From: Acidimicrobiales bacterium
Lineage (GTDB): Bacteria; Actinomycetota; Acidimicrobiia; Acidimicrobiales; CATQHL01
NCBI GenBank assembly: GCA_963664235.1
Contig: OY760933.1
Coordinates: 76,503 to 140,502, forward strand
Length of the DNA stretch: 64,000 bases
Direction of reading: 5' to 3'
Shown here: positions 1 to 64,000 of the stretch, one piece after another
How positions within the stretch are numbered: position 1 is the first letter of the stretch
How the letters are laid out: every line of letters begins with the position of its first letter
Program-made: the position numbers and the translations under genes
The notes under the pieces: model-generated
Seen by the model: only the letters and a program-made list of their open reading frames with translations
Database searches by the model: none
Told to the model about the DNA's origin: nothing

Positions 1-625
1 GCTGGCCCTGGCCGCGCTGGCCGCGGTCCGGCTGCTGGACGCCACCGGGCACGACCTGGTCATCGTGGAGACCGTCGGCATCGGGCAGGTCGAGGTGGAC
101 ATCGCCCGCACCGCCGACACCACGATCGTGGCCGTGAGCCCGGGCTGGGGGGACGCCGTTCAGGCCAACAAGGCCGGGCTGTTGGAGATGGCCGACATCT
201 TCGTCGTCAACAAGGCAGACCGGGCCGGGGCCTCCGACGCCCGGCGGGACCTGGAGTACATGTTGGATCTGGGGCACCGCGACGGCTGGAGGCCGCCGGT
301 GGCGCTCACGGTTGCAACCACCGGCGACGGCGCCGACGAACTCTTCAAGCACGTGCAGGACCATCGCCACCACCTGCGCGACTCCAGCGCCTTGGCCGAC
401 CGGCGCGCCCGTCACGTCGCCGAGGAAGTTCGCCGCCACCTGCACCGCTGGGTGGACGAGCTGTGCGAACACCCCCCCGAACGGGCTGCGGCGCTGTTCG
501 CACAGGTCGCGGCCGGCCGGCTGGCACCGTCGGCGGCGGCGCGGCGACTGGCCGGCGAACTCGGCAAGCTCAGCGACCGTGACGGTGAGACCGCTGAGAC
601 CGCCGGCGAAGAGACGGAGGTCTGA
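1..625 (+). CDS. meaB: MeaB/ArgK-type G3E GTPase (methylmalonyl-CoA mutase accessory protein), C-terminal part; 5' end lies outside the window
   Basis: The frame of ORF 65..625 is open back to base 2. The translation ...HDLVIVETVGIGQVEVD...FVVNKADR... carries the ETVG(I/V)GQ and NKxD GTPase motifs of MeaB/ArgK. The stop at 623-625 lies 1 nt before the next ATG. Confidence 0.8.
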   Translation, partial: LALAALAAVRLLDATGHDLVIVETVGIGQVEVDIARTADTTIVAVSPGWGDAVQANKAGLLEMADIFVVNKADRAGASDARRDLEYMLDLGHRDGWRPPVALTVATTGDGADELFKHVQDHRHHLRDSSALADRRARHVAEEVRRHLHRWVDELCEHPPERAAALFAQVAAGRLAPSAAARRLAGELGKLSDRDGETAETAGEETEV

Positions 626-626
626 C

Positions 627-1871
627 ATGCAGAGCCCCCTCACCGGAGGACCCGGCGCGATCGTGCTGACGGGCTGGCAGCAGGCCCGCGAGGCCTACCG
701 GAGCAAGAATCTGCGCCAGGCCATGTACGACGAGGGGGCCGTCATCATGGAGGACTGCCTGCTGGTGCTGCACGGCGAGGCCCACCGGCGGCGCCGGCGC
801 GTGGAGAACCGGCTGTTCCGCCGGGAGGTGTTCGCCCACTGGGAGCGCGGGGTGCTGGGCGAGACCCTGAACGCGGTGCTGGCACCATACCTCGCCGCCG
901 GAAGGGCCGACCTGAGGGCACTCGGCTACCGGGCGGCCATCAGCCTCACCGCCACGATCGCCGGGGTGGACCACGACCCCGCCAACGTGGCCCACACCTC
1001 GAGGCTGGAGGAATTCGTGGGGACCTTCAGCGCCGGGGCGACCCTGGCACACTCCACCCGGGATCCCGAAGAGGTCCGGGCGGAGGTGCGAGAGCAGTTG
1101 CAGGCATTCCGGGTCGAGATGCTGACCGAGTCCCTGGACCGGCGGCGGGAGTTGCTGGCCCGGCTGGCCCGCGGCGAGATCGCTGAGGAGGGCCTTCCCC
1201 ACGACGTCGCGACGCTGTTGCTCCGCCACCAGGAGGCCCTCGACATCACCGATGCGGTGATCGAGCGGGAGATCTGCTTCTACCTGCAGGCCGGGGCCCA
1301 CAGCACCGCCGACACCTACACCCACGCCCTCGATGAACTCTTCAGCCGCGGCGGATCGCATCCCGAGGATCTCGAGCGGGCATCCAGCGATGCGGCCTTC
1401 GCCCAGCGCTGCGTGCACGAGTCGCTGCGCCTCAACCCGGCAAGCCCGGTGGCGTGGCGCGAGCCGCTGCGAACCGTGAACCTGCGCGACGGCACGGTGC
1501 TGCCCCAGGGCAGCAGGGTCGTCATCGATCTCGCCACCGTGAACCGCGACCCGGAGGTGTGGGGGCCCGACGCCGGCGTCTTCAACCCACACCGGACCGT
1601 TCCGGAGGGCGCCAATGCCTGGGGCCTCAGCTTCGGCGCAGGGGCGCACGCCTGCATCGGCGCCGAGCTCGACGGCGGCATGGAACTCCTCGGGGACACC
1701 ACGCCCGACGATGACCATCTCTACGGCACCGTCGCAGTGATGGTCACGGCCACGCTCGCCGCCGGCGGCCGACCCGACCCGCAGAACCCGCCGGTGCAGG
1801 ATCCCAACACCAAGCGCCCACACTTTTCGTCGTACCCCATCATCTTCGCGGGAGCCCAGGAGCAGCCATGA
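627..1871 (+). CDS. Cytochrome P450, paralog 1 (non-canonical I-helix)
   Basis: Start taken at inner ATG 627 of ORF 312..1871; the upstream part overlaps meaB and is Arg/Pro-rich. It has the heme-thiolate loop FGAGAHACIG and the ExxR motif HESLR. The I-helix reads AGAHST (1290-1307). It aligns over its full length with 3837..5090. Confidence 0.85.
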   Translation: MQSPLTGGPGAIVLTGWQQAREAYRSKNLRQAMYDEGAVIMEDCLLVLHGEAHRRRRRVENRLFRREVFAHWERGVLGETLNAVLAPYLAAGRADLRALGYRAAISLTATIAGVDHDPANVAHTSRLEEFVGTFSAGATLAHSTRDPEEVRAEVREQLQAFRVEMLTESLDRRRELLARLARGEIAEEGLPHDVATLLLRHQEALDITDAVIEREICFYLQAGAHSTADTYTHALDELFSRGGSHPEDLERASSDAAFAQRCVHESLRLNPASPVAWREPLRTVNLRDGTVLPQGSRVVIDLATVNRDPEVWGPDAGVFNPHRTVPEGANAWGLSFGAGAHACIGAELDGGMELLGDTTPDDDHLYGTVAVMVTATLAAGGRPDPQNPPVQDPNTKRPHFSSYPIIFAGAQEQP

Positions 1872-2671
1872 CGACCGACCGTTCCCTTCTCGTGACCGGC
1901 GGCGCCGTCGGCATCGGTGCCGAGATCGCCCGGCTCGCGGCAGCTGCGGGCTACCGCGTCGGAGTCCTCGACGTTGACGCCACTGGGGCACAAGCCACCG
2001 CGGAGGGCATCGACGGCGCGGTGGCGCTGGCGGCCTCGGTCAGCGACGAGGACGAGATCGAAGCCGCGCTCGACGCCTTCGGCACCCCTGAGGTGCTCGT
2101 CAACAACGCCGGCATCGTCCGCTTCGGACCTCTCCTGGATCTGCCGGCCGGTGACTTCAGGGCCGTCGTGGACGTGAACCTGGTCGGCACCTTCCTGTGC
2201 GGGCGGGCCGCGGCGCGCCGCATGGCCGGCGCCGGGGGCGGGCAAATCGTGAACGTGGCGTCCATGAACGGCATCGCGCCCGGCCCCAATGCCGGCGCCT
2301 ACGCCTCCACCAAGGCCGGCATCATCATGCTGACCCAGCAGATGGCGCTGGAGTGGTCGCGCTTGGGCGTACGGGTCAACTGTGTCGCCCCGGGACTTAT
2401 CGACGGCGGCATGTCGGCACCCATCAACGCCGACCCGGTGCTGCGGGCCGAGCGCGAGATCGCCGTGCCGCGAGGCCGTCTCGGCAGCACCGCCGACATC
2501 GCCAAGGCCGTCCTGTGGCTGGCCTCGGCGGACTCCGACTACGTCTGCGGCCAGACGCTGCTGGTCGACGGTGGCATCACCATGTCGATCCTCTCGCACC
2601 TGCCGCGGCCGGCCAGCGTGGACGGCGTGGGCGACGACGCACGCACCCCTGGACGCCCGGCGGCGTCATGA
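1868..2671 (+). CDS. Short-chain dehydrogenase/reductase (SDR)
   Basis: The start forms an ATGA overlap with the P450 stop. Motifs seen are TGGAVGIG, NNAG and YASTKAG (YxxxK). Confidence 0.85.
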   Translation: MTTDRSLLVTGGAVGIGAEIARLAAAAGYRVGVLDVDATGAQATAEGIDGAVALAASVSDEDEIEAALDAFGTPEVLVNNAGIVRFGPLLDLPAGDFRAVVDVNLVGTFLCGRAAARRMAGAGGGQIVNVASMNGIAPGPNAGAYASTKAGIIMLTQQMALEWSRLGVRVNCVAPGLIDGGMSAPINADPVLRAEREIAVPRGRLGSTADIAKAVLWLASADSDYVCGQTLLVDGGITMSILSHLPRPASVDGVGDDARTPGRPAAS

Positions 2672-3432
2672 GACCTGTCGAGGGCATGTCGGTGCTCATC
2701 ACCGGGGGCGGGTCGGGCATCGGCGAAGGCGCCGCGGAGCACTTCACCGCAGCCGGCGCGTCGGTGACGATCACCGGGCGCCGGGCGGAGAAGATCGGGG
2801 CGGTGGCGGACCGGCTGGGCGATCGCTGCTGCGCCGTGGCGGGCGACGTGACGGTGGCCACCGACCGCGAGCGAATGGTCGAGACGGCTGTGCGCCACGG
2901 CGAGGGGCGCCTCGACGTGCTCTTGAACAACGCCGGGAACATGTACCGGGGCCCGGTGGAAGAACTCGAAGAGGATCGGCTGCTTGCCCTGTTCCACAGC
3001 AACGTCGTGGCAGGCATGATGCTCTGCGGCATGGCTGTGCCGCACTTGCGCCGAACGCAGGGATGCGTGCTGTTCGTGGGCTCGGTGCACACCAAGCGCA
3101 GCTTCCCCGGCGTGGCGCCGTACGCGGCCACCAAAGGCGCCATCGAGACGCTCACCGGCGTCCTGGCCGCCGAATTGGGACCGCAGGGAATCAGGGTGGG
3201 CTGCGTGCGCCCCGGCGCGGTGCTCACCGAGATCAATCAGCGGGCCGGGCTGTTCGACGACGAGCAGGCCGCGGCCCGGTTGGCGGCGATGTCGGGGGCC
3301 CACGCCCTCGGGCGCATCGGCACCGCCACCGAGATCGCCGAGGCCTTCGAGTACCTGGCGAGGGCCGAGTGGACCACCGGGGAGGTGCTGGTCGTGGACG
3401 GCGGCCTGGGACTCGGGATCACCCATGACTGA
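2668..3432 (+). CDS. Short-chain dehydrogenase/reductase (SDR)
   Basis: Start taken at inner ATG 2668 of ORF 2197..3432, in an ATGA overlap with the previous stop. Motifs seen are ITGGGSGIG, NNAG and YAATKGA. Confidence 0.85.
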   Translation: MRPVEGMSVLITGGGSGIGEGAAEHFTAAGASVTITGRRAEKIGAVADRLGDRCCAVAGDVTVATDRERMVETAVRHGEGRLDVLLNNAGNMYRGPVEELEEDRLLALFHSNVVAGMMLCGMAVPHLRRTQGCVLFVGSVHTKRSFPGVAPYAATKGAIETLTGVLAAELGPQGIRVGCVRPGAVLTEINQRAGLFDDEQAAARLAAMSGAHALGRIGTATEIAEAFEYLARAEWTTGEVLVVDGGLGLGITHD

Positions 3433-3796
3433 GCCCATGGGCGATCTCGCCCGGCGCAGCGCCCGGCAGGTCGTCGAGGATCATCTCGAGTCCATCGGGA
3501 CCGGCGACCCGGCCGCCATGGCCGCGGACTACGCCGCCGATGCCGTCCTGGTGCGCGGCGAGGCGTCCTATGTGGGCGCTGCGGTGATCTGCGAGTACTT
3601 CGAGTCCGTGCCCCGGCGGCTGGCAGGCGGTGAGGTGTCCTTCGGCGAGCGCACCGACCACGGCGGCGGTCGCATATCGGTGCGCTGGCGCATCAGTGGC
3701 GGGCCCGCCGGCGGCACGTCCGGCTGTGACACCTTCACGGTCGCCGGCGGCGCCATCTCGCATCAGTCCGTGGCTCTCGACGATGCCGACTTCTGA
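3425..3796 (+). CDS. Small SnoaL/NTF2-like protein (family-level guess)
   Basis: 123 aa, overlapping the upstream SDR by 8 nt. Size and pattern (...VVEDHLESIGTGDPAAMAADYAADAVLV...) resemble SnoaL-like/NTF2 folds. No diagnostic motif was seen. Confidence 0.5.
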   Translation: MTEPMGDLARRSARQVVEDHLESIGTGDPAAMAADYAADAVLVRGEASYVGAAVICEYFESVPRRLAGGEVSFGERTDHGGGRISVRWRISGGPAGGTSGCDTFTVAGGAISHQSVALDDADF

Positions 3797-3836
3797 ACCG
3801 CTCCTTTGAACGACTCCCTACGATGAGGCGCCGACC

Positions 3837-5090
3837 ATGACCTCCACCACCACGAACCCCGACAATCCCGCCACGGCCGCCCCCCGGACTGTCACCGTCA
3901 CCAGCCTCGCCGCGGCACAGCGTTGTTACCGCAACCGCGACCTGCGCCAGGGCTCCTACGACGAGGGTGACGTGGTCATGGCCGATGTGGTCATCAACCT
4001 GCACGGCGCCGAGCACCGCAACCGTCGCCGCCTCGAGAACCGCCTGTTCCGGCGCGACACCTTCTGGCACTTCGAGCAGGATCTGTTCCCGGCGATCTTC
4101 GACGAGACCCTGGCGCCGCACCTGGCGGCGGGCCGCACAGAACTGGTGCGCTTCAGCCACCAGCTGATGATGAACCTGGCGGCTCTCACCGCCGGCGTGG
4201 ACCGCCACGAGGGCACGCCGGAGGAGACCTTCCGCCTCTACGACTACCTCATGCTGTTCATCGAGGGCGCCACGATCGCGCACTACACCGGCGACAAGGC
4301 CGCCAAGACGGCCGAGATCGCACAGGCACTGGCAGCGTTCGGTGAGGAGTTCCTCTCTCCGGGAATCGCACGCCGCCGGGCGATCCTGGACCGCATCGCC
4401 GCCGGCGAAGCGCCCGAATCCGAACTGCCCCCCGACGTGCTGAGCGTGCTGGTCCGCAACCAGGACAACCTGGACCTCACGCCGGAGATCATCTGCCGGG
4501 AGGTGGCCTTCTACATGCTGGCCGGGGCGCACACCAGCGCCACCGCCTTCACCCGGGCGATGCACAACATCTTCAGCTGGCTCGAGGAGCACCCCGAGGC
4601 CGCCGACCTGCCGCGCACCGACCGGCTCTTCTGCCAGCGCGCCACCCACGAGACGATCCGGCTGCAGCCTTCCAGCCCCGTGGCTGTGCGCTGGGCCGAG
4701 GCCGACTTCGAACTCGCCGACGGCACCGCGGTCCGCACCGGCGACAAGGTCGTCATCGACCTGCCGACGGTGAACCGTGACCCCGCTTTCTTCGGCGACG
4801 ACGCCGACGACTTCAACCCGATGCGCGGAGTCCCCGAGGGGGCGCACCCTTGGGGCCTCAGCTTCGGCATGGGGATGCACGCCTGCATCGGCCAGGATCT
4901 CGCCGCGGGCGTGGTGCTCGACCCCGACAGCGGGCTCGGCAGCCATCTGTTCGGCGTCACACCGGTGGCGGTGCAGACCATGTTCGACCACGGCTGCGTC
5001 CCCGATCCCGACGATCCCCCCGAGATGGACCCCTCCACGACACGGCCCTACTTCGGCCGCTACCCGGTGATCTTCACCCGCAGCACCTGA
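3837..5090 (+). CDS. Cytochrome P450, paralog 2 (non-canonical I-helix)
   Basis: It has the heme loop FGMGMHACIG and the ExxR motif HETIR. The I-helix reads AGAHTS (4521-4538). It is a paralog of 627..1871. Confidence 0.85.
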   Translation: MTSTTTNPDNPATAAPRTVTVTSLAAAQRCYRNRDLRQGSYDEGDVVMADVVINLHGAEHRNRRRLENRLFRRDTFWHFEQDLFPAIFDETLAPHLAAGRTELVRFSHQLMMNLAALTAGVDRHEGTPEETFRLYDYLMLFIEGATIAHYTGDKAAKTAEIAQALAAFGEEFLSPGIARRRAILDRIAAGEAPESELPPDVLSVLVRNQDNLDLTPEIICREVAFYMLAGAHTSATAFTRAMHNIFSWLEEHPEAADLPRTDRLFCQRATHETIRLQPSSPVAVRWAEADFELADGTAVRTGDKVVIDLPTVNRDPAFFGDDADDFNPMRGVPEGAHPWGLSFGMGMHACIGQDLAAGVVLDPDSGLGSHLFGVTPVAVQTMFDHGCVPDPDDPPEMDPSTTRPYFGRYPVIFTRST

Positions 5091-5208
5091 GACGGCCCGA
5101 GCCACCGATCCCCGCCAGCGGCGCGGCCGGTTGGGCCCGAACCACGAACCCCGACCGACCACACCACATTCGACAACCCCCAACTCGAGAAACACGGAGG
5201 ACCCCCAC

Positions 5209-5943
5209 ATGAGCGTTGCAACCCTGGGACCCAGCACCGACCAACTCGCCGCCATGACCCCCGAGGAGTTCGTGGGACTCCTGCGGGCCGAGCTCACCAG
5301 GCCCGGCTGCGGCATGGCCGACCACCCCGTCGTGGCCGCCATGGAGGACGGCAGCATCACCGTCGCGCAACTGGTGCTGTTCTGCGAGCAGTTCTACCTG
5401 CACATCTCCCGCATGCTTCCCTGGATCGGGGCGATCTACGTGAACTGCCCCCACGAGGACGTGCGCACCACGCTGGTCAAGAACCTGGCCGAGGAGTGCA
5501 TGGGCATCGAGACCGGCACGAAGGCCCACCCCGAGTTGCTGCTGGAGTGGGGAGCGGCCCTCGGCGGTGACGTCGAGGCCATGCGCACGGCCGAGCAGCT
5601 GCCCGCCGGCCGCCGGCTCACGGAGTACTTCGAGTTCATGGGGCTGTGCCGCGACTGGTGCGTGCCGCTGGCCGCCATCGGCATCGGCCTGGAGTCCTTC
5701 GTGCCGGACACCTTCACACGCATCGTGGCGGCCCAGAAGAAGAACTACGGCATGAGCGACGAGGACCTCATCTTCTGGACTATGCACATCCTCGCCGACG
5801 CCGAGCACGGCGACGAGGGCATCGAGATCGTCTCGGAGTACGCCCGCACGCCTGCCCAGCGCGACGCCGTGTACCACTGCACGCTGGAGACCGGGCGCCT
5901 CTTCTACGACATGTGGAACCTGTATCGCACCGTGCCGGCCTGA
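5209..5943 (+). CDS. Heme-oxygenase-like (TenA/PqqC/CADD-type) putative diiron oxidase
   Basis: Start taken at inner ATG 5209, preceded by GGAGG (5196-5200). The protein looks all-helical and has the carboxylate/His pairs NLAEECMG...H and ILADAEHGDEG typical of the Haem_oxygenase_2/HDO family. Confidence 0.55.
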   Translation: MSVATLGPSTDQLAAMTPEEFVGLLRAELTRPGCGMADHPVVAAMEDGSITVAQLVLFCEQFYLHISRMLPWIGAIYVNCPHEDVRTTLVKNLAEECMGIETGTKAHPELLLEWGAALGGDVEAMRTAEQLPAGRRLTEYFEFMGLCRDWCVPLAAIGIGLESFVPDTFTRIVAAQKKNYGMSDEDLIFWTMHILADAEHGDEGIEIVSEYARTPAQRDAVYHCTLETGRLFYDMWNLYRTVPA

Positions 5944-7097
5944 TGGACCTGAGCGCCGAGCAGGAGGCCCTGCGGGAGACGGTCGCGGCGCTCGCCGCCG
6001 ACCTCTACGAGCCCCAGGCTGCTTCCTGGGATGCCGAGCGCACCCCGTTCCCCGACGCCGAGAGGCGCCGCCTCGCCGAACTGGGATACATGGGGATGGG
6101 CCTGCCGCCGGAGTACGGGGGTGGCGGGGCCGACCTGCTTGACTCCCTCATCGTCATCGAGGAGCTGGCCAAAGCCGCCCCGACGGCGGCGTTCGGTGTG
6201 TTCGAGGCCAACACCGGCCCCGCACGTGTCATCGACCTCTTCGGCACGCCCGAACAGAAGGCCCGCCTGCTTCCTCCCGTCGCCGGCGGCGAGGTGACCA
6301 TGGCGATCACCATCTCCGAGCCCGACGCCGGCTCGGCCGCCACCGACATGACCACCGCCGCGGTGCGCCAGGGGGACCGCTACGTGATCAACGGCATGAA
6401 GCGCTGGTGCTCGGGCGCAGGTCACGCCGAGCAGTACCTGGTCTACGTGCGCCTGAGCGACGAGCCCGGCGCCCGTTCCATCGGGGCCCTGGTGGTCGAC
6501 CGCGACAGCGACGGGCTGAGCTTCGGACCCCAGGAACGGCTCATGGGGTTCCGGGGCATCCCCTCGGCGGACATGTTCTTCGACGACGTGGCCGTTCCGG
6601 CCGAGAACCTGGTCATCGGCGCGGGCGGCTTCGGGCAGCTGTTCACCGCGTTCAGCATCGAGCGGCTCGGCAACGCCACGATGAGCCTGGCCATCGGCCA
6701 AGCCTGTGTGGACCTCTGCGCCGCGTACGTCACCGAGCGCCGCCAGTTCGGCAAGGAAATCGTGGAGTTCCAGACGGTGCAGACCGCCCTTGCCGACATG
6801 ATCCTGCAAGTGGAGGCGGCCCGGCTGCTGATCTGGCGGGCGGCGGCGCGTGCGGGCCGCGGCGCGCCGCGCACCCTGGAGGCCTCGCTGGCCAAGTGCT
6901 TCGCCAATGAGATGGCCAAGAAGGTGGCCGACGTGGCGGTGCAGCTGCACGGCGGCTACGGCTACAGCGAGGAGTACGGCATCGAGCGGCGCCTGCGCGA
7001 CTCGCACGGCTGGGCCATCGCCGGTGGCACGCCCACCATCCAGAAGGTGCGGATCGTCTCGGAGTACCTGCAGCGCCGCTTCAACCAGCGCGCCTGA
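5943..7097 (+). CDS. Acyl-CoA dehydrogenase
   Basis: Start taken at inner ATG 5943, in a TGATG overlap with the upstream stop. The ACAD pattern runs throughout (...LGYMGMGLPPEYGGGG..., ...KRWCSGAG..., ...FGKEIVEFQ..., ...IAGGTPTIQ...). Confidence 0.85.
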   Translation: MDLSAEQEALRETVAALAADLYEPQAASWDAERTPFPDAERRRLAELGYMGMGLPPEYGGGGADLLDSLIVIEELAKAAPTAAFGVFEANTGPARVIDLFGTPEQKARLLPPVAGGEVTMAITISEPDAGSAATDMTTAAVRQGDRYVINGMKRWCSGAGHAEQYLVYVRLSDEPGARSIGALVVDRDSDGLSFGPQERLMGFRGIPSADMFFDDVAVPAENLVIGAGGFGQLFTAFSIERLGNATMSLAIGQACVDLCAAYVTERRQFGKEIVEFQTVQTALADMILQVEAARLLIWRAAARAGRGAPRTLEASLAKCFANEMAKKVADVAVQLHGGYGYSEEYGIERRLRDSHGWAIAGGTPTIQKVRIVSEYLQRRFNQRA

Positions 7098-7114
7098 CGG
7101 ACCGACCTCCCGGG

Positions 7115-8329
7115 CTAGCGGTCGGCGCCCAGCAGCACGGCGTTGTGGTATTGGGCGCCCGAACCGGCGCCGGTCACCAGGGCCACCTCGGCGCCGGGCA
7201 CCTGTGACGGCCCGGCGGTGCCGCGGATCTGGCGCACCGCCTCGACGATCTTCAGCGTCGGGCCGCCCCAGCCCACGTGCGAGTACGCCATGAGTCCCCC
7301 GTCGGTGTTGGTGGGATGCCGGCCGTCGAGCCCGATGCCGGCCTCGGCTAGGTAGTCCACGCCCTCGCCTTCGCCACAGAAGCCGAGCGTCTCGAACTGC
7401 CGGATCACCTCGAAGGTGTTGATGTCGTAGAGCTCGAAGACGTCCACGTCGGCAGGCCGCAGGCCCGCCATGGCGAAGCTGCGCCGGTAGGCGCCGGAGC
7501 CGATGCGGGCCACGTCGTCGTAGCGGGGCGGATCCACGTACTGCTGGCGGTGCCACTCCGAGCCGCCGCCCAGGATCACCGCCGGCGCTGATGGGCAGTC
7601 ACGGGCGCGCTCGAGGCTCGTGATGACCATGGCGGCAGCGCCCTCGGTGGCTAGGCACAGGTCCAGCAGCCGGAACGGCTCGGCCACCGGCGGCGACGCC
7701 AGCACGTCGGCCGGCGTGTACGGGCCACGCCCGTACATCACTGCGGCGGGGTTGGCGGACCCGGCGTTGCGGATGGTGGCGGGCACCAGCGCCATCCGCT
7801 CGGGGTCGGGGGCGAACCGGTGCAGATACACCTGCGCCACCAGGGCGAACTGCGCGGCGGTGAGCGACCCCCAGCACGAGGTGAACTCGTTGTCGGGCCG
7901 GGTGTAGGAGGCCACGGTCCCCCCGGCGCCGCTCGCGGCGTCGCCGCCAGAGGACACCCCGGCGCCGGACTCCCCTGCTCTGCCCCCGAACACCAGCACC
8001 GTCGAGGCTTGGCCGGCCAGGATGGCGCCGGCGGCGTCGAGCAGGCCGGGGGCTCCCTGTGGGTAGGTGTCGCCCACCCAGTTGAACCCCTTGCCCACCA
8101 GCGCCGACCAGTCCACGGAGCCGGGATGGAAGATCGTGCCGCCGGGACCGGGCCAGCGCGCCGAGATGCCGTCCACGTCGTCGAGGCCCATCCCGGCGTC
8201 TGCGAGCGCGGCGTGCGCCGCCTCCAGGCAGATCTGCACAGAGTTCCCTTCGAGGCTCCGGGCCTGGCGCGTGGCCGCCACTCCTGCCACGGCGATGCCC
8301 GCCAGCGGGTGACTGCCCAAAGCGCTCAC
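7115..8329 (-). CDS. Thiolase-like protein of the SCP-x / lipid-transfer (Ltp) type
   Basis: GTG start at 8329 in a GTGA overlap with the upstream stop. It shows a thiolase-fold pattern (...GQASTVLVFGG..., ...TNTDGGLMAYSHVGWGGPTL...). It shares an operon with a DUF35 protein. Confidence 0.75.
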   Translation of the reverse strand: MSALGSHPLAGIAVAGVAATRQARSLEGNSVQICLEAAHAALADAGMGLDDVDGISARWPGPGGTIFHPGSVDWSALVGKGFNWVGDTYPQGAPGLLDAAGAILAGQASTVLVFGGRAGESGAGVSSGGDAASGAGGTVASYTRPDNEFTSCWGSLTAAQFALVAQVYLHRFAPDPERMALVPATIRNAGSANPAAVMYGRGPYTPADVLASPPVAEPFRLLDLCLATEGAAAMVITSLERARDCPSAPAVILGGGSEWHRQQYVDPPRYDDVARIGSGAYRRSFAMAGLRPADVDVFELYDINTFEVIRQFETLGFCGEGEGVDYLAEAGIGLDGRHPTNTDGGLMAYSHVGWGGPTLKIVEAVRQIRGTAGPSQVPGAEVALVTGAGSGAQYHNAVLLGADR

Positions 8330-9879
8330 ACCTGGCGACCCTCGCCCCAGAAACGCTTGCGGATCTGGTCCTTGGCGATCTTGCCGACCGCGTTCTTCGG
8401 CAGGGAATCCATCAACTCAACCCGCTCGGGCACCTTGATCGACGTCAATTCCGACTGCCGGCAGTGCTCCCGCAACTCGCCGGGGCCGGCCGTCGCCCCG
8501 TCCTTGAGCGCCGCCACCGCCACGATGGCCTCACCCCAGTCCGGATCGGGCACACCGACGACCGAGCACTCAAGCACCGCCGGATGGCGGTACAGCACGT
8601 TCTCGATCTCTGTCGGGGCGATGTTCAACCCGCCCCGGATGATGAGGTTCTTCAGCCGGTCGACGATGTAGATGAACCCCTCGTCGTCGATCTCCGCCAC
8701 GTCCCCGGAGTGCATCCACCCGTCGCGCAGCGACTCGGCGGTTCGCTCGGGGTCGCGGTAGTAGCCCTTCATCACGTACGGACCGCCGAAGATGACCTCG
8801 CCTCGCTCCCCGGGCGCCACGTCTCGACCCTCGGCGTCGACGACCCGCACGTCCACGGCGTAGGACGGCTGGCCGCAGGAGCCCAGCAGTTCGGGACGCT
8901 CGGTGAGTCCCCGGTGGTGGTCCTCCTTGCGCAGCATGGTGCCGATCGAGGCGATCTCGGCCATGCCGTAGAGCTGGTTGAAGATGTTGCCGAAGCGGCC
9001 GACCAGTTCGCCGAGGCGCTCGGGCGAGATGGGCGAGGCGCCGTAGCCGAGCGTCACCAGACCGCCGAGAAGCCCGTCGTGTACCGGTGGCAGGCGATCC
9101 AGCAGGCGCATCAGCTGCGTGGGAACCAGGAACGAGTGGCTGACGCCCTGGCGGTCGGTGGTCTCGGCGAATCCCCTCGGGTCGAAACTCCGGCTGTCCC
9201 CGAACCCCAGGGCCGCCCCCATCAGCAGCACCGGCACGATCGTGATGTTGACGCTGGAGTTGTGCGGGATCTGCAGCAGGTAGCGGCTGTGCCGGCCGAT
9301 CTCGTACTCCAGGGCCGTGACGGTGGCGTGCTGCAGTACCCGGGCGTGGTCGAACAGAACCCCCTTCGGACGCCCGGTCGTCCCGCTGGTGTAGACGATG
9401 CAGAAATCGTCGTCGGAGCGCACCTCGTGCAGCGTGGGCGGCGGGGTCGCGGATCCCGCGGCGACGAGTGACCGGTACGGCTCGGCGTCGATGTCCAGGA
9501 CCTCCAGGCCGTACTTCTCGGAGGCCTCGACGGTCTGGTGGAGGTGCTCGGTGTCACAGAGCAGCAGCCGCGGCCGCGCATTGTCGATGATCTGGTCCAG
9601 TTCCGCCGGGCCGAGCCGGAAGTTGAGCCCCACGTAGACCGCGCCGCTCTTGGTGATCCCACCGAGCACCTCGACGACCTCCGGGCGGTTCGCCACGAGC
9701 AGCGCCACACGGTCGCCGGGCTCGATACCGAAGCGATCAGCGAGCATGTTGGCGATGCGGTTGGTCCGCCCCTCCAACTCCGCCCAGGTCACATCGCGAC
9801 GCTGCGGGCCCACATCGAACAGCGCGGTCGCGTTCGGGTACCGCACCGCGTTGCGCCGGAACGCCAAGCCGACGTTCAT
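8326..9879 (-). CDS. Acyl-CoA synthetase (AMP-forming)
   Basis: Motifs seen are YTSGTTGRPKGV, GGPYVMKGYY and C-terminal LPKNAVGKIAK. Start set at ATG 9879 (MNVGLAFRRNA...). The longer ATG 9960 adds 27 codons with poor third-position GC. Confidence 0.85.
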   Translation of the reverse strand: MNVGLAFRRNAVRYPNATALFDVGPQRRDVTWAELEGRTNRIANMLADRFGIEPGDRVALLVANRPEVVEVLGGITKSGAVYVGLNFRLGPAELDQIIDNARPRLLLCDTEHLHQTVEASEKYGLEVLDIDAEPYRSLVAAGSATPPPTLHEVRSDDDFCIVYTSGTTGRPKGVLFDHARVLQHATVTALEYEIGRHSRYLLQIPHNSSVNITIVPVLLMGAALGFGDSRSFDPRGFAETTDRQGVSHSFLVPTQLMRLLDRLPPVHDGLLGGLVTLGYGASPISPERLGELVGRFGNIFNQLYGMAEIASIGTMLRKEDHHRGLTERPELLGSCGQPSYAVDVRVVDAEGRDVAPGERGEVIFGGPYVMKGYYRDPERTAESLRDGWMHSGDVAEIDDEGFIYIVDRLKNLIIRGGLNIAPTEIENVLYRHPAVLECSVVGVPDPDWGEAIVAVAALKDGATAGPGELREHCRQSELTSIKVPERVELMDSLPKNAVGKIAKDQIRKRFWGEGRQV

Positions 9880-9963
9880 GCGAGCACTCTCATCCCGTTG
9901 CCTCGGAGTGCCGACCACCGACGCTGCCCAGAGGCTCGGGCCGGCGCACCTTCGGGGCATCGC

Positions 9964-10389
9964 TCATGCAGCGGCCTCGGAAGCGCTGCGATCGGTCGTG
10001 CACGGGGCGAAGGCCGGCAGCAGGACCCCGTCGGGCCCGGGCACGAAACGGACCTGCACCTCCATGCCGATCCGGACCTCCTCCGCGGGGCAGTCCACGA
10101 TCCACGTCAGGAGCGACCAGCCCTCGGTCACGTCCACGATCGCCAGCACGTAGGGCACCTCGAAGGACGGCTCGGGCGGGCGATGCACGACGGTGAAGCT
10201 GTAGATCGTGCCGCGCCCCTCGCTGGGCTCGTAGCTCCACTGCCCCCAACCGCAGTGCGCGCAGACGACCTGGGGGGTGAAGAAGCTCCGAGCGCAGCGG
10301 GCACAGACGGGCCGCAGCAGTTCGCCCCTGTCGAGCGCCGCCCAGAACTCACCGGTCAGCGCTCGATCGGCGCGGTCCGGCGGGGGCAT
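9964..10389 (-). CDS. DUF35 zinc-ribbon/OB-fold protein (thiolase/aldolase partner type)
   Basis: It has a CARCARSFFTPQVVCAHCG zinc ribbon followed by an OB-like C-terminus. The ATG at 10389 lies 7 nt after the upstream stop. Confidence 0.75.
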   Translation of the reverse strand: MPPPDRADRALTGEFWAALDRGELLRPVCARCARSFFTPQVVCAHCGWGQWSYEPSEGRGTIYSFTVVHRPPEPSFEVPYVLAIVDVTEGWSLLTWIVDCPAEEVRIGMEVQVRFVPGPDGVLLPAFAPCTTDRSASEAAA

Positions 10390-10396
10390 CGGGCGC

Positions 10397-11269
10397 TCAG
10401 TCCTCGTGCAACAGGAGCGCCATGGCAGCGTCGCGCACAGCCATTCCCTCGGTCACGCCGCGGGCGCGAGCCAAGCCGTTGCAGGCGCCCACCTTGCCGA
10501 TCTCGTACGCCTTGAAGGCGTCACCGATGGGTGCGGTCCAGGCGTCGAAGGAGCCGCCCGCCAGCCCGTGGCGCTCCACGATGTCGAGGCCGGCGATGCC
10601 GGAGTCGTTCTTGGCTCGGCCGCCGTCGGCGCAGATGAAGCCGTGGGGGGAGACCTCCAGCAGGAAGCCCGCCCCGCTCCGACCCGTGTGGCCCGCCGTC
10701 ACCAGCACGTTGCGGGAATCGCCGGGCTGAGCGAACACGATCGAGTCGGTCACGACCAACTCCCGTCCCGTCGGCGACGTCGCCATCACCTCGCGGCGGA
10801 TCTTCGTGCCCTCGTCGATCTCACCGACCGGGTCGTTGCATGCCAGAAGCCGTGCAGCTTCGGCGACAGCCATGCCTTCGGTCACCCCGCACCGCTCGGC
10901 GTAGATGTTCACCCGGCTGATGACCCCACAGGTGTACTGGTCCATGCCGTTGCCCAGTTCGGAGGACTCGGCCGACGCGGTGGCGGCGGGTATCCCGAGA
11001 GCCTCCAGGTACCAGAGTCCGGCGATGCCCGCCCCGTCCATGCCCACCGCGCCGTCGTGGGCGATGACCGCCCGGGGCCTGTGGGGGACCATGAGCCGCG
11101 CGGGCAGCACTCCCAGGTACGACGCCGGCACGACGACGTCGGTGCCGCGATTGCGGGCGTCCACGTACCGGGCCGAATCCATGACCACGATCCGCCGGTC
11201 CCCGTGGCTGGCCACGACCTCCTGGGGGTGGTCCGCCTCGTTCGCAAGCAGCGGTGCTTCTGTGACCAT
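10397..11269 (-). CDS. Uncharacterized protein built from two tandem ~140-aa modules (paralog A)
   Basis: ATG 11269 is preceded by GAGGAG. The two halves align with each other (DGAVGMDGAGIAGLWYLEALG...ERCGVTEGMAVAEAARLL versus DGGRAKNDSGIAGLDIVERHG...ARARGVTEGMAVRDAAMALL). The protein aligns end to end with 18008..18886. I recognised no known domain. Confidence 0.6.
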   Translation of the reverse strand: MVTEAPLLANEADHPQEVVASHGDRRIVVMDSARYVDARNRGTDVVVPASYLGVLPARLMVPHRPRAVIAHDGAVGMDGAGIAGLWYLEALGIPAATASAESSELGNGMDQYTCGVISRVNIYAERCGVTEGMAVAEAARLLACNDPVGEIDEGTKIRREVMATSPTGRELVVTDSIVFAQPGDSRNVLVTAGHTGRSGAGFLLEVSPHGFICADGGRAKNDSGIAGLDIVERHGLAGGSFDAWTAPIGDAFKAYEIGKVGACNGLARARGVTEGMAVRDAAMALLLHED

Positions 11270-11394
11270 GTGGTGCTCCTCGCTCGTCTGTACTGCGTCT
11301 ATCCGGCGCGTGGCGGCGCGTGCAGCGGCTCAAAGGCCGTCGCGCAGGCCGGGGCGACCCGAGTCTGCCACCCGATCGCCGACGGGCCCCGGAA

Positions 11395-12423
11395 CTATCC
11401 GACCAGGTGCGGTGCCCGCTGGGCCAGGCGCAGGAGCCGGGTGGCGTTGCCGTTCAGGGTCGCCATCAGATCGGCCACGTCGGGACCGGTGCCCTTGTCC
11501 CAGCCACCGAAGTTGGTGCCGTAGACCAATTGGTCGGTGCCGAGGGCGTCGGCCACGAAGGAGAACTCGCGGGCACCGGTCACGTGGCAGTCGAACCAGA
11601 GCCGAGCGAGCTGCTGGTCGAAGACGCCGGCGGGCTTCAACCATTCGGGCGAGGCGGGGCGACGCTCGGCCAGCTTGCGCAGCTTCGAGAGCACGAGGGC
11701 GAGCGATCCGCCGCCGTGACTGAGACAGATGTCCAGCGCCGGATGGCGGCGCAACACCCCGCCGAAGATCAGCGTGGCCGCGGCCAGGGCCTCCTCGAGG
11801 GAGTACTCCAGCACCAGGTCCAGATCCCAGCGGCGCAGACGTTCGTCCAGCAGCGCGCCGTCGATGCCCGATTGGGTCGGATGCAGGAACAGGGGCACGT
11901 CGAGCTCCACACAGGACTCGTACAGGGCGTCGAGGACCGGGGAATCCAGCGGCGTGCCGAAGTCGGTGCCGATGTAGCCGCCGAGCAGCCCCAAGTCGCT
12001 CACGATGCGCTGGAGCTCCGCGCAGGCCGCGTCGATGTCCTGCATGGGCAGGGCGCCGAGACCCACGAACCGGCCGGGATGGTCGGCGACCACCTCGGCG
12101 AGGCTGTCGTTGTGGGCACGGCAGAACTCGACGGCCGCCGGCGCGTCGATGAAGTGCAGGTAGGTCAGCGGGTTCGGCGACAGCGCCTGCACGCTGATGC
12201 CGGCGGCGTCCATGGCGGCGAGGCGCATGTCCACCTCGATGAACAGCGATCCCCGGTAGGCCACGCCGTCGAGTTGGTAGTTGCCGACCCGGAACCAGGG
12301 GCTGCCGTCGGGGTGGTAGCCGATCTCGGGACCGCAGGCCCCGGCCTGGCCCATCGATCCCTCCAGCACGATGTGGCCGTGCACGTCGATGAGGCCATCT
12401 GCCAGACCATCTGCACTTCTCAC
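11395..12423 (-). CDS. Amidohydrolase_2 family metal-dependent hydrolase/decarboxylase (ACMSD-like)
   Basis: Start set at GTG 12423, in a GTGA overlap with the upstream stop. It opens with the metal site LIDVHGH and also has ...PLFLHP... and ...GTNFGGWD.... Confidence 0.75.
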   Translation of the reverse strand: MRSADGLADGLIDVHGHIVLEGSMGQAGACGPEIGYHPDGSPWFRVGNYQLDGVAYRGSLFIEVDMRLAAMDAAGISVQALSPNPLTYLHFIDAPAAVEFCRAHNDSLAEVVADHPGRFVGLGALPMQDIDAACAELQRIVSDLGLLGGYIGTDFGTPLDSPVLDALYESCVELDVPLFLHPTQSGIDGALLDERLRRWDLDLVLEYSLEEALAAATLIFGGVLRRHPALDICLSHGGGSLALVLSKLRKLAERRPASPEWLKPAGVFDQQLARLWFDCHVTGAREFSFVADALGTDQLVYGTNFGGWDKGTGPDVADLMATLNGNATRLLRLAQRAPHLVG

Positions 12424-13160
12424 GAGCGACCCTCCATGATCCCGTCGGCGCCGGGCAGCCAGGCCGCCACACCCGCCACCGGGATGGCGCACACCACCGC
12501 CTCGGTGATCTGGGCCTCGCTGCAGCCGGCCCTGCGGGCACCGTTGGCGTGCACGTTCACGAACCGGGAGGAGAACTCCGCCGCGTTGATCGTGCACAGC
12601 AGCAACTCGGCATGGTCGGCGTCCAGCACGTTCTCCGCCAGGGACCACTCGCGCATCAGCACGTAGCCCTCGAGCGCCCGGGGTGCCTCGTCGGCCATGA
12701 GCTTGACGTACTCGGGGACGAACCCGAAGTAGTCCTCGAAGTAGTCCAGGCACCCCTGGCGACCCAGGGGGAACTCGTCGGCTTCGCCGCCGCCGGGCTG
12801 GAGTGTCTCGCCGAAGGTCTCGTCGATGGCCGAGTTGAACAGGGCGTAGACGGCCTCGCCTCGGGAGATCAACACCGTGAGGGCCGCGCCGCGGGCCACG
12901 TCGAGTTCAAGCCCCAGGTCCCGCGATCGTTCCATCTGTGCCATCAGCATCTGGCGGTGGCCCTTGACGGCTGCAGCGGACGCCATATACAGCGCCTTCG
13001 CCCAGGCAGGACAGGCCCCATCGGTGTCGGTGACCTCGCGCACACGGGCCAGGCCCTCGGCGAACTTCGGCGAGACGGCGTCGATCTGGCCGGTCGCCAG
13101 GGCGGCGCTCCCCAGAATCGATCGGTCGGCTCCCCCGACAAGGGTTGGCTGGACTGTCAT
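12420..13160 (-). CDS. AhpD/carboxymuconolactone-decarboxylase-like protein (two-domain)
   Basis: ATG 13160 is preceded by AGGAGG. The helical 246-aa protein has a CMD-like C-terminal half (...ELLLCTINAAEFSSRFVNVHANGARRAG...). This is a family-level call only. Confidence 0.5.
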   Translation of the reverse strand: MTVQPTLVGGADRSILGSAALATGQIDAVSPKFAEGLARVREVTDTDGACPAWAKALYMASAAAVKGHRQMLMAQMERSRDLGLELDVARGAALTVLISRGEAVYALFNSAIDETFGETLQPGGGEADEFPLGRQGCLDYFEDYFGFVPEYVKLMADEAPRALEGYVLMREWSLAENVLDADHAELLLCTINAAEFSSRFVNVHANGARRAGCSEAQITEAVVCAIPVAGVAAWLPGADGIMEGRS

Positions 13161-13234
13161 CGGACCTCCTGGTGTATTTCGGATCTACAGAACCGGCTTG
13201 CAGCGGCGCGCCGGCCTCGGGCGGCTGGCGCGAC

Positions 13235-13987
13235 TCAGAGCTTGGACACTTCGCCGCCGTCGATCACGAAGCAGGCTCCTGTGGCGAAGGACGCCAGCGG
13301 CGACGCCAGGTAGCACACCAGCGGTCCAAGCTCGGCGGGCTCGCCCATGCGGCGCATGGGTATCTTGCGCAGGCGGGCGGCGAGCATCTTGTCGTCCGCC
13401 ATCACCTGGGCCTGGGCCTCGGTGGCGAAGGCACCGGGGGCGATCAGGTTCACCCTGATGCCGTGGCGGGCCCATTCCGCCGCCAGCGCCTCGGTCAGGC
13501 GGGCCAGCGCGCCCTTCGAAGCGCTGTAGGCGGCGAGCAGCGCCTTGCCCTTGAGGCTCGACGTGGAGCCCACGTTGATGATCGAACCGCCTCCGCCGGC
13601 GGCCACGAAGTGGCGCGCCGCAGCCTGCGACAGGATGGCGGGAGCGGTCACGTTCACCGCCAAGACCTCGGCCAGGACCTCCAGGTCCTGATCCAGGAAC
13701 GTGCCGGCGGGAGCGATCCCGGCGTTGTTGACCACGCAGTCCAGGCGGCCGAAACGCTCCAGCGCCACATCAACGAGGCCGGCGACCTCGGCGGCGTCGC
13801 GCATGTCGCAACGCACCGGGTGGATCCCCCCATCGGCGCCGGCCGCAAGATCCTCCAGGGCTCCCGCCGAACGGGCCGCTGCCACCACCCGCGCGCCCTC
13901 ACCGACCAGAGCTTCCGCTGCGGCCCTGCCGAGGCCGCGGCTGGCCCCGGTGACGATGGCGACGGTGCCGTTCAACTGCAGATCCAT
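13235..13987 (-). CDS. Short-chain dehydrogenase/reductase (SDR)
   Basis: Start taken at inner ATG 13987 of ORF 13235..14335. Motifs seen are VTGASRGLG, NNAG and YSASKGA. Confidence 0.85.
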   Translation of the reverse strand: MDLQLNGTVAIVTGASRGLGRAAAEALVGEGARVVAAARSAGALEDLAAGADGGIHPVRCDMRDAAEVAGLVDVALERFGRLDCVVNNAGIAPAGTFLDQDLEVLAEVLAVNVTAPAILSQAAARHFVAAGGGGSIINVGSTSSLKGKALLAAYSASKGALARLTEALAAEWARHGIRVNLIAPGAFATEAQAQVMADDKMLAARLRKIPMRRMGEPAELGPLVCYLASPLASFATGACFVIDGGEVSKL

Positions 13988-14016
13988 GTCAGCGCCTCGC
14001 GGTCGGTGCCCGGTGA

Positions 14017-15210
14017 TCAGTACTGCGCACCGCTGGGTGTGCCCGTCTGGACGATGTCGCGGCACAGGCGGTTGGCGATTCCCAGGCGCAGCACCTCGCT
14101 GGCCCCCTCGTAGATGCGCATCGGCCGGGCCTGGCGGTAGTACTGCTCGATGCGGGAGCCCTTGATGAGCCCCCAGCGTCCCATGACCTGCACGCAGCGG
14201 TCCACGACGCGCCCGGCCGCCTCGGTGGCCGCCAGCTTGGCCAGCGAGGAGTGGTCGAGCGTTGTGGCAGGGTCCCGCCGGGCCATGTCGGCCGCCCTGT
14301 AGGCCAGCAACCGGGACGACTCCAGGTCGACCCACGAATCCGCCAGCAGACTCGCCACCGCGCCCAGGCGCACCAGCGGCCGCCCGAACTGTTGCCGCTC
14401 GGCGGCGTGGCGGCCGGCGATCTCCAGCGCGCCCTCCATGAGCCCGACGGCCGCACCCGCCACCGAGGAGCGGAAGACCGACAGGGTGGCGAGCACGTGA
14501 GCGAACCCCCTGCCTGGCGCACCGAGCCGATGATCCGACGTGAGGACCACGTCAACAAAATCGACCTCGCCGAGGACATGCGGGGCGATGATCTCCGGCG
14601 AGGGCGAGATCCGCACCCCCGGGCTGTCCGCCGGAACGAGGACGACCGAGTAGTCGTCCTCCTCGCCCTCCCCCGACGCCGGCTCGCGCACCAGCGTCGT
14701 GAAGAAGTCCGCCACCGGGGCGTTCGAGATGAACGACTTGCGTCCGGACAGCACGAACTCGTCACCGCCGGCCCCCGAGGGCCGCAGCGTCGTCGTGATC
14801 GCCTTGAGGTCCGAACCCGCTTCAGGTTCGGTCAGCGCCAGGGCCGCTATCGATTCCCCCGACGCCACCCTGGGCAGCCACTCGCGCCGCTGGGTCTCGC
14901 TGCCGCCGAGGGCGATGGCGTAACTGCCGATGCCCTGCAGGGCCAGCAGGGCGTCCAGATGCGCCGAGCCCTTCATGCAGGCCTCCCGCGCCAAGCACAC
15001 GGCGAGAGGATCCACCCGTTCGAAGCGTCCCCCGTAGGCGGATGGGACCATCAACTCGCACAGCCGGCTGGAGCGCAGGATCGCCAGGGTGGGAGCGTGG
15101 ACCTCCGAGCACTCGTCCGCCTCGCCGGCGAAGGGCGCCACCTCCTGCGCCACCGCCTGGGCTTCGGCCTTGACGTCGCGATAAAGCTGGGGAAGTTCGA
15201 AGATCGACAT
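14017..15210 (-). CDS. Acyl-CoA dehydrogenase
   Basis: Start taken at inner ATG 15210 (MSIFELPQLYRD...). The ACAD pattern is present (...ALTEPEAGSD..., ...QFGRPL..., C-terminal ...IYEGASEVLRL...). Confidence 0.8.
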   Translation of the reverse strand: MSIFELPQLYRDVKAEAQAVAQEVAPFAGEADECSEVHAPTLAILRSSRLCELMVPSAYGGRFERVDPLAVCLAREACMKGSAHLDALLALQGIGSYAIALGGSETQRREWLPRVASGESIAALALTEPEAGSDLKAITTTLRPSGAGGDEFVLSGRKSFISNAPVADFFTTLVREPASGEGEEDDYSVVLVPADSPGVRISPSPEIIAPHVLGEVDFVDVVLTSDHRLGAPGRGFAHVLATLSVFRSSVAGAAVGLMEGALEIAGRHAAERQQFGRPLVRLGAVASLLADSWVDLESSRLLAYRAADMARRDPATTLDHSSLAKLAATEAAGRVVDRCVQVMGRWGLIKGSRIEQYYRQARPMRIYEGASEVLRLGIANRLCRDIVQTGTPSGAQY

Positions 15211-15391
15211 CGCCCGGCCCTTTCCTTGCTTGACCTCGCCGCTCCGGCCGTTGAGACTCATGCAGGCTGTCGACGGCCGCCGCAGCGTAGCGGGCGGACC
15301 TCTCCGCTCCGGCGCCGGCAACTAGAATAAACGGTTGGTAGATAAGAGTCACGCGCCGCACTGAACAGCGTCGGGGAGGAGCAAGCGAACC
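15211..15391. promoter_or_regulatory. Divergent intergenic region between the two long catabolic operons, with an AT-rich box at 15321-15350
   Basis: This is the only non-coding gap between the minus operon (15210 down to 7115) and the plus operon (15392 to 20900). It contains actagaataaacggttggtagataagagtc in an otherwise GC-rich context. No promoter motif was assigned. Confidence 0.3.
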
Positions 15392-16162
15392 ATGACCGAC
15401 GTGATCGTCGACCGGCGGGACAAGACGCTGTGGCTACGGCTGAACCGGCCCGAGCGGATGAACGCCTACGACCGGACGACCGTCGACGAGATCATCGCGG
15501 CCCTTCGGGAACACGCCGACGCCCGGGTCACGGTGATCACCGGCGAGGGCCGGGCGTTCTGCGCGGGCGGCTACCTGGCGAACCTGGCGGACCCCGACTT
15601 CTGGGAGCTGCGCTCGATGTTCACCGGCAGCCTGGAGCTCTTCGACGCCATCCGCTCGGCGCCCATGCCGGTGATCGCCGCGGTGAACGGGCCCGCCTTC
15701 GGCGGCGGGAACGAACTGGTGGTCGTGTGCGATCTGGCCATCGCCTCGGAGAACGCCCGCTTCGGCCAGACCGGCGTGAAAGTCGGTAGCGCCCCGGTGC
15801 TGGGCGGCACGAACCTGCTGGCGATGACGGTGGGCGAGAAGAAGGCCAAGGAGGTGGTCTACCTCTGCCGCCCCTACAGCGCCGCCGAGGCCCTGGAGTT
15901 GGGCTGGATCAACGCCGTCGTGCCCCACGACGAGTTGCACGCCGAAGTCGAGCGCTGGTGCGCCGAGATCTGCGCCATGTCGGCTCGCTACATGGAGGTC
16001 GCCAAGATCAGCACGAACGTCTGGTGGCACCAGCTGCGCGACAACATGCAGTCGGGCCTGGGAATGCTGATGCAGGCCATCGGCTCGCCGGACATGCTCG
16101 AAGGGGCGACCGCCTTCCTGGAGAAGCGCAAACCGGAGTTCCCCCCGCGGGACGCCCGCTAA
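15392..16162 (+). CDS. Enoyl-CoA hydratase/isomerase (crotonase family)
   Basis: Crotonase motifs are present (...GEGRAFCAGGYL..., ...AAVNGPAFGGGNELVVVCD...). Confidence 0.85.
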   Translation: MTDVIVDRRDKTLWLRLNRPERMNAYDRTTVDEIIAALREHADARVTVITGEGRAFCAGGYLANLADPDFWELRSMFTGSLELFDAIRSAPMPVIAAVNGPAFGGGNELVVVCDLAIASENARFGQTGVKVGSAPVLGGTNLLAMTVGEKKAKEVVYLCRPYSAAEALELGWINAVVPHDELHAEVERWCAEICAMSARYMEVAKISTNVWWHQLRDNMQSGLGMLMQAIGSPDMLEGATAFLEKRKPEFPPRDAR

Positions 16163-16176
16163 GCCCTGCCGGAACC

Positions 16177-17865
16177 ATGGCCGCTCGAAGCTACGACCAG
16201 TTCCGGCCCACCTTCACCGACCGCCGGCGTTGGAACTCCCCCGACGTGCTGCGCCACAGGGCGAAGACCCACGGCGATCGCGTCTACCTCGACGTCCCGT
16301 CCACGGGCGAGTCCTACACGTTCGCCGAGACCCTCGAGTTGGCCGAGCGGGTGGCCCGCGGCCTGATCGGGGCTGGCGCAGTCCCCGGGGACAGATTGCT
16401 CATCATGGCGCCCAACTGCTCGGCCTACATCCTGGCCTGGCTGGGATCGTCACTGGCCGGAATGGCCGAAGTCCCCATCAACACCGCCTACCGGGGCACG
16501 TTCCTCGAGCACCAGGCCTCCACGGTGGCACCGCGCCTGGCACTCATCCACCCGGACTACGCGGAGCGCTTCGCCGAGAGCGCCGAGGCCGTGGCGACCG
16601 TGGAGCGCTTCTACCTCGCCGGCGGCGACGGTGACGAGCGCGCCGCCGCGACGGCAACGCTGCGCCAAGCCGGCTTCGAGGTCTCGGACTGGGAGGAGTT
16701 GCTGCAACCGACGGATCTTGGCTCCGCAGCGGAGTTGCCGACGGTGCGCCACTCGGACCTGGGGTCGGTCTTTTTCACCTCGGGGACAACCGGCCTGTCC
16801 AAGGGCGTCATGATGCCGCACGCCCACATGCACCTCTTCGCCGACCAGTGCGTCTCGCTCACGCGGCTCACCGACGCCGACGTCTACATGTCCGCCGGGC
16901 CTCTGTTCCACGGCAACAGCCATTTCCTGGCCGCCCAACCTGCGCTCATCGCCGGCGCCCGCTACGTCCTGCAGGAGCGGTTCAGCGCCAGCGCCTGGGC
17001 CAAACAGGTGCGGGAGAGTGGCGCAACGATCACCAACTTCGTGGGCGTGATGATGGACTTCGTCTGGCAGCAGCCCCCGCAGCCCGACGACGCCGACAAC
17101 GACCTGCGCTGCATCTTCGCCGCGCCCACTGCCTCCAGCATCCTCGAGGAATTCAAGCGACGGTTCGGCGTGGAGGCATTCGTGGAGGTGTTCGGCCTCA
17201 CCGAGACCTGCATGGCGATCCTCAGCCCCTACGGCGAGGACCGCCCGCCGGGCGCCGCCGGCCTGGCCAACAGCGACTGGTTCGACGTGCGCCTCGTGGA
17301 CCCCGAGACCGACGAGGAGGTCCCGGTCGGCGAACTGGGCGAGTTGGTGGTGCGTGCTCGCCACCCGTGGACACAGTCGGTGGGCTACTACAACATGCCT
17401 GAGGCAACCCAGGAGGCGTGGCGCAATCTCTGGTGGCACACAGGAGACGGGCTGCGGCGCGACGCCGAAGGCTGGTACTACTTCGTGGACCGCCTGAAGG
17501 ACGCCATCCGCCGCCGCGGCGAGAACATCAGCTCCTACGAGGTGGAGCAGGCCCTGCTGGGTCACCCCGCCGTCGCCGAGGTGGCCGTCGTAGCCGTTCC
17601 CGCCGACCAGGAGGCCGGCGAGGACGAGGTGCTGGCCGTGCTGGTGCCCGAACCCGGCACCGAGATCTCCGCCGCAGAGATGTGGGCCTACGCCGACCGG
17701 CGACTCCCCTACTTCGCCGTACCCCGCTACCTTCGCTTCGTGGCCGAACTGCCCAAGACGCCGTCGGAGAAGGTGCGCAAAGTGGAGTTGCGAGACGCCG
17801 GCGTCGCCGTCGACACCCACGACCGCGGTCCCGCGCCACGACGGCGGGGAGGCCATAGGACGTGA
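16177..17865 (+). CDS. AMP-dependent acyl-CoA ligase
   Basis: Start taken at inner ATG 16177 of ORF 15958..17865. Motifs seen are FFTSGTTGLSKGV, WWHTGD and PKTPSEKVRK. Confidence 0.85.
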   Translation: MAARSYDQFRPTFTDRRRWNSPDVLRHRAKTHGDRVYLDVPSTGESYTFAETLELAERVARGLIGAGAVPGDRLLIMAPNCSAYILAWLGSSLAGMAEVPINTAYRGTFLEHQASTVAPRLALIHPDYAERFAESAEAVATVERFYLAGGDGDERAAATATLRQAGFEVSDWEELLQPTDLGSAAELPTVRHSDLGSVFFTSGTTGLSKGVMMPHAHMHLFADQCVSLTRLTDADVYMSAGPLFHGNSHFLAAQPALIAGARYVLQERFSASAWAKQVRESGATITNFVGVMMDFVWQQPPQPDDADNDLRCIFAAPTASSILEEFKRRFGVEAFVEVFGLTETCMAILSPYGEDRPPGAAGLANSDWFDVRLVDPETDEEVPVGELGELVVRARHPWTQSVGYYNMPEATQEAWRNLWWHTGDGLRRDAEGWYYFVDRLKDAIRRRGENISSYEVEQALLGHPAVAEVAVVAVPADQEAGEDEVLAVLVPEPGTEISAAEMWAYADRRLPYFAVPRYLRFVAELPKTPSEKVRKVELRDAGVAVDTHDRGPAPRRRGGHRT

Positions 17866-17918
17866 ACTCCGACCGGCGGCGTGGTCTCGCGGAGGATCGG
17901 GAAGCGCGCCACCCATCC

Positions 17919-17944
17919 GTCATTCCGGCCCATGCCGGAATCCA
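17919..17944. repeat. REP-like palindromic element, copy 1 (GTCATTCCGGC-N4-GCCGGAATCCA)
   Basis: gtcattccggcccatgccggaatcca has the 8-bp inverted arms attccggc/gccggaat. It is intergenic. It matches 35207..35232 except in the 4-nt loop, and the two also share the upstream catcc. Confidence 0.7.
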
Positions 17945-18007
17945 TGCTCGGCCAGAACCGGCGGCTTCTGCCGCTGATGGCCCAGTGCACCGGGGGAACA
18001 GTCACCC

Positions 18008-18886
18008 ATGACCCGACCAGCAACCGCCGAGCAGGTGCCCACCCAACAGACCGCCGTCTACTCGTCGCCGGCGGGGCGCGGGCGGGTCTGCGCCATGGAT
18101 TCCGCCTATCACGTGGATCCGGCCAACCGGGGCCGGGACATCTGCGTGAACTCCTCGTACTGCGGCGTCCTGCCCGCCCGGTTCATCGCCGAGGCCGCCC
18201 CGCGGGGGGCCATCGGCATGGACTGCGGCATCGGACCGGAGGGTTCGGCCATCGCAGGCCTCTGGTACCTGGAGGCGCTGGACATTCCCGCCGCGGTCGC
18301 CGACGTGCTGAGCGCGCGGCTCGGCGACGGCGTGCACCTGTACGACAACGGCGTCATCAGCTTCTGCAACCAGCCGGCGGCCGATTGCGGGGTGCGGGCA
18401 GGCATGCCGGTCGCCACCGCAGCCCGCATGATGCTGGAGAACGACCCGACCCCGGCGTCGGCCGACGAGATCACCAACCGCACGGTCATGCACACCGCCA
18501 CCGACGGCCGCTGCGTGATCGCCACCGACTCCATCGCCTTTGCCACCCCCGTCGACCGCGGCCGCAACGTTCTGGTGACCGCCGGGCACACCGGGCGCAG
18601 CGCGGTGCCGTACCTGCGCCGGGCAAGCCCCTGGGGGTTCATCTGCTCCGACGGGGGGCGCGGCATGGACGACTCGGGCATGGCAGGGCTGGCCATCGTG
18701 GAGGCCGACGGCCTGGCGGGCGCAACCGTTGACGCTCGCCGCGCCCGCATGGGCAGCGGGCTGTCGCACTACCACGACGGCGTCATCTCGGCGGCCAACG
18801 CCCTTGCGGTGGCCCGTGGCGTGGAGATCGGCATGGGTTGCCCCGAGGCCGCGCTGCTGCTCCTGGCCCGCCCGGATGAGTCCTGA
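18008..18886 (+). CDS. Uncharacterized protein built from two tandem ~140-aa modules (paralog B)
   Basis: It aligns over its full length with 10397..11269 (MDSA.H/YVD..NRG.D..V..SY.GVLPAR..., GIAGLWYLEAL.IPAA..., NVLVTAGHTGRS..., GFIC.DGGR...DSG.AGL.IVE..GLAG...). Its 3' end overlaps the next gene by 11 nt. Confidence 0.6.
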   Translation: MTRPATAEQVPTQQTAVYSSPAGRGRVCAMDSAYHVDPANRGRDICVNSSYCGVLPARFIAEAAPRGAIGMDCGIGPEGSAIAGLWYLEALDIPAAVADVLSARLGDGVHLYDNGVISFCNQPAADCGVRAGMPVATAARMMLENDPTPASADEITNRTVMHTATDGRCVIATDSIAFATPVDRGRNVLVTAGHTGRSAVPYLRRASPWGFICSDGGRGMDDSGMAGLAIVEADGLAGATVDARRARMGSGLSHYHDGVISAANALAVARGVEIGMGCPEAALLLLARPDES

Positions 18887-20900
18887 CGCCGGGGAAGCCT
18901 CCGAACCGGCGAACCCGGCGCCCCCCGGCGGGCATGGGTTCCCGCTGCTGTTCCGCCCGCTGCGGATCGGTCCGCTGGAGATCCGCAACCGGGTGATCTT
19001 CGCCGGCCACGGCTCGCGCTTCGTGGACTGGCACTCCCACCACCTCACAGAACGCCAGGGCCACTACCTGGCCGAGCGAGCCGCAGGCGGCGTCGGCCTG
19101 GTGATCCAGGGCTCCTCCATGGTGCACCCCACGGGCCTCGCCGCCGCCGGCATCAACGAGGTCTACAGCGACTCCGGCATCCCGGCCTACGCGAGGGTGG
19201 CCGAGATGGTGCAGGCCGAGGGCGCCGCCATCTTCGGCCAACTCTCCCACCTCGGGCGCCAGGGTGACACCTTCGCGGCCCACCGGGAGCTATGGGCACC
19301 GTCGGCGGTGGCGGACCCTGCCAGCCGCGTCGTGCCGCATGCCATGACCGGTCGCGACATCGCCGAACTCACGGGCTGCTACGGCGACGCCGCCCGCCGT
19401 CTCGTCGCCGCCGGTTTCGACGGGCTGGAGGTGTACCTAGCCCACGGCTACCTGCTGTGCGAGTTCCTGTCGCGCTTCAGCAACCGCCGCAGCGACGGCT
19501 ACGGCGGCTCGCTGGCGAATCGCTGCCGGCTGCCCCTGGAGGTGCTGGAGGCGGTCCGGGCCGAAGTCGGCGACGAGGTGCCGGTGGGCATCCGCGTCAG
19601 CGCAGAGGAGTTCGTTGCCGAGGGGCTGAGCCCCGGCGAGTGCAGCGAGATCGTGGCGCACCTCATGGCGCGCACCCGCGTGGACTACGTGAGCGTCAGC
19701 CAGTCCAACTATGCCTCCATCGACCGCATGATCCCCGATATGAGCTACCCGCGAGCCCCGTTCGCCCACTACGCGGGCGAGGTGCGGCAAGCCACCGGGG
19801 ATGTGCCGACCTTCGCGGTGGCCCGCCTCGTCACCCCCGAGCAGTGCGAGGAGTTGCTGGCGACCGGGGTGGCCGACGCGGTGTGCCTCGTGCGGCCCCT
19901 CATTGCGGACCCAGAATGGGCGGCGAAAGCGGCCGGAGGTCGTCGGGAGGACATCCGCGAGTGCATCTCCTGCAACGTGGGCTGCCGCGGCGGGCCGCAC
20001 CGGGGCTCCCCCATCGCCTGCCTCGTGAACCCCGCTGTCGGCGAGGAGGCCCGGTGGGGGTTCCGCCGGCTGCATCGGGCGTCCCGCAGCCGGCGGGTGG
20101 TCGTGGTCGGCGGCGGCCCGGGAGGCCTGAAGGCTGCCGAGACCGCCGCGCTGGTAGGCCACGAGGTGATCCTGTTCGAAGCCGCCGAGCAGCTCGGAGG
20201 CCAAGTACTGGTGGCGGCCGCGGCGATGCCTTACCGGGACGAGTTCGCCAACTCGGTCCGCCACCTCGAGCGGCAGATCCACAAGCTGGGCACCGAGGTG
20301 CGCACCGGTGTACGCGCCGGCGCCGCGACCGCACTGGCGGACGATCCGTCGTGTGTGATCGTGGCGACGGGCTCGTTCCCGGGCGGATTCGACGTGCCCG
20401 GCGGGGAGATGGTGCAATCGGCGCACGAAGCCATCACCGCCGGCGTCGCCGGTCCCCGGGTCGTACTGATCGACGCGGGCGAGGCCGGTTGGAAGGTCTG
20501 CACCGCAGCGGAGAACCTCGCCGCCGCCGGCCACGACGTGACTCTGGTGACACCCGTCTCGGTGGGCGCCTCCATGGACGCCTTCAGCCGTCCGCCGATG
20601 CTGCGACGCCTACGAGCCGCCGGCGTCGAGTTCCTGGAGTACCACACGCTGAGCGCCGTGCGGGCCACAGGTGCGGAGGTCACCGAGACGCTCACGGGTA
20701 CCTCGCGCCTGCTCCCCGCCGACAGTGTCGTGGGAGCCGCCTACGGCGTCGCCGACGACACCCTGTTCGCCGAGTTGCTGGCCCTCAGCGAGGCCGGGAA
20801 CATGCCGGAAGTCGAGTTGCACGCCGTAGGCGACTGCCTCGCCCCCCGCCAGGCCATAGACGCCATCTGGGACGCCTTCCGGGTGGCCCGCTCCCTGTAG
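18876..20900 (+). CDS. FadH-like (2,4-dienoyl-CoA reductase architecture) Old-Yellow-Enzyme FMN domain + 4Fe-4S + FAD/NAD(P) domain oxidoreductase
   Basis: Start taken at inner ATG 18876. It has an N-terminal Oxidored_FMN pattern, the cysteine cluster CISCNVGC...C and the dinucleotide fold VVVVGGGPGGLKAAE. At about 674 aa it matches FadH in length and architecture. Confidence 0.8.
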   Translation: MSPDAGEASEPANPAPPGGHGFPLLFRPLRIGPLEIRNRVIFAGHGSRFVDWHSHHLTERQGHYLAERAAGGVGLVIQGSSMVHPTGLAAAGINEVYSDSGIPAYARVAEMVQAEGAAIFGQLSHLGRQGDTFAAHRELWAPSAVADPASRVVPHAMTGRDIAELTGCYGDAARRLVAAGFDGLEVYLAHGYLLCEFLSRFSNRRSDGYGGSLANRCRLPLEVLEAVRAEVGDEVPVGIRVSAEEFVAEGLSPGECSEIVAHLMARTRVDYVSVSQSNYASIDRMIPDMSYPRAPFAHYAGEVRQATGDVPTFAVARLVTPEQCEELLATGVADAVCLVRPLIADPEWAAKAAGGRREDIRECISCNVGCRGGPHRGSPIACLVNPAVGEEARWGFRRLHRASRSRRVVVVGGGPGGLKAAETAALVGHEVILFEAAEQLGGQVLVAAAAMPYRDEFANSVRHLERQIHKLGTEVRTGVRAGAATALADDPSCVIVATGSFPGGFDVPGGEMVQSAHEAITAGVAGPRVVLIDAGEAGWKVCTAAENLAAAGHDVTLVTPVSVGASMDAFSRPPMLRRLRAAGVEFLEYHTLSAVRATGAEVTETLTGTSRLLPADSVVGAAYGVADDTLFAELLALSEAGNMPEVELHAVGDCLAPRQAIDAIWDAFRVARSL

Positions 20901-20920
20901 CCCGCACCGGGGCGCTCGCG

Positions 20921-20960
20921 CTGCTTCGTCTACCGACCGGTCGGTCGGCAGACGAAGCAG
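20921..20960 (+). terminator. Long perfect hairpin after the FadH-like gene (no U-tract)
   Basis: ctgcttcgtct...agacgaagcag forms an 11-bp perfect stem. The loop itself contains the palindrome ccgaccggtcgg. It starts 21 nt after the stop at 20900. Confidence 0.5.
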
Positions 20961-21035
20961 CCAGGTGGTAGGTTTCCCTGGTCACGCGCCCGTCCATGAG
21001 GCGGGTGCCCTTCAGAGTTCATTGGGGAGGACACG

Positions 21036-22763
21036 ATGCGGAAGCTTCGGATCACACTTGTACTACTCGCCGTCTTCGGCCTGATCGCGGCGTCCTGCGC
21101 CAGCGACTCCGGCGCGGCCGATGAGGCGCTCGCTGAGGCGCAGGCGGCTTCTGCCGCCGCCGCGGCAGCGATGAGCGAGGCGCAGAGCGCCGGCGCCGCA
21201 GCAGCCGAGATCGGCGCCGCGATCGCTGAAGCGCAAGCCGCTTCGGCCAGCGCCGATGCCGCTTCAGCAGGCGCGGAAGCCGCAGCAGCCGACGCCGCAG
21301 AGGCGTTGGCCGCCGCCGACTTGGCGCAGGCCACAGCCTCGGGGAACGAAGCCGCTGTAGCCGAGGCCGAAGCCGCGCTCGCCGACGCCCAGGCAGCCGC
21401 TGCGGACGCCTCAGCCGCCGCCGCGTCCGCCCAGGCCGAGGCCGAGGCCGCGCAGGCCGAAGCCGCAGCCGCCCAGGAAGAGGCCGCCGCCGCCCAGGCC
21501 GAAGCCGCCGCCGCCCAGGCCGAGGCCGAGGCCGCGCAGGCCGAAGCCGCCGCCGCCGAGGAGTCCGCAGCCGAGGCCGCAGCCGCAGCCGCAGGCCCCA
21601 TCTGCGGTGGCAACACCACCGGTGACCTGCCCCAGGGCGTGGACAGCGAGAACGGCGTGCTGAAGATCGGCACCGTTCAGCCCGTCGGCGGCGCGGCGGT
21701 CGTGGCCGGAATCGAGTTGCTCGGCGGCGTCAAGATCGCCGTGGACGAGATAAACGCCAACGGCGGTATCGACGGCTGCATGATCGAGTTGGTGGACTAC
21801 AACTCCCAGTACGAGGTTGAAGAGCTCATCAACCAGACCCGCCGCATGATCGACCGCGACGGCGTGTGGGCCATCCTGTCCCCCGCCGACAGTCGGGCCA
21901 TCCCGGGCACCTTCGACTTCTTGGCCGAGAGCGGCGTCATCATGTGGGGACCGATCTCACCCCCGTTCGACGCGGAACGCCAAGAGGTCTACTGGCTGGC
22001 CACCACCCGCACCGAGCAGGCCCGCATCTGCGTCGACCACTTCGACGACCTGGGCTTCACCAAGGTCGCCACCATCGGCGCCACCAACCCCCTCGGCCAA
22101 GAGGTCGTGGCCGGCGTGGAGATCCAGGCCCCCATCAACGGCATGGAGATCGTCGCGCAGGAAACCATCGAGTCGGCCTCGGAGATCGTGGCCCCCGCGG
22201 TGCTGAACGTCATCGCCAGCGGTGCCGAGGGCATCGTCGTCGGCGGGGACGGCATCCAGACCGCCCTGATCCTGCAGTTGCTCAAGGAGAACAACAGCAA
22301 TGCCAGGCTGTGCACCGACCAGGGTGCCGCCGGCACAGGTGGCCAGAGCACCGTCGGCCCGGCCGACGATGCGGCCGGCGGGTTCCTGGGCGCCCTGCAG
22401 GTGGCCCTGCCCGACACGGACTCCCCGCTGATGAGCCAATGGCGCGCCCTGCGCAACGCCTACTGCGACTCCATCAGCGACGAGTGCCAGGCCCCCAACT
22501 TCAGCCAGCAGACCTACCTGCACTCCATCACCTTCTTCGACGTCGTCGACCGCCTCGACGGTGACCTGAGCTGGGACAACTTCCACACCACCGCCGAGAA
22601 CCTCTGGGTCAACCCCATCGCGACCGGCGCCATGCCGCCGATCGGCTGCGGACCACAGGCTGACGGCGGCCACGCCTGCGCCTCCGGGGCCGGCATCGCC
22701 GAATACGACCTCGAGACCGGCACCTGGACGCAGATCCGGCCATTCGCGGCACCCAAGTCCTAG
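21036..22763 (+). CDS. LivK-type (Leu/Ile/Val-family, Peripla_BP_6-like) solute-binding lipoprotein with a ~170-aa Ala/Glu/Gln stalk, copy 1
   Basis: RBS GGGGAGG, then the signal peptide and lipobox MRKLRITLVLLAVFGLIAASC, then a low-complexity A/E/Q region up to ...AAAAAAGPICGG. The SBP body begins ...VLKIGTVQPVGGAAVVAGIELLGGVKIAVDEINANGGIDG.... The livHMGF genes follow downstream. Confidence 0.8.
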   Translation: MRKLRITLVLLAVFGLIAASCASDSGAADEALAEAQAASAAAAAAMSEAQSAGAAAAEIGAAIAEAQAASASADAASAGAEAAAADAAEALAAADLAQATASGNEAAVAEAEAALADAQAAAADASAAAASAQAEAEAAQAEAAAAQEEAAAAQAEAAAAQAEAEAAQAEAAAAEESAAEAAAAAAGPICGGNTTGDLPQGVDSENGVLKIGTVQPVGGAAVVAGIELLGGVKIAVDEINANGGIDGCMIELVDYNSQYEVEELINQTRRMIDRDGVWAILSPADSRAIPGTFDFLAESGVIMWGPISPPFDAERQEVYWLATTRTEQARICVDHFDDLGFTKVATIGATNPLGQEVVAGVEIQAPINGMEIVAQETIESASEIVAPAVLNVIASGAEGIVVGGDGIQTALILQLLKENNSNARLCTDQGAAGTGGQSTVGPADDAAGGFLGALQVALPDTDSPLMSQWRALRNAYCDSISDECQAPNFSQQTYLHSITFFDVVDRLDGDLSWDNFHTTAENLWVNPIATGAMPPIGCGPQADGGHACASGAGIAEYDLETGTWTQIRPFAAPKS

Positions 22764-22776
22764 CCACGTCCCCCAA

Positions 22777-22824
22777 CGTCCGCGTGCTGCGGTGCGTCAC
22801 CCGACGCACGGCAGCACGCGGACG
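22777..22824 (+). terminator. Nested perfect hairpin between the tandem SBP genes
   Basis: The outer stem is cgtccgcgtgctgc/gcagcacgcggacg (14 bp) and the inner stem is gtgcgtc/gacgcac. It starts 14 nt after the stop at 22763. Confidence 0.5.
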
Positions 22825-22972
22825 ATTGCACCCGCATCGGTCTGAGCGGCGATCCCAAATACTGCCAATCGTTCGGTTGGCAAAATGGCCGGTCACGGAT
22901 TAGCCTGGCCCGGTCCGTCAAACAACCGTCCGGACGGACACCATGTCTGTACGACCACCTGGGAGGACCCTG

Positions 22973-24703
22973 ATGCGAAAGCTTCGGCTCACACTTGTAC
23001 TTCTGGCTGTTTTCGGACTCGTTGCCGCCGCGTGCGCCAGCGACTCCGGCGCGGCCGATGAGGCGCTCGCTGAGGCGCAGGCGGCTTCTGCCGCCGCCGC
23101 GGCAGCGATGAGCGAGGCGCAGAGCGCCGGCGCCGCAGCAGCCGAGATCGGCGCCGCGATCGCTGAAGCGCAAGCCGCTTCGGCCAGCGCCGATGCCGCT
23201 TCAGCAGGCGCGGAAGCCGCAGCAGCCGACGCCGCAGAGGCGTTGGCCGCCGCCGACTTGGCGCAGGCCACAGCCTCGGGGAACGAAGCCGCTGTAGCCG
23301 AGGCCGAGGCCGCGCTCGCCGACGCCCAGGCAGCCGCTGCGGACGCCTCAGCCGCCGCCGCATCTGCCCAGGAAGAGGCCGCCGCCGCGCAGGCCGAAGC
23401 CGCAGCCGCCCAGGAAGAGGCCGCCGCCGCCCAGGCCGAAGCCGAGGCCGCCCAGGCCGAAGCCGCGTCAGCGCAGGCCGAAGCCGCCGCCGCCGAGGAG
23501 TCCGCAGCCGAGGCCGCAGCCGCAGCCGCAGGCCCCATCTGCGGTGGCAACACCACCGGTGACCTGCCCCAGGGTGTGGACAGCGAGAACGGCGTGCTGA
23601 AGATCGGCACCGTTCAGCCCGTCGGCGGCGCCGCCGTCGTGGCCGGAATCGAACTGCTCGGCGGCATCAAGATCGCCGTCGAGGAGATCAACGCCAACGG
23701 CGGCATCGACGGCTGCATGATCGAGCTCGTCGACTACAACTCCCAGTACGAGGTCGAAGAACTCATCAACCAGACCCGCCGCATGATCGACCGCGACGGC
23801 GTGTGGGCCATCCTCTCCCCCGCCGACAGCCGGGCCATCCCGGGCACCTTCGACTTCCTCGCCGAGAGCGGCGTGCCCATGTGGGCGCCCATCTCGCCCC
23901 CGTTCGAGATCGAACGCCAAGAGGTCTACTGGCTGGCCAGCAGCCGCACCGAGCAGGCCCGCATCTGCGTCGACCACTTCCACGACCTGGGCTTCTCCAC
24001 AGTTGCCACGATCGGCGCCACCAACCCGCTCGGCCAGGAGGTCATCGAAGGCGTGGAGATCCAGGCCCCCATCAACGGCATGGAGATCGTCTCGCAGGAG
24101 ACGGTGGAGTCGGCATCGGAGATCGTCGGCCCGGCCGTGCTGAACGTCATCGCCAGCGGTGCCGAGGGCATCGTCGCCGGCGTCGACAACATCCAGAACG
24201 CCCTGATCCTGCAGATCCTGGCCGAGAACAACAGCGATGCGCTGCTCTGCTCCGACCAGGGCGCAGCCGGCTCCGGTGGTCAGAACGCCGTTGGTCCCGC
24301 CGAAGAGGCCGCCGACGGCTTCCTGGGCGCCCTGCAGGTGGCCCTGCCCGACACGGACTCCCCGCTGATGAGCCAGTGGCGTGCGCTGCGCAACGCCTAC
24401 TGCGACTCCATCAGCGACGAGTGCAGGGCAGCCAACTTCAGCGAGCAGACCTACCTGCACTCGATCACCTTCTTCGAGGTGATCGATCGTCTCAACGGTG
24501 ATCTCAGCTGGGACAACTTCCACGCCGTCGCCGAGAACCTCTGGGCCAACCCCATCGAGACAGGCGCCATGCCTCCGATCGGCTGCGGACCGCGGGCCGA
24601 AGGCGGCCACGCCTGCTCCTCTGGAGCCGGACTCTCCGAGTACGACTACGAGACCGAGACCTGGACGCAGATCCGCGAGTTCCAGGCCCCCTACTCCTCA
24701 TAG
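22973..24703 (+). CDS. LivK-type solute-binding lipoprotein with Ala/Glu/Gln stalk, copy 2 (tandem duplicate)
   Basis: Start taken at inner ATG 22973, preceded by GGGAGG. The signal peptide and lipobox are MRKLRLTLVLLAVFGLVAAAC. The gene is collinear with 21036..22763 throughout. Confidence 0.8.
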   Translation: MRKLRLTLVLLAVFGLVAAACASDSGAADEALAEAQAASAAAAAAMSEAQSAGAAAAEIGAAIAEAQAASASADAASAGAEAAAADAAEALAAADLAQATASGNEAAVAEAEAALADAQAAAADASAAAASAQEEAAAAQAEAAAAQEEAAAAQAEAEAAQAEAASAQAEAAAAEESAAEAAAAAAGPICGGNTTGDLPQGVDSENGVLKIGTVQPVGGAAVVAGIELLGGIKIAVEEINANGGIDGCMIELVDYNSQYEVEELINQTRRMIDRDGVWAILSPADSRAIPGTFDFLAESGVPMWAPISPPFEIERQEVYWLASSRTEQARICVDHFHDLGFSTVATIGATNPLGQEVIEGVEIQAPINGMEIVSQETVESASEIVGPAVLNVIASGAEGIVAGVDNIQNALILQILAENNSDALLCSDQGAAGSGGQNAVGPAEEAADGFLGALQVALPDTDSPLMSQWRALRNAYCDSISDECRAANFSEQTYLHSITFFEVIDRLNGDLSWDNFHAVAENLWANPIETGAMPPIGCGPRAEGGHACSSGAGLSEYDYETETWTQIREFQAPYSS

Positions 24704-24709
24704 AGAACT

Positions 24710-24737
24710 GAGCCGGGTTTCCCCCCAAACCCGGCTC
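24710..24737 (+). terminator. Hairpin 1 after SBP copy 2
   Basis: gagccgggttt-cccccc-aaacccggctc forms an 11-bp perfect stem, 7 nt after the stop. Confidence 0.5.
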
Positions 24738-24744
24738 GACCCAG

Positions 24745-24803
24745 CAAGGAACCGCCGTGCGAACTCAGGAGCATCCCCCCGCTCCCCGCACGGCGGTTCC
24801 TTG
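24745..24803 (+). terminator. Hairpin 2 after SBP copy 2
   Basis: caaggaaccgccgtgcg ... cgcacggcggttccttg forms a 17-bp perfect stem with a large loop. Confidence 0.45.
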
Positions 24804-24870
24804 TCTACAATTCCCCGGCTAGCGATCGCCCGCCGGACCGGCGGGCTCGCGGAGAGCTAAGAAGAGCACA

Positions 24871-25986
24871 GTGCAGGTACTGCAGCAGATCATCGCAGGG
24901 CTCGAGGACGGCAGCGTCTTCAGCCTGATCGGCTTAGCCATCGTGGTCATCATGAAGTCCACGGACGTGCCCAACTTCGCCATCGCTCAGATGGGCATCA
25001 TGTGCGCCTACATGGGCTGGTTCCTGTCGGCGGATCCCAGTGACGGGGGCGTTGGCTGGCCGTTCTGGATTGCGATCATCATCGCCCTGCTCTTCGCCGG
25101 CGTCTTCGGCGCGGCCACCCAGTTCCTGCTCATCCGTCCCCTGGTGGGACTCTCCAACCGGCCGCTGGCCTACGCCGCAGCCGCCGTGATGACCTACCTG
25201 TCGATCGACTTCATGCACCGCGAGGGGCTGCCGACCTTCCTGGACTGGTTCCCCACTCCCGACGGCGGCTGGTCGTGGGGCGCGGCGGTACCGCTCGGCC
25301 TCCTCGCCGGCATCCTGACCCTCCTGGCGGCCCGAGCCTGGGTCAAACCGCTCGCCAAGGTCGACCACTTCCCGTTGCTGCTGCTCACCATCGGTATGAC
25401 CTGGGCACTGCTGTCGGGCAACCAACTCCTCTGGGGAGTCCAGGCTCGTGCCTTCGACGCCCCGTGGGACGACAAGACTCCGCTGAAGCTCACGAACCCC
25501 GACGGGTCGGTCCGCCTCATCATCGGAGCCGACGAGGTCGTCGCCATCGGCACCGGCCTGGCCATCGCAATAGGCGTGGGGCTGTTCTTCAAGTCCACCT
25601 GGGGCGTCCGCATGCGAGCCATCGCCGAGGACGGCACCACCGCCCGCCTGCTGGGCATCAACAGCGGGCGCATCTCGCTGCTGGCCTGGGCGATGGGCGT
25701 CGCCATCGGCGCCATCGCACTGATCCTCCGCACCACCTCGGCTGTGCTGGACGTCTCTACCGCCAACGTCATCATCCTCAAGGGGTTCATCGCCGCAGTG
25801 CTGGGCGGTTTCACCTCGCTGCTGGGCACCTTCGCCGGCGGAATGGTCCTCGGCGTAGGCGAGAGCCTCGTCGGCGGGCAGATCTCCACCAGCGTGCAGG
25901 CGGCCGTCGCCCTCATGGTCGTCGTCGTCGTGCTGTTGGTGGTTCCGGGCGGCCTGACGCGCGAGAAGTCGGCGCGGGAGGTCTGA
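24871..25986 (+). CDS. livH: Branched-chain amino acid-type ABC transporter permease (LivH family)
   Basis: GTG start. It is a polytopic membrane protein with the LivH-like N-terminus VQVLQQIIAGLEDGSVFSLIGLAIV. It sits in the operon order K-K-H-M-G-F. Confidence 0.8.
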   Translation: MQVLQQIIAGLEDGSVFSLIGLAIVVIMKSTDVPNFAIAQMGIMCAYMGWFLSADPSDGGVGWPFWIAIIIALLFAGVFGAATQFLLIRPLVGLSNRPLAYAAAAVMTYLSIDFMHREGLPTFLDWFPTPDGGWSWGAAVPLGLLAGILTLLAARAWVKPLAKVDHFPLLLLTIGMTWALLSGNQLLWGVQARAFDAPWDDKTPLKLTNPDGSVRLIIGADEVVAIGTGLAIAIGVGLFFKSTWGVRMRAIAEDGTTARLLGINSGRISLLAWAMGVAIGAIALILRTTSAVLDVSTANVIILKGFIAAVLGGFTSLLGTFAGGMVLGVGESLVGGQISTSVQAAVALMVVVVVLLVVPGGLTREKSAREV

Positions 25987-25990
25987 GGCG

Positions 25991-27046
25991 ATGAGCGACG
26001 CCACTGTCCCGAGCCGCGCGCTGTACAAGCCCCGCGCCAGGGGGATCCTCGGCTACAGCGAGCCGGCGGCGGTGGCGCTGCTGTTCGGCGTCGCCGCGTT
26101 GCTGCCCAACCTCTCGTACGGAGGTCTCAACGGCCCGTACTGGCACGGAGTGCTGACGGGAATCCTCATCCACACCATCTCCGCAATGGGATTCAACCTG
26201 CTCGTGGGTTGGGCCGGGCAACTCGGCCTGGCACACGCCGGATTCTTCGCCCTCGGCGCCTACGGCACCACGCTGCTGTACGAGGACGGGGTGCCGTATC
26301 TGGTCGCCATGGTCATCCTTGGGGTGATCTGCGCCATCGTGGGCATCGTCATCGCCTTCCCGGCGGCACGCCTCAAGGGGTTCTTCCTCGCCATCGCCAC
26401 CCTGGCCTTCGGGGAACTCCTCGTGAAACTCATCGAACTGGGACCCGAGATGTGGGACTGGCTCGATACCGGCGCCAGCGGCGGGCGCAGCGTCAAGAAG
26501 GTCTTCTCCATCGGCGAGGGCAACGGGCCCATAACGCTCTACTTCACCGCGTTGATCATCCTGCTCATCACCTATCTCGTGATGCTGGTGCTCACGCGGG
26601 GCCGCATGGGGCGCACCCTCAAGGCGGTCAAGGACATCGACATCGCCACCGGACCGATCGGCATTCCCGCCACCCGCTACAAGCTGGTGGCGTTCGGCAT
26701 CTCCGGATTCGTCGCCGCCATCGCCGGCGCTCTTTACGCCCAGGACATCCGCTTCTTGAGCCCGGCCTCGTTCAAGGACAACATGCTGGTCTTCATGCTG
26801 GTCATCCTGGTGCTGGGCGGCGTCGGGCGCATCTGGGGACCGCTCCTGGGCGCAATGTTCTACATCCTCATCCGCGAGCAGCTTGCAAGCTTCCAGATCC
26901 TCCGTCTCATCATCATCGGCATCGCCCTGATGATCGCCATCCTGGCCCTGCCGAACGGTTTCGCATCGCTTCCGGGGCGCATCCGGGACAGCCGCTTCGG
27001 CAAGCAACTCCGCAACATGCCCCTGGCAAAGTTGTTCACACTATGA
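25991..27046 (+). CDS. livM: Branched-chain amino acid-type ABC transporter permease (LivM family)
   Basis: Polytopic membrane protein (...GFNLLVGWAGQLGLAHAGFFALGAYG...). It starts 5 nt after the livH stop. Confidence 0.8.
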   Translation: MSDATVPSRALYKPRARGILGYSEPAAVALLFGVAALLPNLSYGGLNGPYWHGVLTGILIHTISAMGFNLLVGWAGQLGLAHAGFFALGAYGTTLLYEDGVPYLVAMVILGVICAIVGIVIAFPAARLKGFFLAIATLAFGELLVKLIELGPEMWDWLDTGASGGRSVKKVFSIGEGNGPITLYFTALIILLITYLVMLVLTRGRMGRTLKAVKDIDIATGPIGIPATRYKLVAFGISGFVAAIAGALYAQDIRFLSPASFKDNMLVFMLVILVLGGVGRIWGPLLGAMFYILIREQLASFQILRLIIIGIALMIAILALPNGFASLPGRIRDSRFGKQLRNMPLAKLFTL

Positions 27047-27885
27047 GTGACGGCCACGCCCCCCTGGAGTTGCGCAACCTGCACGTCGCCTTCGGAGGCA
27101 ACCGCGTCCTCGAGGGCGTGGACCTCACCTTCGGCAGCGGGTTCAACGGGCTCATCGGCCCCAACGGCGCCGGCAAGACGACGATGTTCAACGTGATCTC
27201 CGGCTACGTCGCGCCGTCGCAGGGCGAGGTTCTCCTGGCGGGCGAAGACCTGGCGAACCGCAGCCAGAGTGCTCGCGTCGCCGCCGGCATCGGGCGGACC
27301 TTCCAAGCCCCCAAGCTGGTGCTCGACGCCAGCGTCATGGAGAACACGCTCCTGGGTCTACAGCAGCGTTACCGCTGGGGGCACCTGTCAGAGTTGCTGC
27401 GCATGCCCTGGGCGCGCGCCGAGGAGCGCCAGGCACGGCAGGATTGCATGGACATGCTGGAGCGTTTCGGCCTGGCAGACTTCGCCCACACCGAGGCCGA
27501 CTCGCTGCCCCTCGGCAGCCAGAAGCTCGTCGAGGTCGCCAGAGCGCTCGTGGCCGAACCGCCGGTGGTGCTGCTGGACGAGCCGGCCGCCGGGCTCGGC
27601 GCCGACGACGTCACCGTGCTGCTGCGCGGGCTGCGGGGCATCGGCGCCGAGAGGGAACTCTGCATCGTCATCATCGAACACGACCTGCAGTTGGTGGCCA
27701 GCCTCTGCCCATATATCGCCGTGCTGGACTTCGGGCGAATAATCTCCGAGGGCACCCCCGACGAGGTAACACACGATCCGGCGGTGATCGAGGCGTACCT
27801 GGGGCACGGTTTCGCCGCCCGCCTCGAGGCTGAGAGCCTGGGCGTCACCATCGGCGAAGACGGCGCGAGCCCGGGAGCGAACTGA
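27043..27885 (+). CDS. livG: ABC transporter ATP-binding protein (LivG family)
   Basis: Start taken at inner ATG 27043, in an ATGA overlap. It has Walker A GPNGAGKTT, an LSGG-type signature region and Walker B VVLLDEPAAGL. Confidence 0.85.
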   Translation: MSDGHAPLELRNLHVAFGGNRVLEGVDLTFGSGFNGLIGPNGAGKTTMFNVISGYVAPSQGEVLLAGEDLANRSQSARVAAGIGRTFQAPKLVLDASVMENTLLGLQQRYRWGHLSELLRMPWARAEERQARQDCMDMLERFGLADFAHTEADSLPLGSQKLVEVARALVAEPPVVLLDEPAAGLGADDVTVLLRGLRGIGAERELCIVIIEHDLQLVASLCPYIAVLDFGRIISEGTPDEVTHDPAVIEAYLGHGFAARLEAESLGVTIGEDGASPGAN

Positions 27886-28595
27886 TGGCTCTTCTGGAAG
27901 TCAACGACCTGGTCAGCGGCTACGGGAGTCTCGAGGTGCTGCACGGCATCTCCCTCGAGGTCGAGGAGGGTGAGATCGTGTCGGTGCTGGGGGCCAACGG
28001 GGCCGGCAAGACGACGTTCCTCCGGGCCGTCTCGGGCGTTCTGGACACCTGGTCGGGAAGCGTGAGCCTGGCCGGCGACGACCTGGCCGGGCTGGCCGTG
28101 GAGCGGCGCGCCGCGGCGGGCCTGGGGCATCTCCCCGAGGGCCGGGGTGTGTTCCAGAACCTCACCGTGCGGGAGAACCTGGACCTCGGCACAGTGCTGC
28201 GCCGCGACGGGGCCGCAGCCGTCAACGCCGACCGGGAGCGCCTGCTGGAGATCTTCCCCGACCTGGCCGAGAAGATCCGCGACGGGGCGTCGTCGCTGTC
28301 GGGCGGCCAGCAGCAGATGCTGGCACTCTCCCGAGCCATGTTGACCCGTCCGAAGCTGCTGATGATCGACGAGTTGTCCTTCGGGCTGGCTCCGTTCCTG
28401 GTCGACGAGTTGTTCAATCTGGTCACCGAGCTGCGCAACGAGGGCAACACCTTCCTTCTCATCGAGCAGAACGCCCAGGTGCTGGACATCTCCGACCGCA
28501 CCTACGTGTTCCAGACGGGAAACAACGACATCTCCGGACCGTCCGCCGAGTTGCGGGAGTCCCACGACTTGGTGCGCTCCTACCTCGGCACCTGA
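27885..28595 (+). CDS. livF: ABC transporter ATP-binding protein (LivF family)
   Basis: The start overlaps the livG stop as TGATG. It has Walker A GANGAGKTT, the signature LSGGQQQ and Walker B LLMIDELSFGL. Confidence 0.85.
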   Translation: MALLEVNDLVSGYGSLEVLHGISLEVEEGEIVSVLGANGAGKTTFLRAVSGVLDTWSGSVSLAGDDLAGLAVERRAAAGLGHLPEGRGVFQNLTVRENLDLGTVLRRDGAAAVNADRERLLEIFPDLAEKIRDGASSLSGGQQQMLALSRAMLTRPKLLMIDELSFGLAPFLVDELFNLVTELRNEGNTFLLIEQNAQVLDISDRTYVFQTGNNDISGPSAELRESHDLVRSYLGT

Positions 28596-28627
28596 CCGGC
28601 GCTTCCCCGCTCCTAGAATCACCGGCG

Positions 28628-29164
28628 ATGACCCCCAGTAGCGCCGACCCGACGGGTCTCATGCCGACCGAAGGCTTCTACCACTGGGGAATCGTGGCGA
28701 CCGACTTCGAGGCCACCTGCGACGAACTGGCCGCGGTGTGCGGCCTCAACTGGGCCAAGCCCATGCGGCGCCAGTTCGAGATCCGCCAGGGCGACGAGGT
28801 CAAGGAGGTGAACTTCCGGCTCACCTACTCCATCGAGGGGCCACCGCACTACGAGGTCCTGGAGGCGTCCCCGGGCACCGTATGGGACCCGGCGTTCGCC
28901 GGCGGCGTCCACCATCTGGGATTCTGGTCGGATGATCTGGCCGGCGACATCGCCCGGCTCGAGGCCGCGGGCTACCCGGTCGGGGTCACCGCCGCCACCC
29001 CCGATGGCAAACCGGCGGGATTCGCCTACCACCGGCTCCACAGCGGCCTCTGGCTGGAACTCGTGGACAGCGCCCGCAGGACCGCCTACGAGGGCTGGAT
29101 CGCAGGCGGCGATTTCCCCACCTTCACGCTCCCGCCTGCGCCGGACGTCGATCCGTCCAGTTGA
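28628..29164 (+). CDS. VOC/glyoxalase-family protein
   Basis: 178 aa with ...HWGIVATDFE... and ...GGVHHLGFWSDDL..., the paired beta-alpha-beta-beta-beta metal-site pattern of the VOC superfamily. Confidence 0.6.
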   Translation: MTPSSADPTGLMPTEGFYHWGIVATDFEATCDELAAVCGLNWAKPMRRQFEIRQGDEVKEVNFRLTYSIEGPPHYEVLEASPGTVWDPAFAGGVHHLGFWSDDLAGDIARLEAAGYPVGVTAATPDGKPAGFAYHRLHSGLWLELVDSARRTAYEGWIAGGDFPTFTLPPAPDVDPSS

Positions 29165-29190
29165 GCGCCGGCAACTCGGGGACCGCCGAG

Positions 29191-30690
29191 ATGCCCGCCC
29201 CGGGTGACGTAGCCGACGTCGTCGTCGTTGGAGGCGGCCCGGGCGGATGTGCCGCAGCCCTCGAAGCGGCACGCGCCCGCGCCTCGGTGGTGCTGCTGGA
29301 GGCCCTGGACAGCGTGGGGGGCAACGCGGCGCGGTCCACCGGCTACATGGCATTCGCCGACTTCGAGGCCCAGCGCGCCGCCGGCATCAGCGACTCACCG
29401 GAGGACTACCTCACCGACATGGTCGCCGAGGCGGAGCTCCAGGAGGAGCGCTACGGGGTGATCTTCGACACGGCCCTGGCCGGCCGCTACGCCGCAGAGT
29501 CGGCCGACGCCTACCGGTTCCTCCTCGACCTGGGGTTCGGGTTCGGCCGCTTCGTGCCGCGCCCGCGCCAGCACACCATCGACCGCATGATGGATGTGGT
29601 CGACGTGGCCTCCTTCGGCACCCTGTTCGCGGCCGCTCTGACCGGCGCGGGCGTGAAGGTGCGCTGCGGCGTGCGCGCCCGGCGCCTGCACACCGACTCC
29701 GGCAGGGTCACAGGAGTGCTCTGGGAGCCTGCCAGTGGCGGAAGCGAAGGCGACGGCACCGACACCCGGCCGGGCTTCCTCGAGGCCCGACACGGGGTGA
29801 TCCTGGCGGCCGGCGGGTACCAGGCGAACCACGCGCTGCGGTCGCGCTACCAACCCGGCTACCTGGCCACCACCCCCTACCTGGGCGTCGACACCGACCG
29901 CGGCGACGGGCACCTCATGGGCCAGGCCATCGGCGGCGACCTCATCAACATGACGATGATCCCGCCGCTGGTGATGGTGGCCTCCGCCCTGGTGGAGGAC
30001 TCCATCGCCGTGGACTCAACCGGGCGGCGCTTCGGTGACGAAGCCGGACCCTACGACGAGCGCGTGGCGGCCCTCGAAGGCGTCAGCGAGCGGCGGGCGT
30101 TCTACGTGTTCGACGACCGTGTGCACCGGCTGCGTCGCGACCTCATCGAGCAGATGCCCCAACCGGCGGTCAGCGCCCCGACGATCGCGGAACTGGCCGG
30201 CCTGATCGGCTGCCCACCCGACGCTCTCGCCGCCACCGTCGAGGAATGGAACGCCACGGTCACCTCTGGAACCGAGCAGGATCCGGTGTTCGGGCGGGTC
30301 GTATTCGGCAAGTCCCGCCATCCCATCGCGCAGCCGCCTCTGTGGGCGTCACCCATGGTCGTCGGCGTCAACTTCCCCGCCGGCGGGTTCCGGGTGTCGC
30401 TGGACTGCGAGGTCCTCGACGTGTTCGGAGACGTGATCGGCGGCCTGTTCGCCGTCGGCGACTGCGTGGGCGGGATCGCCCCTGCCATCGGCCTCGGGGG
30501 CGTGAAGATCTCCAGCGCGGTGACCCTCGGGCGGATCGCCGGCAGGGTGGCCGCGGCGGGCGGCGGGCAGGTCCCCCCAGCCGCCGGCCCCTCCGCGCAG
30601 GCACCCGTCGATCCCGTCGCCACCGCCGACACGCCGGATGCGCCGACCGCCGGCGGTGGCTCGGGTCAGCGCATCCCCATCGTCGGCTGA
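29191..30690 (+). CDS. FAD-dependent oxidoreductase (FAD_binding_2; KstD / fumarate-reductase-flavoprotein-like)
   Basis: It has the motif DVVVVGGGPGGCAAALEAA...GGNAARSTG and the C-terminal flavin motif ...GLFAVGDCVGG.... Start taken at ATG 29191. TTG 29161, which overlaps the VOC stop, is an alternative. Confidence 0.75.
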   Translation: MPAPGDVADVVVVGGGPGGCAAALEAARARASVVLLEALDSVGGNAARSTGYMAFADFEAQRAAGISDSPEDYLTDMVAEAELQEERYGVIFDTALAGRYAAESADAYRFLLDLGFGFGRFVPRPRQHTIDRMMDVVDVASFGTLFAAALTGAGVKVRCGVRARRLHTDSGRVTGVLWEPASGGSEGDGTDTRPGFLEARHGVILAAGGYQANHALRSRYQPGYLATTPYLGVDTDRGDGHLMGQAIGGDLINMTMIPPLVMVASALVEDSIAVDSTGRRFGDEAGPYDERVAALEGVSERRAFYVFDDRVHRLRRDLIEQMPQPAVSAPTIAELAGLIGCPPDALAATVEEWNATVTSGTEQDPVFGRVVFGKSRHPIAQPPLWASPMVVGVNFPAGGFRVSLDCEVLDVFGDVIGGLFAVGDCVGGIAPAIGLGGVKISSAVTLGRIAGRVAAAGGGQVPPAAGPSAQAPVDPVATADTPDAPTAGGGSGQRIPIVG

Positions 30691-30754
30691 CCCGCGGGCG
30701 CCGGAGGAGCGATTGTCACCGGCGCCGGCACGGCCCGCGGGTAGCTTGACCGTC

Positions 30755-31852
30755 GTGATAAGGACGCGCCGGACGGCGCCCGTGGTAGCGGTGCTGGCCC
30801 TGCTGGCCCTGCCAGCCGGATGCGGCTACTTCGAGTCCGACGAGGCGCACCTTGCGCCCCAGCGGCCGCTTCTGCCCCCCACGAGCGAGTCACTGAGCGC
30901 CCCGGCGTCCCTGACGCCCACGACCGGGCCGGAGCCTTCGGCAACCGGAGCCGCGCCGGCGGACAGCGGTGGCGCTGTACTCACCCAGGACACCGCCGAG
31001 CCGGCGCCCAGCGAGGGCGAGACCGCCGACGGCGAGCCGGTGCCCGGTGACGGAGACGAGACCGGCGAGGGAGACGACACCGGCGGCGAGAGTGACGAGA
31101 ACGGCACCGACGAGTCCCAGCGCCTGCAGATCGTCGTCATCGGAGAGCTGCTGCACAGCCCGACCGCGTTCACCCAGGGGTTGGAGATCTTCGACGGCCG
31201 CCTCTACGAAAGCACGGGCGCCCCGGCCGATCGGGCCAGCAGCCTGCGGGAGCTGGCCCGCGACACCGGCGACGTGTTGCGACTCCAGGAGATCACCGAG
31301 GACGTCTTCGCCGAGGGGCTCACCTTCGTGGACGGCGCCATCTTCCAGCTCACCTGGCAGGACGGCGTCGCCCTGGTATGGGACCCTTCCGACTTCACCG
31401 AGATCGACCGCTTCAGCTACGAGGGCCAGGGGTGGGGCCTGTGCTTCAACGGCAGGGTGCTCGTGATGAGCGACGGCAGCGACGAGTTGCACTTCCGGGA
31501 TCCCGTGAGCTTCGAGCGGGTCGGGAATCCGGTGCCCGTGACGATGAACGGCGAGGAGCTTCCCTCGCTGAACGAGTTGGAGTGCGTCGACGAATTGGTC
31601 TGGGCGAACGTCTGGCAGACCGACCTGGTTGTGCAGATCGATCCCGTGACCGGCCGGGTGCTGGCCCACGCCGATGCCTCCGACATCGGGCTGCCGCGCC
31701 CCGACGATCCCGACGCCGTGCTGAACGGCATCGCCTGGGATCCCGAGACCGAGACGTTCCTGATCACCGGCAAGGACTGGCCGGCGATGTACGAGATCTA
31801 CTTCGAGGCCGCCGGAGCCCCCAACGAGGACCCGCAGCGCCTGAACCCCTAG
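30755..31852 (+). CDS. Glutaminyl-peptide cyclotransferase (bacterial/plant beta-propeller type) lipoprotein
   Basis: GTG 30755 gives VIRTRRTAPVVAVLALLALPAGC (signal peptide plus lipobox). A Pro/Ser/Thr then Asp/Glu/Gly linker follows. The body then shows the Glu_cyclase_2 pattern (...FTQGLEIFDGRLYESTG..., ...AEGLTFVDG..., ...GWGLC..., ...LNGIAWDPETETFLITGK.W...). Confidence 0.75.
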   Translation: MIRTRRTAPVVAVLALLALPAGCGYFESDEAHLAPQRPLLPPTSESLSAPASLTPTTGPEPSATGAAPADSGGAVLTQDTAEPAPSEGETADGEPVPGDGDETGEGDDTGGESDENGTDESQRLQIVVIGELLHSPTAFTQGLEIFDGRLYESTGAPADRASSLRELARDTGDVLRLQEITEDVFAEGLTFVDGAIFQLTWQDGVALVWDPSDFTEIDRFSYEGQGWGLCFNGRVLVMSDGSDELHFRDPVSFERVGNPVPVTMNGEELPSLNELECVDELVWANVWQTDLVVQIDPVTGRVLAHADASDIGLPRPDDPDAVLNGIAWDPETETFLITGKDWPAMYEIYFEAAGAPNEDPQRLNP

Positions 31853-32796
31853 CCGCCGAGCGCAGCCTTCAGAGCGGTCGCCGCTTCCTGCTGGGCCTGC
31901 TCGGCGCTGTCCATCTCCGCGTCGAATCCGAAGAACCCGTGAAACATGCCGTCGTAGCACGAGTAGGTCACGTCACAGCCCGCTGCGACCAGCTTCGCCG
32001 CGTATGCCTCCGCCTCATCACACAGCGGGTCGTACTCAGCGGTGATGATCAGACCAGGTGGCAGATCGGCATGACTCGCGGCGTGCACGGGCGACATGTA
32101 CGGATCGGTCCGGTCGGCGTCGCCGGTGTAGTGGTCGTAGAACCACACCATGATCGCCCGCGTGAGAAGCGGCCCGTCGGCGTTGGCGGCCATCGACCAC
32201 CAGGCGTCGGGATCCATGTCACAGCAGGGATAGACGAGAAGCTGGAAGGCGATCGAAGGGCCGCCGCGGTCGCGTGCCATCATCGCCGTCACCGCTGCCA
32301 GGTTGCCGCCGGCCGAGTCTCCCGCCACCGCCAGTCGCGCCGGGTCCACGCCCAACTCCGCGGCGTTGGCCGCCACCCAGCACGTCGCCGCGTAGCAGTC
32401 CTCCGGTCCCGCCGGGTAGGGATGTTCGGGCGCCAGCCGGTATTCCACCGACACGTACACCAGCCCGGTGCGGTTCACCATGGCCCGCACCTGCGGCTCG
32501 TGCGTCTCGATGCTGCCGAGCACCCAACCGCCACCGTGGAAGAACACCACCACGCCGGGCAGCCGGCCGTCCTCTCCGGCATCGTGCGGCCAGAAGATGC
32601 GCAGCGGCAGGTCGTCGCCGTCAGGCCCCCGGATCACCCGGTCTGCGACGCGCCCGACCTCGGCAGGCCCCGCCTCCTGCTGCGTCTGGATCGTGAAGTT
32701 GCGCATCTCGTCGGGGGTCATCTCGGGGGACAGCCGGAAGCCACCCTCTTCCATGGCGTTCAGGACTGTCACAGCCTGTGGGTCCAGTGGCATCAT
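31849..32796 (-). CDS. Alpha/beta hydrolase, hormone-sensitive-lipase-type esterase
   Basis: It has the oxyanion motif HGGGW, the nucleophile elbow GDSAGG, and D...H later in the sequence. RBS GGGAG. Its stop overlaps the convergent glutaminyl cyclase stop at CTAG. Confidence 0.8.
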   Translation of the reverse strand: MMPLDPQAVTVLNAMEEGGFRLSPEMTPDEMRNFTIQTQQEAGPAEVGRVADRVIRGPDGDDLPLRIFWPHDAGEDGRLPGVVVFFHGGGWVLGSIETHEPQVRAMVNRTGLVYVSVEYRLAPEHPYPAGPEDCYAATCWVAANAAELGVDPARLAVAGDSAGGNLAAVTAMMARDRGGPSIAFQLLVYPCCDMDPDAWWSMAANADGPLLTRAIMVWFYDHYTGDADRTDPYMSPVHAASHADLPPGLIITAEYDPLCDEAEAYAAKLVAAGCDVTYSCYDGMFHGFFGFDAEMDSAEQAQQEAATALKAALGG

Positions 32797-32836
32797 TCGT
32801 CTCCCTTGTCTGGGCCACCAGTTTGCCTGGCGGCGC

Positions 32837-33868
32837 CTACCAGCCCTCGCCGAACGTCAGCACCGACCGGAGGACCCTCCCGGACTGGAGGTCCTCCACC
32901 GCCTCGTTGGCCTCTGCCAGCGGACGCCTGTTCATCACCAGATGATCGGTGGTGACCGCACCGGAGCGGTGCAACTCCAGGACATCGCGAATGTCGTCGG
33001 GGGTGAAGCCACGAGACCCCCAGACGCTCGATTCACGCCAGACCAGGTCGGTGGCGCGCAGCGTGAAGCCGTCGATGGTCGTGCCGATCATGATGACCCG
33101 CGAGCCGATGCCGGAAGTGTCGATCGCCTGACGATCCACGACCGCAGATCCCACCGTCTGCACCACCACCTCCGGGCCGCCGGGGCCGCACAGTGCCCGC
33201 ACCTGCTCCGGGGCGTCGTCACCGCCGCGCACCACATGATGCGCGCCGAGCCGCTCGGCAAGTTCCAGCTTGGCGTCGCTGCGACTCACCGCGATCACCC
33301 GGCAGCCGAGGTGAACCGCCAGCTGCACCGCGTTCGAACCGATGCCCCCCACCCCGAAGATCACCACCGTCTCGCCGGGCTGCACCTTGCCGATGCGCAC
33401 CAGCCCGTGGTAGGGCGTGGCCACGGCGTCGGTGAGCACCGCCACCGCGGCGGGGTCGTCGCTGGGCAGCACCGGGATCACGTTGCGCTCGGGCACCAGC
33501 ACCTGGGTGGCGAACGCCCCGTCGTACTCCACGCCCATGCGGCGCACGCTGAGGCACATGTTGACCCGCCCGACGCTGCACATCCGGCACGACCCGCAGT
33601 GGTCGATGTAGTACAGCGCCACAGGCGTGCCCGGAGGCGCCACCGACGGGTCCACTCCCTCGCCCAACTCCCGCACCACGCCGGAGGCCTCGTGGCCGGG
33701 CACGATCGGCAGCACCGAGTCGAAGCCGCCCTTGCGCAGGAAGACGTCGCTGCCGCAGACGCCGCAACCCCGGACGTCCACCAGGATCCACCCCGGGCGG
33801 GGCTTTAGGTCGGGCCGCTCGACGATCTCCAGCGGCGTGTTGTAGCGGTGCAGGACCGCCGCCTGCAC
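32837..33868 (-). CDS. Zn-dependent alcohol dehydrogenase (MDR family)
   Basis: Start set at GTG 33868, 10 nt after the upstream stop and preceded by GAGGGG. Motifs seen are GCGVCGSD, GHEASG and the Rossmann motif GVGGIGSNAVQLA. Confidence 0.8.
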   Translation of the reverse strand: MQAAVLHRYNTPLEIVERPDLKPRPGWILVDVRGCGVCGSDVFLRKGGFDSVLPIVPGHEASGVVRELGEGVDPSVAPPGTPVALYYIDHCGSCRMCSVGRVNMCLSVRRMGVEYDGAFATQVLVPERNVIPVLPSDDPAAVAVLTDAVATPYHGLVRIGKVQPGETVVIFGVGGIGSNAVQLAVHLGCRVIAVSRSDAKLELAERLGAHHVVRGGDDAPEQVRALCGPGGPEVVVQTVGSAVVDRQAIDTSGIGSRVIMIGTTIDGFTLRATDLVWRESSVWGSRGFTPDDIRDVLELHRSGAVTTDHLVMNRRPLAEANEAVEDLQSGRVLRSVLTFGEGW

Positions 33869-33878
33869 GGCGCGCCCC

Positions 33879-35006
33879 TCAGCCGATGCCGGGCAGGCCC
33901 AGGGCCCCGGCGTCGGGCAGGTCGCCGACATCGAAGTGCGACGAGCCGAACACATCGGGCTTCTTGCGTCCCACGCGCTCGTAGTACTCCTCCGGCACCG
34001 TCGTCGGGTCCTTGTACATGCTCCACTGGCACTTCTGGCGCACCTCGGGATCACGGTCCGTGTCTGGGTAGACCGGCGGGTCGATGACCCTGGTGGGGTA
34101 GCCGAAGCGATCCATCGGCATCTCCTCGTTCAACACGATGCAGTGCGCGCAGTAGAGGCAGATTCCCTTGGTGTAATGGTTCCAGGAGGCGGGCTCCTCG
34201 GAGACGGCCCAGTTGTAGGGGGGCTCCACGCGCGCCGGCGTGTCCTCCTCCCAGTCGCCGCGGATGATCCGCTGGCCGGAGCCGCACGGGTCGAAGCGGA
34301 TGATCCACCGATCCTCCTCCTCGATCATCTCCATGTCGCCGGTGCGCTCTGGCCCGACGAGGTGGCCGCGCATGGCCTCACAGGACACCGTCAGCAGGGT
34401 CTCCAGCGCCTCGTCCCAGGGGTGGGAGTCGATGTCGAACTTCTGGTAGCGCCAGGAGAACAGCGGCAGCAGGACCCGCTCGTACATGTCGGCGATGCCC
34501 TGCCCACCGTGGTTGTCCTGGATCGCCGACATCAGGCCGTAGGTGTGATCCACGTCGCGGTCATGCGTCTGGCGCCACACGTCCTTCATGACGTCCAGCG
34601 TCTCCAGCGCCTCGTCTGTCTCGGCGCGGTAGATGTGCTTCAGCAGGTTGCGCTGGTGGACACGGAAGGAATCCCAGTGGCGGTGGGCGTTCCAAGCCTT
34701 GCCCTCCGGGGTCGTGAGCTTGGACTGCACGTCGGCGTCGACGACCGCCAACTCCTCGGCGTCCATGCCACCGTCGGCCAGGAAGCCTCGCAGGTCGTTG
34801 ATCCACTGCCGGTAGAGGGTGAAGCAGACATTCGCCTCATCCACGAAGTAGTCGGCCAGGTCCGCTGCGTGGTCCCAGTCGCCATCGGTGATGGCCTCGG
34901 CGATCTTGCGGTAGGTGCCGATCGTCTGGTCCTCCCACGAACCGATACGCGTCCGCCGCCCAAGGATCTCCGAGAATTCGATCCTGGTCTTCTCCCCTGT
35001 TCCCAT
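33879..35006 (-). CDS. Uncharacterized conserved protein with DPCGSG and CxxCxxC motifs (copy 1)
   Basis: ATG 35006 is preceded by GAGGAGG. The protein is 375 aa with normal codon bias. It contains ...RFDPCGSGQR... and ...KGICLYCAHC.... Its C-terminal ~95 aa align with the truncated ORF at 63703..64000. I recognised no known domain. Confidence 0.65.
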   Translation of the reverse strand: MGTGEKTRIEFSEILGRRTRIGSWEDQTIGTYRKIAEAITDGDWDHAADLADYFVDEANVCFTLYRQWINDLRGFLADGGMDAEELAVVDADVQSKLTTPEGKAWNAHRHWDSFRVHQRNLLKHIYRAETDEALETLDVMKDVWRQTHDRDVDHTYGLMSAIQDNHGGQGIADMYERVLLPLFSWRYQKFDIDSHPWDEALETLLTVSCEAMRGHLVGPERTGDMEMIEEEDRWIIRFDPCGSGQRIIRGDWEEDTPARVEPPYNWAVSEEPASWNHYTKGICLYCAHCIVLNEEMPMDRFGYPTRVIDPPVYPDTDRDPEVRQKCQWSMYKDPTTVPEEYYERVGRKKPDVFGSSHFDVGDLPDAGALGLPGIG

Positions 35007-35206
35007 TCGTGAGCCTCCTCGGCTTCCCCTGTTGCCGCGCCCGGCCTCATCGGCCGACGACGATGTGCCCGGCGACTATACCCAACCACCACTCCAGCAG
35101 ACGAAACCGACCGGGGCCACCAACGGTGCCGAACCGAAGCGCCCTCGGGCAACCGCGCACAGCTAGCCTCGGCACGTGCTGAGTGGTGCGACAGACCGCC
35201 GCATCC

Positions 35207-35232
35207 GTCATTCCGGCGAAGGCCGGAATCCA
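35207..35232. repeat. REP-like palindromic element, copy 2
   Basis: gtcattccggcgaaggccggaatcca lies in the divergent intergenic region. It yields the spurious VIPAKAGIH-type peptide in ORF 35183..35407. Confidence 0.7.
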
Positions 35233-35291
35233 CCGTCCGGCGGTGCGATCTCGAATTCCCGTGGGTTGCGCAGCACGCTCCTCGGCGGCCG

Positions 35292-36800
35292 ATGACAAAC
35301 GCCGAAGCACCGGCGCGCGCCGCTGTCGTTTCCCCCTACTGGACATTCTGGGAGGCAAGCGCAGGCGGGTCGACGCTCCGGGAAGACCGCCGGGCGCTGC
35401 TGGCTGATGCCGTCGCGACCCTTCGGGACGCCACCGCATCAGCTGACCCACGGCTTTCCGGCGAGAGTCGGAATCCACAGCCCGACGCAGCCGTCGCGGG
35501 CGCTGGCAGCGTGTCGCTCGAGGTCATCGCCGAGTCCCTCTTGGACTCGCCGGAGTCGGCGGCGACCGTGGCGGGCGGCGTCTCCGGCGAACTCGATGTG
35601 ATCGTGGTCGTCATCACCATGGCGGCGCCCCCCACGCACGGCATGGCGTTCCTGGACCGCTTCGAAGACGTCCCGCTGGTGGTCTGGTCACTGCAGCGGT
35701 CGCGCAACATCCGGGCCGGCTTCGATGCCTCGGACATCACCTCGGCGGGGACCGCCGTGGGCACGCCACAGCTCACCAACATGCTGGCCCGCACCGGACG
35801 GCCCCACGAGATCGTCGTCGGTTCGCTCGACGATGATGCCTGCCACGTGCAGCTGGCCCGCGCCGTCGGTGTGGCGGCGACGGCGAGCGCGCTGCGGACG
35901 GCCCGGATCGCCCGGGTCGGCCAACCCCCGCCGGGCTACGCCTGTGTGGACGCCGACCCCGAGGCGCTGCGGCGCGCCACCGGCATCGACCTCGTGGCCG
36001 TAGATCCCGCCGACCTGCGCCGCCGCTGGAGCGCGGTGGACGGGGCGAGCATCGACCACCTGCAGCGAGAGGCGGAGGCCACCACAGAGATCGCCGTCGC
36101 CTGGGACACCGCCGGGCGGCGCTCCCTGGCCGGCGCAGCAGCGCTGGAAGCCCTGGACGACGACCTGGGCGTCGCGGCGGGAGCCATGAACTGCCACGTT
36201 CCCGAACTCCGCTTCGGCACCGAGGTGGGCGTCACGCCCTGCTACGGCCTGGGGCGGGAGACCTCCCGGGGAATCCCCTGGACATGCGCCGGCGACGTGC
36301 TCACCGCGGTCGCCATGCTCGTCGGCAAGCGACTCGGAGGTGCCGCCCTGTACCACGAGGTGGAGGTCATCGACTTCGACACCGACGAGGTCGCCATCGC
36401 CAACTCGGGTGAGCACGACCTGGCCTGGTGCCCCGCCGGCGAGCGTCCGCGCCTGCAACCCAACCCGTGGTACAGCGACGATCCGTTGACCGGCGCCTGC
36501 ATGTGGTTCGAGCTACCGCCCGGGCCGGCCTCGCTGATCGGCTTCACCCCCCACTCCGACGAGCCCAGCGGCTACCGCTTCATCGTGGCCGAAGGCCACA
36601 TCACCGAGCGCTCACTCCCGCAGAGCCCCACCGTAGGCGGCGTGTTCCGCTTCGCCGGCGACGCAGGGGTGGCCGAGTCCTGGCGTGCCTGGGCTGCCGC
36701 CGGCGTCAACCACCACAGCTCCGCCAGCCCCGGCCACCTCGCCACCGACGTGGCCACCGTGGCCCGCTACCTCGGCGTCGGCTGCGTCCAGGTCTCCTAG
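35292..36800 (+). CDS. L-fucose/L-arabinose-isomerase-like protein (family-level guess)
   Basis: 502-aa ORF. The N-terminus ...VVSPYWTFWE... and the C-terminal ...GVNHHSSASPGHL... resemble the AraA/FucI-like superfamily. The true start is uncertain because a degenerate REP copy lies in frame at 35455-35479. Confidence 0.5.
   Translation: MTNAEAPARAAVVSPYWTFWEASAGGSTLREDRRALLADAVATLRDATASADPRLSGESRNPQPDAAVAGAGSVSLEVIAESLLDSPESAATVAGGVSGELDVIVVVITMAAPPTHGMAFLDRFEDVPLVVWSLQRSRNIRAGFDASDITSAGTAVGTPQLTNMLARTGRPHEIVVGSLDDDACHVQLARAVGVAATASALRTARIARVGQPPPGYACVDADPEALRRATGIDLVAVDPADLRRRWSAVDGASIDHLQREAEATTEIAVAWDTAGRRSLAGAAALEALDDDLGVAAGAMNCHVPELRFGTEVGVTPCYGLGRETSRGIPWTCAGDVLTAVAMLVGKRLGGAALYHEVEVIDFDTDEVAIANSGEHDLAWCPAGERPRLQPNPWYSDDPLTGACMWFELPPGPASLIGFTPHSDEPSGYRFIVAEGHITERSLPQSPTVGGVFRFAGDAGVAESWRAWAAAGVNHHSSASPGHLATDVATVARYLGVGCVQVS
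35455..35479. repeat. Degenerate REP-like copy inside the isomerase-like ORF
   Basis: tttccggcgagagtcggaatccaca matches the REP consensus at about 23 of 29 positions by hand alignment. It is translated in frame as ...LSGESRNPQ.... Confidence 0.45.
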
Positions 36801-36819
36801 CGCCGGTATCTTCCTGCCC

Positions 36820-37143
36820 GTGGATTCATGGCATCACGTCGGCGGCGTGTCGGACTTCGAAGTGGGTTGGCCTGGAGAGGTCCGGATCGGGTCCCAGCAG
36901 ATCGCGGTGCATCACACGCCCGAGGGTTTCTTCGCAACCGGGGCGATCTGCACGCACGAGGACGAGAGCCTCATCGACGGGCTGCTCGAGGGTTGCGAGA
37001 TCGAGTGCCCGAGGCACATGGCGATCTTCGACGTGCGAACCGGTGAGGTGCTGTGCGCGCCCGCAATCGTGCCGCTGCCGACCTATCCCTGCGAGGTCCG
37101 GGGCAGCGAGGTGTGGGTACTTGTTCCCGACGCGGGCGTCTAG
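36820..37143 (+). CDS. Rieske [2Fe-2S] ferredoxin
   Basis: Start set at GTG 36820, 20 nt after the upstream stop. The ~107-aa protein has CTHEDESL...CPRHMAIF (CxH...CxxH). Confidence 0.75.
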   Translation: MDSWHHVGGVSDFEVGWPGEVRIGSQQIAVHHTPEGFFATGAICTHEDESLIDGLLEGCEIECPRHMAIFDVRTGEVLCAPAIVPLPTYPCEVRGSEVWVLVPDAGV

Positions 37144-37262
37144 GCGCCCTCAGGCGGCTCTGGGTCCATCGACACGTCCGGGCAGGCGGGATACGCTCAC
37201 AGGCGTTGATCGGCCGCCTGCCGGGCCCGCGGCCGGCGCCTGACGAACGGGGGCATGGACTC

Positions 37263-38366
37263 ATGACAACAGCCCAGAGGTCCGAGCGTCGCCGCGACTG
37301 GATCCCTGAAGAGCCGGTCGACTTCGCGCCCGTCTTCGTCTGGCCCCCGCAGCCCAAGGCGCTGGCGAAGTACTTGTTCGGGTGGGGCGGCTTCCTGTGG
37401 CCGTGGCGGATCATCTGGCTCGGCCTGGCCATCGGTTCGTGGTACTGGCTGTCGCCGGACCTCGCTCAGGCCCGCAACCTCGAGGTGGGCTGGATCGCCA
37501 CGATCTTCGTCCGGAACCTGGTGTTCATATGGCTCGTCGCCGGCGGGATCCACTTGGTCCTGTACACGCTGAAGCTGCAGGGAACCGACCTCAAGCACGA
37601 CCCGAGATGGCTCTTCGTGGGCCGCCGCACGTTCCTCTTCAAGTCCCAGGTTCGCGACAACGTGTTCTGGAGCTGCGTGAGCGGCGTGACTCTCTGGACG
37701 GCCTGGGAGGTGCTGTTCTTCTACGGCTACGCGCACGGTTGGGTGCCGTACCTCGGGTGGTCCGACAACCCAGTGCTGTTCGTGCTGCTCTTCGGTGTGG
37801 TTGTTCTCTTCCGCAAGATCCACTTCTACTTCACGCACCGGCTCCTGCACTGGGGGCCGCTGTACCGCAGCGCCCACTACCTGCACCACAAGAACACCAA
37901 CCCGGGGCCGTGGTCGGGCATGGCCATGCACCCCCTCGAGCACCTCATCTACCTGAGCTCGGTGGTCATCCACTTCGTGGTGGCCTCGCACCCCGTCCAC
38001 ATGATGTTCAACATCTTCGAGACCGCCCTGGCGCCCGCGCACGGCCACACCGGGTTCCACGGCAAGACCGTCAAGGGGAAGCTGCCGGTGGGCGACTACT
38101 TCCACTGGCTGCACCACCGCTACTTCGAGGGCAACTACGGCGAGAACGTGATTCCCCTCGACCGCTGGTTCGGCACGTTCCGGGACGGCCCACCCGACGG
38201 CAGCCCCGGCGCACCCCTGCCGACCGAGCGCCACTACGAACTCGCCGGCGAGGATCCGCGCGGACGGGTCGCCGCCCGGGGCGCTCCCCCGCTTGCGCAG
38301 AATCGCCGGCCAGCCCTTCAAGCGCCTGCAATCTCCGGTGGAAATAGGCTGCATTTCACTGTCTGA
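37263..38366 (+). CDS. Membrane fatty-acid hydroxylase / sterol-desaturase superfamily enzyme
   Basis: Start taken at inner ATG 37263. It has several hydrophobic helices and the His boxes HRLLH, HYLHHK and HWLHHRYF. The last ~55 codons are low-complexity with poor third-position GC and may not be the native C-terminus. Confidence 0.75.
   Translation: MTTAQRSERRRDWIPEEPVDFAPVFVWPPQPKALAKYLFGWGGFLWPWRIIWLGLAIGSWYWLSPDLAQARNLEVGWIATIFVRNLVFIWLVAGGIHLVLYTLKLQGTDLKHDPRWLFVGRRTFLFKSQVRDNVFWSCVSGVTLWTAWEVLFFYGYAHGWVPYLGWSDNPVLFVLLFGVVVLFRKIHFYFTHRLLHWGPLYRSAHYLHHKNTNPGPWSGMAMHPLEHLIYLSSVVIHFVVASHPVHMMFNIFETALAPAHGHTGFHGKTVKGKLPVGDYFHWLHHRYFEGNYGENVIPLDRWFGTFRDGPPDGSPGAPLPTERHYELAGEDPRGRVAARGAPPLAQNRRPALQAPAISGGNRLHFTV
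38022..38094. repeat. Direct repeat A (internal piece of the hydroxylase gene), duplicated at 39758..39830
   Basis: By hand alignment there are 5 mismatches in 73 nt against 39758..39830. It encodes ...LAPAHGHTGFHGKTVKGKLP.... Confidence 0.8.
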
Positions 38367-38415
38367 TATACCTGTAATATGCCGGTCAAGTGCTGGGGCA
38401 CGCTAGACTGCGGGC

Positions 38416-39702
38416 ATGGAGTCGGCCGGCAACAGCGGTCCGCTCACACCCCATGGGTATCGGCAGCGGACCGCCGATGCGCTCATGACCTGGGCGTTGA
38501 GCAGTTCGCCCATTGTCGCGGTCGAGGGCGCACGGGGTGTGGGCAAGTCCTGGACCAGCCTTCGGCATGCTTGCAGCGAGGTGCGTCTCGACCGGGACCG
38601 CAGAGCTGCCGAAGCGGCGGCGTTGTGGCCCCGCAGAGTGCTCGAAGGCGCTCGACCGAGGCTGGTGGATGAGTGGCAGCTCGCCCCGGGTCTGTGGAAC
38701 GAGGCTCGGCACGTCGCGGACGCCGAGACGGGTCGAGGGTTGTTCATCTTCACGGGATCGGCGCATCCGCCCGACGATCACACTCGACATTCCGGCGCCG
38801 GCCGCGTGATGCGGGTGAGGATGCGACCGATGTCGCTCGCAGAGTCTGGAGAGTCGACCGGAGAGGCGTCGCTGGCGTCCTTACTCGACGGCGCCGACTG
38901 CTCCGTGGGCACACCTCAGGCATCGGACACCGACGTTGTGGAGGCGCTCTGCAGAGGCGGCTGGCCGAGGCATCTCACTATGGGCGTGGCGCAGGCACAG
39001 GCCCTGTGCCGCGCCTACCTCTCAGAAATCGCTCGCGTGGACATCGGAAGGTTGGATGGCGCAAGACACCGCCCCGAACGTGTCATGAGACTCTTGGAGT
39101 CGCTGAGCCGCAACACCGCAACCGCCGCCGCAGCATCCACTCTCGCCGGCGACATCGCCGGCGACGCTGCGCCGTCCCGCGACACCGTCTCGGACTACAT
39201 CGAATCCCTCAAACGGGTGTACGTGGTGGAGGACCTGCCTGCCTGGTCGGTCCACCTGAGGTCTCGTGCGCGGCTGCGACGTTCGCCCAAGCGCCATCTG
39301 GTGGACCCGTCGCTCGCCGTAGCGGTCCTGGGTGCCGGTCCCGAGCGACTCTGGCGAGATCCGGGATTCCTGGGCCAGGCGTTCGAGTCGCTGGTGGTGC
39401 GTGACCTACGGGTCTACGCGGACGCCAACGAGGCATCCGTCCACCAATACCGCGACAGCAACGGCCACGAACTCGATGCTGTGGTTCAACGCTTCGACGG
39501 CCGATGGCTGGCCGTAGAGGTCAAGCTCGGGCCGGGTGATCGCGTCGACGAAGCGGCCCGGTCGTTGAACGCCGCCTGCGAGCAAATCGACTTCGACCGG
39601 GTCGGCCCGCCCGCGAAGCGGCTGGTGATCACCCCGTCGGGGTACGGTTACGAACGGCCCGACGGCGTCACAGTCGTGCCCGTCACGTCGCTCGGCCCGT
39701 GA
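38416..39702 (+). CDS. AAA ATPase with DUF4143-type C-terminal nuclease-like domain (COG1373-like), paralog 1
   Basis: It has Walker A GARGVGKS, Walker B LVDEWQ and the C-terminal ...HELDAVV...WLAVEVK... (D...E.K). It is a paralog of 58234..59505 and has the same terminal ...GYGYERPDGVTVVPVTSLGP. Confidence 0.75.
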   Translation: MESAGNSGPLTPHGYRQRTADALMTWALSSSPIVAVEGARGVGKSWTSLRHACSEVRLDRDRRAAEAAALWPRRVLEGARPRLVDEWQLAPGLWNEARHVADAETGRGLFIFTGSAHPPDDHTRHSGAGRVMRVRMRPMSLAESGESTGEASLASLLDGADCSVGTPQASDTDVVEALCRGGWPRHLTMGVAQAQALCRAYLSEIARVDIGRLDGARHRPERVMRLLESLSRNTATAAAASTLAGDIAGDAAPSRDTVSDYIESLKRVYVVEDLPAWSVHLRSRARLRRSPKRHLVDPSLAVAVLGAGPERLWRDPGFLGQAFESLVVRDLRVYADANEASVHQYRDSNGHELDAVVQRFDGRWLAVEVKLGPGDRVDEAARSLNAACEQIDFDRVGPPAKRLVITPSGYGYERPDGVTVVPVTSLGP

Positions 39703-39706
39703 CAGA

Positions 39707-39757
39707 TCGGTTACGGAGCCCCGGCGGGCCTCAGATGCGGTGGACGCGCTCGGCGTT
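39707..39757 (-). pseudogene. Orphan copy of the 3' end (last 9 codons plus downstream tail) of the lactonase-like gene
   Basis: It aligns with 44813..44865 with 4 mismatches and a 2-nt indel by hand. It reads NAERVHRI* on the minus strand, against NAERVYRI* in the real gene. Confidence 0.75.
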
Positions 39758-39830
39758 ACCGCGCTCGCACCCGCGCACGGCCACACCGGCTTCCACGGCA
39801 AGACCGTCAAGGGGAAGCTGCCGGCGGGCG
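39758..39830 (+). pseudogene. Orphan internal fragment of the fatty-acid-hydroxylase gene
   Basis: It is a copy of 38022..38094 and begins at the base immediately after the lactonase fragment. Similarity is lost after ...gctgccggcgggcg. Confidence 0.75.
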
Positions 39831-39882
39831 GTTCGGTCTGCGGTGACTCCCGCCACGCCGAGGACAGGCAGTGCTCTGGGGG

Positions 39883-42814
39883 TCAACTCGGGGGGTCTTC
39901 GTCACCGAAGTTGAGCCAGCATTCGGAGGTGCCGTCGGGGCGCAGGCCGCAGGTGTGCCATCCGTCGGCGGTGAGGGCGGTGAGGGGGCCCGGTGGGACG
40001 CTGTATCGAATTCTGCTCACACTCCGGCCGCCACCGGGGCCGCTGCCCCAGCATTCGGGGGTGCCGTCGGGGCGCAGGCCGCAGGTGTGGAACCAGCCGG
40101 CGGCGATGTCGGTGAACGGCCCCGGCGGGGCGTCGGTCTGGCGGTAGAAGTTGTCGCCCCAGCACAGCACGTCGCCGCTGTCGCGCAGCGCGCAGGTGTG
40201 TTCGAAGCCGGCAGCGATGTCGGTGAGCGTGGTGGCCTCCAGCCACGCCGGCGGGCCGGCGGACTCGCCGGCCCATTTGGATCCCCAGCATTGGTAGCCG
40301 CCGCCGCGGCGGGTCGCGCAGCCGTGTTCACGGAACGCGTTCCAAACGCCGGTCTCCTCTCCCGAGCCGATGTCGAGGGCGGTGAACGGCCCCGCCAGGC
40401 GCAGTGTCACGGCGCTCTCCTCGTCGGCGGCGAACAGGTCCCAGCAGATCACCGATCCCGTGGCGCGGATGCCGCAAGCTTCGCGGCGACCCACGGCCAC
40501 GGAGGTGATAGCGCCGTCGGGCGCCGCGTACGGCTCCCCGTCGCGGATCTGCCAGCAGGACACGACGCCGCCGCGGCGGATCCCGCAGGCGGCCCACCAG
40601 CCGACGCTGACCGCCGCGAACACCCCGGCCGGTGGCGGGTGGTCGACGAGCCCCCCGTCGATCCCCGTGCGCCAACCCCAGCACGCCACGCTGCCATCAT
40701 CGCGGAGACCGCATGCGTGGTAGTGGCCGGCGTCGAGGGCCGCGAGCCCGCCGCGTGCCGTGTACGACTGCAGCCAATCCGCCATGGGGACTTCGCGGAA
40801 CCGCCGCCAATTGCGCCACGGCCGCTTGTTCCTATCGGAGTAGTCAAGGAACCCTGCCCAGAAGTGAAGCTGATCGACGGTCCTGTAGCCGCCGGGCGCG
40901 CCGGCGCGCTCGTCGGGCAGGCCCGCTCCCGGTGGCCACCCGTCGGCCCAGCACTCCACGGTGCCCGCCGGGCGGATCCCGCAGTAGTGATCCCCTCCGG
41001 AGCTGACGACCGTGAACGGCCCCTCCGGCAGCGCGTCGGAGCCCGATCTCGTGCAGTCGACCGTGCCGCCCGCGGGCTGGCAGGAGTCCATAGCCCACCC
41101 GCGCACCACAGGCAGCACCTCGCCGCTCCCCGCCGACGGGCCGCTGCGGTCGCGCCGGCATACCAATTCCCACGTGGCACGATTCCCGCACTCGTAGTCC
41201 CCGAGGCGAATCGTCCGGAATAAGACCCGACTTCGCTCGGCGTCGTGGACGGGCGTCCGCGCCGACAGCGGGTTCCGACCGGCCATCTCCCTGCTCAGGC
41301 CCCAGCACACCGCCTCGCCGGCGGGGCGCAAACCGCACGCGAAGCGATAGCCGGCGCGGATCGCCGTGAACCGCCCCGGCGGCGGGTGGGTCGCCCACCA
41401 GCTACTCGACCCCCAACACGCCACCTCGCCGGCGGGACGCAGACCGCACGTCAAGCTCGCGCCGGCGCTGAGCGCGGTGAACCGCCCCGGCGGCGGCTCG
41501 GTCGCGCCGTTCTCGTCGTAGCCCCAGCACGCCGCCTCGCCGGCGGGGCGCAAACCGCACCCGTGATACTGCCCCATGCTGATCGACGCGAACTCGCCCT
41601 CCGGCGGCGACCAACCCAGCGGCACCGCCCCCCAACACACCACCTCGCCGGCGGGACGCAGACCGCACGTGTGACTGGAGCCGGAGTCCAGCGTCACGAA
41701 CAGCCCCGCCGGCGGGCGATACCCCACCTCCGCGTCGTTCCAACACGCCAACGACCCGTCGACGCGAACCCCACAGATCGAACCGGGGAAGACCAGAGGC
41801 GATCCATGCTCGAGCAGCGCCGGCACGGCAGCGATCGCCACGAACGGCCCGCTCGGCGCCGGCGCCATCCCCCACCCCGGGCACGGCGCGGAAAAATAAC
41901 CCGTGCAATCCCACGCCAGCTTCTCCCTGCCCCAGCACGCCACCTCCCCGCCGGTTCGCACCCCGCACGTGAACTCCATCCCCGTCGCGATCGCCGAGAA
42001 CGAACCCTCCGGAGGCGACGCCTGCCCCGCGTCGTTGGCACCCCAACACTCCACCGACCCCCCAGCCCGGAGCCCACAACTGTGCGAAAAGGAGACGCTG
42101 ACCGCCGTGAACACGCCCCCCCGCAGCACCGGCGCCGAATCGCGCGACCAACACACCAGCATGCCCCCGACACGGATCCCGCACGCGTAGGGCCCCCATC
42201 CCACCGACACCGCCTCGAACACGCCTCCCGGCGGCGCGAATTCCTCAACGCCCGGACCCCAACACGCCAACGATCCCCCGGCACGGATCCCGCACGCGTG
42301 CTCGTCGCCCACGCTCACCGCCGAGAACGACCCCGCCGGCGCCGACCACTCCCCCCCTTCCACCGCCCCCCAACACACGAGCGCGCCACCGACACGAACC
42401 CCGCACGCGACCCGCGGGCCCACACTCACAGACACGAACCGCCCGTCCGGCGGCATGTCACGACGATCCTCGCTCCATCCCCCCCCAACACGCCACCTCA
42501 CCACCCGCCCGCAACGCACACCCCACCCGGCCGCCCAGACTCACCGACACAAAACCCTGCCCCGCACCGTCACTCGCCGGCAGCGCCTCCGGCGCCGAGC
42601 CACTGCCCGCCGCGACAGAACCCCCACCGTCCGCCGCCGGCGCGCCGGGAGCCTCCACCGCCGGCGCGCTGGGAGCCTCCACCGCGTCGCCGCGGACCGA
42701 CGAAACCGCCACATCGCCCTCCGAAGCAACAGAACACGATGCGGCCGCGAGGGCGACGACCAGCAGCGCGATGCCGGTCAGGCGCACCCCTCCCCCCCGG
42801 CGGCGACTCATCAC
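39883..42814 (-). pseudogene. Secreted RCC1-repeat (beta-propeller) protein with a possible lipobox, interrupted by a +1 frameshift in a G8 tract
   Basis: ORF 42458..42814 carries the signal peptide MMSRRRGGGVRLTGIALLVVALAAASC and the first blade. ORF 39883..42519 carries many blades with the pattern F..V..G..H.CG.R..G...CWG. The two join at the homopolymer 42479-42486, and G7 would restore ...EVACWGGWSEDRRDMPPDGRF.... Confidence 0.8.
42479..42486 (-). repeat. Homopolymer G8 (C8 on the plus strand) at the RCC1 frameshift
   Basis: Counted directly: ...catCCCCCCCCaaca... on the plus strand. Confidence 0.9.
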
Positions 42815-42996
42815 GAAACCCCGCCCGGCACCCGAGTCATCGACGCCGGGCGTGCACCGGCCTGCCGCGGCGAATCGTCGAATCCGGTCGAGGAGGGAGA
42901 GGACATGCCTGCGGAAACCCCAGCCGCCGGCTCGTTCAGCGGGTCGTCGTCGCTGACGTTCAGCCAGCAGTCGTCTTCCCCGCTCGTCGACAGCGG

Positions 42997-43140
42997 TATG
43001 AGAACTTCGATCTCCGATACAGACAGATATTCATATATATTCGATCTGTTGTCCAATATTATACAGCTACTTGATCGTATTGAAGAATATCATTATTGTT
43101 CAGGTGCTATATTGAGATCCTGATACTTTCTAGATTTCAC
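42997..43140. other. AT-rich patch in a GC-rich context, with an imperfect palindrome at 43023-43049
   Basis: The patch reads ...gtatgagaacttcgatctccgatacagacagatattcatatatattcgatctgttgtccaatattatacagctacttgatcgtattgaagaatatcattattg.... The arms acagat and atctgt flank an AT core. It lies upstream of the RCC1 gene start and next to the IS3 scar. Confidence 0.7.
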
Positions 43141-43171
43141 GCAGGTTGTGGTGTTCGTCGGATTCACGCCG

Positions 43172-43325
43172 TCAGCTTGCTTGATTTCGGGCACCGGTGG
43201 TGGTGTGACGGGTCTCGTATTCCACGGGCGTGTGCATGTCGAGTGGAGAGTGTCGTCGTTGCCGGTCAGTGACCTGCCGCCCCAAGAACTCGGGGCAGGC
43301 CAGAGCCTCCAATACCCGGGGTCGT
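43172..43325 (-). mobile_element. IS3-family transposase (rve integrase domain) C-terminal remnant
   Basis: The minus-strand translation is *RPRVLEALACPEFLGRQVTDRQRRHSPLDMHTPVEYETRHTTTGARNQAS*. The RRHS.L...P.E(Y/F)E tail is typical of IS3 OrfB C-termini. It is bounded upstream by an in-frame stop, so only about 50 codons survive. Confidence 0.6.
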
Positions 43326-43414
43326 TAACCGTGACCTGGGCACTCACAGGAACCCATACCGCGCTAGGGATCCAACCACTGGAGGGGGACGGTTCGCCGT
43401 GAGGGTCGCCGGAC

Positions 43415-44686
43415 CTACCGAGGCCTGCGCGGGACGCTCCTGATCGGCTCCGAGACGAGGGTGTCTCCCCCCGGGCTCGCGAGCTGCCGTTCCAGCGCCG
43501 TGAACTCCTCGATGACTTCGGGGGCCTCGAACGCACGGTTTCGCCGCCCGAGGGTCACCTGCGCAAGAATGCCGGCTCCCACGAGCCGCTCGATCGCCTG
43601 GTTGGTCGCCTGGAACGACCGTCCGATCAACTCCGAGGCCGTCGTGGCGGTCAGCAAGGGCGCGCCCGGCAATGCGCGAACGAGCAGATCAGCTGCCGAG
43701 TCGCGGCGCACTGACCCGAGCCGCTCTCGCCAAGAGTCCTGGAGCGTACGCACCTGCTCCTCGAAGCGCCCGGCGTCGGTGGCGGCCCGCCGGCATGCGC
43801 TCGCGAACAGCGCGATCCAACCGTTGAGACCGGCGCGGGCTTGCTCGGATTCGGGCGCGCCTTCATAGCGGGTCCCCATGAGTCCACCCACGTAGTCGCG
43901 AGGCCATGTGGCGAGGATCAGCGAGACCGGGGGAAGGACGCGCGGCGCGAGTCCGCGCCGTCGCAACACCAGGTGAATCAGCGCACGCCCCGTGCGCCCG
44001 TTCCCGTCGACGAACGGATGGATCGTCTCGAACTGTGCGTGGGCAATGGCCGCCTGCGCGACCGCTGGCAGGGAGTCGTCATTGCAGAACGAGGCGAGGT
44101 CCGCCACCAGCGCATCGACCAGGTCGTGCGGCGGTGGCACGAAGGCCGCCGAACACGGGTTGTAGTCGCTGCCGCCGATCCAGTTCTGGACGGCACGGGT
44201 GCGGCCGCCGTGGCCGGCGAGACGCGTACCGGCGAGCAGGCGGCGATGCGCCTCCTTCACGATCTCCACGGTGATCGCCCCCCTCGGCGGCACCGCCTCG
44301 GTGGCCCAGAGCATCGCCTCGATGTTCCCGAGCACCTCCACGGCGGTGATGTCGCTCGGGTCCTCGCCGAGTTGGCGGGCGGCCTGGGCACGGAGGAGCC
44401 GGCGGCCCCCCACCTCCAAACCTTCGATCCGGGAAGAGGCCACCGCTTCGGCGCGAAGCAGCAGCCGGGCCAGCGCCTCGGTGCCGGCGAGCGCGCCCGC
44501 CGTGGCGTCGAGCCGGGCGAGTGCCGCTTCGGCATCGGCGACATCGGCCGCAACATCGCCGTCGAGCAAGAAGCGCCGACCGACGAGGGGGTCGGGGATA
44601 TAGACCTCGTAGTCGCAAGGACGGCGATCGCGGCGTGTGAGGCCACGATCGTCGCCCGCCCAGTTCCGCGTTTCCAACCGAGCCAT
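43415..44686 (-). CDS. Fic/DOC family protein (Fido domain) with an N-terminal inhibitory-helix motif
   Basis: It has the Fic motif HPFVDGNGRTGRA, and an N-terminal SSRIEG that matches the (S/T)xxxE(G/N) inhibitory motif. Start set at ATG 44686, preceded by GGAAGG. The track start at 44704 is a TTG. Confidence 0.8.
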   Translation of the reverse strand: MARLETRNWAGDDRGLTRRDRRPCDYEVYIPDPLVGRRFLLDGDVAADVADAEAALARLDATAGALAGTEALARLLLRAEAVASSRIEGLEVGGRRLLRAQAARQLGEDPSDITAVEVLGNIEAMLWATEAVPPRGAITVEIVKEAHRRLLAGTRLAGHGGRTRAVQNWIGGSDYNPCSAAFVPPPHDLVDALVADLASFCNDDSLPAVAQAAIAHAQFETIHPFVDGNGRTGRALIHLVLRRRGLAPRVLPPVSLILATWPRDYVGGLMGTRYEGAPESEQARAGLNGWIALFASACRRAATDAGRFEEQVRTLQDSWRERLGSVRRDSAADLLVRALPGAPLLTATTASELIGRSFQATNQAIERLVGAGILAQVTLGRRNRAFEAPEVIEEFTALERQLASPGGDTLVSEPIRSVPRRPR

Positions 44687-44697
44687 CTCGACCTTCC

Positions 44698-44726
44698 TAT
44701 TCAAGGATACAATACAACCTTGAATA
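44698..44726. promoter_or_regulatory. Perfect 9-bp inverted repeat just upstream of the Fic start (candidate operator)
   Basis: TATTCAAGG-atacaatacaa-CCTTGAATA lies 11 nt upstream of ATG 44686 and abuts the RBS. Confidence 0.4.
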
Positions 44727-44812
44727 CAGGTCCCGGCAATTCACGGCGGAGGTGAACCCCTGCCGACCCGCCGGCGGGAGTCCGTAGCAACGAAGGAGCT
44801 AGACGGCCCCGC

Positions 44813-44865
44813 TCGGTTAACGAGCCCCGGCGGGCCGCTCAGATGCGGTAGACGCGCTCCGCGTT
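44813..44865. repeat. Direct repeat B (lactonase 3' end plus downstream tail), duplicated at 39707..39757
   Basis: See 39707..39757. Confidence 0.8.
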
Positions 44866-45726
44866 CTTGGAGAACAGGGCCTCCTGCTCGTCGCGGCTGA
44901 AGTCCGAGATGATCTCGCGGTAGGCCGCCACGACGTCGGCGTAGCTGGAGTACATCCTGTCCACCGGCCAGTTGGTGCCGAAGAACGAGCGCTCGACGCC
45001 GAAGGCCTCGATGCAGCCCAGCACCCAGCGACCGATGGAGTCGGTGGTCCAGTTGGTGCCGGCCATCTGATGGCCCATCCCCAGCCCGGAGATCTTGATG
45101 ACGCAGTTCTCGGCCTCGGCGATGGCGTCCATGCCGGCCCGCCAGTTGGCGAAGTACTCGTCGTCGATGGCCTGCGGGAAGCCGGCGTGGTCGAGGATCA
45201 TCACGATGTTGGGATACTTCTTGGCCAGGGCGCCGGCCTTGGCCATGTTCTCCCAGGTGCAGTCCAGGTCATAGACCAGGTTGTACTTCTCCAGCAGGGC
45301 GTAGCCGCGGTGGAAGTTGGGGTCCACCAGGTAGTCGCCCTCGGCGAAGTCTCGAAGGCCCCGGAACAGCGGGAACTCGCAGTGGCGGGCGATGGTCTCC
45401 TCGACGTCGGGGCTCTGCATGCGGGCGTCGCCGGTGATTCCATGCGGCCAACCCGTGGCCTCGGCCATCTCCGACAGCCAGCGGGTCTCCTCCACCGGGT
45501 CGGCCGTGCCGATGGCGGCCTGCACGTGCACCGCCTTGGTCACCCCGCAGCCCTCGATGTCGGCGAGGTACTCGTCGGGGGTGTAGCGCCTCATGTCCTT
45601 GAGCGGCCGGATATCGCCGAGCTGCGGGTGGACGAAATCGTCCTCCAGCCACACCCACTCCAGCGGCGGGTGCGGGCGGTCCCAGTAGTGGATGTGAGAG
45701 TCCACGAAGGCCAAGTCGCTGCTCAT
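44839..45726 (-). CDS. Amidohydrolase_2 family sugar lactonase-like enzyme (L-fucono/rhamnono-lactonase type)
   Basis: Start taken at inner ATG 45726, preceded by AGGAGG. Motifs seen are VDSHIHYW, ...ILDHAG... and ...FGTNWPV.... It is the last gene of the sugar ABC operon. Confidence 0.7.
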   Translation of the reverse strand: MSSDLAFVDSHIHYWDRPHPPLEWVWLEDDFVHPQLGDIRPLKDMRRYTPDEYLADIEGCGVTKAVHVQAAIGTADPVEETRWLSEMAEATGWPHGITGDARMQSPDVEETIARHCEFPLFRGLRDFAEGDYLVDPNFHRGYALLEKYNLVYDLDCTWENMAKAGALAKKYPNIVMILDHAGFPQAIDDEYFANWRAGMDAIAEAENCVIKISGLGMGHQMAGTNWTTDSIGRWVLGCIEAFGVERSFFGTNWPVDRMYSSYADVVAAYREIISDFSRDEQEALFSKNAERVYRI

Positions 45727-45782
45727 GGGGAACCTCCTGGGGAGCGATGGAAAGACGGCGCGTCGGGCTGCGACGATACCTG

Positions 45783-46907
45783 TTAGGTGTCGGCGCCGGC
45801 GAAGCGGACGCGGATTCTGTCGACGGTCACAGCGCCGAGCAACAGCGAACCCTGGGCCACCTCGATCCAGAATGTCTGCACGCTGAGCTGGATGAGGCCG
45901 TTGCGCAGAACGCCAATGACCAGCAGGGCCAACACCGTCCCGAGGATGGTGCCGCTGCCCCCGTTGAGGCTGGCCCCGCCCAAAATGACGGCGGTGAGCA
46001 CCTGCAGCTCCCAGCCCAGGCCGGTGTTGATCGACTGCGAGCCGACCTGCGAGAGGCGGATGAGCCCTGCGAGGCCGATCATCAGACCCGACAGGATGAA
46101 GCCGTAGGTGATGTAGCGCCGGACCCTGATGCCGGCCAGCCGGGCAGCCTCGGGACTTGCCCCGATGGCGTACAGCGCCCGGCCGTAGGTGGTGTAGCGC
46201 AACATGACCACGAACAGGATCACCACCCCGGCGAAGATGAACACCCCGAGGGGGATGTTCGCCACCGGGCGGGAACTTCCGAGGGCGCCGAACTCGTTCA
46301 TGCGCACCGTCTGGCCCTCGCCAAGCACCTTCGTGAGGCCACGCCACACCGCCAGGGTTCCCAGCGTCGTGATGATCGAGTTGAGTCCGAGGCCGGTGAC
46401 GAAGAAGCTGTTCATGCCGCCGACCACGAACATGGTCGCGATGGCGATCAACAGCGCCTCGGCCAGCCCCAAGCCGAGGCCGTAGGAGGTGATGGTGGAG
46501 TCGGTGGCCGTCTGGGAGATGGCGGCCATCATCCCGACGATTCCCGCCCCGGACCCCACCGACAGATCCACCTGACCCGCCACCAGCAGCAACGTGGCCG
46601 GCATGGCGATGATCCCGATGGGGGCCATCGTCTGCAGAACGTTGACGATGTTGTCGTAGGTGAAGAAGAACTCCGCCTTGATGGCGAAGAAGATCACCAG
46701 GGCTGCCAGCACCAGGATGAGGGCCAGCGACTCCTGGACTTTGCCGAGTTTCGGCCGCGTCCCCATGATGCGCGCCACGCGCCCGGCCGCCTCTTCAGCG
46801 CTCTCGTCCTGGCGTCCCCTGAAGACGTCAGCAGTCGTCGGCACCGTGCGTTCGTCCCGCCCGCCGGATGCGCTGTGACTCTGCTCGTTCTTGCTGTCGT
46901 CAGACAC
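45783..46907 (-). CDS. Sugar ABC transporter permease (RbsC/AraH family)
   Basis: Polytopic membrane protein with the RbsC-like pattern (...LLVAGQVDLSVGS..., ...GGASLNGGSGTILGT...). The N-terminal ~47 aa are hydrophilic. ATG 46766 is an alternative start. Confidence 0.8.
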   Translation of the reverse strand: MSDDSKNEQSHSASGGRDERTVPTTADVFRGRQDESAEEAAGRVARIMGTRPKLGKVQESLALILVLAALVIFFAIKAEFFFTYDNIVNVLQTMAPIGIIAMPATLLLVAGQVDLSVGSGAGIVGMMAAISQTATDSTITSYGLGLGLAEALLIAIATMFVVGGMNSFFVTGLGLNSIITTLGTLAVWRGLTKVLGEGQTVRMNEFGALGSSRPVANIPLGVFIFAGVVILFVVMLRYTTYGRALYAIGASPEAARLAGIRVRRYITYGFILSGLMIGLAGLIRLSQVGSQSINTGLGWELQVLTAVILGGASLNGGSGTILGTVLALLVIGVLRNGLIQLSVQTFWIEVAQGSLLLGAVTVDRIRVRFAGADT

Positions 46908-46966
46908 AATCCCTCCGGCAGTAATTCGTGTAGGTCGGTCGATATCGATCGATGGGGCGCATGCTC

Positions 46967-48475
46967 TCAGCCGCCGGCGAGTTCCAGGAGGGCGCCGGTG
47001 GTGATCTCATCACCCTGCAACTCGGCCACGATGGCGCCCTTGGTCATGACATAGACCCGGTCGGCGACCTGGAAGGCCTCCTCGTAGTCCGAGGTCACCA
47101 CCAGTACGCCGACTCCGCTGGAAGCCAGATCGCGCAGGGCGCCGTAGATGTCCTCTCTGGCACCCACGTCGACGCCGCGGGTGGGTTCCACGAGCACCAG
47201 CACGTCAGACTGGTTCTCCAACCAGCGAGCCAGCAGGACCTTCTGCTGGTTGCCGCCCGACAGGGTGCCCATGATCTGCTGGGGGTCGTTGCGGGAGCGG
47301 ATCGAGAGCTTCTGGTGCCAGCGCTGGTAGGCCTCGGCCTCGGTGGCCTTGCGGATCCAGAATCCGTACTTGGCGAGACGCTGCCAGGAGGCCACAGCCA
47401 CGTTCTCGGCAACCGGGCGAACCATGAACCCCCCTGCCGTCTTGCGCTCGGCCGGCAGGTAGCCGATGCCGGTGCTCACCGCGCCGATGGGACTCTCGGG
47501 CGCGTCCACGTCGCCGGTGCCAATCTGCAGCGCGCCTCGGTCGATCGACCGCAGCCCGAACGCCGTCTCGGCCACCTCGCTGGCGCCTGACCCGAGCTTG
47601 CCGTAGAGAGCCACGACCTCGTGCGCCCCGACCTCCAGGTTCACGTCGTTGAAGTAGTCCAGGGCGCCGGCACCGGACCACTGCAGCACGGGCGCGTCGT
47701 CCTCGCCGTTGCTGACCGGTTCGGGACGCCCCAACGCGCTGGCCCGCCGACCGATCATGGCCTCCACCATCATCTTGCGGTCCACCTCGCTGGTCGGCGC
47801 TTCGAGTGCCGTGGACCCGTCGCGCAGAACCTGCACCCGGTCCGAGATTCGCTCCACCTCGTCGAGGCGGTGCGTGATGTAGACGATCGCCACGCCGTCG
47901 GCCCGCAGGCGCCGCACGAAATCGAACAGAATCTCGGCCTCGTGGAAGCTGAGTGCCGCCGTGGGCTCGTCCAGAATGAGAACCTTTGCTTCCCGGCTGA
48001 GAGCCCGGGCGATCTCGATGATCTGGCGCTCCCCGAGTCGCAGGTCGCCCACGATCCGGTCCGGGTCGATGTCCACCTCCAGCGCCGAGAGGATCTCGGT
48101 GGCCCGGCGCCGCACCTCGCCCCAGCGGATGAAGCCTCGCGTCGAGGGCAGGCTGCCCATGGAGATGTTCTCCGCCACCGAGAGGGTGGCGGCGTCCTGG
48201 AACTCCTGGGAGATGATGGCGATACCCAACTCGCGGGCCTCCCGCGAGGTCAGGGTTTCGTAGGCGTGTCCCCCGATCCGGATCGTTCCCGAGTCGGCCG
48301 TGTAGACGCCTGAGGAGATCTTGACGAGGGTCGACTTGCCGGCGCCGTTCTCACCGAGCAGCGCCAGCACGGAGCCGCCCGAGGCGTCGAGGTCCACGCC
48401 ATGCAGGACCTCGACGCCTCCGAACGACTTGCGTATGCCGCGCGCCGCGAGGATCGGCTCGGACGGAGTCGCCAT
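46967..48475 (-). CDS. Sugar ABC transporter ATP-binding protein, two fused ABC domains (RbsA family)
   Basis: It has Walker A GENGAGKST, Walker B ILDEPTAAL, and a second signature and Walker B (LSGGNQQK ... LVLVEPTRGVD). Confidence 0.85.
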   Translation of the reverse strand: MATPSEPILAARGIRKSFGGVEVLHGVDLDASGGSVLALLGENGAGKSTLVKISSGVYTADSGTIRIGGHAYETLTSREARELGIAIISQEFQDAATLSVAENISMGSLPSTRGFIRWGEVRRRATEILSALEVDIDPDRIVGDLRLGERQIIEIARALSREAKVLILDEPTAALSFHEAEILFDFVRRLRADGVAIVYITHRLDEVERISDRVQVLRDGSTALEAPTSEVDRKMMVEAMIGRRASALGRPEPVSNGEDDAPVLQWSGAGALDYFNDVNLEVGAHEVVALYGKLGSGASEVAETAFGLRSIDRGALQIGTGDVDAPESPIGAVSTGIGYLPAERKTAGGFMVRPVAENVAVASWQRLAKYGFWIRKATEAEAYQRWHQKLSIRSRNDPQQIMGTLSGGNQQKVLLARWLENQSDVLVLVEPTRGVDVGAREDIYGALRDLASSGVGVLVVTSDYEEAFQVADRVYVMTKGAIVAELQGDEITTGALLELAGG

Positions 48476-48511
48476 CCGGTCCGATCTCTCGCGACGCTCT
48501 CGTTCAGACGG

Positions 48512-49813
48512 CTACGAGCAGCCAGTGACCTCGTAGTAGTCGTCGATGTTCTCCGAAGTGATCTGCTGGTGAGGCGTGAACAACTGGCCGGCGATGCTGT
48601 TGCCCTCGATGGCGTTGATGATCGCCGGGAGCAGGATCGTGCCGTACCGCTCGGGGAAGTAGGCCACCGAGGCGATGTAGTTCGGGTTGTTCTTGACATC
48701 GCACCAGATGCTCGGATCCGTGCCCTGGCCCGAGAAGTAGAGGTCGCCGTCGCGTCCCAGCGTCCGGGCTGCGGCGATGGCACCGATGATGCCGTCCTCG
48801 TTGATGGCAACAACCGCGATGCGGTCACCGGGCAGCGCCGGCAGCAGGTCGGTGAGCTGCTCGAGCGCCGGGTCGGTCCGATCGGCACCGTCCATGATCT
48901 GCTCGTTGATGATCGGGCAGTGCTCGGTGAAGCCCTGACGATAGCCACCCATGCGGTCGCGGTTGGCCGCGCCGGCGGCCGTGGACTCCAGCGAGATGTA
49001 CGCCGTGTAGTCACAGTCGAAGTTCTCCTTGAAGTACGCACCGAGGGCGCTGCCGCCGAGGTAGCCGGCGTAGCCGTTGTTGGCGCCCATGAAGGAGAGC
49101 TGGCACGGGGGCTGGATGATGTCGATGGCGATCACGGGGATGCCCTCGGGCAGGGCCGCGCAGATCTCCGGCGATGACTCCTGGAACACCTGGAAGTTCA
49201 GCAGGCCCTCAACGCCCTGGACCTCGAAGGTCTGAGCGCATTCCAGCGCCTTGCCCGCATCGATCTCGGAGTCGCAGAAGAGAAGCTCGACGCCCTGGCG
49301 CTCCGCCTCTTCCTTGATGCCGTCGGAGACCAACTTCACGAACGGAACCTGATCGCCGAGGGAGATGTAACCGACCTTGTAGGCGGGGCGCTCGGCTGCC
49401 GCGGCGGCGGCCTGCGCGGCTGCAGCCTCGTTCTCGGCCCTGTCCGCCTCTGTGCGGGCAGACTCAGCCTCGGCACGAGCAGCCTCAGCCTCGGCGCGGG
49501 CGGCATCAGCAGCGGCCTGCGCTTCGGCGTCACCACTGGCAGCGGCCTCAGCCTCGGCACGGGCGGCATCCGCTTCAGCGGTAGCGGCGGCAGCCTCAGC
49601 GCGGGCAGCTTCCGCCTCAGCGGTAGCGGCCGCAGCCTCCTGGCGGGCGGACTCGGCCTCGGCCTGCGCAGCCGCAGCATCCGCCTCGGCGGCCGCAATG
49701 GCCTGCTGGGCGGCGGCATCGGCGGCACCGTCGTCGCCGTCGTCGCCGGCACACGCCGACGCCACAAGGGCCAGCACGAAGGCAAGCGCTAGCAATCGTC
49801 GAATTGCTTTCAT
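48512..49813 (-). CDS. Sugar-binding (Peripla_BP_1/4, RbsB-like) lipoprotein with a ~125-aa Ala/Glu/Arg stalk
   Basis: RBS GGGAGAGGGAGA, then the signal peptide and lipobox MKAIRRLLALAFVLALVASAC, then the stalk ...AEAEAARAEAAAATAEADAARAEAEAA.... The SBP body begins ...YKVGYISLGDQVPFVKLVSDGIKEEA.... Confidence 0.8.
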   Translation of the reverse strand: MKAIRRLLALAFVLALVASACAGDDGDDGAADAAAQQAIAAAEADAAAAQAEAESARQEAAAATAEAEAARAEAAAATAEADAARAEAEAAASGDAEAQAAADAARAEAEAARAEAESARTEADRAENEAAAAQAAAAAAERPAYKVGYISLGDQVPFVKLVSDGIKEEAERQGVELLFCDSEIDAGKALECAQTFEVQGVEGLLNFQVFQESSPEICAALPEGIPVIAIDIIQPPCQLSFMGANNGYAGYLGGSALGAYFKENFDCDYTAYISLESTAAGAANRDRMGGYRQGFTEHCPIINEQIMDGADRTDPALEQLTDLLPALPGDRIAVVAINEDGIIGAIAAARTLGRDGDLYFSGQGTDPSIWCDVKNNPNYIASVAYFPERYGTILLPAIINAIEGNSIAGQLFTPHQQITSENIDDYYEVTGCS

Positions 49814-50045
49814 GGGTTGATCTCCCTCTCCCGGGTTCTCTCGATTGTGACGCGCCGAACAACCATCGGTAATGACACTGCTCGCGCTACGCCGCCACGC
49901 CGTTCTGAGCGCTGGGAGAGCATACGACGACAGACCCTGCAGTCCAAACCACCGGTTGGGTAAACGACCTGGCGCGGGCTGGTGTTAGCGTCGCGGCGGC
50001 GCCGCCGGCCGGTGCGCCCCCCGAGCGACCACATCTGGAGGACCA

Positions 50046-50360
50046 ATGGAGCGGTTCTGTTTCACGTTCGAGATATTCGAGGGCATGGAGGATGAGTACA
50101 AGCGCCGCCACGACGAGATCTGGCCTGAACTGGTCGAACTGATCCAGGACTCGGGACTCAAGAACTACTCGCTGTTCCGCCGCGGCACCCAGGTCATCGC
50201 GTATGTGGAATGCCATCCCGACAAGGACGCCGCCTTCGCCCACATCGCCGGCTCGGAGGTGAACGCCCGCTGGTCCAAGTGGTTCGAAGAGGTCATCGTC
50301 AGCCTCACCGACTCCGACGGGAACCTCTACGAGGCCGCCGAGGTCTGGCACCTCGACTGA
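50046..50360 (+). CDS. rhaM: L-rhamnose mutarotase family protein
   Basis: 104 aa, RBS GGAGGA. It has the RhaM pattern (...YKRRHDEIWPEL...GLKNYS.F...). Confidence 0.75.
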   Translation: MERFCFTFEIFEGMEDEYKRRHDEIWPELVELIQDSGLKNYSLFRRGTQVIAYVECHPDKDAAFAHIAGSEVNARWSKWFEEVIVSLTDSDGNLYEAAEVWHLD

Positions 50361-50372
50361 GGCGGTTCGCTC

Positions 50373-51479
50373 CTAGTGGTCGACCCGGTAGCGCGCCACG
50401 TAGTCGGCGTCCAGTTCGATTCCCCAGCCCGGCCCCTGCGGCAGCGGGTACATCCCGTCGCTGATCTCGGGGCGGTTGGCCATGAGGTTCCAGAACAGGG
50501 GATCCCGGTTGGGGTGGAAGCACTCCACGTAGGTCCCATGCGGGATCGACGCCAGCATGTGGGCGGAGATCTGCGGCTCCTCGTGGTGGCCCACTTCGAC
50601 GCCGTAGACGGCTGCCATCCCGGCGACCCGGCGCCACTCGGTGGGCCCACCGCCCCAGGATGCGTCGAAGTTGCAGACGTCGATTGCCCCGGCGGCCATC
50701 AACTCGCCCGCCCCCTTGCGTGACATCTCGCTCTGGCCTGCGGCGACCGGCACACCCGCCATGTTGCGCACATCACGCATGCCGCGGGTGTCGTTGAACC
50801 AGCGCACCGGCTCCTCGAACCAGCGCAGGTTCTCCGCTCCCACCAGGCGCACGAAGCGGATCGCTTCGGCCACGCTGTAGCCGCCGTTGGCGTCGGCCAT
50901 GAGGATGAAGTCCTCGCCGGCGGCCTCCTGCATCACCTTGAAGCGGTGCGCGTCGGTCTCCGGCGCCTGGCCGCCGACCTTGGTCTTGCAGCCGGCGAGG
51001 CCGATGTCGCGGTAGTACTGCATCTCGGCGGCCAACTCGGCGTCGGACTTACCGTGGTAGCCCCCGATGGCGACGATCGGCATGGCGTCGCGGTAGCCGC
51101 CCCAGAGCCGGTACAGCGGCATGTCGGCCGCCTTCCCGACCACGTCCCACAGAGCGCTGTCCACGCAGGCGATGGCCATGATGACCAGCTTGCGGTCGCG
51201 CAGGATGTCGAAGGTGAGCGGCTCCATCGCCTGCCAGCAGTTCTCCACCAGCAACGGGTCGCGGCCAACGAGCATGGGCTGCAGTTCGGTGGTGATGATG
51301 CGGGCGATCTCGTGCTGGGTGTGCACCTCGTCGCCGTTGTAGATCTCCCCGACGATGCCCTCGTCGGTGTAGACACGGGTGATGAGCGTCGCCCGCTCAG
51401 ACATCGAGTAGGCGGAGCCCTTGAATGTCTCGGCGAGGGGCACCACCAGGGGCACGACCTCGATGCGTTCGATCTTCAC
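50373..51479 (-). CDS. Enolase-superfamily (mandelate racemase/muconate lactonizing) acid-sugar dehydratase-like enzyme
   Basis: Start set at GTG 51479, preceded by GGGAGAG. Motifs seen are KTKVGG (KxK), DANGGY and FEEP. The long N-terminal extension in the track is Arg/Pro-rich. Confidence 0.75.
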   Translation of the reverse strand: MKIERIEVVPLVVPLAETFKGSAYSMSERATLITRVYTDEGIVGEIYNGDEVHTQHEIARIITTELQPMLVGRDPLLVENCWQAMEPLTFDILRDRKLVIMAIACVDSALWDVVGKAADMPLYRLWGGYRDAMPIVAIGGYHGKSDAELAAEMQYYRDIGLAGCKTKVGGQAPETDAHRFKVMQEAAGEDFILMADANGGYSVAEAIRFVRLVGAENLRWFEEPVRWFNDTRGMRDVRNMAGVPVAAGQSEMSRKGAGELMAAGAIDVCNFDASWGGGPTEWRRVAGMAAVYGVEVGHHEEPQISAHMLASIPHGTYVECFHPNRDPLFWNLMANRPEISDGMYPLPQGPGWGIELDADYVARYRVDH

Positions 51480-51602
51480 GGGGCTCTCCCTGTCGATTGG
51501 CTCGGGGAAGTATAGGTGTGACCCCAAGGTCGGCGGCCCGGGGGCGTGCCTCGCCGGAACGCATTCTTGGATGCATCTCAGGGGGGAATAGGATCGTCTG
51601 CA

Positions 51603-52739
51603 GTGCATGAAGAACCCTCGTGGACAATGGGGATCGAGGAGGAATATCTCATCGTCGAGCGGGAGACCGGCGCCCTGGTGGCGCAACCCCCCGGCCTGAT
51701 CGAGAGAGTCGCCGACCTGCGGCACGGCCTGGTGGGCCGCGAATTGTTCGACTCCCAGGTCGAGATCGGGACAGTCGTCTGCGAGGACGTCAGACACCTC
51801 CGCGCCGACGTGGGGCTGCTGCGGATCGCGGTGACCGAGGCCGCCGAGGAGTTCGGCCTGGCACCCATCGCGGCATCCACGCACCCCTTCGCCAAGTGGG
51901 AACAGCAGCAGTTCACCGACAACGAGCGCTACCGGGCCCTGGCTCAGGACCTGCAGTACACGACCCGCCGCCTGGTGATCTCGGGGCTCCACGTGCACGT
52001 GGGGATCGAGGATCCCGAACTGCGGATCGACCTGATGGGACAGGTGGCCTACTTCCTGCCGTATCTGCTGGCGCTGTCCACGTCGTCACCGTTCTGGTCG
52101 GGCCAGGACACGGGCCTCAAGAGCTACCGCACGTCGGTCTTCCACGCCGTTCCACGCACCGGCCTGCCCGAGAAGTTCGAATCCTGGGCCGAGTTCGAGC
52201 GCCACACCGACGTGCTCATCGGGGCGGGGATCATCGAGGATTCCAGCAAGATCTGGTGGGACGTCCGCCCGTCGAAGCGCTACCCCACCCTCGAGCTCCG
52301 GGTGACGGACCTGCCCACCCGGATGGAGGACACCATCGCCATCGCCGCCACCTATGTGTGCGTGCTGCGGATGCTATGGAGGCTGAAGAGAGAGAACCAG
52401 CGCTGGCGCGACTACGCCAACTTCCTGATCGCCGAGAACATCTGGCGGGCGCAGCGCTACGGCACCACGGGCACGCTGTTGGACCTGGGCACCGGTGAGA
52501 TGGTCCCCTTCGCGGAATTGGCCGCCGAGATGGTCGAAGTGGTGCGGCCCGACGCCGAGGCCCTCGGTTGCACCGAGGAGGTGGAGCACATCAGGACCAT
52601 CTGCGAGCGGGGCACCTCTGCCGACCGTCAATTGGCCGTATACCGGGACGCCCTCAAGCAGGACGCGACGGAGGACGAGGCTCTGAAGGCCGTTGTGGAT
52701 GCGCTCATCGCCGACACGCTCGCCCCTCCCAGCAGGTAG
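51603..52739 (+). CDS. Carboxylate-amine ligase, glutamate-cysteine-ligase family 2 (YbdK-like)
   Basis: It has ...WTMGIEEEYLIV... and ...SGLHVHVGI.... The start is uncertain (GTG 51603 or ATG 51627). Confidence 0.7.
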   Translation: MHEEPSWTMGIEEEYLIVERETGALVAQPPGLIERVADLRHGLVGRELFDSQVEIGTVVCEDVRHLRADVGLLRIAVTEAAEEFGLAPIAASTHPFAKWEQQQFTDNERYRALAQDLQYTTRRLVISGLHVHVGIEDPELRIDLMGQVAYFLPYLLALSTSSPFWSGQDTGLKSYRTSVFHAVPRTGLPEKFESWAEFERHTDVLIGAGIIEDSSKIWWDVRPSKRYPTLELRVTDLPTRMEDTIAIAATYVCVLRMLWRLKRENQRWRDYANFLIAENIWRAQRYGTTGTLLDLGTGEMVPFAELAAEMVEVVRPDAEALGCTEEVEHIRTICERGTSADRQLAVYRDALKQDATEDEALKAVVDALIADTLAPPSR

Positions 52740-52781
52740 AGACTCGGGCTCCGCGCCGTGCCGGCCCGGAGCCGGCGGCGC

Positions 52782-53018
52782 TCAGGACTCGATCACGCAG
52801 AGTGCGGCGCCGACTTCGACCTCGTCCTCGACCTCCACGCGCAGCTCGGCCACCGTTCCGGCGACCGGCGACGGCACATCGGCCTCAACCTTGTCGGTCT
52901 CCACGCGCATCAGCACGTCACCGGCGGCCACGCTGTCACCGGGCGCCACGCTCCACTCCAGCACGAGCACCTCATTCGCAGTGTCGCCGAGCTTGGGCAA
53001 CTTCACGATCTGTCGCAT
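52782..53018 (-). CDS. Free-standing lipoyl-attachment domain protein
   Basis: 78 aa with the lipoyl-lysine motif VETDKVEADVPSP. A stop follows directly, so no E2 catalytic domain is attached. Confidence 0.8.
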   Translation of the reverse strand: MRQIVKLPKLGDTANEVLVLEWSVAPGDSVAAGDVLMRVETDKVEADVPSPVAGTVAELRVEVEDEVEVGAALCVIES

Positions 53019-53036
53019 GGTTCGATCCTCCCCTAC

Positions 53037-54020
53037 TCAAGCCAGGATGTTCTCGAACATGCTGGCCACGCCCGGTGCCGCCGCGGCCTTCACCTCTTCG
53101 ATCGCAGCATCCACGTCGCCGCTGATCCTGGCGGCAATCGTGGCTACGTCGGCCTCAGCCAGCAGACCCTCGGCCACGAGGCGAGCGCCGAACGTGTTGA
53201 TGGGGTCCCGCTCGTACCACTCGTCGAGTTCGCCCTCGGGGCGGTACGGAGCGGTGTCGGAGCGGGAGTGCCCCGCGTAGCGGTACGTCTTCATCTCCAG
53301 CAGCGAAGGGCCGTCGCCGGCACGGGCCCTCGCAGCGGCGGCCTCGACGGCGGCATTCACCGCGTCGACATCCTGGCCGTCCACCACCTCACCGGGAATG
53401 CCGTAGGCACCGGCCCGGTCGGCGATGTTCGCGATGGGGGTGGTCGTTGCGATCGGGCTGTACTCCCCGTACTGGTTGTTCTCGCAGATGAAGATCGCCG
53501 GCAGATTCCAGATTGCCGCCAGGTTGATGCCCTCGTGGAAGGCGCCGATATTGGCAGCCCCATCGCCGAACAGGGAAACGGCCACATCGTCGGTACCGCG
53601 AACCTGAGCGGTCAGCGCCGCTCCTGCGGCCACCGGGACGCCTGCGCCCACGATGGCGAACGTCGGCAACAGGCCGATCGAAGTGTCACAGAGATGCATC
53701 GACCCGCCGACACCGCCGATGGAGCCGACCACACGGCCCATGATCTCCCCGCAAACCTGCAGCGGGGTCATGCCCAGCGCCATAGCGTGGCCGTGGCCGC
53801 GATAGGTGCAGCACACCGTGTCGGTCGGGCGCAGCGCCGAGGCCACCCCTACCGCTACCGCCTCCTGGCCCTGGCACGTGTGGGTCGTGCCGTGCACGAG
53901 CCCCTCGGCGAAGAGCCCCCGCACCGCGTCCTCCAGCGTCCTGATCTCCACCATCCGCTCGTAGCGTGCCGAGCGGTCGCTACGAACCGCCTCCCGCCGC
54001 GCCAGTACCTCACTGCTCAT
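53037..54020 (-). CDS. 2-oxoacid/acetoin dehydrogenase-type E1 component, alpha subunit (TPP-binding)
   Basis: It has the TPP motif GDGAANIGAFHEGINLAAIWNLPAIFICENNQY and the E1-alpha N-terminal pattern ...HTCQGQEAVAVG.... Confidence 0.85.
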   Translation of the reverse strand: MSSEVLARREAVRSDRSARYERMVEIRTLEDAVRGLFAEGLVHGTTHTCQGQEAVAVGVASALRPTDTVCCTYRGHGHAMALGMTPLQVCGEIMGRVVGSIGGVGGSMHLCDTSIGLLPTFAIVGAGVPVAAGAALTAQVRGTDDVAVSLFGDGAANIGAFHEGINLAAIWNLPAIFICENNQYGEYSPIATTTPIANIADRAGAYGIPGEVVDGQDVDAVNAAVEAAAARARAGDGPSLLEMKTYRYAGHSRSDTAPYRPEGELDEWYERDPINTFGARLVAEGLLAEADVATIAARISGDVDAAIEEVKAAAAPGVASMFENILA

Positions 54021-54056
54021 GCGATCGCCCTTTCCGTGTGTCGGTGACCGTGCGTC

Positions 54057-55076
54057 CTAGACGAGCGCTCCGTCGCGCTCCCACCAGTGGGGCGGACTCT
54101 CGCCGTTGGCCAGCAGCTCGCCGACCTGCCCCGCCACGTATTCGGCGTTCGGGAGGTAACGCTGCTCGAGCTCCTTGCCGAACGGGACGTGCACATCGGG
54201 CGCCGTGATCCGGATAGGCGGGGCGCTCAGGTCGCCGAACGCCTCGGCGACCACCGTCGAGACGATGTCGGCACCCCAGCCGCCCGAGTAGGGGCACTCC
54301 TCGACGACCGCCAGGCGACCGGTGCGCCGCACCGAATCCAGCACCGTCTCGGTGTCCCAGGGCTGCAGCGTCTGCAGGTCGATGACGTCGGCCGTCCAGC
54401 CGTCGGCGTCGCCGGCCGCCTCCAGGCAGGTCCGCACCGTGGACCCGCAGCCCACCAGCGTGATGTCGTCGCCACTCACGGGCACTGCCGCCTGCCCGAG
54501 GGGAATGATCCCCTCGGCGCCGGTGGTCACGTCGCCACGCACGGCGTAGAGGATGCGGGGCTCGAGAACCGCCACAGGGTTGTCGTCTCGAATGGCGGCC
54601 CTCGTCAGCCCGTAAGCGTTGTGCGGCCCCGAGATCATGACGATCTTCAGACCCGGTGCCCCGACCATCCAGGACTCCATCACCTGGGAGTGCTGGCAAC
54701 CGAACCCCAGGCCGGCACCCACCGAGGCGCGCATCACCATCGGAACCTTGACCACCCCGCCCGACAGGTAGCTGAACTTGGCAGCCTCGGTGACCAGCTG
54801 ATCCAGGGCCACACCCAGGAACTCCACGAACATGATCTCGGTCACGGGGCGCAGGCCGGTGGCCGCAGCCCCCACCGCGGCGCCCATGAAGCCCATCTCG
54901 GCGATCGGCGTGTCGCGAACCCGCAACGGGCCGAACTCCGCCAGCAGGCCATCGGAGGTCTTGAAGGGCCCTTCGGCGACCGCCACGTCCTCGCCGAAGA
55001 CGACGACATCGGGGTTCTCCCGCATCTCATCGGCGATTGCGGCCGCGATGGCCTGGTTCATGCGCATTCGTGCCAC
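54057..55076 (-). CDS. 2-oxoacid/acetoin dehydrogenase-type E1 component, beta subunit
   Basis: GTG 55076 is preceded by GAGGAG. The E1-beta pattern is present (...VVVFGEDVA..., ...VRDTPIAEMGFMGAAVGAA..., ...EIMFVEF...). Confidence 0.85.
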   Translation of the reverse strand: MARMRMNQAIAAAIADEMRENPDVVVFGEDVAVAEGPFKTSDGLLAEFGPLRVRDTPIAEMGFMGAAVGAAATGLRPVTEIMFVEFLGVALDQLVTEAAKFSYLSGGVVKVPMVMRASVGAGLGFGCQHSQVMESWMVGAPGLKIVMISGPHNAYGLTRAAIRDDNPVAVLEPRILYAVRGDVTTGAEGIIPLGQAAVPVSGDDITLVGCGSTVRTCLEAAGDADGWTADVIDLQTLQPWDTETVLDSVRRTGRLAVVEECPYSGGWGADIVSTVVAEAFGDLSAPPIRITAPDVHVPFGKELEQRYLPNAEYVAGQVGELLANGESPPHWWERDGALV

Positions 55077-55241
55077 GGCATGCTCCTCTGTCGCAAGATC
55101 GCTGCGAGGTTACCCGCCCCCGGCGACAAGTCCCCAACCGAATCGATCCGGCGGCGCGGGCAGCGCACCCGCTGCTCACCGCTCCCGGTGAGTCCAGGTT
55201 GATTGCCTGCGGATCCTCCGCTCGGGGGCCCGCGGAGCGCC

Positions 55242-56108
55242 CTAGGAGGCCGTTACCCCCTGCGCCGCGACCTCACGCAGCCAGTCCACGCTGCGGGCCA
55301 CCAGTTCGTCCTCGTTCGAGCCCACCGGCAGCGTGGCCACCTCCACACACGCCAAGCCGTCGAATCCCGCGGCGCGCAACTCGCCCAGCGCGCCATCGAG
55401 GTCCAGATCGCCGTCGCCGAGCGCGCAGCACGGCCACCAACCGCCGGGGATGCCGAAGTCGGCGTTCTCCAGCACGAGATCCTTCACGTGGAGCATCCGC
55501 GTGAACCGAGCGAGCTGCCGGGTCCCCTCGCAGAGGTCCTCGCCGATGCGCACCAGGTTGGCGGTGTCGAGGACCACCCCCAGGTCGTCGCGCCCGACAC
55601 GGTCAACCAACTCGCACAGCGCGTCGAGGGTGAGGTCGCAGTGCGTCTCGATGGCGAGCTCCATGCCCAGGTCGGCAGCTCTCTCGCAGGCCTCGGTCAC
55701 GAGCGGCACGACTCGATCCAGCACCGGCCCCTCGGGTTCGAGGCCCCAGTGCGTGAAGGTCCCCACGACGATGCGCACCAGGCTGCACCCTGCGGCCGCG
55801 GCGACCGGCAGCGCCTTCAGCATCCGCTGGTTGGCGGCAGCCGAGGTTCCCATGCGCAACCCGCCCGGATGGCCCCAGGCAAGCACCAGCTCCAGACCAC
55901 CCTCGGCGGCCTGCGCTGCCAGCCGCTCGGCCAGTGCCGGGTCGTCCATCGGCAGGTAGCAGGTCTCCAGGCTCACCCCGTCGAGGCCCAACTCCCCGGC
56001 CCTCCGCATGAAGTCCTCGTGGCTCCAGCGGATGCCCGGATCCTCCTCCCCCTCGCGCAGCTCGCCGAAGTAGCGGTGGTAGGAGTAGCTGTCCAGACCG
56101 AGACGCAC
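55242..56108 (-). CDS. Sugar phosphate isomerase/epimerase (xylose-isomerase-like TIM barrel)
   Basis: GTG 56108 is preceded by GGAGGGG. It has the AP_endonuc_2-like pattern (...LAIETHCD..., ...MLHVKD...). Confidence 0.7.
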   Translation of the reverse strand: MRLGLDSYSYHRYFGELREGEEDPGIRWSHEDFMRRAGELGLDGVSLETCYLPMDDPALAERLAAQAAEGGLELVLAWGHPGGLRMGTSAAANQRMLKALPVAAAAGCSLVRIVVGTFTHWGLEPEGPVLDRVVPLVTEACERAADLGMELAIETHCDLTLDALCELVDRVGRDDLGVVLDTANLVRIGEDLCEGTRQLARFTRMLHVKDLVLENADFGIPGGWWPCCALGDGDLDLDGALGELRAAGFDGLACVEVATLPVGSNEDELVARSVDWLREVAAQGVTAS

Positions 56109-56141
56109 GGCGCCCCTCCGTCGCGCCGGTCCCCCTGGCCG

Positions 56142-57239
56142 TCAGGTCCCGGTGCCCTCCACCGACGCCGGCGCCCCCATTCGCACGCTCTCATAGGCGG
56201 CGTGCACCACCTCCACCGTCCGCGCCCCCAACTCGCCCGGCGAGCGGTTCGGGACGTCCTTGCCCGCTGTGAGGTCCACGAGCGTGTTGGGCGGACCGTC
56301 GCAGGTGTACAGGCCTGCCGACGGCGGCAAGTCCACCTTGTTGTCGGTGTTGCCGGTGTAGTGCCACAGGAAGTCCCGCTCGAAGTCCAGGATGAGCTGT
56401 CCCTCGCTGCCGTAGATGCGGATCAACAACTGGTGGCGCGGCCAGATCTCGTCAAGGGAGTCGTCGGCGTTCGCCGGACCGGGACAACTGGCACCGCTCA
56501 GCGTTCCCGTGGCACCCGAGACGTAGCGGATCGCGATGGCGTCGTGCAGATCCACGCGGGCGCCCATGTTGTTCATGAAACCGAAGACCTGCGCCGCCCG
56601 GTCCCCTGTAAGCCACATCGCCATCCCCATGGCGTGGCTCAACTGCGCCGGCGCGTACCCGCCGCCGGAGATCTTCGGATCGGTCCAGGTGTCCCAGTCG
56701 GGCATGATGTCCACGGCGGAGCCCTCGTAGGCCCCCGTGGCCCGCAACAACTCGCGAGTGCCCGAGGCCATCTGCACCATCACGTGCTCGACGTCACCAA
56801 TCCCGCCGGCTTCAGCCATGAGGCGTTTCGCCTCGATACCCAGCGGGCCGTAGTTCCAACCGAAGGAGATCAGCAGGTGGCGACCGAGCCGCTGCGCGGT
56901 CTCGTGGATGTCCCAGGCGTCACCCGGGTCGATCGTGACCGGCTTCTCGCACAGCACGTTCGCCCCGGCCTCCATCGCCGCGACGGCGTGCTCGTGATGG
57001 AGGACCGACGGCCCCGCCACGACCACCGCGTCGAGACCCTGCTCAAGGGCCTCCCGGTAGTCCTCGCTGGCATGTGCGAAACCGAAGCGCTCCTGCACGA
57101 ACTGCAGTGCCTCGGCTCCCTTGCGCACCACCGAGACCAGTTCGACGTCGTCTCGCCCCGCCAGCACAGGGATGTGGTTGCTTACCGCCCAGGAGCCGGC
57201 TCCGATGACCCCGACCCGCACCTTGCCCGAACCACCCAT
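56142..57239 (-). CDS. Gfo/Idh/MocA family oxidoreductase
   Basis: Start taken at inner ATG 57239. It has the Rossmann motif VGVIGAGSWA and the EKP motif (LCEKPVT). Confidence 0.8.
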   Translation of the reverse strand: MGGSGKVRVGVIGAGSWAVSNHIPVLAGRDDVELVSVVRKGAEALQFVQERFGFAHASEDYREALEQGLDAVVVAGPSVLHHEHAVAAMEAGANVLCEKPVTIDPGDAWDIHETAQRLGRHLLISFGWNYGPLGIEAKRLMAEAGGIGDVEHVMVQMASGTRELLRATGAYEGSAVDIMPDWDTWTDPKISGGGYAPAQLSHAMGMAMWLTGDRAAQVFGFMNNMGARVDLHDAIAIRYVSGATGTLSGASCPGPANADDSLDEIWPRHQLLIRIYGSEGQLILDFERDFLWHYTGNTDNKVDLPPSAGLYTCDGPPNTLVDLTAGKDVPNRSPGELGARTVEVVHAAYESVRMGAPASVEGTGT

Positions 57240-57394
57240 CAGGGGACCTCCCGTTTCCCTTTCCGGCGACTCGGTGACGCCGGTATCGATACGCGGGGCC
57301 GGGATACCGCCCGATCCCCGGCGGCACAGAGTAGGCGGTGGCCGAACATCCGGGGATAACGTGCCTCCGACGCAGGCAGTCCCGGACGGTACAC

Positions 57395-58165
57395 ATGAGC
57401 ACAGACAGCGCAAACGCTGCGCCGGCGAGCGGCCCGACGGGGCCGGCGTTCGGCGGCTTCGAGGGAAGGGTGGCTGCGGTCACCGGCGCCGGCAGGGGCA
57501 TCGGGCGCGCCGTCGCCGACGCCCTCGTGGCCAAGGGCGCCCACACCGCCTATCTGGACCTCGCAGAGCCCGAACCGCCCCTCCACACCGGTGAGCGCGG
57601 GCTCTTCGTGCACTGCGATGTGACCGACGAGGCCTCCGTCGACACCGCCTTCACCACCGTCGAGGAAACCTGGGGCACGGTGTCGATCCTGGTCAACAAC
57701 GCCGGGATCTTCTGGATCCGGCCGCTGGCCGAGACCAGCCTCGAGGCGTGGAACCAGATGCTGGCGGTCAACACCACCGGGGCGTTCCTCTGCGCGAGGC
57801 GCGTCCTGCCAGCAATGCGAGCCCAGCGGTACGGGCGTCTCGTCGCCCTCGGCTCGAGCGCCGGCAAGACCGGCGGCGCCAAGGAGACTGCGGCCTACGG
57901 CGCCTCGAAGGCCGCAATCATGGCGCTGGCCAAGTCCATCGCCACCGAGTACGCCGCCGACGGCATCACGTCCAACGCGCTGGCGCCCGCGCTGATCAAC
58001 ACCGACATGGTGGCCGGCATCGCCGACCTGGCCGGTCGGATACCCGTGGGGCGTCTCGGCGAGCCGGCCGACATCGCCGCCGCCGTCGTGTTCCTGGCGA
58101 GCGAGGATGCAGGGTTCATCACCGGCGAGGTGATGGACATCAACGGCGGATTCCTCATCGACTGA
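57395..58165 (+). CDS. Short-chain dehydrogenase/reductase (SDR)
   Basis: Start taken at inner ATG 57395. Motifs seen are VTGAGRGIGRAV, NNAG and YGASKAA. Confidence 0.85.
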   Translation: MSTDSANAAPASGPTGPAFGGFEGRVAAVTGAGRGIGRAVADALVAKGAHTAYLDLAEPEPPLHTGERGLFVHCDVTDEASVDTAFTTVEETWGTVSILVNNAGIFWIRPLAETSLEAWNQMLAVNTTGAFLCARRVLPAMRAQRYGRLVALGSSAGKTGGAKETAAYGASKAAIMALAKSIATEYAADGITSNALAPALINTDMVAGIADLAGRIPVGRLGEPADIAAAVVFLASEDAGFITGEVMDINGGFLID

Positions 58166-58233
58166 CCGGGAACCACTCCTCTACGACCGCCGGCCCAAGG
58201 TCGTGGTCCACCGATCAGCATGCACATCACGCG

Positions 58234-59505
58234 CTAGGGACCGAGTGCTGTGAGGGGAACGACGGTGGTGCCGTCGGGACGTTCGTAGCCGTAGCCGGTG
58301 GCCGTGATGATCAGCAGCTTGGACGGCTCGGACGTGCGCGAGGTGTCCACCTTGTGGCGCAGGCGCAGCAGCGACCGGGCGGCTCTCTCGATGCCCTCGT
58401 CCGCGCCGAGCTTCACTTCCGCGGCGACCCAGCGCCCGTCGCGTGCTTCGACAATGGCGTCGACTTCCAGCGCGTCGCTGTCGCGGTAGTGGTAGACCGA
58501 GGCTCCGCCGGCCCCGCCGTAGATGCGCAGGTCCCGCACGACCAGCGACTCGAACAGGAATCCCAGCGCCTCCAGGTCGCCCAGCAGCAGCTGGGGACCG
58601 GCGGCCAGGGCCGCGACGGCCAGTGAGGGGTCCACGAAGTGTCTCTTGGCCGAGCCTTGCAACGTGGCCCTGGACCGCAGGTGCGAGCGCCACGCAGGAG
58701 CGTCCTCCACGATGAACAGTCGCTCCAGGGACCGCAGATACTCGGTGGCCGTGGTGCGGTTGAGGGGCCGGTCACCGGCGGCCTCGGCAGCGAGCCTGGA
58801 GAAGGATGCCGTCGTGGCCACGTTGCGTGCGATGGAGGCGATCAACCTGGCCACCCCGGCCGGGTCGCGCGCCACCCCGTCCACCGCGCTGACGTCGGTC
58901 CGGCAGAGTTCCGAGATGTAGCCGTCCAGGAAGAGTTGCGCGTCGGGCACGGACCGGCCAAGCAGGCGAGGCCAGCCGCCCCGGCAGAGCGCGTCGAGCA
59001 TGTCCCTGAAGTCGGCCTCCGGGCGGCGGGCCGCCACGGGCGCCCCCTCCAGCAGCGCCGCCAGCGACACGTCACCGGTGGACTCCCCTGTCTCGAGCAG
59101 CGACATGGGTCTCATCCGCACCCGGGCGATGCGCCCGGCACCGGAGTGCCGCGTGATGTCGTCCGGCGGGACCGCAGAGCCTGTGAGGATGAACCGCCCG
59201 GTGCGGTGCCCCTCGTCAGCGGCGTGGCGGATCTGGTTCCAGACCTCCGGTGCCAACTGCCACTCGTCGAGGAGACGAGGCTCTCCGCCCTCCAGCACCA
59301 GGCCGGGCACCAACGACACCGACCTGCGGGCGTTGAGGTCTCGATCGAACAGCACCTCACTGCGGGCGAAGCTGCGCCCCGTCCACGTCTTGCCGCACCC
59401 CTTGGGGCCCTCGATGACGACCGCGGGCATCGCGGCGAGCGCCCGTGTCACCGCGCCGTCTGTCACCCGCAGCTTGTAGCCAGCGGGCGTGAGCGTCTCC
59501 GGCAT
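58234..59505 (-). CDS. AAA ATPase with DUF4143-type C-terminal domain (COG1373-like), paralog 2
   Basis: RBS GGGAGG. It has Walker A GPKGCGKT, Walker B LLDEWQ and C-terminal ...LEVDAIV...WVAAEVK.... It aligns over its full length with 38416..39702. Confidence 0.75.
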   Translation of the reverse strand: MPETLTPAGYKLRVTDGAVTRALAAMPAVVIEGPKGCGKTWTGRSFARSEVLFDRDLNARRSVSLVPGLVLEGGEPRLLDEWQLAPEVWNQIRHAADEGHRTGRFILTGSAVPPDDITRHSGAGRIARVRMRPMSLLETGESTGDVSLAALLEGAPVAARRPEADFRDMLDALCRGGWPRLLGRSVPDAQLFLDGYISELCRTDVSAVDGVARDPAGVARLIASIARNVATTASFSRLAAEAAGDRPLNRTTATEYLRSLERLFIVEDAPAWRSHLRSRATLQGSAKRHFVDPSLAVAALAAGPQLLLGDLEALGFLFESLVVRDLRIYGGAGGASVYHYRDSDALEVDAIVEARDGRWVAAEVKLGADEGIERAARSLLRLRHKVDTSRTSEPSKLLIITATGYGYERPDGTTVVPLTALGP

Positions 59506-59794
59506 GTGGCCTCCCGGTCCGCCGTCGGACCTCCGCCGATAAATCCTACAGTATCCGGAGAGAGCAACCTACTACTTATGGAGTTGCCGACCGACAACTA
59601 TCGAAGATACTGGCCTACAGATGCGGCGGCCGCCCCAAGTCCCAATCAGCCCGGCCGGAGAGCGTCCGAACAGATCGCCGTCGCCCGCCGGACGCTCCTA
59701 CCCGGCTACCAGGGCCGAGGAACCTCGATCCGCGTCGATTCCTGAGCGTGCCCTGGCCACGACCGCGTGCGCCTGCTGCTCGACCAGAACCGGC

Positions 59795-60943
59795 TCACCG
59801 GTGGTTCCCGCTGGGCGGCGAGTGGGCGCCGGTAAGGGAGAGCAGGCGCTCCCTTATGGCCGGACCTTCCGCCGCGAGGTCCACGGTGGCAAACCGGATC
59901 CGGTGCCCCTGAATGGTGGCCGCCTCGTCGACGTGACGCCCCACGGACGGATGTAACAGCAGCCCTGAGGCGTGCTGCGACATGGGATCGTCCGAGCGTT
60001 CCTGGGATCGCAAATAGGCGTACATCTGGTATAGGTACCCGCTTCGCAGCTTCTCGTCCCCATGCTGGTTGGGGCTCAGGACGTGAGTGAACTTCGTGTC
60101 GATGACGAGCCGCTGGTGGACCAGCCGCTCTGTTCCGGCGGGCGCTTCCAGGACGATGTCGGTCTGCATGGAGGGGAGGATCTCGGCCATTCCAGGGGTC
60201 GCACCCTCGACCTGCCAGTGGATTCGCCTCCCCGTACCCACCTCCCAGCCGTGAGGAGAGAGGACGGTCTTGTAGAACCCCCCGACGGCGGCCTCGAAGA
60301 GGGTTCGGGCCCGAACGTCGTTGCGATCGGGTGAGGACAGGTGGATCGTTCCCGGGTCCTCCGTCGGCAGCCTCAGCCGGAAGGCGAGTTGGGCCGCCGC
60401 CAGCATCTGCCGGTCCCCCGCGTTGGTTCGACCGGTCGCCTCCGGTGTCGTGGTCCGGTTCCGGTATTGAATCGACGAAGTCTCGCTGCCAACGCCGGCC
60501 CGTTCGAGCGCCGCGGCGCCGCGGCGGCAGCGCCGCACCAATTCCTCGTTGTGGACGGTCCTGGTGAGTTCCCGGAGGGCCACCCTGACGAACCGGTTGC
60601 GTGGCGTGTCGGTGGTCAACTCGTCGAACGTGCATGCGATCCTGCCGCGCTGAAGCAGGCTGCGGCGCTCGGTGCGCAGAAGGTCCATCCGCCCCCGGAC
60701 CCGGGTGAGGTCGGCCTGCCGGCGCTGAAGCTCGGAACTCAGATTGCGGCGCAGGCGACGCTGAACCGCGTGGACCAGGATCTCCGCCACGAGGTCCGGA
60801 ATGTCGTCGGGATTCTCCTCGGCGGCATACCGTCGACTGCCGGGGATCTCACGGAACAGCCGGGAGGCGTACAGCAGCAGCAGCCAGACGTTGCGCACCG
60901 GGATCCTGCCGACGAAGGCACCGTCGCCGGCCGAGTCGCTCAC
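59795..60943 (-). CDS. mcrC: McrC-like restriction endonuclease subunit
   Basis: GTG 60943 forms a GTGA overlap with the mcrB stop. The McrC pattern includes the PD-(D/E)xK-like core ...TDIVLE...LVIDTKF.... The upstream part of ORF 59795..61552 overlaps mcrB out of frame. Confidence 0.7.
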   Translation of the reverse strand: MSDSAGDGAFVGRIPVRNVWLLLLYASRLFREIPGSRRYAAEENPDDIPDLVAEILVHAVQRRLRRNLSSELQRRQADLTRVRGRMDLLRTERRSLLQRGRIACTFDELTTDTPRNRFVRVALRELTRTVHNEELVRRCRRGAAALERAGVGSETSSIQYRNRTTTPEATGRTNAGDRQMLAAAQLAFRLRLPTEDPGTIHLSSPDRNDVRARTLFEAAVGGFYKTVLSPHGWEVGTGRRIHWQVEGATPGMAEILPSMQTDIVLEAPAGTERLVHQRLVIDTKFTHVLSPNQHGDEKLRSGYLYQMYAYLRSQERSDDPMSQHASGLLLHPSVGRHVDEAATIQGHRIRFATVDLAAEGPAIRERLLSLTGAHSPPSGNHR

Positions 60944-62765
60944 GGTGTGAGGCCTAGGAGCAGCTTCTCCCCCGCGGACTCGGCCCTCTTCGGATCGTCG
61001 AACCAATACTCCCCGAGGAGAGGCGTGATCTCGGTCTCCACGACCTGCCTGAACCACTGCTGCGGATCGGGAATCTCCACGCCGGGTGGCGGCGTGACCA
61101 CGCTGTGGCCGACCCGGAAGTGCGCACCGAGGACGGCATCGTCGGCGATGGCAGCGTTCAACTCGTTCAGGCGGCTCTCGATGTCCCGCAGGAACGCCTC
61201 CTCGATCCCGCACTGCTCGCTGACCCATGTCCGCCATGTGTCTCCGAGCGTCGGTTCGAGGTCCACGAACGCGAACCGCCGGCGCAGCGCGAAGTCCACG
61301 AGAGCCAGCGAACGGTCGGCCACGTTCATGGTGCCGATGACGTAGAGGTTCGGCGGGATGTGAACACGCTCGGCGGAGTGCCTGGGGTAGCTCAGAGCGA
61401 TTGCCTCGGTGGGAATGCGCTTGTCGGCCTCGAGCAGGGTGAGCATCTCGCCGAAGATCTGGGCGGGGTTGCCCCTGTTGATCTCCTCGATGACGAGCAC
61501 GTAGGCCTCGCCCGGGTCGCCCGCTGCAGCCTCGACCGCTTCGAGGAAACACCCGTCACTGACGATGTCGTCGACGGAATACGGCGTGCCGTCGTCCGCC
61601 TCGGCCCGCCGTTCACCGTCCGACTCGGTCTGCCTGTCGTCCTCCGCCATTTTGCCCTCAGCGACTCGCTCAGGCGCTACCGGTTCCTCCGGCGGCGCCC
61701 GCTCGGCGGTGAAGGCAGTTGCCGTCAGCTCGGGGATGGAATGAATTCGCGCACTCTCGTCCATCAACACCGCTTCGAGCTTCGCCCCAGGGAGAGATAA
61801 GCCGCGCCATCGAGCCTGCGCTTGTCGACGTCGATTCTCATCTCGCCGGTGATGAACGACGATGAAGGCCCATCCAGCGACGGATAGTGCCAAGACCTCG
61901 CCCAGTAGAGTCCGATGGTCAGCATCGATCCGACAAAAGGTCGGGCAAACGCTGCATCGAAGGAATCCGTGAATCTCTGCCGACTGGTTGAGTCGGCGCT
62001 GTCCGCATACTCGAGTGCATCGGAAAATACCCGCCAAAGGACATCGATGTGATCCGCGGAGCGCTTGTTGGCAAACGGGAAGAACCACGAACGGCGGTTA
62101 TCCAGTACGGGAATCCCCTCGAAAGACTCCGGCAAACGTGCCGTGACGCCGATGGAATCAGCCAGGCTCTTGGCGATTCTCCGGCGATTGTCATTGGTGA
62201 TCCCGCGGTTGAACAGGCCGAAGGTGGTAAAGGGACAGATGTCCTGGAGGGGCCCGGAGGAACCATCGGCAAATCTGTCCTGCACGCTGAGCGGGACTTG
62301 AAGCTTGGACAACTCGTGAATCGCCGAGATCAGAGGCTCACGGTCATCGCGGTAGGCAAGAGGGTGATCGGCGAACGCTGTGTAGAAGGTGGACCAAGCG
62401 AACCGATCAGCATCCTGTGGCCGATCACCGTAACTGGCCACCCAGAATGGACGGTTGCGGAATCCGTCGATGTCCTGGGGCTCGTCCTCGAACGCGAATC
62501 TGAGTAGCTCAGTGCCCCATCGTTTTCCGGACACGACCTTCCACATGGTGCGCATGTTCGTGAAGAAGTACCACTCGCGGGGAGGATCGACCGGCGTCCA
62601 CTCGACCAGGAGGCTGCGCCCCTCCCCGGGGTTGTCTCTGACGGTTCCGGTGGCCTTTACCGCCATCACCGCCACGAAGTGCCCGCGGTTGTCGAACGGC
62701 AGACCGTGCTTCCTCGTGTACGCCGACTTCAGGGCGACCCGGTCGCCGGGCCGAATCGACTTCAC
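60940..62765 (-). pseudogene. mcrB: McrB-like GTPase gene, frameshifted and lacking the Walker A region
   Basis: The N-terminal domain ORF 61764..62765 ends ...AAYLSLGRSSKRC*. The AAA+ part continues in another frame (ORF 60940..62088) with VLVIEEINRGNPAQIFGE, IGTMNVADRS and ALRRRF. No GxxGxGK(T/S) motif occurs anywhere between them. Confidence 0.7.
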
Positions 62766-63052
62766 CTCCTCGATTTAGCGATCCGTATAGCCGTGCTCCC
62801 AGACGCCATCTCGAACGAACCGCTCAGACTGGTCGTCGACTCCGCCGAACGACGCGCCGAGGAACCACGTGTAATCGACACCGGCACCGCCACGACCTGA
62901 AACCACGTCTCACACCTCGCCCCTCGATCATGATGCAACGAGGGAATCCTAAGCATCCCAATGTCCCGCCGCAGAATGGATTCGAGAGGTCTACCAGCGA
63001 CGGGTTTGCGACGCGGTCCGATGGCCTGGGTGTCGGACCGCAGCCGATGTGG

Positions 63053-63062
63053 CACAATTGTG
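63053..63062. promoter_or_regulatory. 10-bp perfect palindrome CACAATTGTG directly upstream of the antitoxin start (candidate operator)
   Basis: It is a perfect palindrome and ends 3 nt before ATG 63066. Confidence 0.35.
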
Positions 63063-63065
63063 GCC

Positions 63066-63332
63066 ATGACAACTGAATCGCTGCGGGTCGTGAGGGATCG
63101 GTTCTCGGAGTTCATCGAGCGGGTGCACGCACACCACGAGCGGGTCGTCGTCACGCGCAACGGCTCGCCGGCCGCCGTGTTGATGAGCCCTGAGGACCTC
63201 GCGTCGCTCGAGGAGACCCTGGCGATCCTCGGCGACAGCGACGCGCTCCGGGAACTCGCCGAGGCGCATCGCGCCCACGCCGAGGGCGACGTGGTGCGCG
63301 GCGTCGACGCTGTCAGGGCGCTCAGGCCTTGA
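63066..63332 (+). CDS. Phd/YefM-family antitoxin
   Basis: Start taken at inner ATG 63066. The 88-aa protein has the typical opening ...LRVVRDRFSEFIERVHAHHERVVVTRNGSPAAVLMSPEDLASLEETL.... Confidence 0.8.
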   Translation: MTTESLRVVRDRFSEFIERVHAHHERVVVTRNGSPAAVLMSPEDLASLEETLAILGDSDALRELAEAHRAHAEGDVVRGVDAVRALRP

Positions 63333-63610
63333 CCGCAGGTGAGCCGTACCAGATCATCGTCGCGTGGCCTGCTGCCAGGACCATCGCAGAAGAACTCCCG
63401 GCATCGGTGGCCGCAGCCGTCGTCGAGTTGATAACCGGGCCCCTGCTGGAGAATCCTCGGCGATTGGGGGTGGCGCTGCGCAACGAGTTGGAAGGACTGT
63501 GGAGCGTCCGCCGCGGCACCTACCGCCTCGTCTACCGGATCGACGATGCCCGGCGTGAGGTCCTCATTCTCCGGGTCGGCCACCGCCGGGACGTCTACCG
63601 GTCCGACTGA
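63329..63610 (+). CDS. RelE/ParE-family toxin
   Basis: TTG 63329 overlaps the antitoxin stop as TTGA. The C-terminus ...LWSVRRGTYRLVYRIDDARREVLILRVGHRRDVYR is typical of RelE/ParE. Confidence 0.75.
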   Translation: MTAGEPYQIIVAWPAARTIAEELPASVAAAVVELITGPLLENPRRLGVALRNELEGLWSVRRGTYRLVYRIDDARREVLILRVGHRRDVYRSD

Positions 63611-63702
63611 GGAAGATCAGACCGCATTACGGCGCACCGACGGGTGCCGAGCCCACCGGCCGGCGATATAGGAGGGTGTCCGCCGATCACGCCTGGGCGG
63701 GG

Positions 63703-64000
63703 CTAGGGCGTGGGCGGCTTCGTGCGGCCTATGCGGGTGTAGGTGTCCTCTGGGATGGCTTCGATGCTCTTGTAGACGGTCCAGGTGCAGGGCTTGGGGT
63801 TCTCGCCGGTGGTGTCGTCGGGAAACAGGGGCGGGTCGACGCGGCGGACCGGGTGGCCCCAGCGCTCGGCGGGGAGCATCTCCAGCGTGAAGCAGCAGTG
63901 GGCGCAGTAGTAGCAGACGCCCTTGCTGTTCCAGGCCCAGTCGTGCTCCTCGGTGGTGACGCCGAAGCGGACGGCCCGCTCCGGGTTGGGTGGTGAATCC
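63703..64000 (-). CDS. Uncharacterized CxxCxxC protein, copy 2 (C-terminal part; the gene continues beyond the window end)
   Basis: It is not in the ORF track because it has no start in the window. Hand translation of the minus strand gives ...NPERAVRFGVTTEEHDWAWNSKGVCYYCAHCCFTLEMLPAERWGHPVRRVDPPLFPDDTTGENPKPCTWTVYKSIEAIPEDTYTRIGRTKPPTP* (TAG at 63703-63705). It aligns with the C-terminus of 33879..35006. Confidence 0.7.
   Translation of the reverse strand, partial: DSPPNPERAVRFGVTTEEHDWAWNSKGVCYYCAHCCFTLEMLPAERWGHPVRRVDPPLFPDDTTGENPKPCTWTVYKSIEAIPEDTYTRIGRTKPPTP

Follow-up and report, generated by a model that had tools for sequence, protein, structure and literature searches.

Two paralogous cytochromes P450 with histidine at the I-helix acid position in a conserved catabolic gene module of Acidimicrobiales

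The I-helix oxygen-activation motif (A/G)Gx(D/E)T(T/S) is typical of the cytochrome P450 superfamily without defining it. In CYP51, a classical monooxygenase that depends on O2 and a redox partner, a histidine takes the place of the acid and is the signature of the whole family: the motif is AGQHTS family-wide, with AGHHTS as a variant. Electrons reach CYP51 from a small [3Fe-4S] ferredoxin that can be encoded next to the P450 or fused to it; the family includes CYP51B1 of M. tuberculosis and a CYP51-ferredoxin fusion of M. capsulatus. Other P450s have a non-canonical acid-alcohol pair, which is Arg-Pro in CYP152. In CYP255 (GcoA/SyoA) the pair is Gln-Glu (PMC11842817). Ferredoxins with a CxxSxxC(X)nCP motif are documented as a class supporting the activity of P450s (PMC6237146). 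A P450 without an adjacent redox partner is normal; M. tuberculosis has just two ferredoxin genes close to CYP genes (PMC6237146).

We analyzed a 64-kb stretch of Acidimicrobiales DNA (hereafter, the window) in which the plus strand encodes two P450s, P450-1 (627..1871, 414 aa) and P450-2 (3837..5090, 417 aa). These paralogs are 45% identical over ~408 residues (E=2e-105), and both score above the 22.8-bit cutoff of the Pfam model PF00067 (59 and 54.8 bits, respectively). The heme-thiolate loop and the ExxR motif, described as intact in the first-pass annotation, were located in each protein: ESLR (1419..1430) and FGAGAHACIG (1632..1661) in P450-1, where E265, R268 and Cys343 are invariant in the A1 alignment, and ETIR (4650..4661) and FGMGMHACIG (4863..4892) in P450-2. 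A PERF-like FNPxR motif is also present (FNPHR and FNPMR). The C-helix motif of P450-1, HGEAHRRRRRVENRLFRR (771..824, residues 49-66), occupies an unusually N-terminal position and aligns near PikC residues 99-119; its H49, G50, H53, R54, R56-58 and E60-R66 are invariant in the same alignment. An AF2 model of P450-1 (pLDDT 85, pTM 0.86) matches many class I bacterial P450s in Foldseek with a probability of 1.00 and a TM of ~0.7 (0.68-0.74), at 14-23% identity. By axial-Cys loop, ExxR, PERF-like motif, profile score and fold, these proteins belong to the P450 superfamily.

Neither I helix has the canonical motif. P450-1 reads AGAHST (1290..1307) and P450-2 reads AGAHTS (4521..4538), with His225 (1299-1301) and His232 (4530-4532) in place of the acid, exactly where the substitution had first been reported. 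The A-G and the alcohol are kept, the latter as Ser226 rather than Thr in P450-1 and as Thr233 in P450-2. The register of this segment is consistent across references: His225 aligns with the Glu of PikC AGHETT and with BM3 Glu267, and the histidine also falls on the Glu of CYP107Z12 LAGHETT and on P450cam Asp251. Within-family columns agree with these four alignments that the AGAH(S/T)(T/S) segment is the I-helix motif, and the AF2 model places AGAHST mid-way along a long I helix (residues 209-242). HMMER slid the motif in two alignments, by one residue with 9vgn and by four with 7x53, and neither of the slid registers has a conserved acid-alcohol pair.

Sequence comparison indicates that the pair represents a large, uncharacterized and very divergent family. 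Family-level membership in the CYP nomenclature corresponds to >40% identity; the window P450s reach this level with no structurally characterized CYP family, their best PDB matches being at 14-23% (E=1e-11 to 1e-20), and no NCBIfam model attains its cutoff for either of them. The best sequence and structure matches, CYP134A1 (CypX), PikC/CYP107, P450 BioI and CalO2, share the class I bacterial fold (TM 0.68-0.74), but identity to them is 14-23% only and the acid position is occupied by His. The region preceding the C helix is ~45 residues shorter, and the region from the C helix to the I helix is ~25 residues longer than in PikC. The family was found in at least 545 species. The histidine is present in all 120 P450-1 homologs among the matches listed, down to ~54% identity, and in 80 species genomes nearly all orthologs of either type, P450-1 or P450-2, have it. 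Across 116 representatives obtained by clustering at 50%, the acid column varies (H 47, D 11, N 10, G 9, Q 8, others), and full-length homologs in a single family therefore include both His-bearing and canonical Asp-Thr members; the alcohol column holds T in 85 representatives and S in 23, that is, Thr/Ser in 93%.

The likeness to CYP51 lies in the I helix. In both cases a histidine stands for the acid and is followed by an alcohol pair (HTS in P450-2, a match to the CYP51 triad HT(T/S), and HST in P450-1), and His225 aligns with His259 of M. tuberculosis CYP51. There is, however, no specific sequence relationship between the two families: CYP51 scores 26 bits with the family profile, against 54 for BM3, the C-terminal half alone aligns, and identity stays below the family-level value. 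A regular expression for the CYP51 B' helix/B'C-loop signature, Y..[LFM].P.FG..V.[YF]D, matches the M. tuberculosis protein and neither window P450, and covariation revealed no His-specific acidic partner equivalent to the F-helix Asp/Glu of CYP51, whose salt bridge gates proton delivery. The genomic context is catabolic, whereas CYP51 acts in sterol synthesis. The His-Thr/Ser pair of the present family probably arose independently of CYP51.

Redox partners were sought in the window through Pfam searches of called genes, a Cys-motif scan of ORFs of at least 50 aa, and tblastn with family-associated ferredoxins. These searches bear out the initial observation that the operon encodes neither ferredoxin nor reductase: the Rieske protein at 36820-37143 is the only ferredoxin in the 64 kb, no ferredoxin-reductase-type gene was detected there, and the window thus has no dedicated ferredoxin or reductase encoded with the P450s in the manner of class I three-component systems. 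In the window's clade, represented by 14 loci, neither gene occurs within 10 kb on either side of the P450s, and in a ferredoxin homolog search the 3.49-Mb contig containing the window is not among the best 120 of 952 matches. Related loci provide a ferredoxin of the CxxSxxC...CP type ([3Fe-4S]-type motif; Fer4_15/Fer4_13), carried by 34 of 81 and abutting a His-bearing family member in about a dozen. The distance is ~100 bp or less in Actinomycetospora, Pseudonocardia, Geodermatophilus, Streptosporangiaceae and S. cattleya pSCATT, and one homolog (P0254), with the His-bearing motif VAAHTS, is a P450-Fer4_15 fusion. On a contig of Ca. Poriferisocius, a relative that is apparently sponge-associated to judge by its genus name, consecutive genes encode a ferredoxin, an SDR, a P450 (AGMHST), a DUF35 protein, an acyl-CoA synthetase (ACS) and a thiolase. 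The family thus shares with actinobacterial class I systems such as M. marinum Fdx9(Ser)/CYP105Q4 a genomic coupling to this ferredoxin class; it differs from systems with CXX?XXC(X)nCP ferredoxins in that the window has no such gene and that identity to any solved CYP is at most 23%.

The surrounding genes point to catabolism. The window opens with the 3' part of a MeaB-type G-protein chaperone gene (65..625, plus strand; PF03308, E=6e-34), which starts upstream of the window. Its stop codon (TGA, 623-625) and the ATG of P450-1 at 627 are separated by a single base, as had been noticed at the outset, and GGAGG lies just upstream. Between the P450 genes, on the same strand, are two short-chain dehydrogenases, SDR_A (1868..2671; Pfam adh_short, cross-phylum synteny) and SDR_B (2668..3432; Pfam, synteny), which are conserved partners of the pair, and a small SnoaL_2/limonene-epoxide-hydrolase (LEH)-like protein (3425..3796; PF12680), with a counterpart beside the P450s in one other locus (L014). 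P450-2 is followed by a heme-oxygenase-like (Haem_oxygenas_2/CADD-like) putative di-iron enzyme (5209..5943, plus strand; PF14518, TIGR04305 below cutoff), kept in the window's clade and, in marine loci, located close to a third P450, and by an acyl-CoA dehydrogenase (5943..7097; Pfam), the last gene of the plus-strand operon, in an order that matches locus L083. A convergent unit on the minus strand (7115..11269; Pfam, NCBIfam) encodes an SCP-x-type thiolase-like protein, an acyl-CoA synthetase, a DUF35/ChsH2-OB protein and a 290-aa protein; this set also comes after the P450 pair in L082 and in marine Acidimicrobiia. The 290-aa protein is conserved and has no family assigned.

An Amidohydro_2 enzyme (11395..12423, minus strand; Pfam) is the fifth conserved member of the module. 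It co-occurs with the P450 pair in loci from Actinomycetota, Proteobacteria and Acidobacteriota, and the family usually occurs as this five-gene unit (both P450s, both SDRs and Amidohydro_2), which lies within CoA-dependent catabolic clusters and recurs across phyla. MM_CoA_mutase and B12-binding genes precede MeaB in the orthologous loci L002 and L083, and in the latter an operon with the gene order of the window has the mutase genes as its first genes. The module and the B12 acyl-CoA mutase of the window's clade probably share a transcript.

Since CYP51 shares the substitution, and since relatives are adjacent to a P450-type ferredoxin or form a fusion with one, we read the two genes as an ordinary ferredoxin-driven oxygenase pair. 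There is a reasonably good probability that both are functional class I ferredoxin-dependent, O2-activating monooxygenases using a His-Thr/Ser relay in two steps of one catabolic pathway. The histidine would take over from the proton-relay acid, with the Thr/Ser alcohol retained, and form a proton-delivery pair like that of CYP51. The most likely electron source would be a small CxxSxxC...CP [3Fe-4S]-type ferredoxin together with a generic reductase encoded elsewhere in the genome. P450-1 and P450-2 would perform different oxidations, each a hydroxylation or epoxidation, followed by epoxide opening by the SnoaL/LEH-like protein, alcohol oxidation by SDR_A and SDR_B, and hydrolysis or decarboxylation by Amidohydro_2; the product may then be activated with CoA and cleaved in a beta-oxidation-like manner (ACS, thiolase-like/DUF35 and acyl-CoA dehydrogenases), with participation of the B12 acyl-CoA mutase in the window's clade. 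As substrate, a lipid of branched, alicyclic or isoprenoid-like structure is probable. The first-pass annotation had taken loss of the acid as a sign of non-standard chemistry, such as that of peroxygenases, isomerases or dehydratases, an idea to be abandoned if ordinary monooxygenase families commonly had the same substitution. CYP51 AGQHTS is a precedent in kind, His-bearing relatives are ferredoxin-linked or fused, and the absence of a partner gene is normal; the proposal is thus unsupported.

A peroxygenase or hybrid enzyme could use the I-helix His as a distal acid-base catalyst, with H2O2 entering through the peroxide shunt, as in CYP255 SyoA, which with its Gln-Glu pair was active in vitro by the shunt only (PMC11842817). 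This would account for the missing partner genes in the window and in the loci of its clade; distal His, Asp or Glu residues do serve as acid-base catalysts in peroxidases and peroxygenases, and the acid column is highly variable across the wider family. We nonetheless consider this unlikely: ferredoxins abut or are fused to His-bearing members, the His-Thr pair is shared by the partner-dependent CYP51, and the acid-position side chain in P450s is normally directed away from the iron. Moreover, unlike CYP255 and CYP152, the window P450s have a His-Ser or His-Thr pair in which the alcohol is retained, as in 93% of the representatives, and the ferredoxin linkage in relatives argues for O2 activation. 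It is improbable that the paralogs are obligate complex partners, one of them with a chiefly structural or regulatory role, like P450-derived helper proteins. P450-1-type and P450-2-type genes do accompany each other at most loci, frequently in tandem, and P450-2 is weakly similar to the NCBIfam 'P450-derived glycosyltransferase activator', at 44 bits for a cutoff of 343, but Cys, ExxR and His-Thr/Ser are strongly conserved in both paralogs, and loci with a single paralog exist (e.g. L005, L010, L013 and L081). A redox-neutral isomerase or dehydratase of the CYP74/CYP5/CYP8 type, requiring neither O2 nor electrons, would fit the lost acid and the lack of partner genes in the operon, yet is very improbable given a heme loop of canonical length, the retained Thr/Ser, the ferredoxin linkage in relatives and a catabolic context with dehydrogenases suited to hydroxylated products. 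Finally, it is hardly credible that the histidine is an alignment artefact and that S-T-A-D229-T230 of P450-1, one helical turn downstream, provides a true acid-alcohol pair, as the 7x53 alignment would have it by setting AFAGTDTT four residues downstream against ADT: most P450-1 orthologs have Asn in the Asp229 column, where P450-2 has Thr or Ala, both the A-G anchor and four independent alignments to references put His at the acid position, and the real Asp of other family members stands in the His column.

The ordinary-oxygenase reading implies that a missing I-helix acid together with a missing adjacent redox partner is insufficient to infer unusual P450 chemistry. An I-helix histidine has been regarded as a CYP51 signature, and His-Thr/Ser now appears also in a very large bacterial P450 family unrelated to CYP51. 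As its close homologs have Asp, Gln or Asn there, this family offers a natural series for the study of P450 proton delivery in O2 activation. There is a slim chance that the histidine of the His-Thr/Ser pair fixed in this non-CYP51 lineage confers a different oxygen chemistry, by which H2O2 is used efficiently or the supply of protons is gated. If so, the window's clade, which is apparently sponge-associated, would run both P450 steps without a dedicated ferredoxin, and the obligate P450 pair would mark a pathway for lipids of branched or alicyclic type that is undescribed, widespread in the environment and coupled to a B12 acyl-CoA mutase. The two-P450/two-SDR/amidohydrolase module is abundant in marine Acidimicrobiia, and its presence in culturable Actinomycetospora, Pseudonocardia and Geodermatophilus could allow its substrate to be found experimentally.

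The two paired P450 genes, P450-1 (627-1871, +; 414 amino acids) and P450-2 (3837-5090, +; 417 amino acids), both score above the Pfam P450 cutoff and are 45% identical across their entire length (E=2e-105). As the first-pass annotation had read, each keeps ExxR and the heme-thiolate loop, and the I-helix strings lie precisely where it had placed them (AGAHST, 1290-1307; AGAHTS, 4521-4538; +). ExxR is at 1419-1430 and 4650-4661 (+), the loops, canonical in both, are FGAGAHACIG (1632-1661, +) and FGMGMHACIG (4863-4892, +), and each protein also has a PERF-like motif (FNPHR in P450-1, FNPMR in P450-2). P450-1 indeed starts one nucleotide past the MeaB stop (stop at 623-625, ATG at 627), with GGAGG immediately 5' of its ATG; the window has a G+C content of about 70%.

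In both proteins the motif His (His225 in P450-1, His232 in P450-2) occupies the acid position of the I helix, as alignment to PikC, CYP107Z12, BM3 and P450cam confirmed. HMMER aligns P450-1 FYLQAGAHST to PikC LLVAGHETT and CYP107Z12 LVLAGHETT, and matches the His and the following residue to Glu267 and Thr268 of BM3; hhalign pairs the P450-1 His with Asp251 of P450cam and Ser226 with Thr252, and MtCYP51 contributes His259 at this site. The BM3, P450cam and MtCYP51 references are approximate copies; the BM3 copy is near correct, since its 53.9 bits equal the 53.9-54.1 bits of wild-type-length BM3 PDB entries. The strongest internal evidence for the register comes from the acid and alcohol columns of 116 full-length family representatives (one per 50%-identity cluster, E of 1e-64 or better). 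The alignment around the His column is virtually gap-free; the column itself holds 47 H, 11 D, 10 N, 9 G, 8 Q and others, and the next one 85 Thr and 23 Ser. An AF2 model of P450-1 (pLDDT 85, pTM 0.86) sets the motif mid-way along a 34-residue I helix. The N-terminal region of the family is very short (P450-1 residues 1-66, 627-830), the C-helix motif HGxxHRxRRRxENRLFRR beginning at residue 49 of P450-1 as against about residue 100 in PikC; in the model there seems to be almost no B-C loop or B' helix (SRS1), at a local pLDDT of only 65-69.

Conservation of the His is extensive. It was found in 120 of 120 P450-1 homologs among the matches listed, down to about 54% identity, and in nearly every P450-1-type and P450-2-type gene of 80 GTDB species genomes spanning Acidimicrobiia, Actinomycetospora, Pseudonocardia, Geodermatophilus, Devosia, Rhodoferax, Steroidobacteraceae and Acidobacteriota. 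In proteobacterial pairs (L052, L055, L059, L061, L062, L070, L072, L077) the P450-2-like partner reads AGAFTS or AGAQTS, with Phe or Gln at the site and, four residues further on, a His (IHS); the P450-1-like one retains its acid-site His. Compensation of a missing acid-site His by one at i+4 shows only a weak trend. A third paralog, with Gln, is present in one Pseudonocardia locus and in several loci of marine Acidimicrobiia. The marine one is more distant and reads ASSQTT (L014, 17147-18070; L029, 13251-14630; L050, 15136-16536); in L029 and L050 it adjoins a heme-oxygenase-like gene, and a small ferredoxin of its own, with a C..T..C motif, comes after it.

Family matches occur in at least 545 species genomes, with 567 representatives at E of 1e-30 or better. 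The window has its close relatives among metagenome-assembled genomes of Acidimicrobiia, and the isolate names of these hint at sponge metagenomes. The best PDB matches (CYP134A1, PikC, BioI and CalO2) reach 14-23% identity at TM of about 0.7, and no NCBIfam model approaches its cutoff for the window P450s. A literature search on the strings AGAHTS, AGAHST and AGSHST returned no work on this family, and a PDB search for solved His-bearing P450s with a 41-residue I-helix peptide returned designed repeat proteins only.

Pfam analysis of called genes, a Cys-motif scan covering every ORF and tblastn with family-linked ferredoxins agree that the operon encodes neither ferredoxin nor reductase and that the only ferredoxin in the window is, as had been noted, the Rieske [2Fe-2S] protein (36820-37143, +); the same searches found no ferredoxin reductase in the window. 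Directly after the Rieske gene comes one for an FA_hydroxylase-family membrane di-iron enzyme, and the two (36820-38366, +) are probably a two-component hydroxylase of their own rather than a P450 partner. Among the best 120 of 952 matches in the search for ferredoxin homologs, none was on the contig that holds the window.

This absence of a ferredoxin is peculiar to one clade, that of the window (L001-L013 and L039). A 70-amino-acid ferredoxin of Fer4_15/Fer4_13 type, with the motif C-x2-S-x2-C...C-P, is encoded in 34 of 81 related loci, and in about a dozen of them its start is no more than about 100 bp from a family P450 that bears the His (Actinomycetospora L041-L051; Pseudonocardia L069, L074 and L076; Geodermatophilus L056; L054; L080; Streptomyces cattleya pSCATT L081). 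Marine Acidimicrobiia have it about 2 kb upstream of the P450 pair. One representative, P0254, is an in-frame P450-ferredoxin fusion with the I-helix VAAHTS; P0252 and P0313, two long representatives, proved not to be redox fusions. On a 3.4-Mb Ca. Poriferisocius contig, apparently from a sponge-associated relative to judge by the genus name, ferredoxin, SDR, P450 (AGMHST), DUF35, ACS and thiolase-like genes are consecutive. The S. cattleya megaplasmid locus, which came from the plasmid collection and carried no annotation, has its His-bearing member and ferredoxin beside a 1211-amino-acid NRPS module (L081, 11836-17083); members of the family are thus also found in secondary-metabolite surroundings. 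Ferredoxins of the CXXSXXC(X)nCP type are a documented [3Fe-4S] class supporting P450 activity (PMC6237146). Since only two ferredoxin genes of Mycobacterium tuberculosis lie near CYP genes (PMC6237146), the lack of a ferredoxin neighbour is the rule and no anomaly.

The first-pass annotation was thus right about the sequence, with His at the acid site and no partner in the operon; the non-standard chemistry it drew from these facts is not supported, because CYP51 has the same His and ferredoxins are adjacent or fused to His-bearing relatives. CYP51 is a classical monooxygenase needing O2 and a redox partner, so the substitution is found, in kind, in ordinary monooxygenases. Its I-helix motif, AGQHTS (PMC4229089), likewise has an alcohol residue, Thr, after the His. 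Specific kinship to CYP51, proposed by hhalign at 97.7% probability, was rejected: the family profile gives MtCYP51 26 bits against 54 for BM3, and the window P450s lack the B'/B'C signature of CYP51. Judged from these sequence comparisons, the resemblance appears convergent. Covariation found no His-specific acid comparable to the partner in the CYP51 His-Asp/Glu bridge; position 364 (His) covaries with the acid-site His, with phylogeny as a confounder.

We consider it probable that the pair are conventional ferredoxin-dependent monooxygenases with a CYP51-like His-Thr/Ser proton relay and partners encoded elsewhere in the genome. A peroxygenase or hybrid enzyme, to which the His and the missing partner had pointed, is unlikely. 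The peroxygenase precedents carry other residues in place of the acid-alcohol pair: CYP152 has Arg-Pro, unlike the His-Thr/Ser of the window P450s. The other precedent, CYP255, has Gln-Glu (PMC11842817). That the genes form an obligate pair, one paralog being a helper, is improbable, and a redox-neutral P450 even more so. Least credible is a mis-registered motif: it is displaced in two HMMER alignments (9vgn by one residue, 7x53 by four), and a four-residue slide would give P450-1 the acid-alcohol pair Asp229-Thr230, but this is no conserved alternative, since Asp229 is Asn in most orthologs and missing from P450-2.

Elsewhere in the window, an 878-amino-acid RCC1_2-repeat protein (CG[IL]R..G...CWG; 39883-42519, -) is encoded by a gene of atypical codon and skew profile, with strongly negative GC skew and a 111-bp tandem repeat at 41300-41671, that a GC3-based gene caller overlooked. 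Two paralogous proteins of about 290 amino acids (10397-11269, -; 18008-18886, +) reach the threshold of no family in Pfam or NCBIfam; in marine Acidimicrobiia the former is kept beside genes for DUF35, ACS and thiolase. A cluster of defence- or mobile-type genes (38416-39702, +; 58234-59505, -; 43415-44704, -; 59795-61650, -; 63021-63332, +) comprises two AAA_14+DUF4143 ATPases, a Fic protein, McrBC-like genes and a Phd/YefM antitoxin. Scanning the window for Rfam families and tRNAs gave no matches.

In several phyla the P450 pair is accompanied by two SDRs and an Amidohydro_2 gene, frequently also by a SnoaL/LEH-like protein. In the window, CoA-dependent catabolic genes surround it; they encode a thiolase-like protein with a DUF35 protein, two acyl-CoA synthetases, acyl-CoA dehydrogenases, an enoyl-CoA hydratase, an OYE/dienoyl-CoA-reductase-like protein, a KstD-like FAD enzyme and a Liv-type ABC transporter. 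Orthologous operons start with MM_CoA_mutase, B12-binding and MeaB genes (L002, 6816-9999; L083, 2797-6808), whose stops and starts overlap and which a divergent TetR gene precedes; the window boundary cuts MeaB, so the corresponding start would lie upstream. Co-transcription of a B12 acyl-CoA mutase with P450s is unusual. Directly downstream of P450-2, a heme-oxygenase-like (Haem_oxygenas_2/CADD-like) putative di-iron enzyme (5209-5943, +), which is kept within the clade and, in marine loci, near the third P450, possibly adds an oxidative step. From this neighbourhood of CoA catabolic genes and mutase operon we infer a pathway in which the P450s would oxidise a branched or alicyclic substrate, terpenoid- or sterol-like, in successive steps; dehydrogenation, cleavage of a ring or chain and beta-oxidation would come next. 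The enzymes that would open it belong to an uncharacterised P450 family with an apparently convergent CYP51-type I helix.

Follow-up and report, generated by a model that had tools for sequence, protein, structure and literature searches.

A permuted joint between gene fragments in a sponge-associated Acidimicrobiales genome is probably a scar of stacked hotspot haplotypes

In a 64,000-nucleotide stretch of an Acidimicrobiales contig (OY760933.1, positions 76,503 to 140,502; here called the window), the end of an amidohydrolase gene (B') abuts an internal piece of a fatty-acid hydroxylase gene (A'). We consider this joint to be probably the scar of two alternative versions of one genomic slot, carrying an ATPase or a Fic gene, that were stacked by a recombination accident of already known processes, and not a working mobile element. 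The complete arrangement is hydroxylase, ATPase, amidohydrolase end joined to hydroxylase piece, RCC1 gene and putative IS3 scar, Fic and amidohydrolase (Table 1). The original prediction attributed the permuted order to a tandem duplication or to Campbell-type integration of a circle, and this class of event, the former taken as a stacking that resembles a tandem duplication, does best explain the joint. It also pictured a native hydroxylase-ATPase-lactonase backbone around a single foreign 5 kb cassette; this part has to be abandoned, as the ATPase is equally accessory and each module is found alone in relatives.

Table 1 Features of the hotspot and its flanks, in window coordinates.
Feature	Position	Strand	Basis or remark
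Left-flank gene, conserved; weak match to L-arabinose isomerase C-terminal domain	35292..36800	+	Pfam
Rieske [2Fe-2S] gene, between isomerase-like gene and hydroxylase	36685..37143	+	Pfam
Fatty-acid hydroxylase family gene, conserved flank	37263..38366	+	Pfam, translation
A, in-gene original of 73-nt repeat	38022..38094	+	In frame within FA_hydroxylase domain
ATPase module: ~150 nt upstream, DUF4143/AAA_14 gene (38416-39702) and a few bases (TGACAGATCG)	38263..39709	+	Pfam
B', intergenic tail, stop and last 8 amidohydrolase codons	39707..39757	+	
A', 73-nt internal hydroxylase fragment	39758..39830	+	Illegitimate joints on both ends
Spacer (52 nt) between A' and RCC1 stop codon	39831..39882		
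Secreted/lipoprotein-type RCC1-repeat protein gene, frameshifted	39883..42814	-	Pfam, translation
AT-rich patch upstream of RCC1 gene, GC ~0.5 (0.49-0.51 over about 42850-43300)	42850..43170		
Putative scar of IS3-family orfB 3' end, ~40 codons	43180..43300	-	tblastn
Fic module: Fic/DOC gene with Fic_N (43415-44704) and flanks	43350..44745	-	Pfam, NCBIfam
Displaced hydroxylase 3' end with 17-nt deletion, ending in ancestral stop (GGAGCTAG)	44746..44803	+	
B, intergenic tail with GC-rich hairpin, stop and last 8 codons of intact amidohydrolase	44813..44865	+	Hairpin by fold
Amidohydro_2 gene, conserved right flank	44839..45717	-	Pfam, NCBIfam

Self-BLASTN of the window confirmed both predicted repeat pairs, each significantly similar, and their permuted order (A...B' followed directly by A'...B). 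A' is 93.2% identical to A over 73 nt (5 mismatches, E 4.5e-24), a pair also recovered independently by a repeat search of the window (family D12), and B' is 88.7% identical to B over 53 columns (4 mismatches and a 2-nt gap, E 4.8e-11). B' and A' meet at 39757/39758 with no spacer and no shared bases, that is, without microhomology; the joint reads GCGTT/ACCGC, while B runs on as CTTGG and A is preceded by TCGAG. A' is all that is left of a second, incomplete copy of the hydroxylase, and B' is the leftover of an amidohydrolase allele that formerly came after the ATPase module.

Conserved genes flank the hotspot. Fragments of the 3' end of the isomerase-like gene, ending at its stop codon, are found as hotspot scars in loci L001, L008, L009, L011 and L014, and the Rieske gene, whose true start is probably near 36820, has an orthologue called in L082 and L083. 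An alignment of hydroxylase ends puts the natural stop at 38260-38262; L002 and L008 have TGA there and the window has GGA, so the hydroxylase reading frame extends into the ATPase module. The amidohydrolase is L-fuconolactonase-like, with a score below the family cut-off.

The gap of 40-80 bp between the convergent hydroxylase and amidohydrolase genes holds variable accessory modules across sponge-associated Acidimicrobiales strains, and is a hypervariable hotspot in this lineage. There are relatives in which the two genes directly adjoin (L004, L005 and L014), as well as sites with only the ATPase (L007, L084-L089) or only Fic (L006, L090/L091, and likewise the right end of L001). The ATPase module recurs with the same right end in L002, L007, L008, L082, L089 and L092, and is absent from the empty sites; the Fic module, whose left edge lies at 43350-43395, is also present in L001, L002, L003, L006, L008, L010, L082 and L090. 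Each is an accessory occupant of the hotspot, Fic a recurrent one. The closest relatives, L082 and L083, are independent assemblies 93-98% identical to the window and contain both modules in the reverse order: the hydroxylase is joined to Fic, followed after further sequence by a tail and an amidohydrolase end cut at +70, which is joined to a hydroxylase end (-10), the ATPase, a tail and the intact amidohydrolase. This joint differs from that of the window. In both loci an identical ATPase-CAGATCGGTTACGGAGCCCC tail runs into the intact amidohydrolase, which is the precursor predicted for B'. Comparable scars occur in L012, where the amidohydrolase is joined at +325 to a second type of ATPase, and in L003 (about +106). 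In L002, whose ATPase is 98% identical, the first 21 nt of B' are present at 100% before the sequence jumps to the Fic module, and we read this locus as derived by deletion from a stack like that in the window.

Between A' and the Fic module, the 52-nt spacer matches nothing else in the window and nothing in the fetched loci, and the RCC1 gene is confined to this genome among the relatives examined (its 100% cluster has one member), the nearest orthologue being 71% identical and located in an unrelated context on L080. RCC1 repeats are called at 39883-42519, with the signal-peptide N-terminus in a different frame, the shift being one additional G in a G8 run (42479-42486) that is G7 in the L080 orthologue; a homopolymer sequencing error is a possible cause. 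In tblastn the peptide at ~43180-43300 aligns with the C-terminal end of IS3 OrfB from Rhodococcus and other actinobacterial plasmids (best E 0.03); it has no match to a Pfam or NCBIfam profile and only weakly suggests an IS3 scar. Of the predicted cassette contents, then, the frameshifted RCC1 gene, the AT-rich patch and Fic stand, the IS3 scar less securely. The displaced hydroxylase end beside Fic, which had been overlooked, is contiguous with the tail, as at empty sites.

Could the joint be an artefact, formed by false concatenation of two strain haplotypes in a long-read metagenome assembly or by a chimeric read? The source is a metagenome-derived contig of 3.49 Mb, several hotspot haplotypes co-occur in sponge samples, the RCC1 homopolymer hints at some consensus error, and a pattern scan of metagenomes found the joint of B' and A' on no second contig. 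False haplotype duplications, however, join at long shared overlaps, whereas here segments of 53 and 73 nt meet bluntly between unrelated sequences, and a second odd joint follows 73 nt further on. Moreover, the adjacency of ATPase and B' is seen in L002, an independent assembly, and analogous scars are present in other independent assemblies, with L082 and L083 identical in this respect. We therefore regard an artefact as very improbable.

The allele states of the fragments indicate where they came from, although they amount to few sites (five in A' and one informative SNP in B'). Four of the five differences between A' and A are synonymous third-position changes, and at all five the A' state is found in working orthologues. 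With no private states and mostly synonymous differences, A' appears to stem from a working allele in a different lineage and not from decay in place. B' has one private non-synonymous change (TAC to CAC) and derives from an L089-type tail via an 87-nt deletion; its G allele is that of ATPase-type relatives, while the C allele in B is that of most Fic-bearing relatives (L003, L006, L010 and L082, but not L008), and B matches the Fic-linked copy of L082 at 98% identity.

These states bear on two other routes. The order A...B', A'...B corresponds to the textbook novel joint that a tandem duplication leaves, and a multi-module interval from hydroxylase to amidohydrolase could have been duplicated in place by unequal sister-chromosome exchange, after which the two copies would have lost complementary parts or had modules replaced. 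That duplication and deletional decay happen at this locus is seen from the decayed, partial second hydroxylase-ATPase copy upstream of the intact one in L089, and L001 and L002 suggest two hydroxylase copies per MAG. Yet the two copies have no module in common, so that a pair of complementary deletions, each ending exactly at module boundaries, would have to be postulated, and neither the absence of private changes in A' nor the linkage of the B and B' alleles to their modules fits a copy made in place. Joining of haplotypes explains the single haplotypes and the reciprocal stack of relatives in one step, and leaves in-place duplication unlikely. Alternatively, a double-strand break between the ATPase module and its neighbouring DNA may have been mended by end-joining or template switching, with A' captured as filler and no interval duplicated. 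The shortness of A', its illegitimate joints on both sides and the lack of microhomology, as in Ku-type end-joining, would suit such a patchwork, and the nearby IS3 remnant could have caused breaks. Filler from the resident gene should nevertheless equal A, and it differs at 5 of 73 sites, bearing the states of other lineages; B' is also unexplained, since an amidohydrolase end must have followed the ATPase module, as is the reciprocal stack of L082 and L083. We consider this patchwork decidedly unlikely.

We therefore return to the stacking of two haplotypes. Head to tail, the first would have comprised hydroxylase, ATPase, tail and amidohydrolase, and the second hydroxylase, intervening sequence, Fic, hydroxylase 3' remnant, tail and amidohydrolase. 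Their different content at the time of joining would account for the dissimilarity of the two 'copies'. A single illegitimate blunt end-join would have connected the ATPase haplotype, at +27 of its amidohydrolase 3' end (B'), to an internal hydroxylase point of the other haplotype (A'), and one homologous crossover in a shared flank would have completed the insertion. Most likely, DNA of a sibling strain would have been closed into a circle by end-joining before a single Campbell-type crossover integrated it. Either a 1.74 kb circle from A to B' (38022-39757) may have entered a Fic-type chromosome through ~240 nt of hydroxylase homology, or a Fic-bearing part of ~5 kb may have entered an ATPase-type chromosome through the amidohydrolase; both fit equally well as the incoming partner, and a linear equivalent (homology-facilitated illegitimate recombination, HFIR, anchored in the amidohydrolase) would yield the same product. 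The hydroxylase crossover is disfavoured by the lack of a sharp identity change at 38022-38262 against L002, and a crossover in B by its homology of just 53 nt at 89%, short for RecA. A recombination breakpoint does lie within the amidohydrolase, at ~45340-45410 (sliding identity; maximum chi-square, permutation p<0.0005): mismatches to L082 cluster in this gene, with the backbone downstream 97-100% identical. It may stem from an unrelated exchange, the region being mosaic throughout. The failure to find a second contig with the joint of B' and A' also counts against this reading. Since A' does not lead into the rest of the hydroxylase, one or more additional events have to be postulated; the redundant partial copy would have been trimmed to 73 nt, and the ~170 nt expected after A' replaced by the RCC1 gene, the AT-rich patch and the IS3 remnant.

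The original prediction noted no visible integrase or recombinase, and our profile search likewise found no recombinase domain in the main ORFs of 35-48 kb, nor was an integrase or recombinase found in the equivalent stretches of L001 or the intervening stretches of L003, L008, L010 and L011. This matters for the idea that B' and B are attL and attR of a degenerate site-specific element, an island at the amidohydrolase 3' end that supplied a replacement gene end and lost its integrase. Direct repeats with a gene 3' end do flank a 5 kb segment and leave the gene intact, as for islands at tRNA genes or gene 3' ends. Beyond the missing integrase, the distance of the equivalent joints from the amidohydrolase stop varies (+27, +70, about +106 and +325 nt), so that there is no common core or fixed attachment site, and the inner edge of B' adjoins a hydroxylase fragment and not element DNA. 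Such an element is largely refuted and hardly credible. As neither a recombinase nor a fixed attachment site was found, and joint positions differ among relatives, the structure is a scar and not an active element, and nothing suggests continued mobility, a question that the original prediction had raised.

Integration hotspots between conserved core genes are known, as are islands that build up in tandem at tRNA genes or gene 3' ends. Like them, the window has conserved flanks around variable content, repeated gene-end fragments that separate the modules, and relatives with empty sites, but it differs in its lack of an integrase and of a fixed att core and in its strain-dependent joint positions. 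In HFIR (de Vries & Wackernagel 2002; Prudhomme et al. 2002; Meier & Wackernagel 2003, as cited in PMC5361080), one homologous anchor, for which the amidohydrolase breakpoint is a candidate here, and one illegitimate joint likewise import non-homologous DNA; as cited there, the classical form usually removes recipient DNA beside the anchor and joins at 3-10 nt of microhomology, whereas the window shows a blunt joint and part of the anchor gene in duplicate. In conjugation experiments with E. coli, most recombinants recovered from an HFIR screen were single crossovers of circular molecules, with 109-950 bp of the homologous locus duplicated (PMC3240628). There, too, a direct duplication of part of the locus flanks the inserted DNA, the permuted novel joint forms at fragment closure and no dedicated recombinase is needed. 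The event in the window is read from sequence alone, its visible duplicates, at 53 and 73 nt, are shorter, the insert would be another natural version of the same locus and not a plasmid, and the product has since decayed. The closing comparison is with V. cholerae T6SS effector-immunity clusters and Rhs/CDI loci, sequential displacement arrays with orphan immunity genes and orphan 3' ends (PMC5361080). Those arrays occupy the variable 3' end of a single toxin gene, and retention of their immunity genes is plausibly selected, whereas the slot described here lies between two convergent metabolic genes, takes the same two modules in both orders and carries unrelated DUF4143 ATPase, Fic and RCC1-repeat proteins. 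In both, a conserved gene border takes up new modules with no integrase involved and in strain-specific orders, and older modules and gene-end fragments are displaced and retained as scars.

Aligning the 64 kb window against itself at high sensitivity recovers both repeat pairs of the original prediction, as well as the head-to-tail junction that joins them. Segment A, in frame within the hydroxylase domain of the fatty-acid hydroxylase gene (Hyd), and its copy A' are 93.2% identical over 73 nt (E 4.5e-24), while B' and B, the latter comprising the intergenic tail, stop and last 8 codons of the convergent amidohydrolase gene (amid), are 88.7% identical, their 53-column alignment having 4 mismatches and one gap of 2 nt (E 4.8e-11). 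At 39757/39758 the two homologies abut bluntly, with a spacer of 0 and no shared bases (0 nt microhomology), forming a permuted novel joint in which the amid end B' meets the hydroxylase interior A', in the order A..B'/A'..B. No similarity was found in this comparison between 38095-39706 and 39831-44745. The two intervals therefore do not show the same content in near-identical copies that a simple in-place duplication would leave; identity is 93% between A and A' and 89% between B and B', with allele states that are those of other lineages.

Features of the window discussed in the text
Feature	Position	Strand	Basis or remark
Peripla_BP_6 paralogues	21025-22761 and 22961-24698		tandem pair
A	38022-38094		in Hyd
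Hyd (FA_hydroxylase)	end near 38262-38366		Pfam
DUF4143/AAA_14 ATPase	38416-39702		Pfam
B'	39707-39757		copy of B
A'	39758-39830		copy of A
RCC1-repeat protein	39883-42814	minus	Pfam
C8/G8 run	42479-42486		in RCC1 gene
IS3 scar	~43180-43300		weak match
Fic module, start	43350-43384
Fic gene	43415-44704	minus	Pfam
Displaced hydroxylase 3' end	44746-44803		right of Fic
B	44813-44865		amid end
amid (Amidohydro_2)	from 44839	minus	Pfam; L-fuconolactonase-like, 111 bits, below family cut-off
amid breakpoint	~45340-45410		maximum chi-square
Repeats related to the Peripla_BP_6 pair	49391-49739		weaker
Second DUF4143/AAA_14 ATPase	58234-59568	minus

The gene content first read from the DNA (Hyd, ATPase, RCC1-repeat, Fic and amid genes) agrees with Pfam, and the AT-rich patch described there is real. 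Positions 38260-38262 read GGA where the closest relatives have the Hyd stop (TGA in loci L002 and L008, TAA in L012), so that the Hyd ORF extends 35 codons into the ATPase module, to 38366. The predicted frameshift of the RCC1 gene can be traced to one extra G in its G8 run; a 71%-identical orthologue on locus L080 has G7, making a consensus error in the homopolymer possible, and the gene may be intact. L080 holds this orthologue in an unrelated context, with homology confined to 39893-42816, and does not reveal the donor arrangement. RCC1-repeat proteins are abundant in these genomes (1771 database matches at E<=1e-20), and the source contig encodes one more. Of the predicted IS3 scar there remains a weak match of ~40 codons to the IS3 OrfB C-terminus (best E 0.03, tblastn against plasmids), to which profile searches add no match. 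Elsewhere in the window, the second ATPase is 65% identical at the nucleotide level to the one beside B', with unrelated flanks and no shared ends, and the Peripla_BP_6 paralogues, two genes for periplasmic solute-binding proteins that are 90.6% identical over 1.74 kb, seem to have arisen by ordinary tandem duplication in place.

In a scan that took a single genome for each species, 79 loci with a related hydroxylase were found, the 14 closest of which (84-96% protein identity) are from Acidimicrobiales/Acidimicrobiia or unclassified bacterial MAGs; protein look-ups added 11 further loci, and named window segments were compared with the fetched loci. For many of the 14 closest, the isolate codes and the names of proteins ('Candidatus Poriferisodalis') point to sponges as the source. 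Across loci the flanks are conserved: to the left lie an isomerase-like gene (iso), a Rieske gene and then Hyd, to the right amid with an ABC transporter. The 40-80 bp gap between the convergent Hyd and amid is a hypervariable slot. Among the ~24 loci compared in detail its contents include nothing at all, two ATPase types, Fic, RCC1-repeat genes (three different ones), a beta-lactamase-like gene and a sugar ABC operon. Conserved flanks, differing content and empty sites together mark the slot as a hotspot, and the structure in the window is best read as a recombination scar within it, strain-variable as it is.

Content of the Hyd-amid slot and scars in related loci (a slash within an arrangement marks a joint; positions in brackets preceded by a sign are nt from the amid stop for amid)
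Locus	Arrangement
L004, L005, L014	empty slot
L007, L084-L089	window-type ATPase only
L089	upstream of the intact Hyd-ATPase, a second, decayed Hyd'-ATPase' copy with a large internal hydroxylase deletion and partial ATPase
L092	ATPase, then remnants of a largely deleted Fic module
L009, L013	second ATPase type only
L006, L090 and L091, right end of L001	Fic only
L010, L011	RCC1-like genes (not orthologues of the one in the window), Fic present or absent
L008	beta-lactamase-like gene between ATPase and Fic
L082/L083	Hyd/Fic-...-hyd 3' remnant-tail-amid(+70)/hyd(-10)-ATPase-tail-amid
L012	Hyd-tail-amid(+325)/second-type ATPase (from ~100 nt into its module)-tail-amid
L003	amid stump of ~106 nt, then permease-like gene and Fic
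L002 (MAG shared with L001)	ATPase 98%; first 21 nt of B' at 100%, then jump to Fic module
L001	both ends inside Fic; Fic-linked tail joined to an isomerase-like gene fragment

The three empty sites, in which Hyd and amid are directly adjacent, change how the window is to be divided. Relative to them ~38263-44745 is inserted, and the ATPase segment, which had been taken as native backbone, is thus as accessory as the proposed 5 kb cassette. Both parental arrangements, ATPase only and Fic only, exist separately in relatives. The non-orthologous RCC1-repeat genes in this hotspot lie at 10982-13068 in L010 and 11337-12455 in L011. Fragments of the iso 3' end also occur within hotspots (L008 7155-7191 and 8140-8418; L009 12599-12670; L011 11060-11145; L014 6929-7014), in all cases with the right end at or near the iso stop codon and with differing left ends, and this suggests that modules also move between the iso-hyd and hyd-amid slots, taking flank pieces along. 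Across the hydroxylase from the slot, L090 (8707-11287) and L091 carry an inverted ATPase with 90% identity to that of the window, conserved only over ~100 nt upstream, the ORF and a few bases past the stop.

Scars similar to that of the window recur in these loci. L082 and L083, two assemblies from different samples that are 93-98% identical to the window, carry its two modules in reversed order, the joint again connecting an amid stump to a hydroxylase-derived end. The distance of the joint from the amid stop differs each time, being +27 in the window, +70 in L082/L083, ~+106 in L003 and +325 in L012. L002, with the start of B' followed by Fic, reads as a putative deletion derivative of a window-like stack. 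Its MAG, APA_bin_18, also contains L001 (1-10328), which starts in the Fic 5' end, ends in the Fic 3' flank and encloses an 8.1 kb sugar ABC transporter/glycosyl hydrolase/GntR block, bordered by direct repeats of the iso 3' end (144 and 203 nt), and then a hydroxylase copy. As L002 has another hydroxylase copy, with ATPase and Fic, the two contigs point either to a more extensive tandem stack, with hydroxylase genes in two copies, or to a circular or tandem form. The two ends of L001 inside Fic are an ambiguous hint of the latter.

A degenerate site-specific island is contradicted by joints that vary in position and share no att core, and by the missing integrase: no recombinase or integrase was found in the main ORFs of 35-48 kb, in L001, or in the intervening DNA of L003, L008, L010 and L011. 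A shared motif at the module borders was sought without success, the tail hairpin GAGCCCCGGCGGGC being exact only in B and B', with near-matches at chance level. By eye, the ATPase and Fic modules resemble each other over a short stretch at their left edges, but not consistently across loci. An integron cassette array was likewise discarded for want of an integrase and of an attC-like common motif at module borders, as was an active IS3 composite transposon, of which only the ~40-codon orfB remnant is left. None of the longest 25 of 51 inverted repeat pairs in 36-47 kb brackets the segment.

The recurrence of such scars bears equally on whether the joint is an assembly artefact. A second contig with the B'-A' joint was not found, either with a degenerate pattern across the joint in the JGI metagenome collection or through the RCC1 cluster at 100% identity, which has a single member. 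Against this stand blunt joints of unrelated sequence, two of them within 73 nt, the ATPase-B' adjacency shared with L002, and analogous scars in independent assemblies, and we regard an artefact as unlikely.

The relatives also indicate where B' came from. The right end of the ATPase module, TGACAGATCG, is identical in the window, L002, L007 and L089, with close variants in L008, L090 and L092. In L082/L083 an ATPase 98% identical to the window's is followed by CAGATCGGTTACGGAGCCCC and then TCAGATGCGG, leading into intact amid, and the first 23 bases past the ATPase stop are identical to the ATPase-B' stretch of the window. In the ATPase-only relative L089 the tail is longer, and the window's B' derives from it through an 87-nt deletion. 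Taken together, these tails identify B' as the stump of an amid allele that once lay 3' of the ATPase module. At one site B' has G (GCTCGGCG), the state of L007, L008, L089 and L014, and B has C (GCTCCGCG), that of L003, L005, L006, L010 and L082. One non-synonymous change (TAC to CAC) is private to B', as would be expected of a dead fragment, and B is 98% identical to the Fic-linked copy in L082.

Of the 73 sites in A', 5 are unlike A, 4 of them synonymous third positions, and all five A' states are present in working hydroxylase genes of other lineages, with no private changes. A' therefore looks like a piece cut recently from another strain's functional allele, rather than an in-place copy of A that has since decayed. 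Duplication in place followed by complementary losses would yield the same order of segments, but it conflicts with these allele states, few as the sites are, and needs more events. Capture of A' as filler during break repair does not explain B' and leaves the divergence of A' unaccounted for. A' has odd joints at both sides. To its right ~170 nt of expected hydroxylase are absent, and in their place are a 52-nt spacer without a match in the window or any fetched locus, the RCC1 gene, then the AT-rich patch and the IS3 remnant. Next comes the Fic module, whose left edge is the same in L001, L002, L003, L006, L008, L010 and L082, and beyond it the displaced hydroxylase 3' end, with a 17-nt deletion, runs directly into the tail and amid, an arrangement shared with the empty site.

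The right flank, too, bears signs of exchange. In sliding windows, L005/L006 come closest to the window's amid over its 3' part (450-550 nt) and L012 over the remainder, with a significant breakpoint (0/2000 permutations >= observed, p<0.0005), and amid is mosaic in general. In the comparison with L082, identity reaches 97-100% downstream of amid and the mismatches cluster within amid. This fits amid as the place where crossovers would land, although the mosaic may include unrelated events.

The simplest account is that two alternative slot haplotypes were joined, one illegitimate blunt end-join creating the B'-A' joint and a single homologous crossover, within a flank common to both, completing the event. 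Formally this would be a tandem duplication of the Hyd-amid interval with copies unlike from the outset, which removes the puzzle of dissimilar copies raised by the original prediction. The class of event proposed there was right, whereas a single foreign cassette and possible ongoing mobility were not. A fragment from a sibling strain could have been circularised by end-joining and inserted through a single Campbell-type crossover; alternatively, a linear fragment with a homology anchor at one end and an illegitimate join at the other (homology-facilitated illegitimate recombination, HFIR) would give the same product. We favour the circle because the outcome is a flank duplication, not a deletion, and because of a precedent in E. 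coli conjugation, in which 56 of 60 recombinants from an HFIR screen had arisen from circular molecules by a single crossover (PMC3240628). Those crossovers duplicated 109-950 bp of the homologous locus, and flank duplications of this sort are attributed to circle integration (PMC3240628). The incoming circle could have been the 1.74 kb A..B' segment (38022-39757), entering a Fic-type chromosome via ~240 nt of hydroxylase homology, or a Fic-bearing circle entering an ATPase-type chromosome via the 53-nt tail or further into amid; both fit. At 38022-38262, where the left edge of a 1.74 kb circle would have shown as a step in identity, there is no sharp one between the window and L002, L089 or L082. 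Later, the hydroxylase 3' piece beside A' would have been lost, and the RCC1 gene may have arrived with an IS3 element that then decayed.

All clear stacking scars (window, L082/L083, L012, L089) include an ATPase of the DUF4143/AAA_14 family, and the ATPase unit (~100 nt upstream, the ORF and ~8 nt) keeps its edges within a few bases across contexts and orientations, including the inverted L090 copy. There is an outside chance that this unit itself drives rearrangements, leaving as circles with variable flanks and re-entering by homology; it would then be an integrase-less mobile cassette building defence-type hotspots in sponge symbionts.

With the empty site, each single module, both stacking orders and joints that are still readable, the locus is unusually well documented, and provides a clean natural record of accessory genes accumulating at a hotspot without an integrase. 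It supports the view that end-joining and ordinary homologous recombination between sibling strains can add and not only replace, bears on the turnover of defence-type and eukaryote-like (RCC1-repeat) genes in symbiont populations, and gives concrete joints to seek in long-read data.

Compared with known systems, the window and its relatives differ from site-specific islands, prophages and ICEs, which have an integrase and a constant att core, and from an IS3 element, for which orfA/orfB with terminal inverted repeats and a target duplication of 3-4 bp are expected and of whose genes the window has only an orfB C-terminal fragment. HFIR typically involves short microhomology and usually loss of recipient DNA, whereas here the joint has none and a 53-nt part of the anchor region is duplicated. 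Additive displacement arrays without an integrase, with orphan immunity genes and orphan 3' ends, are known from the V. cholerae T6SS and Rhs loci (PMC5361080). The processes involved, namely Campbell-type insertion of circular DNA, HFIR and additive displacement, are already known, and the locus is neither a new kind of element nor a new mechanism, but a new natural example of them in an uncultivated lineage.

Follow-up and report, generated by a model that had tools for sequence, protein, structure and literature searches.

Two genes in the window (the whole 64,000-nucleotide stretch of DNA analysed here) encode intact paralogs of the AAA_14-DUF4143 / COG1373 family, which is very large and very common, and comparison with relatives shows that both are swappable single-gene inserts at small variable hotspots. 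The reading we favour, with a probability of roughly 0.55, is that each is a self-contained ATP-dependent nuclease, carried as an accessory hotspot cassette and most likely serving innate defence against foreign DNA. Defence is our leading hypothesis and the role that we infer as best fitting, and the idea is not new, given that both genes match the phage-defence candidate PDC-S01.

Two ATPase-nuclease paralogs of the PDC-S01 type

38416..39702, plus strand: copy 1, AAA_14 + DUF4143 ATPase-nuclease of PDC-S01 type, 428 aa, ATG start
58234..59505, minus strand: copy 2, AAA_14 + DUF4143 ATPase-nuclease of PDC-S01 type, 423 aa, ATG start

As a preliminary description of the sequence had proposed, these ORFs are paralogs that align end to end, with 230 of 419 residues identical (55%), 0 gaps and E 2e-157 in BLASTP, a likeness far above chance. 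The HMMER check that it recommended placed both domains above the Pfam gathering thresholds: AAA_14 scored 39.4 bits in copy 1 and 44.1 bits in copy 2 (cut-off 27), and DUF4143, which lies C-terminal to the ATPase domain in both, scored 114.5 bits (residues 209-371) and 111.5 bits (203-366) respectively (cut-off 28.1). All of the motifs it quoted are present in both copies, namely Walker A (GARGVGKS in copy 1, GPKGCGKT in copy 2), Walker B (LVDEWQ, LLDEWQ), the nuclease core E(L/V)DA(V/I)V...W(L/V)A(V/A)EVK and the C-terminus GYGYERPDG(V/T)TVVP(V/L)T(S/A)LGP. The catalytic motifs are intact: across 79 homologs G38, G43, K44, D85, E86, W87, E324, D354 and E368 never vary, and K370 is retained in 90% or more. 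DUF4143 is classed among the PD-(D/E)XK families (PMC3424549).

An AF2 model (pLDDT 91, pTM 0.92) has a secondary structure that fits an alpha/beta ATPase, a helical lid, a winged helix and a nuclease core, with the 428-aa protein ending in the nuclease domain. In Foldseek the top matches were 2qen (a Walker ATPase of P. abyssi), ORC/Cdc6, RuvB, CED-4 and the Card1 nuclease. ORC/STAND proteins are matched in fold at a TM of only 0.2-0.5, and the BFVD viral fold library gave generic AAA+ matches only. The family was rightly called poorly characterised: an NCBIfam search returned no match and no equivalog, and PDB sequence and profile searches returned no meaningful match, no characterised homolog and no family structure. 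Each product is a single chain that starts with an ORC/Cdc6-like AAA+ module, in which both Walker motifs (A and B) and an arginine loop with the conserved sequence RHSGAGR are found. A helical lid and then a winged-helix DNA-binding domain come next, and the C-terminal domain is restriction-endonuclease-like, of the PD-(D/E)xK kind (E324, D354, E368-x-K370). Nuclease activity and its control by ATP are predicted for both proteins.

Both copies match PADLOC profile PDLC04790 (PDC-S01), copy 1 with E 4.7e-63 and copy 2 with E 1.5e-65, over about 360 of its 422 positions, as judged on E-value and coverage and not on PADLOC's own cut-offs. They are instances of an already-catalogued single-gene phage-defence candidate and represent no new kind of system. 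Across prokaryotes, PDC-S01 / AAA_14-DUF4143 reportedly ranks fourth in frequency among "defence" calls. Listed as a phage-defence candidate by PADLOC, PDC-S01 was recognised because it occurs embedded in BREX/DISARM/RM-I systems, and the published description is of an ATPase with a fused PD-(D/E)xK domain (PMC12988326; bioRxiv 10.1101/2024.01.29.577857).

Both genes have a dN/dS of 0.13-0.19 against orthologs and are therefore under purifying selection. GC3 is 0.78 in copy 1 and 0.89 in copy 2, with host genes at about 0.89; the lower value in copy 1 speaks for its accessory status. The window holds no family members or remnants besides these two. A protein look-up had no record of the exact copy 1 protein and, for copy 2, gave nothing beyond a 1.4-kb contig.

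Two small hotspots with alternative content

Both copies had been placed in variable DNA, and relatives indeed carry empty-site and alternative-content alleles. The features of the copy 1 hotspot are as follows, where L numbers denote loci from relatives.

37047..38366, plus strand: FA_hydroxylase gene, core flank of the hotspot, its C-terminus rewritten through read-through into the insert
38022..38094, plus strand: upstream direct-repeat arm, in the portion of the hydroxylase gene that is still intact
38265..43380, unstranded: 5.1-kb block at the hydroxylase 3' end, inserted relative to L001, L085 and L096
38265..38415, plus strand: copy 1 leader, homologous to the L001 leader (from L001 5875)
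39707..39757, plus strand: incomplete copy (51 nt) of repeat R, the repeat of the amidohydrolase 3' end, beginning 4 nt past the copy 1 stop codon
39758..39830, plus strand: 73-nt hydroxylase-gene fragment, the downstream direct-repeat arm flanking copy 1
39883-42519, minus strand: RCC1-repeat gene, inside the 5.1-kb block
43381..43402, plus strand: displaced original last codons and stop of the hydroxylase gene
43415..44704, minus strand: Fic_N + Fic protein (PADLOC SoFic match, E 3e-71), sharing the hotspot with copy 1
44813..44904, unstranded: single hybrid copy of R (amidohydrolase 3' end), the 'empty site' for the copy 1 position of L001/L002

This hydroxylase/amidohydrolase interval occurs in four states: empty (L096), copy 1 alone (L085-87), SoFic with copy 1 (L001/2), and copy 1 with the RCC1-repeat gene and SoFic (the window). 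Within the 5.1-kb block lie the copy 1 cassette, the remains of repeats, the RCC1-repeat gene and 0.86 kb of sequence with no assignment. The flanks of copy 1 are those described earlier, the FA_hydroxylase gene upstream and the 73-nt fragment of that gene downstream, and the two direct-repeat arms (39758-39830 vs 38022-38094) are 93% identical. The flanking repeats in L001 derive from the amidohydrolase 3' end, for which the window has the matching single-copy site. The junction of the copy 1 leader with the hydroxylase gene lies at the microhomology GGATCCGC. The leader moves together with the copy 1 ORF, and the 51-nt piece of R is baggage brought along from an L001-type insertion site. A 36-mer across the junction between copy 1 and the hydroxylase fragment had no match in JGI metagenomes; the window's copy 1 arrangement is therefore not independently confirmed, and an assembly chimera at the junction is a formal possibility.

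The copy 2 hotspot, downstream of an SDR gene, has these features.

57338..58165, plus strand: SDR gene, core flank of the hotspot
59506..59633, minus strand: copy 2 leader, conserved with L092; a remnant survives in L091
59630..62978, minus strand: block containing decayed ORFs that resemble McrC and McrB; both L092 and L091 lack it
62961..63610, plus strand: PhdYeFM antitoxin and ParE toxin pair, islet content common to L091 and L092

Here too the reported flanks stand, with the SDR on one side and, on the other, partial McrC/McrB ORFs (in the McrB-like ORF the N-terminal half of the ATPase domain, with Walker A, is missing) followed by PhdYeFM/ParE. The site occurs in three states: the copy 2 ortholog (L092), a 28%-identical paralog with a 126-nt remnant of copy 2 (L091), and nothing in more distant relatives. 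When the window's flanks were compared with 90 loci, no synteny was seen outside the species group. A tRNA scan of the window found none, so the islands are not tRNA-anchored.

The preliminary description attached special meaning to the position of each copy at an island edge and suggested a role in maintaining such islands. A function in marking or maintaining borders (helping adjacent accessory DNA to integrate, stay stable or be partitioned) would fit with each copy being the first gene after a core gene in the window, and with the copy 2 ortholog holding the same first position in L092. However, the islets that carry these genes as cargo have only about one to six genes, and copy 1 is the sole inserted gene in L085-87 and sits at the opposite edge in L001/2. 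Edge positions are expected simply because the islets are so small, and for islets of 4-6 genes two edges would arise by chance about 1 time in 6 ((2/4)x(2/6), a rough estimate). Moreover, island content (the McrBC block, the RCC1 block) changes independently of the family gene, no tRNA, integrase or att-like conserved site is present, and the majority of family members were inserted singly between ordinary metabolic genes, with neither an island nor a conserved neighbour. A border role is largely refuted, and we give it next to no weight. Nor does recurrence within 20 kb call for special explanation, since the source genome is of sponge-symbiont type within Acidimicrobiia, a lineage in which the family is expanded, with three copies within 7 kb in L004 and two plus a remnant within 4 kb in L091.

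The same allelic variation bears on whether the proteins perform a chromosomal housekeeping or regulatory task (DNA repair, replication control, ORC-like DNA binding), their variable context being incidental. Purifying selection, mostly metabolic neighbours and fold matches to ORC/Cdc6, RuvB and clamp loaders are what such a task would predict. Presence/absence polymorphism in close relatives, the paralog swapped in at the copy 2 site, several divergent paralogs per genome, synteny that stops at the species group and the lack of an NCBIfam equivalog are not, and we regard a housekeeping task as highly improbable. An ORC/Cdc6 initiator as such was rejected: the resemblance is at fold level only (E 6e-5, TM 0.23-0.25), PDB has no sequence match and genomic position is variable.

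Insertion pattern and candidate functions

Family orthologs at 73-86% identity are found in unrelated contexts. The 136 nearest neighbours of 70 homologs fall into 157 Pfam families of at most three members each; the lack of a recurrent neighbour family marks the gene as a stand-alone unit, and a conserved partner gene was rejected on the same counts. Conflict genes do occur nearby (SoFic, PhdYeFM/ParE and McrBC remnants in the window; PIN, TacA and ParE in relatives). The survey of ortholog neighbourhoods that had been proposed came out divided: association with variable sites was upheld, and strong adjacency to known defence genes was not, PADLOC-positive genes being not clearly commoner adjoining a family gene than 6-7 genes away (a within-locus control, with neighbour counts given per family only). 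Immediate neighbours are mostly metabolic genes, an observation that counts against a defence reading.

Locus-specific direct repeats of a duplicated target, 20-499 nt long, flank 14 of 84 family genes and 4 of 410 control windows (Fisher p = 1e-8), an excess that points to recent recombinational insertion as promoter-plus-ORF cassettes. The right-hand repeat often begins 0-10 nt past the stop codon, and insertion junctions carry microhomology. In this lineage the genes act as accessory cassettes, each a promoter plus ORF, with recurrent gain, loss and exchange for divergent paralogs. The hotspots concerned are small, lie between metabolic genes at their 3' ends, and also house SoFic, toxin-antitoxin pairs and McrBC remnants. 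The route of insertion appears to be general homology- or microhomology-driven recombination that leaves duplicated pieces of target, with no dedicated recombinase apparent.

Another way to view these repeats is as the work of the genes themselves. The family could consist of nuclease cassettes that are selfish and mobilise themselves, either in the manner of homing endonucleases or as a new kind of transposable unit, with any benefit to the host secondary; the ATPase-nuclease would cut a target and favour its own spread by copying to further sites, leaving long target duplications. Consistent with this, flanking duplications are about 20-fold enriched, the unit is compact (a leader followed by an ORF whose stop codon marks its end), and presence/absence and position are polymorphic between strains about 96% identical. 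Paralogs are inserted beside or inside one another (L077, L091, L004), and copy 1 is 96.3% identical to its L001 counterpart, as against 88.8% for the adjoining hydroxylase tract, which resembles co-conversion or recent transfer. The weak adjacency to defence genes and the phage assay described below point the same way. However, paralogs are 25-57% identical, with no near-identical copies in any locus or genome sample, and across 96 family genes we found no shared leader, terminal or cis motif, close orthologs alone matching. No target sequence is common to the insertion sites, the varied repeat lengths and junction microhomology are what host recombination would be expected to give, and control windows show the same repeat-flanked pattern around unrelated accessory genes (baeRF, Kelch). 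We consider selfish cassettes unlikely. A stricter form, autonomous single-gene mobile elements whose own ATPase-nuclease makes the break and drives copying or Campbell-type integration of leader-plus-ORF next to gene 3' ends, seems to us quite improbable. If true, it would describe a mobility mode with imperfect target duplications of 20-500 nt, unlike those of known transposons, integrons or homing endonuclease genes, and would help to explain why the family is abundant despite its absence among protectors in the one defence assay.

Conventional mobile origins were rejected. A transposon, IS or integrative element does not fit the lack of a shared leader or terminal motif, of a recombinase domain and of a tRNA, or the locus-specific repeats of varied length. 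A phage origin does not fit the 5 matches among 50,697 phage records, all of them metagenomic fragments. Plasmid matches number 141 of 72,556, at identities of at most 44%.

Returning to defence, nucleotide-controlled oligomerisation on DNA would switch on the nuclease, and the diversification of paralogs would reflect differing specificities. A PDC-S01 representative challenged with T4, T5 and T7 in E. coli B was not listed among the protecting candidates in the one published assay (bioRxiv 10.1101/2024.09.26.614923). The locus offers a clean natural experiment, with four allelic states at one hotspot and three at another, paralog-for-paralog replacement at one site and statistically clear marks of recent insertion in cassette form. 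Follow-up could tell a true birth-and-death immune family from a selfish nuclease over-called by defence-finding tools, an answer that would affect the reading of defence-system censuses.

Comparison with known systems

The closest relation is to PDC-S01 itself: besides the profile match, the two-domain architecture of ATPase and PD-(D/E)xK nuclease is the same and nothing structural differs, the unit is a single gene with no obligatory partner, and its link to other defence genes is weak, in line with what the PADLOC authors state about PDCs. The window genes differ in belonging to lineage-specific subfamilies (at least three clades, 55% apart) of sponge-symbiont-type Acidimicrobiia. Membership says little about mechanism, because no PDC-S01 member has demonstrated activity.

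McrBC and other NTPase-coupled PD-(D/E)xK restriction systems likewise couple an AAA+ NTPase to a PD-(D/E)xK nuclease, and oligomerisation on DNA under ATP/GTP control, ahead of cleavage, offers a plausible working analogy. However, the window proteins are one polypeptide and not two, their ATPase is AAA_14 (ORC/Cdc6-like) and not McrB's AAA_5, and they have neither an N-terminal modified-base reader domain nor sequence similarity to McrB/McrC. McrBC-type restriction was rejected for both copies, which have no AAA_5 or McrBC Pfam match; the nearby McrBC ORFs are separate decayed genes.

Likeness to STAND/Avs proteins lies in the concept of an NTPase switch licensing a fused nuclease, in birth-and-death diversification of paralogs, and in Foldseek matches that include CED-4, Avs4 and SAMD9 at TM 0.2-0.4 only. 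In contrast, the window proteins are only about 425 aa long, have no C-terminal repeat or sensor domain, carry the nuclease C-terminally and have an ATPase nearer to archaeal 2qen and ORC/Cdc6 than to NACHT or NB-ARC. STAND/Avs membership was rejected, as no NACHT/NB-ARC or repeat-sensor Pfam domains were found and CED-4 and Avs4 reached a TM of just 0.3-0.4. The best structural match, P. abyssi PABY2304 (PDB 2qen; E 1e-5, TMt 0.48), shares the arrangement of ATPase, lid and winged helix, but the match is partial (query-normalised TM 0.41) and sequence identity is 13%.

Genomes of E. coli, Pseudomonas and Vibrio have defence-gene hotspots between conserved core genes. The window's hotspots resemble them in having conserved flanks with alternative cargo (empty, one gene or several) and in the swapping of unrelated or paralogous conflict genes at the same site. 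They differ in being tiny (0-5 kb), free of integrases and tRNA anchors, and marked by microhomology junctions and long imperfect target duplications.

Two paralogous ATPase-nuclease genes

The preliminary description reported two paralogs aligning end to end and quoted their shared motifs; coordinates, BLAST-level identity and motifs all bear this out.

38416-39702, + strand: copy 1, 428 aa
58234-59505, - strand: copy 2, 423 aa

The end-to-end alignment has 230 of 419 positions identical and no gaps (E 2e-157). Both proteins exceed the Pfam thresholds for AAA_14 and DUF4143, neither has a model in NCBIfam, and a scan of the window for more family members or remnants found none besides these two. 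Across an alignment of 79 homologs, Walker A residues G38, G43 and K44, Walker B residues D85 and E86 together with W87, and the PD-(D/E)xK triad elements E324, D354 and E368 are invariant, with K370 conserved in at least 90%. Since dN/dS against orthologs is 0.13-0.19, we regard both as functional genes. The GC3 of copy 1 is 0.78, against ~0.89 in host genes.

AlphaFold2 modelled copy 1 with high confidence (pLDDT 91.2, pTM 0.92), and the secondary structure of the model fits a division into four parts.

Parts of copy 1 in the AlphaFold2 model
residues ~20-145: alpha/beta AAA+ core, fits the model secondary structure
residues ~150-235: helical lid, fits the model secondary structure
residues ~240-300: winged helix, fits the model secondary structure
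residues ~305-428: alpha/beta nuclease core, bears the E...D...ExK residues

Variable states of the two sites

At the copy 1 site the order is Rieske, FA_hydroxylase, copy 1, a hydroxylase fragment, then RCC1-repeat, Fic and Amidohydro_2 genes (all -) and an ABC transporter; the Fic protein matches the PADLOC system SoFic (E 3e-71). Four states of the hydroxylase/amidohydrolase interval are known from related loci (L numbers) and the window.

States of the hydroxylase/amidohydrolase interval
L096: empty; hydroxylase and amidohydrolase convergent, ~90 nt between
L085-87: copy 1 alone; protein 89% identical
L001/L002: SoFic and copy 1; 98% identical
Window: copy 1, RCC1 and SoFic

In L001 a 94-nt direct repeat (91.5% identity), made of the amidohydrolase 3' end, flanks the copy 1 counterpart, with the right repeat beginning 4 nt past the stop codon of that gene. 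In the window this repeat is present once, as a hybrid, at the SoFic/amidohydrolase junction (44813-44904); its left side matches the left repeat of L001 and its right side the right repeat, and it is therefore an empty site for the L001 position. Copy 1 of the window lies 5 kb from there, within a 5.1-kb inserted block (38265-43380) that entered a few codons ahead of the hydroxylase stop codon, with microhomologies GGATCCGC and CGCGCTC at the junctions. Copy 1 is still trailed by 51 nt of the amidohydrolase repeat and then by a 73-nt fragment of the hydroxylase gene. The hydroxylase ORF now runs ~34 codons (38265-38366) into the copy 1 leader, the upstream stretch carried along with copy 1, so that the hydroxylase C-terminus is rewritten, and its original last codons lie 5 kb off at 43381-43402. 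We sought an independent assembly with the window's copy 1 arrangement and obtained no confirmation.

L001 and the window are 96.3% identical over copy 1, but 88.8% over the adjacent Rieske-hydroxylase tract (36110-38264), both sides of which are at 94-96%; the comparison suggests that this tract may have been imported or recombined, ending at the copy 1 junction. The whole block 38265-43380 is missing in L001, L085 and L096. Its RCC1-repeat protein (39883-42519, -, 878 aa) is encoded by DNA with internal repeats at a 111-nt period and a locally strong GC skew, and RCC1-like proteins are also close to family genes in L021 and L089. In L085-87 there is also a 205-aa DUF4143-only fragment (L085 6457-7074; 57% identical to a paralog in L004), 3 kb upstream of copy 1, which makes a third insertion site in 5 kb; the corresponding window position carries no such sequence.

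The copy 2 site reads transketolase, xylose-isomerase-like, GFO/IDH/MocA, SDR, copy 2 (-), partial McrC and McrB ORFs, and PhdYeFM with ParE. The McrBC system in 59630-62978 is decayed; the McrB-like ORF has lost the N-terminal Walker A half of its AAA_5 ATPase domain and retains the C-terminal half with Walker B, the McrC-like ORF aligns to its profile at positions 52-160 of 318 only, and GC3 in the two is 0.70-0.75. This 3.35-kb block is missing in both L091 and L092. In L092 (SDR 95% identical) the copy 2 ortholog (94% aa) immediately adjoins the antitoxin, and the 388-nt spacer to the SDR carries remnant ends of another cassette. In L091 (SDR 90% identical) the SDR-adjacent position is occupied by another family member, only 28% identical. 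Behind it come 126 nt surviving from the 3' end of copy 2 (94% identical) and a remnant of a leader, and then ParE, one more (third) family member, an rve transposase and further content. More distant marine relatives have a core gene within ~25 nt of the SDR. The copy 2 site is a hotspot of serial gain, loss and paralog replacement, and on the best explanation given below these nucleases would evolve by birth and death in such small hotspots.

The stretches L092 10775-11162 and L091 12274-12542 are cassette deletion derivatives in which the 3' end of the ORF and some of the leader survive and the body is lost; they are reciprocal, the remnant in each being the cassette intact in the other. 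The PhdYeFM antitoxin and ParE toxin pair (62961-63610), also present in L091 and L092, is the stable part of the copy 2 islet. Elsewhere in the window, a YbdK-type carboxylate-amine ligase (ORF 51627-52739, +; PDB 1r8g, E 8e-45) forms a 1.29-kb single-gene insertion (51489-52775), missing in L091, L092 and L085 and having no flanking direct repeat.

Alternative and empty states in relatives thus uphold the earlier placement of both genes in variable DNA. Their position at island edges, to which meaning had been attached, carries no weight, because the islets are tiny, the position shifts in relatives and many homologs are solitary; a role in island maintenance found no support. Recurrence within 20 kb had also seemed noteworthy and is ordinary here, since copies cluster in this lineage (three in 7 kb in L004, two and a remnant in 4 kb in L091, a second member at most 10 kb away in ~1/8 of loci).

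Flanking repeats and the probable route of insertion

We compared 700 nt upstream with 700 nt downstream of 84 family genes (cut-off >36 bits), using as controls 410 same-size windows shifted by 3-7 kb. Direct repeats flank 14 of the 84 genes, against 4 of the 410 controls (Fisher p = 1.1e-8, odds ratio 20). Their length ranges from 20 to 499 nt and their identity from 81 to 100%, and they are specific to the locus, with exactly two in each. The pieces that could be identified come from neighbouring genes, either as the 3' end (amidohydrolase, AcrB, a molybdopterin dehydrogenase, another DUF4143 gene) or, in L048, as a whole VapBC pair. There the pair, a FitA/VapB-like antitoxin with a PIN toxin, occurs twice, once on each side of the family gene (9231-9871 and 11348-11988; 499 nt, 94%). 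The right arm often starts at most 10 nt past the stop codon and the left arm ends ~100-700 nt ahead of the start codon, so the inserted unit is leader plus ORF.

One control match is a CRISPR array, and two enclose lone accessory genes from other families, one of baeRF type (L035 6522-8367) and one with Kelch repeats (L065 6577-8476), between direct repeats of 54 and 63 nt; repeat-flanked insertion is therefore not peculiar to DUF4143 genes. Given this, the locus-specific, variable repeats and the lack of any shared sequence motif among family leaders, the pattern resembles a general recombination pathway by which young accessory genes are inserted rather than enzyme-specific transposition. 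The main rival, a selfish nuclease cassette, is disfavoured. Were the protein itself to drive the insertion signature, the locus would gain importance; otherwise its importance is modest. Candidates for a general route would be Campbell-type integration of a circle bearing target homology and homology-facilitated illegitimate recombination. The repeats of L001 differ at ~6 and 2-3 positions in their element-proximal halves, against ~1 and 1-2 elsewhere; these small numbers mildly favour an incoming target copy over simple duplication.

Family, neighbours and probable function

A phmmer search of 1.84 billion cluster representatives returned 8,219 clusters (E<=1e-3), or 895 at the stricter E<=1e-30. 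Among the matches listed in the homolog searches, the closest are from Acidimicrobiia MAGs with the names Candidatus Poriferisodalis, Poriferisocius and Aldehydirespirator; the contig that contains the window measures 3.49 Mb. The subfamily in this lineage comprises at least three clades ~55% apart and far more distant members (25-32%). Homologs are rare in phages (5 of 50,697 records, every one a metagenomic fragment) and uncommon on plasmids (141 of 72,556, identity <=44%).

Orthologs 73-86% identical to either copy occur in unrelated contexts, several beside toxin-antitoxin genes. We examined the 136 nearest neighbours of 70 homologs spread over many phyla; most are metabolic or transport genes and no partner recurs, with 157 Pfam families represented and none having more than three members. 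PADLOC-positive neighbours occur (PDC-S01, methyltransferases, BrxA, SoFic and others), with no clear excess over genes 6-7 positions off, which agrees with the remark of the PADLOC authors that their phage defence candidates (PDCs) associate weakly with other systems (bioRxiv 10.1101/2024.01.29.577857). In L005 a copy-1-clade gene has a DDE_3 transposase fragment immediately upstream and, ~5.5 kb away, a CRISPR array (2000-4700) that looks type I-E-like, with at least 43 copies of the 29-nt repeat GTGTTCCCCGCCCGTGCGGGGGTGAGCC at a 61-nt period.

Sequence and profile searches of the PDB gave no meaningful match, Foldseek against the PDB found no close relative of the copy 1 model, and a viral fold library gave generic AAA+ matches only. 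Foldseek ranks first a P. abyssi Walker ATPase, 2qen, itself uncharacterised (E 1e-5, TM 0.41-0.48), followed by ORC/Cdc6, RuvB, CED-4, clamp loaders, the cA4-activated nuclease Card1, SAMD9 and Avs4. DUF4143 was placed among PD-(D/E)XK families already in 2012 (PMC3424549).

The best explanation is that both copies encode stand-alone, putative ATP-controlled nucleases of the PDC-S01 family, most likely serving in innate defence against foreign DNA. The defence role raised in the preliminary description stands as the leading idea, and is already published. Both proteins match PADLOC model PDLC04790 (E 5e-63 and 1.5e-65); they are new members of a known, uncharacterised family. A PDC-S01 representative in E. 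coli B challenged with T4, T5 and T7 fell outside the four protective candidates (bioRxiv 10.1101/2024.09.26.614923). PDC-S01, a single-gene "phage defence candidate" derived from genes that occur inside BREX, DISARM and type I RM loci (bioRxiv 10.1101/2024.01.29.577857), is described, pending validation, as a fusion of an ATPase with a PD-(D/E)xK domain, and is reported to rank fourth in frequency among defence calls in prokaryotes (PMC12988326).
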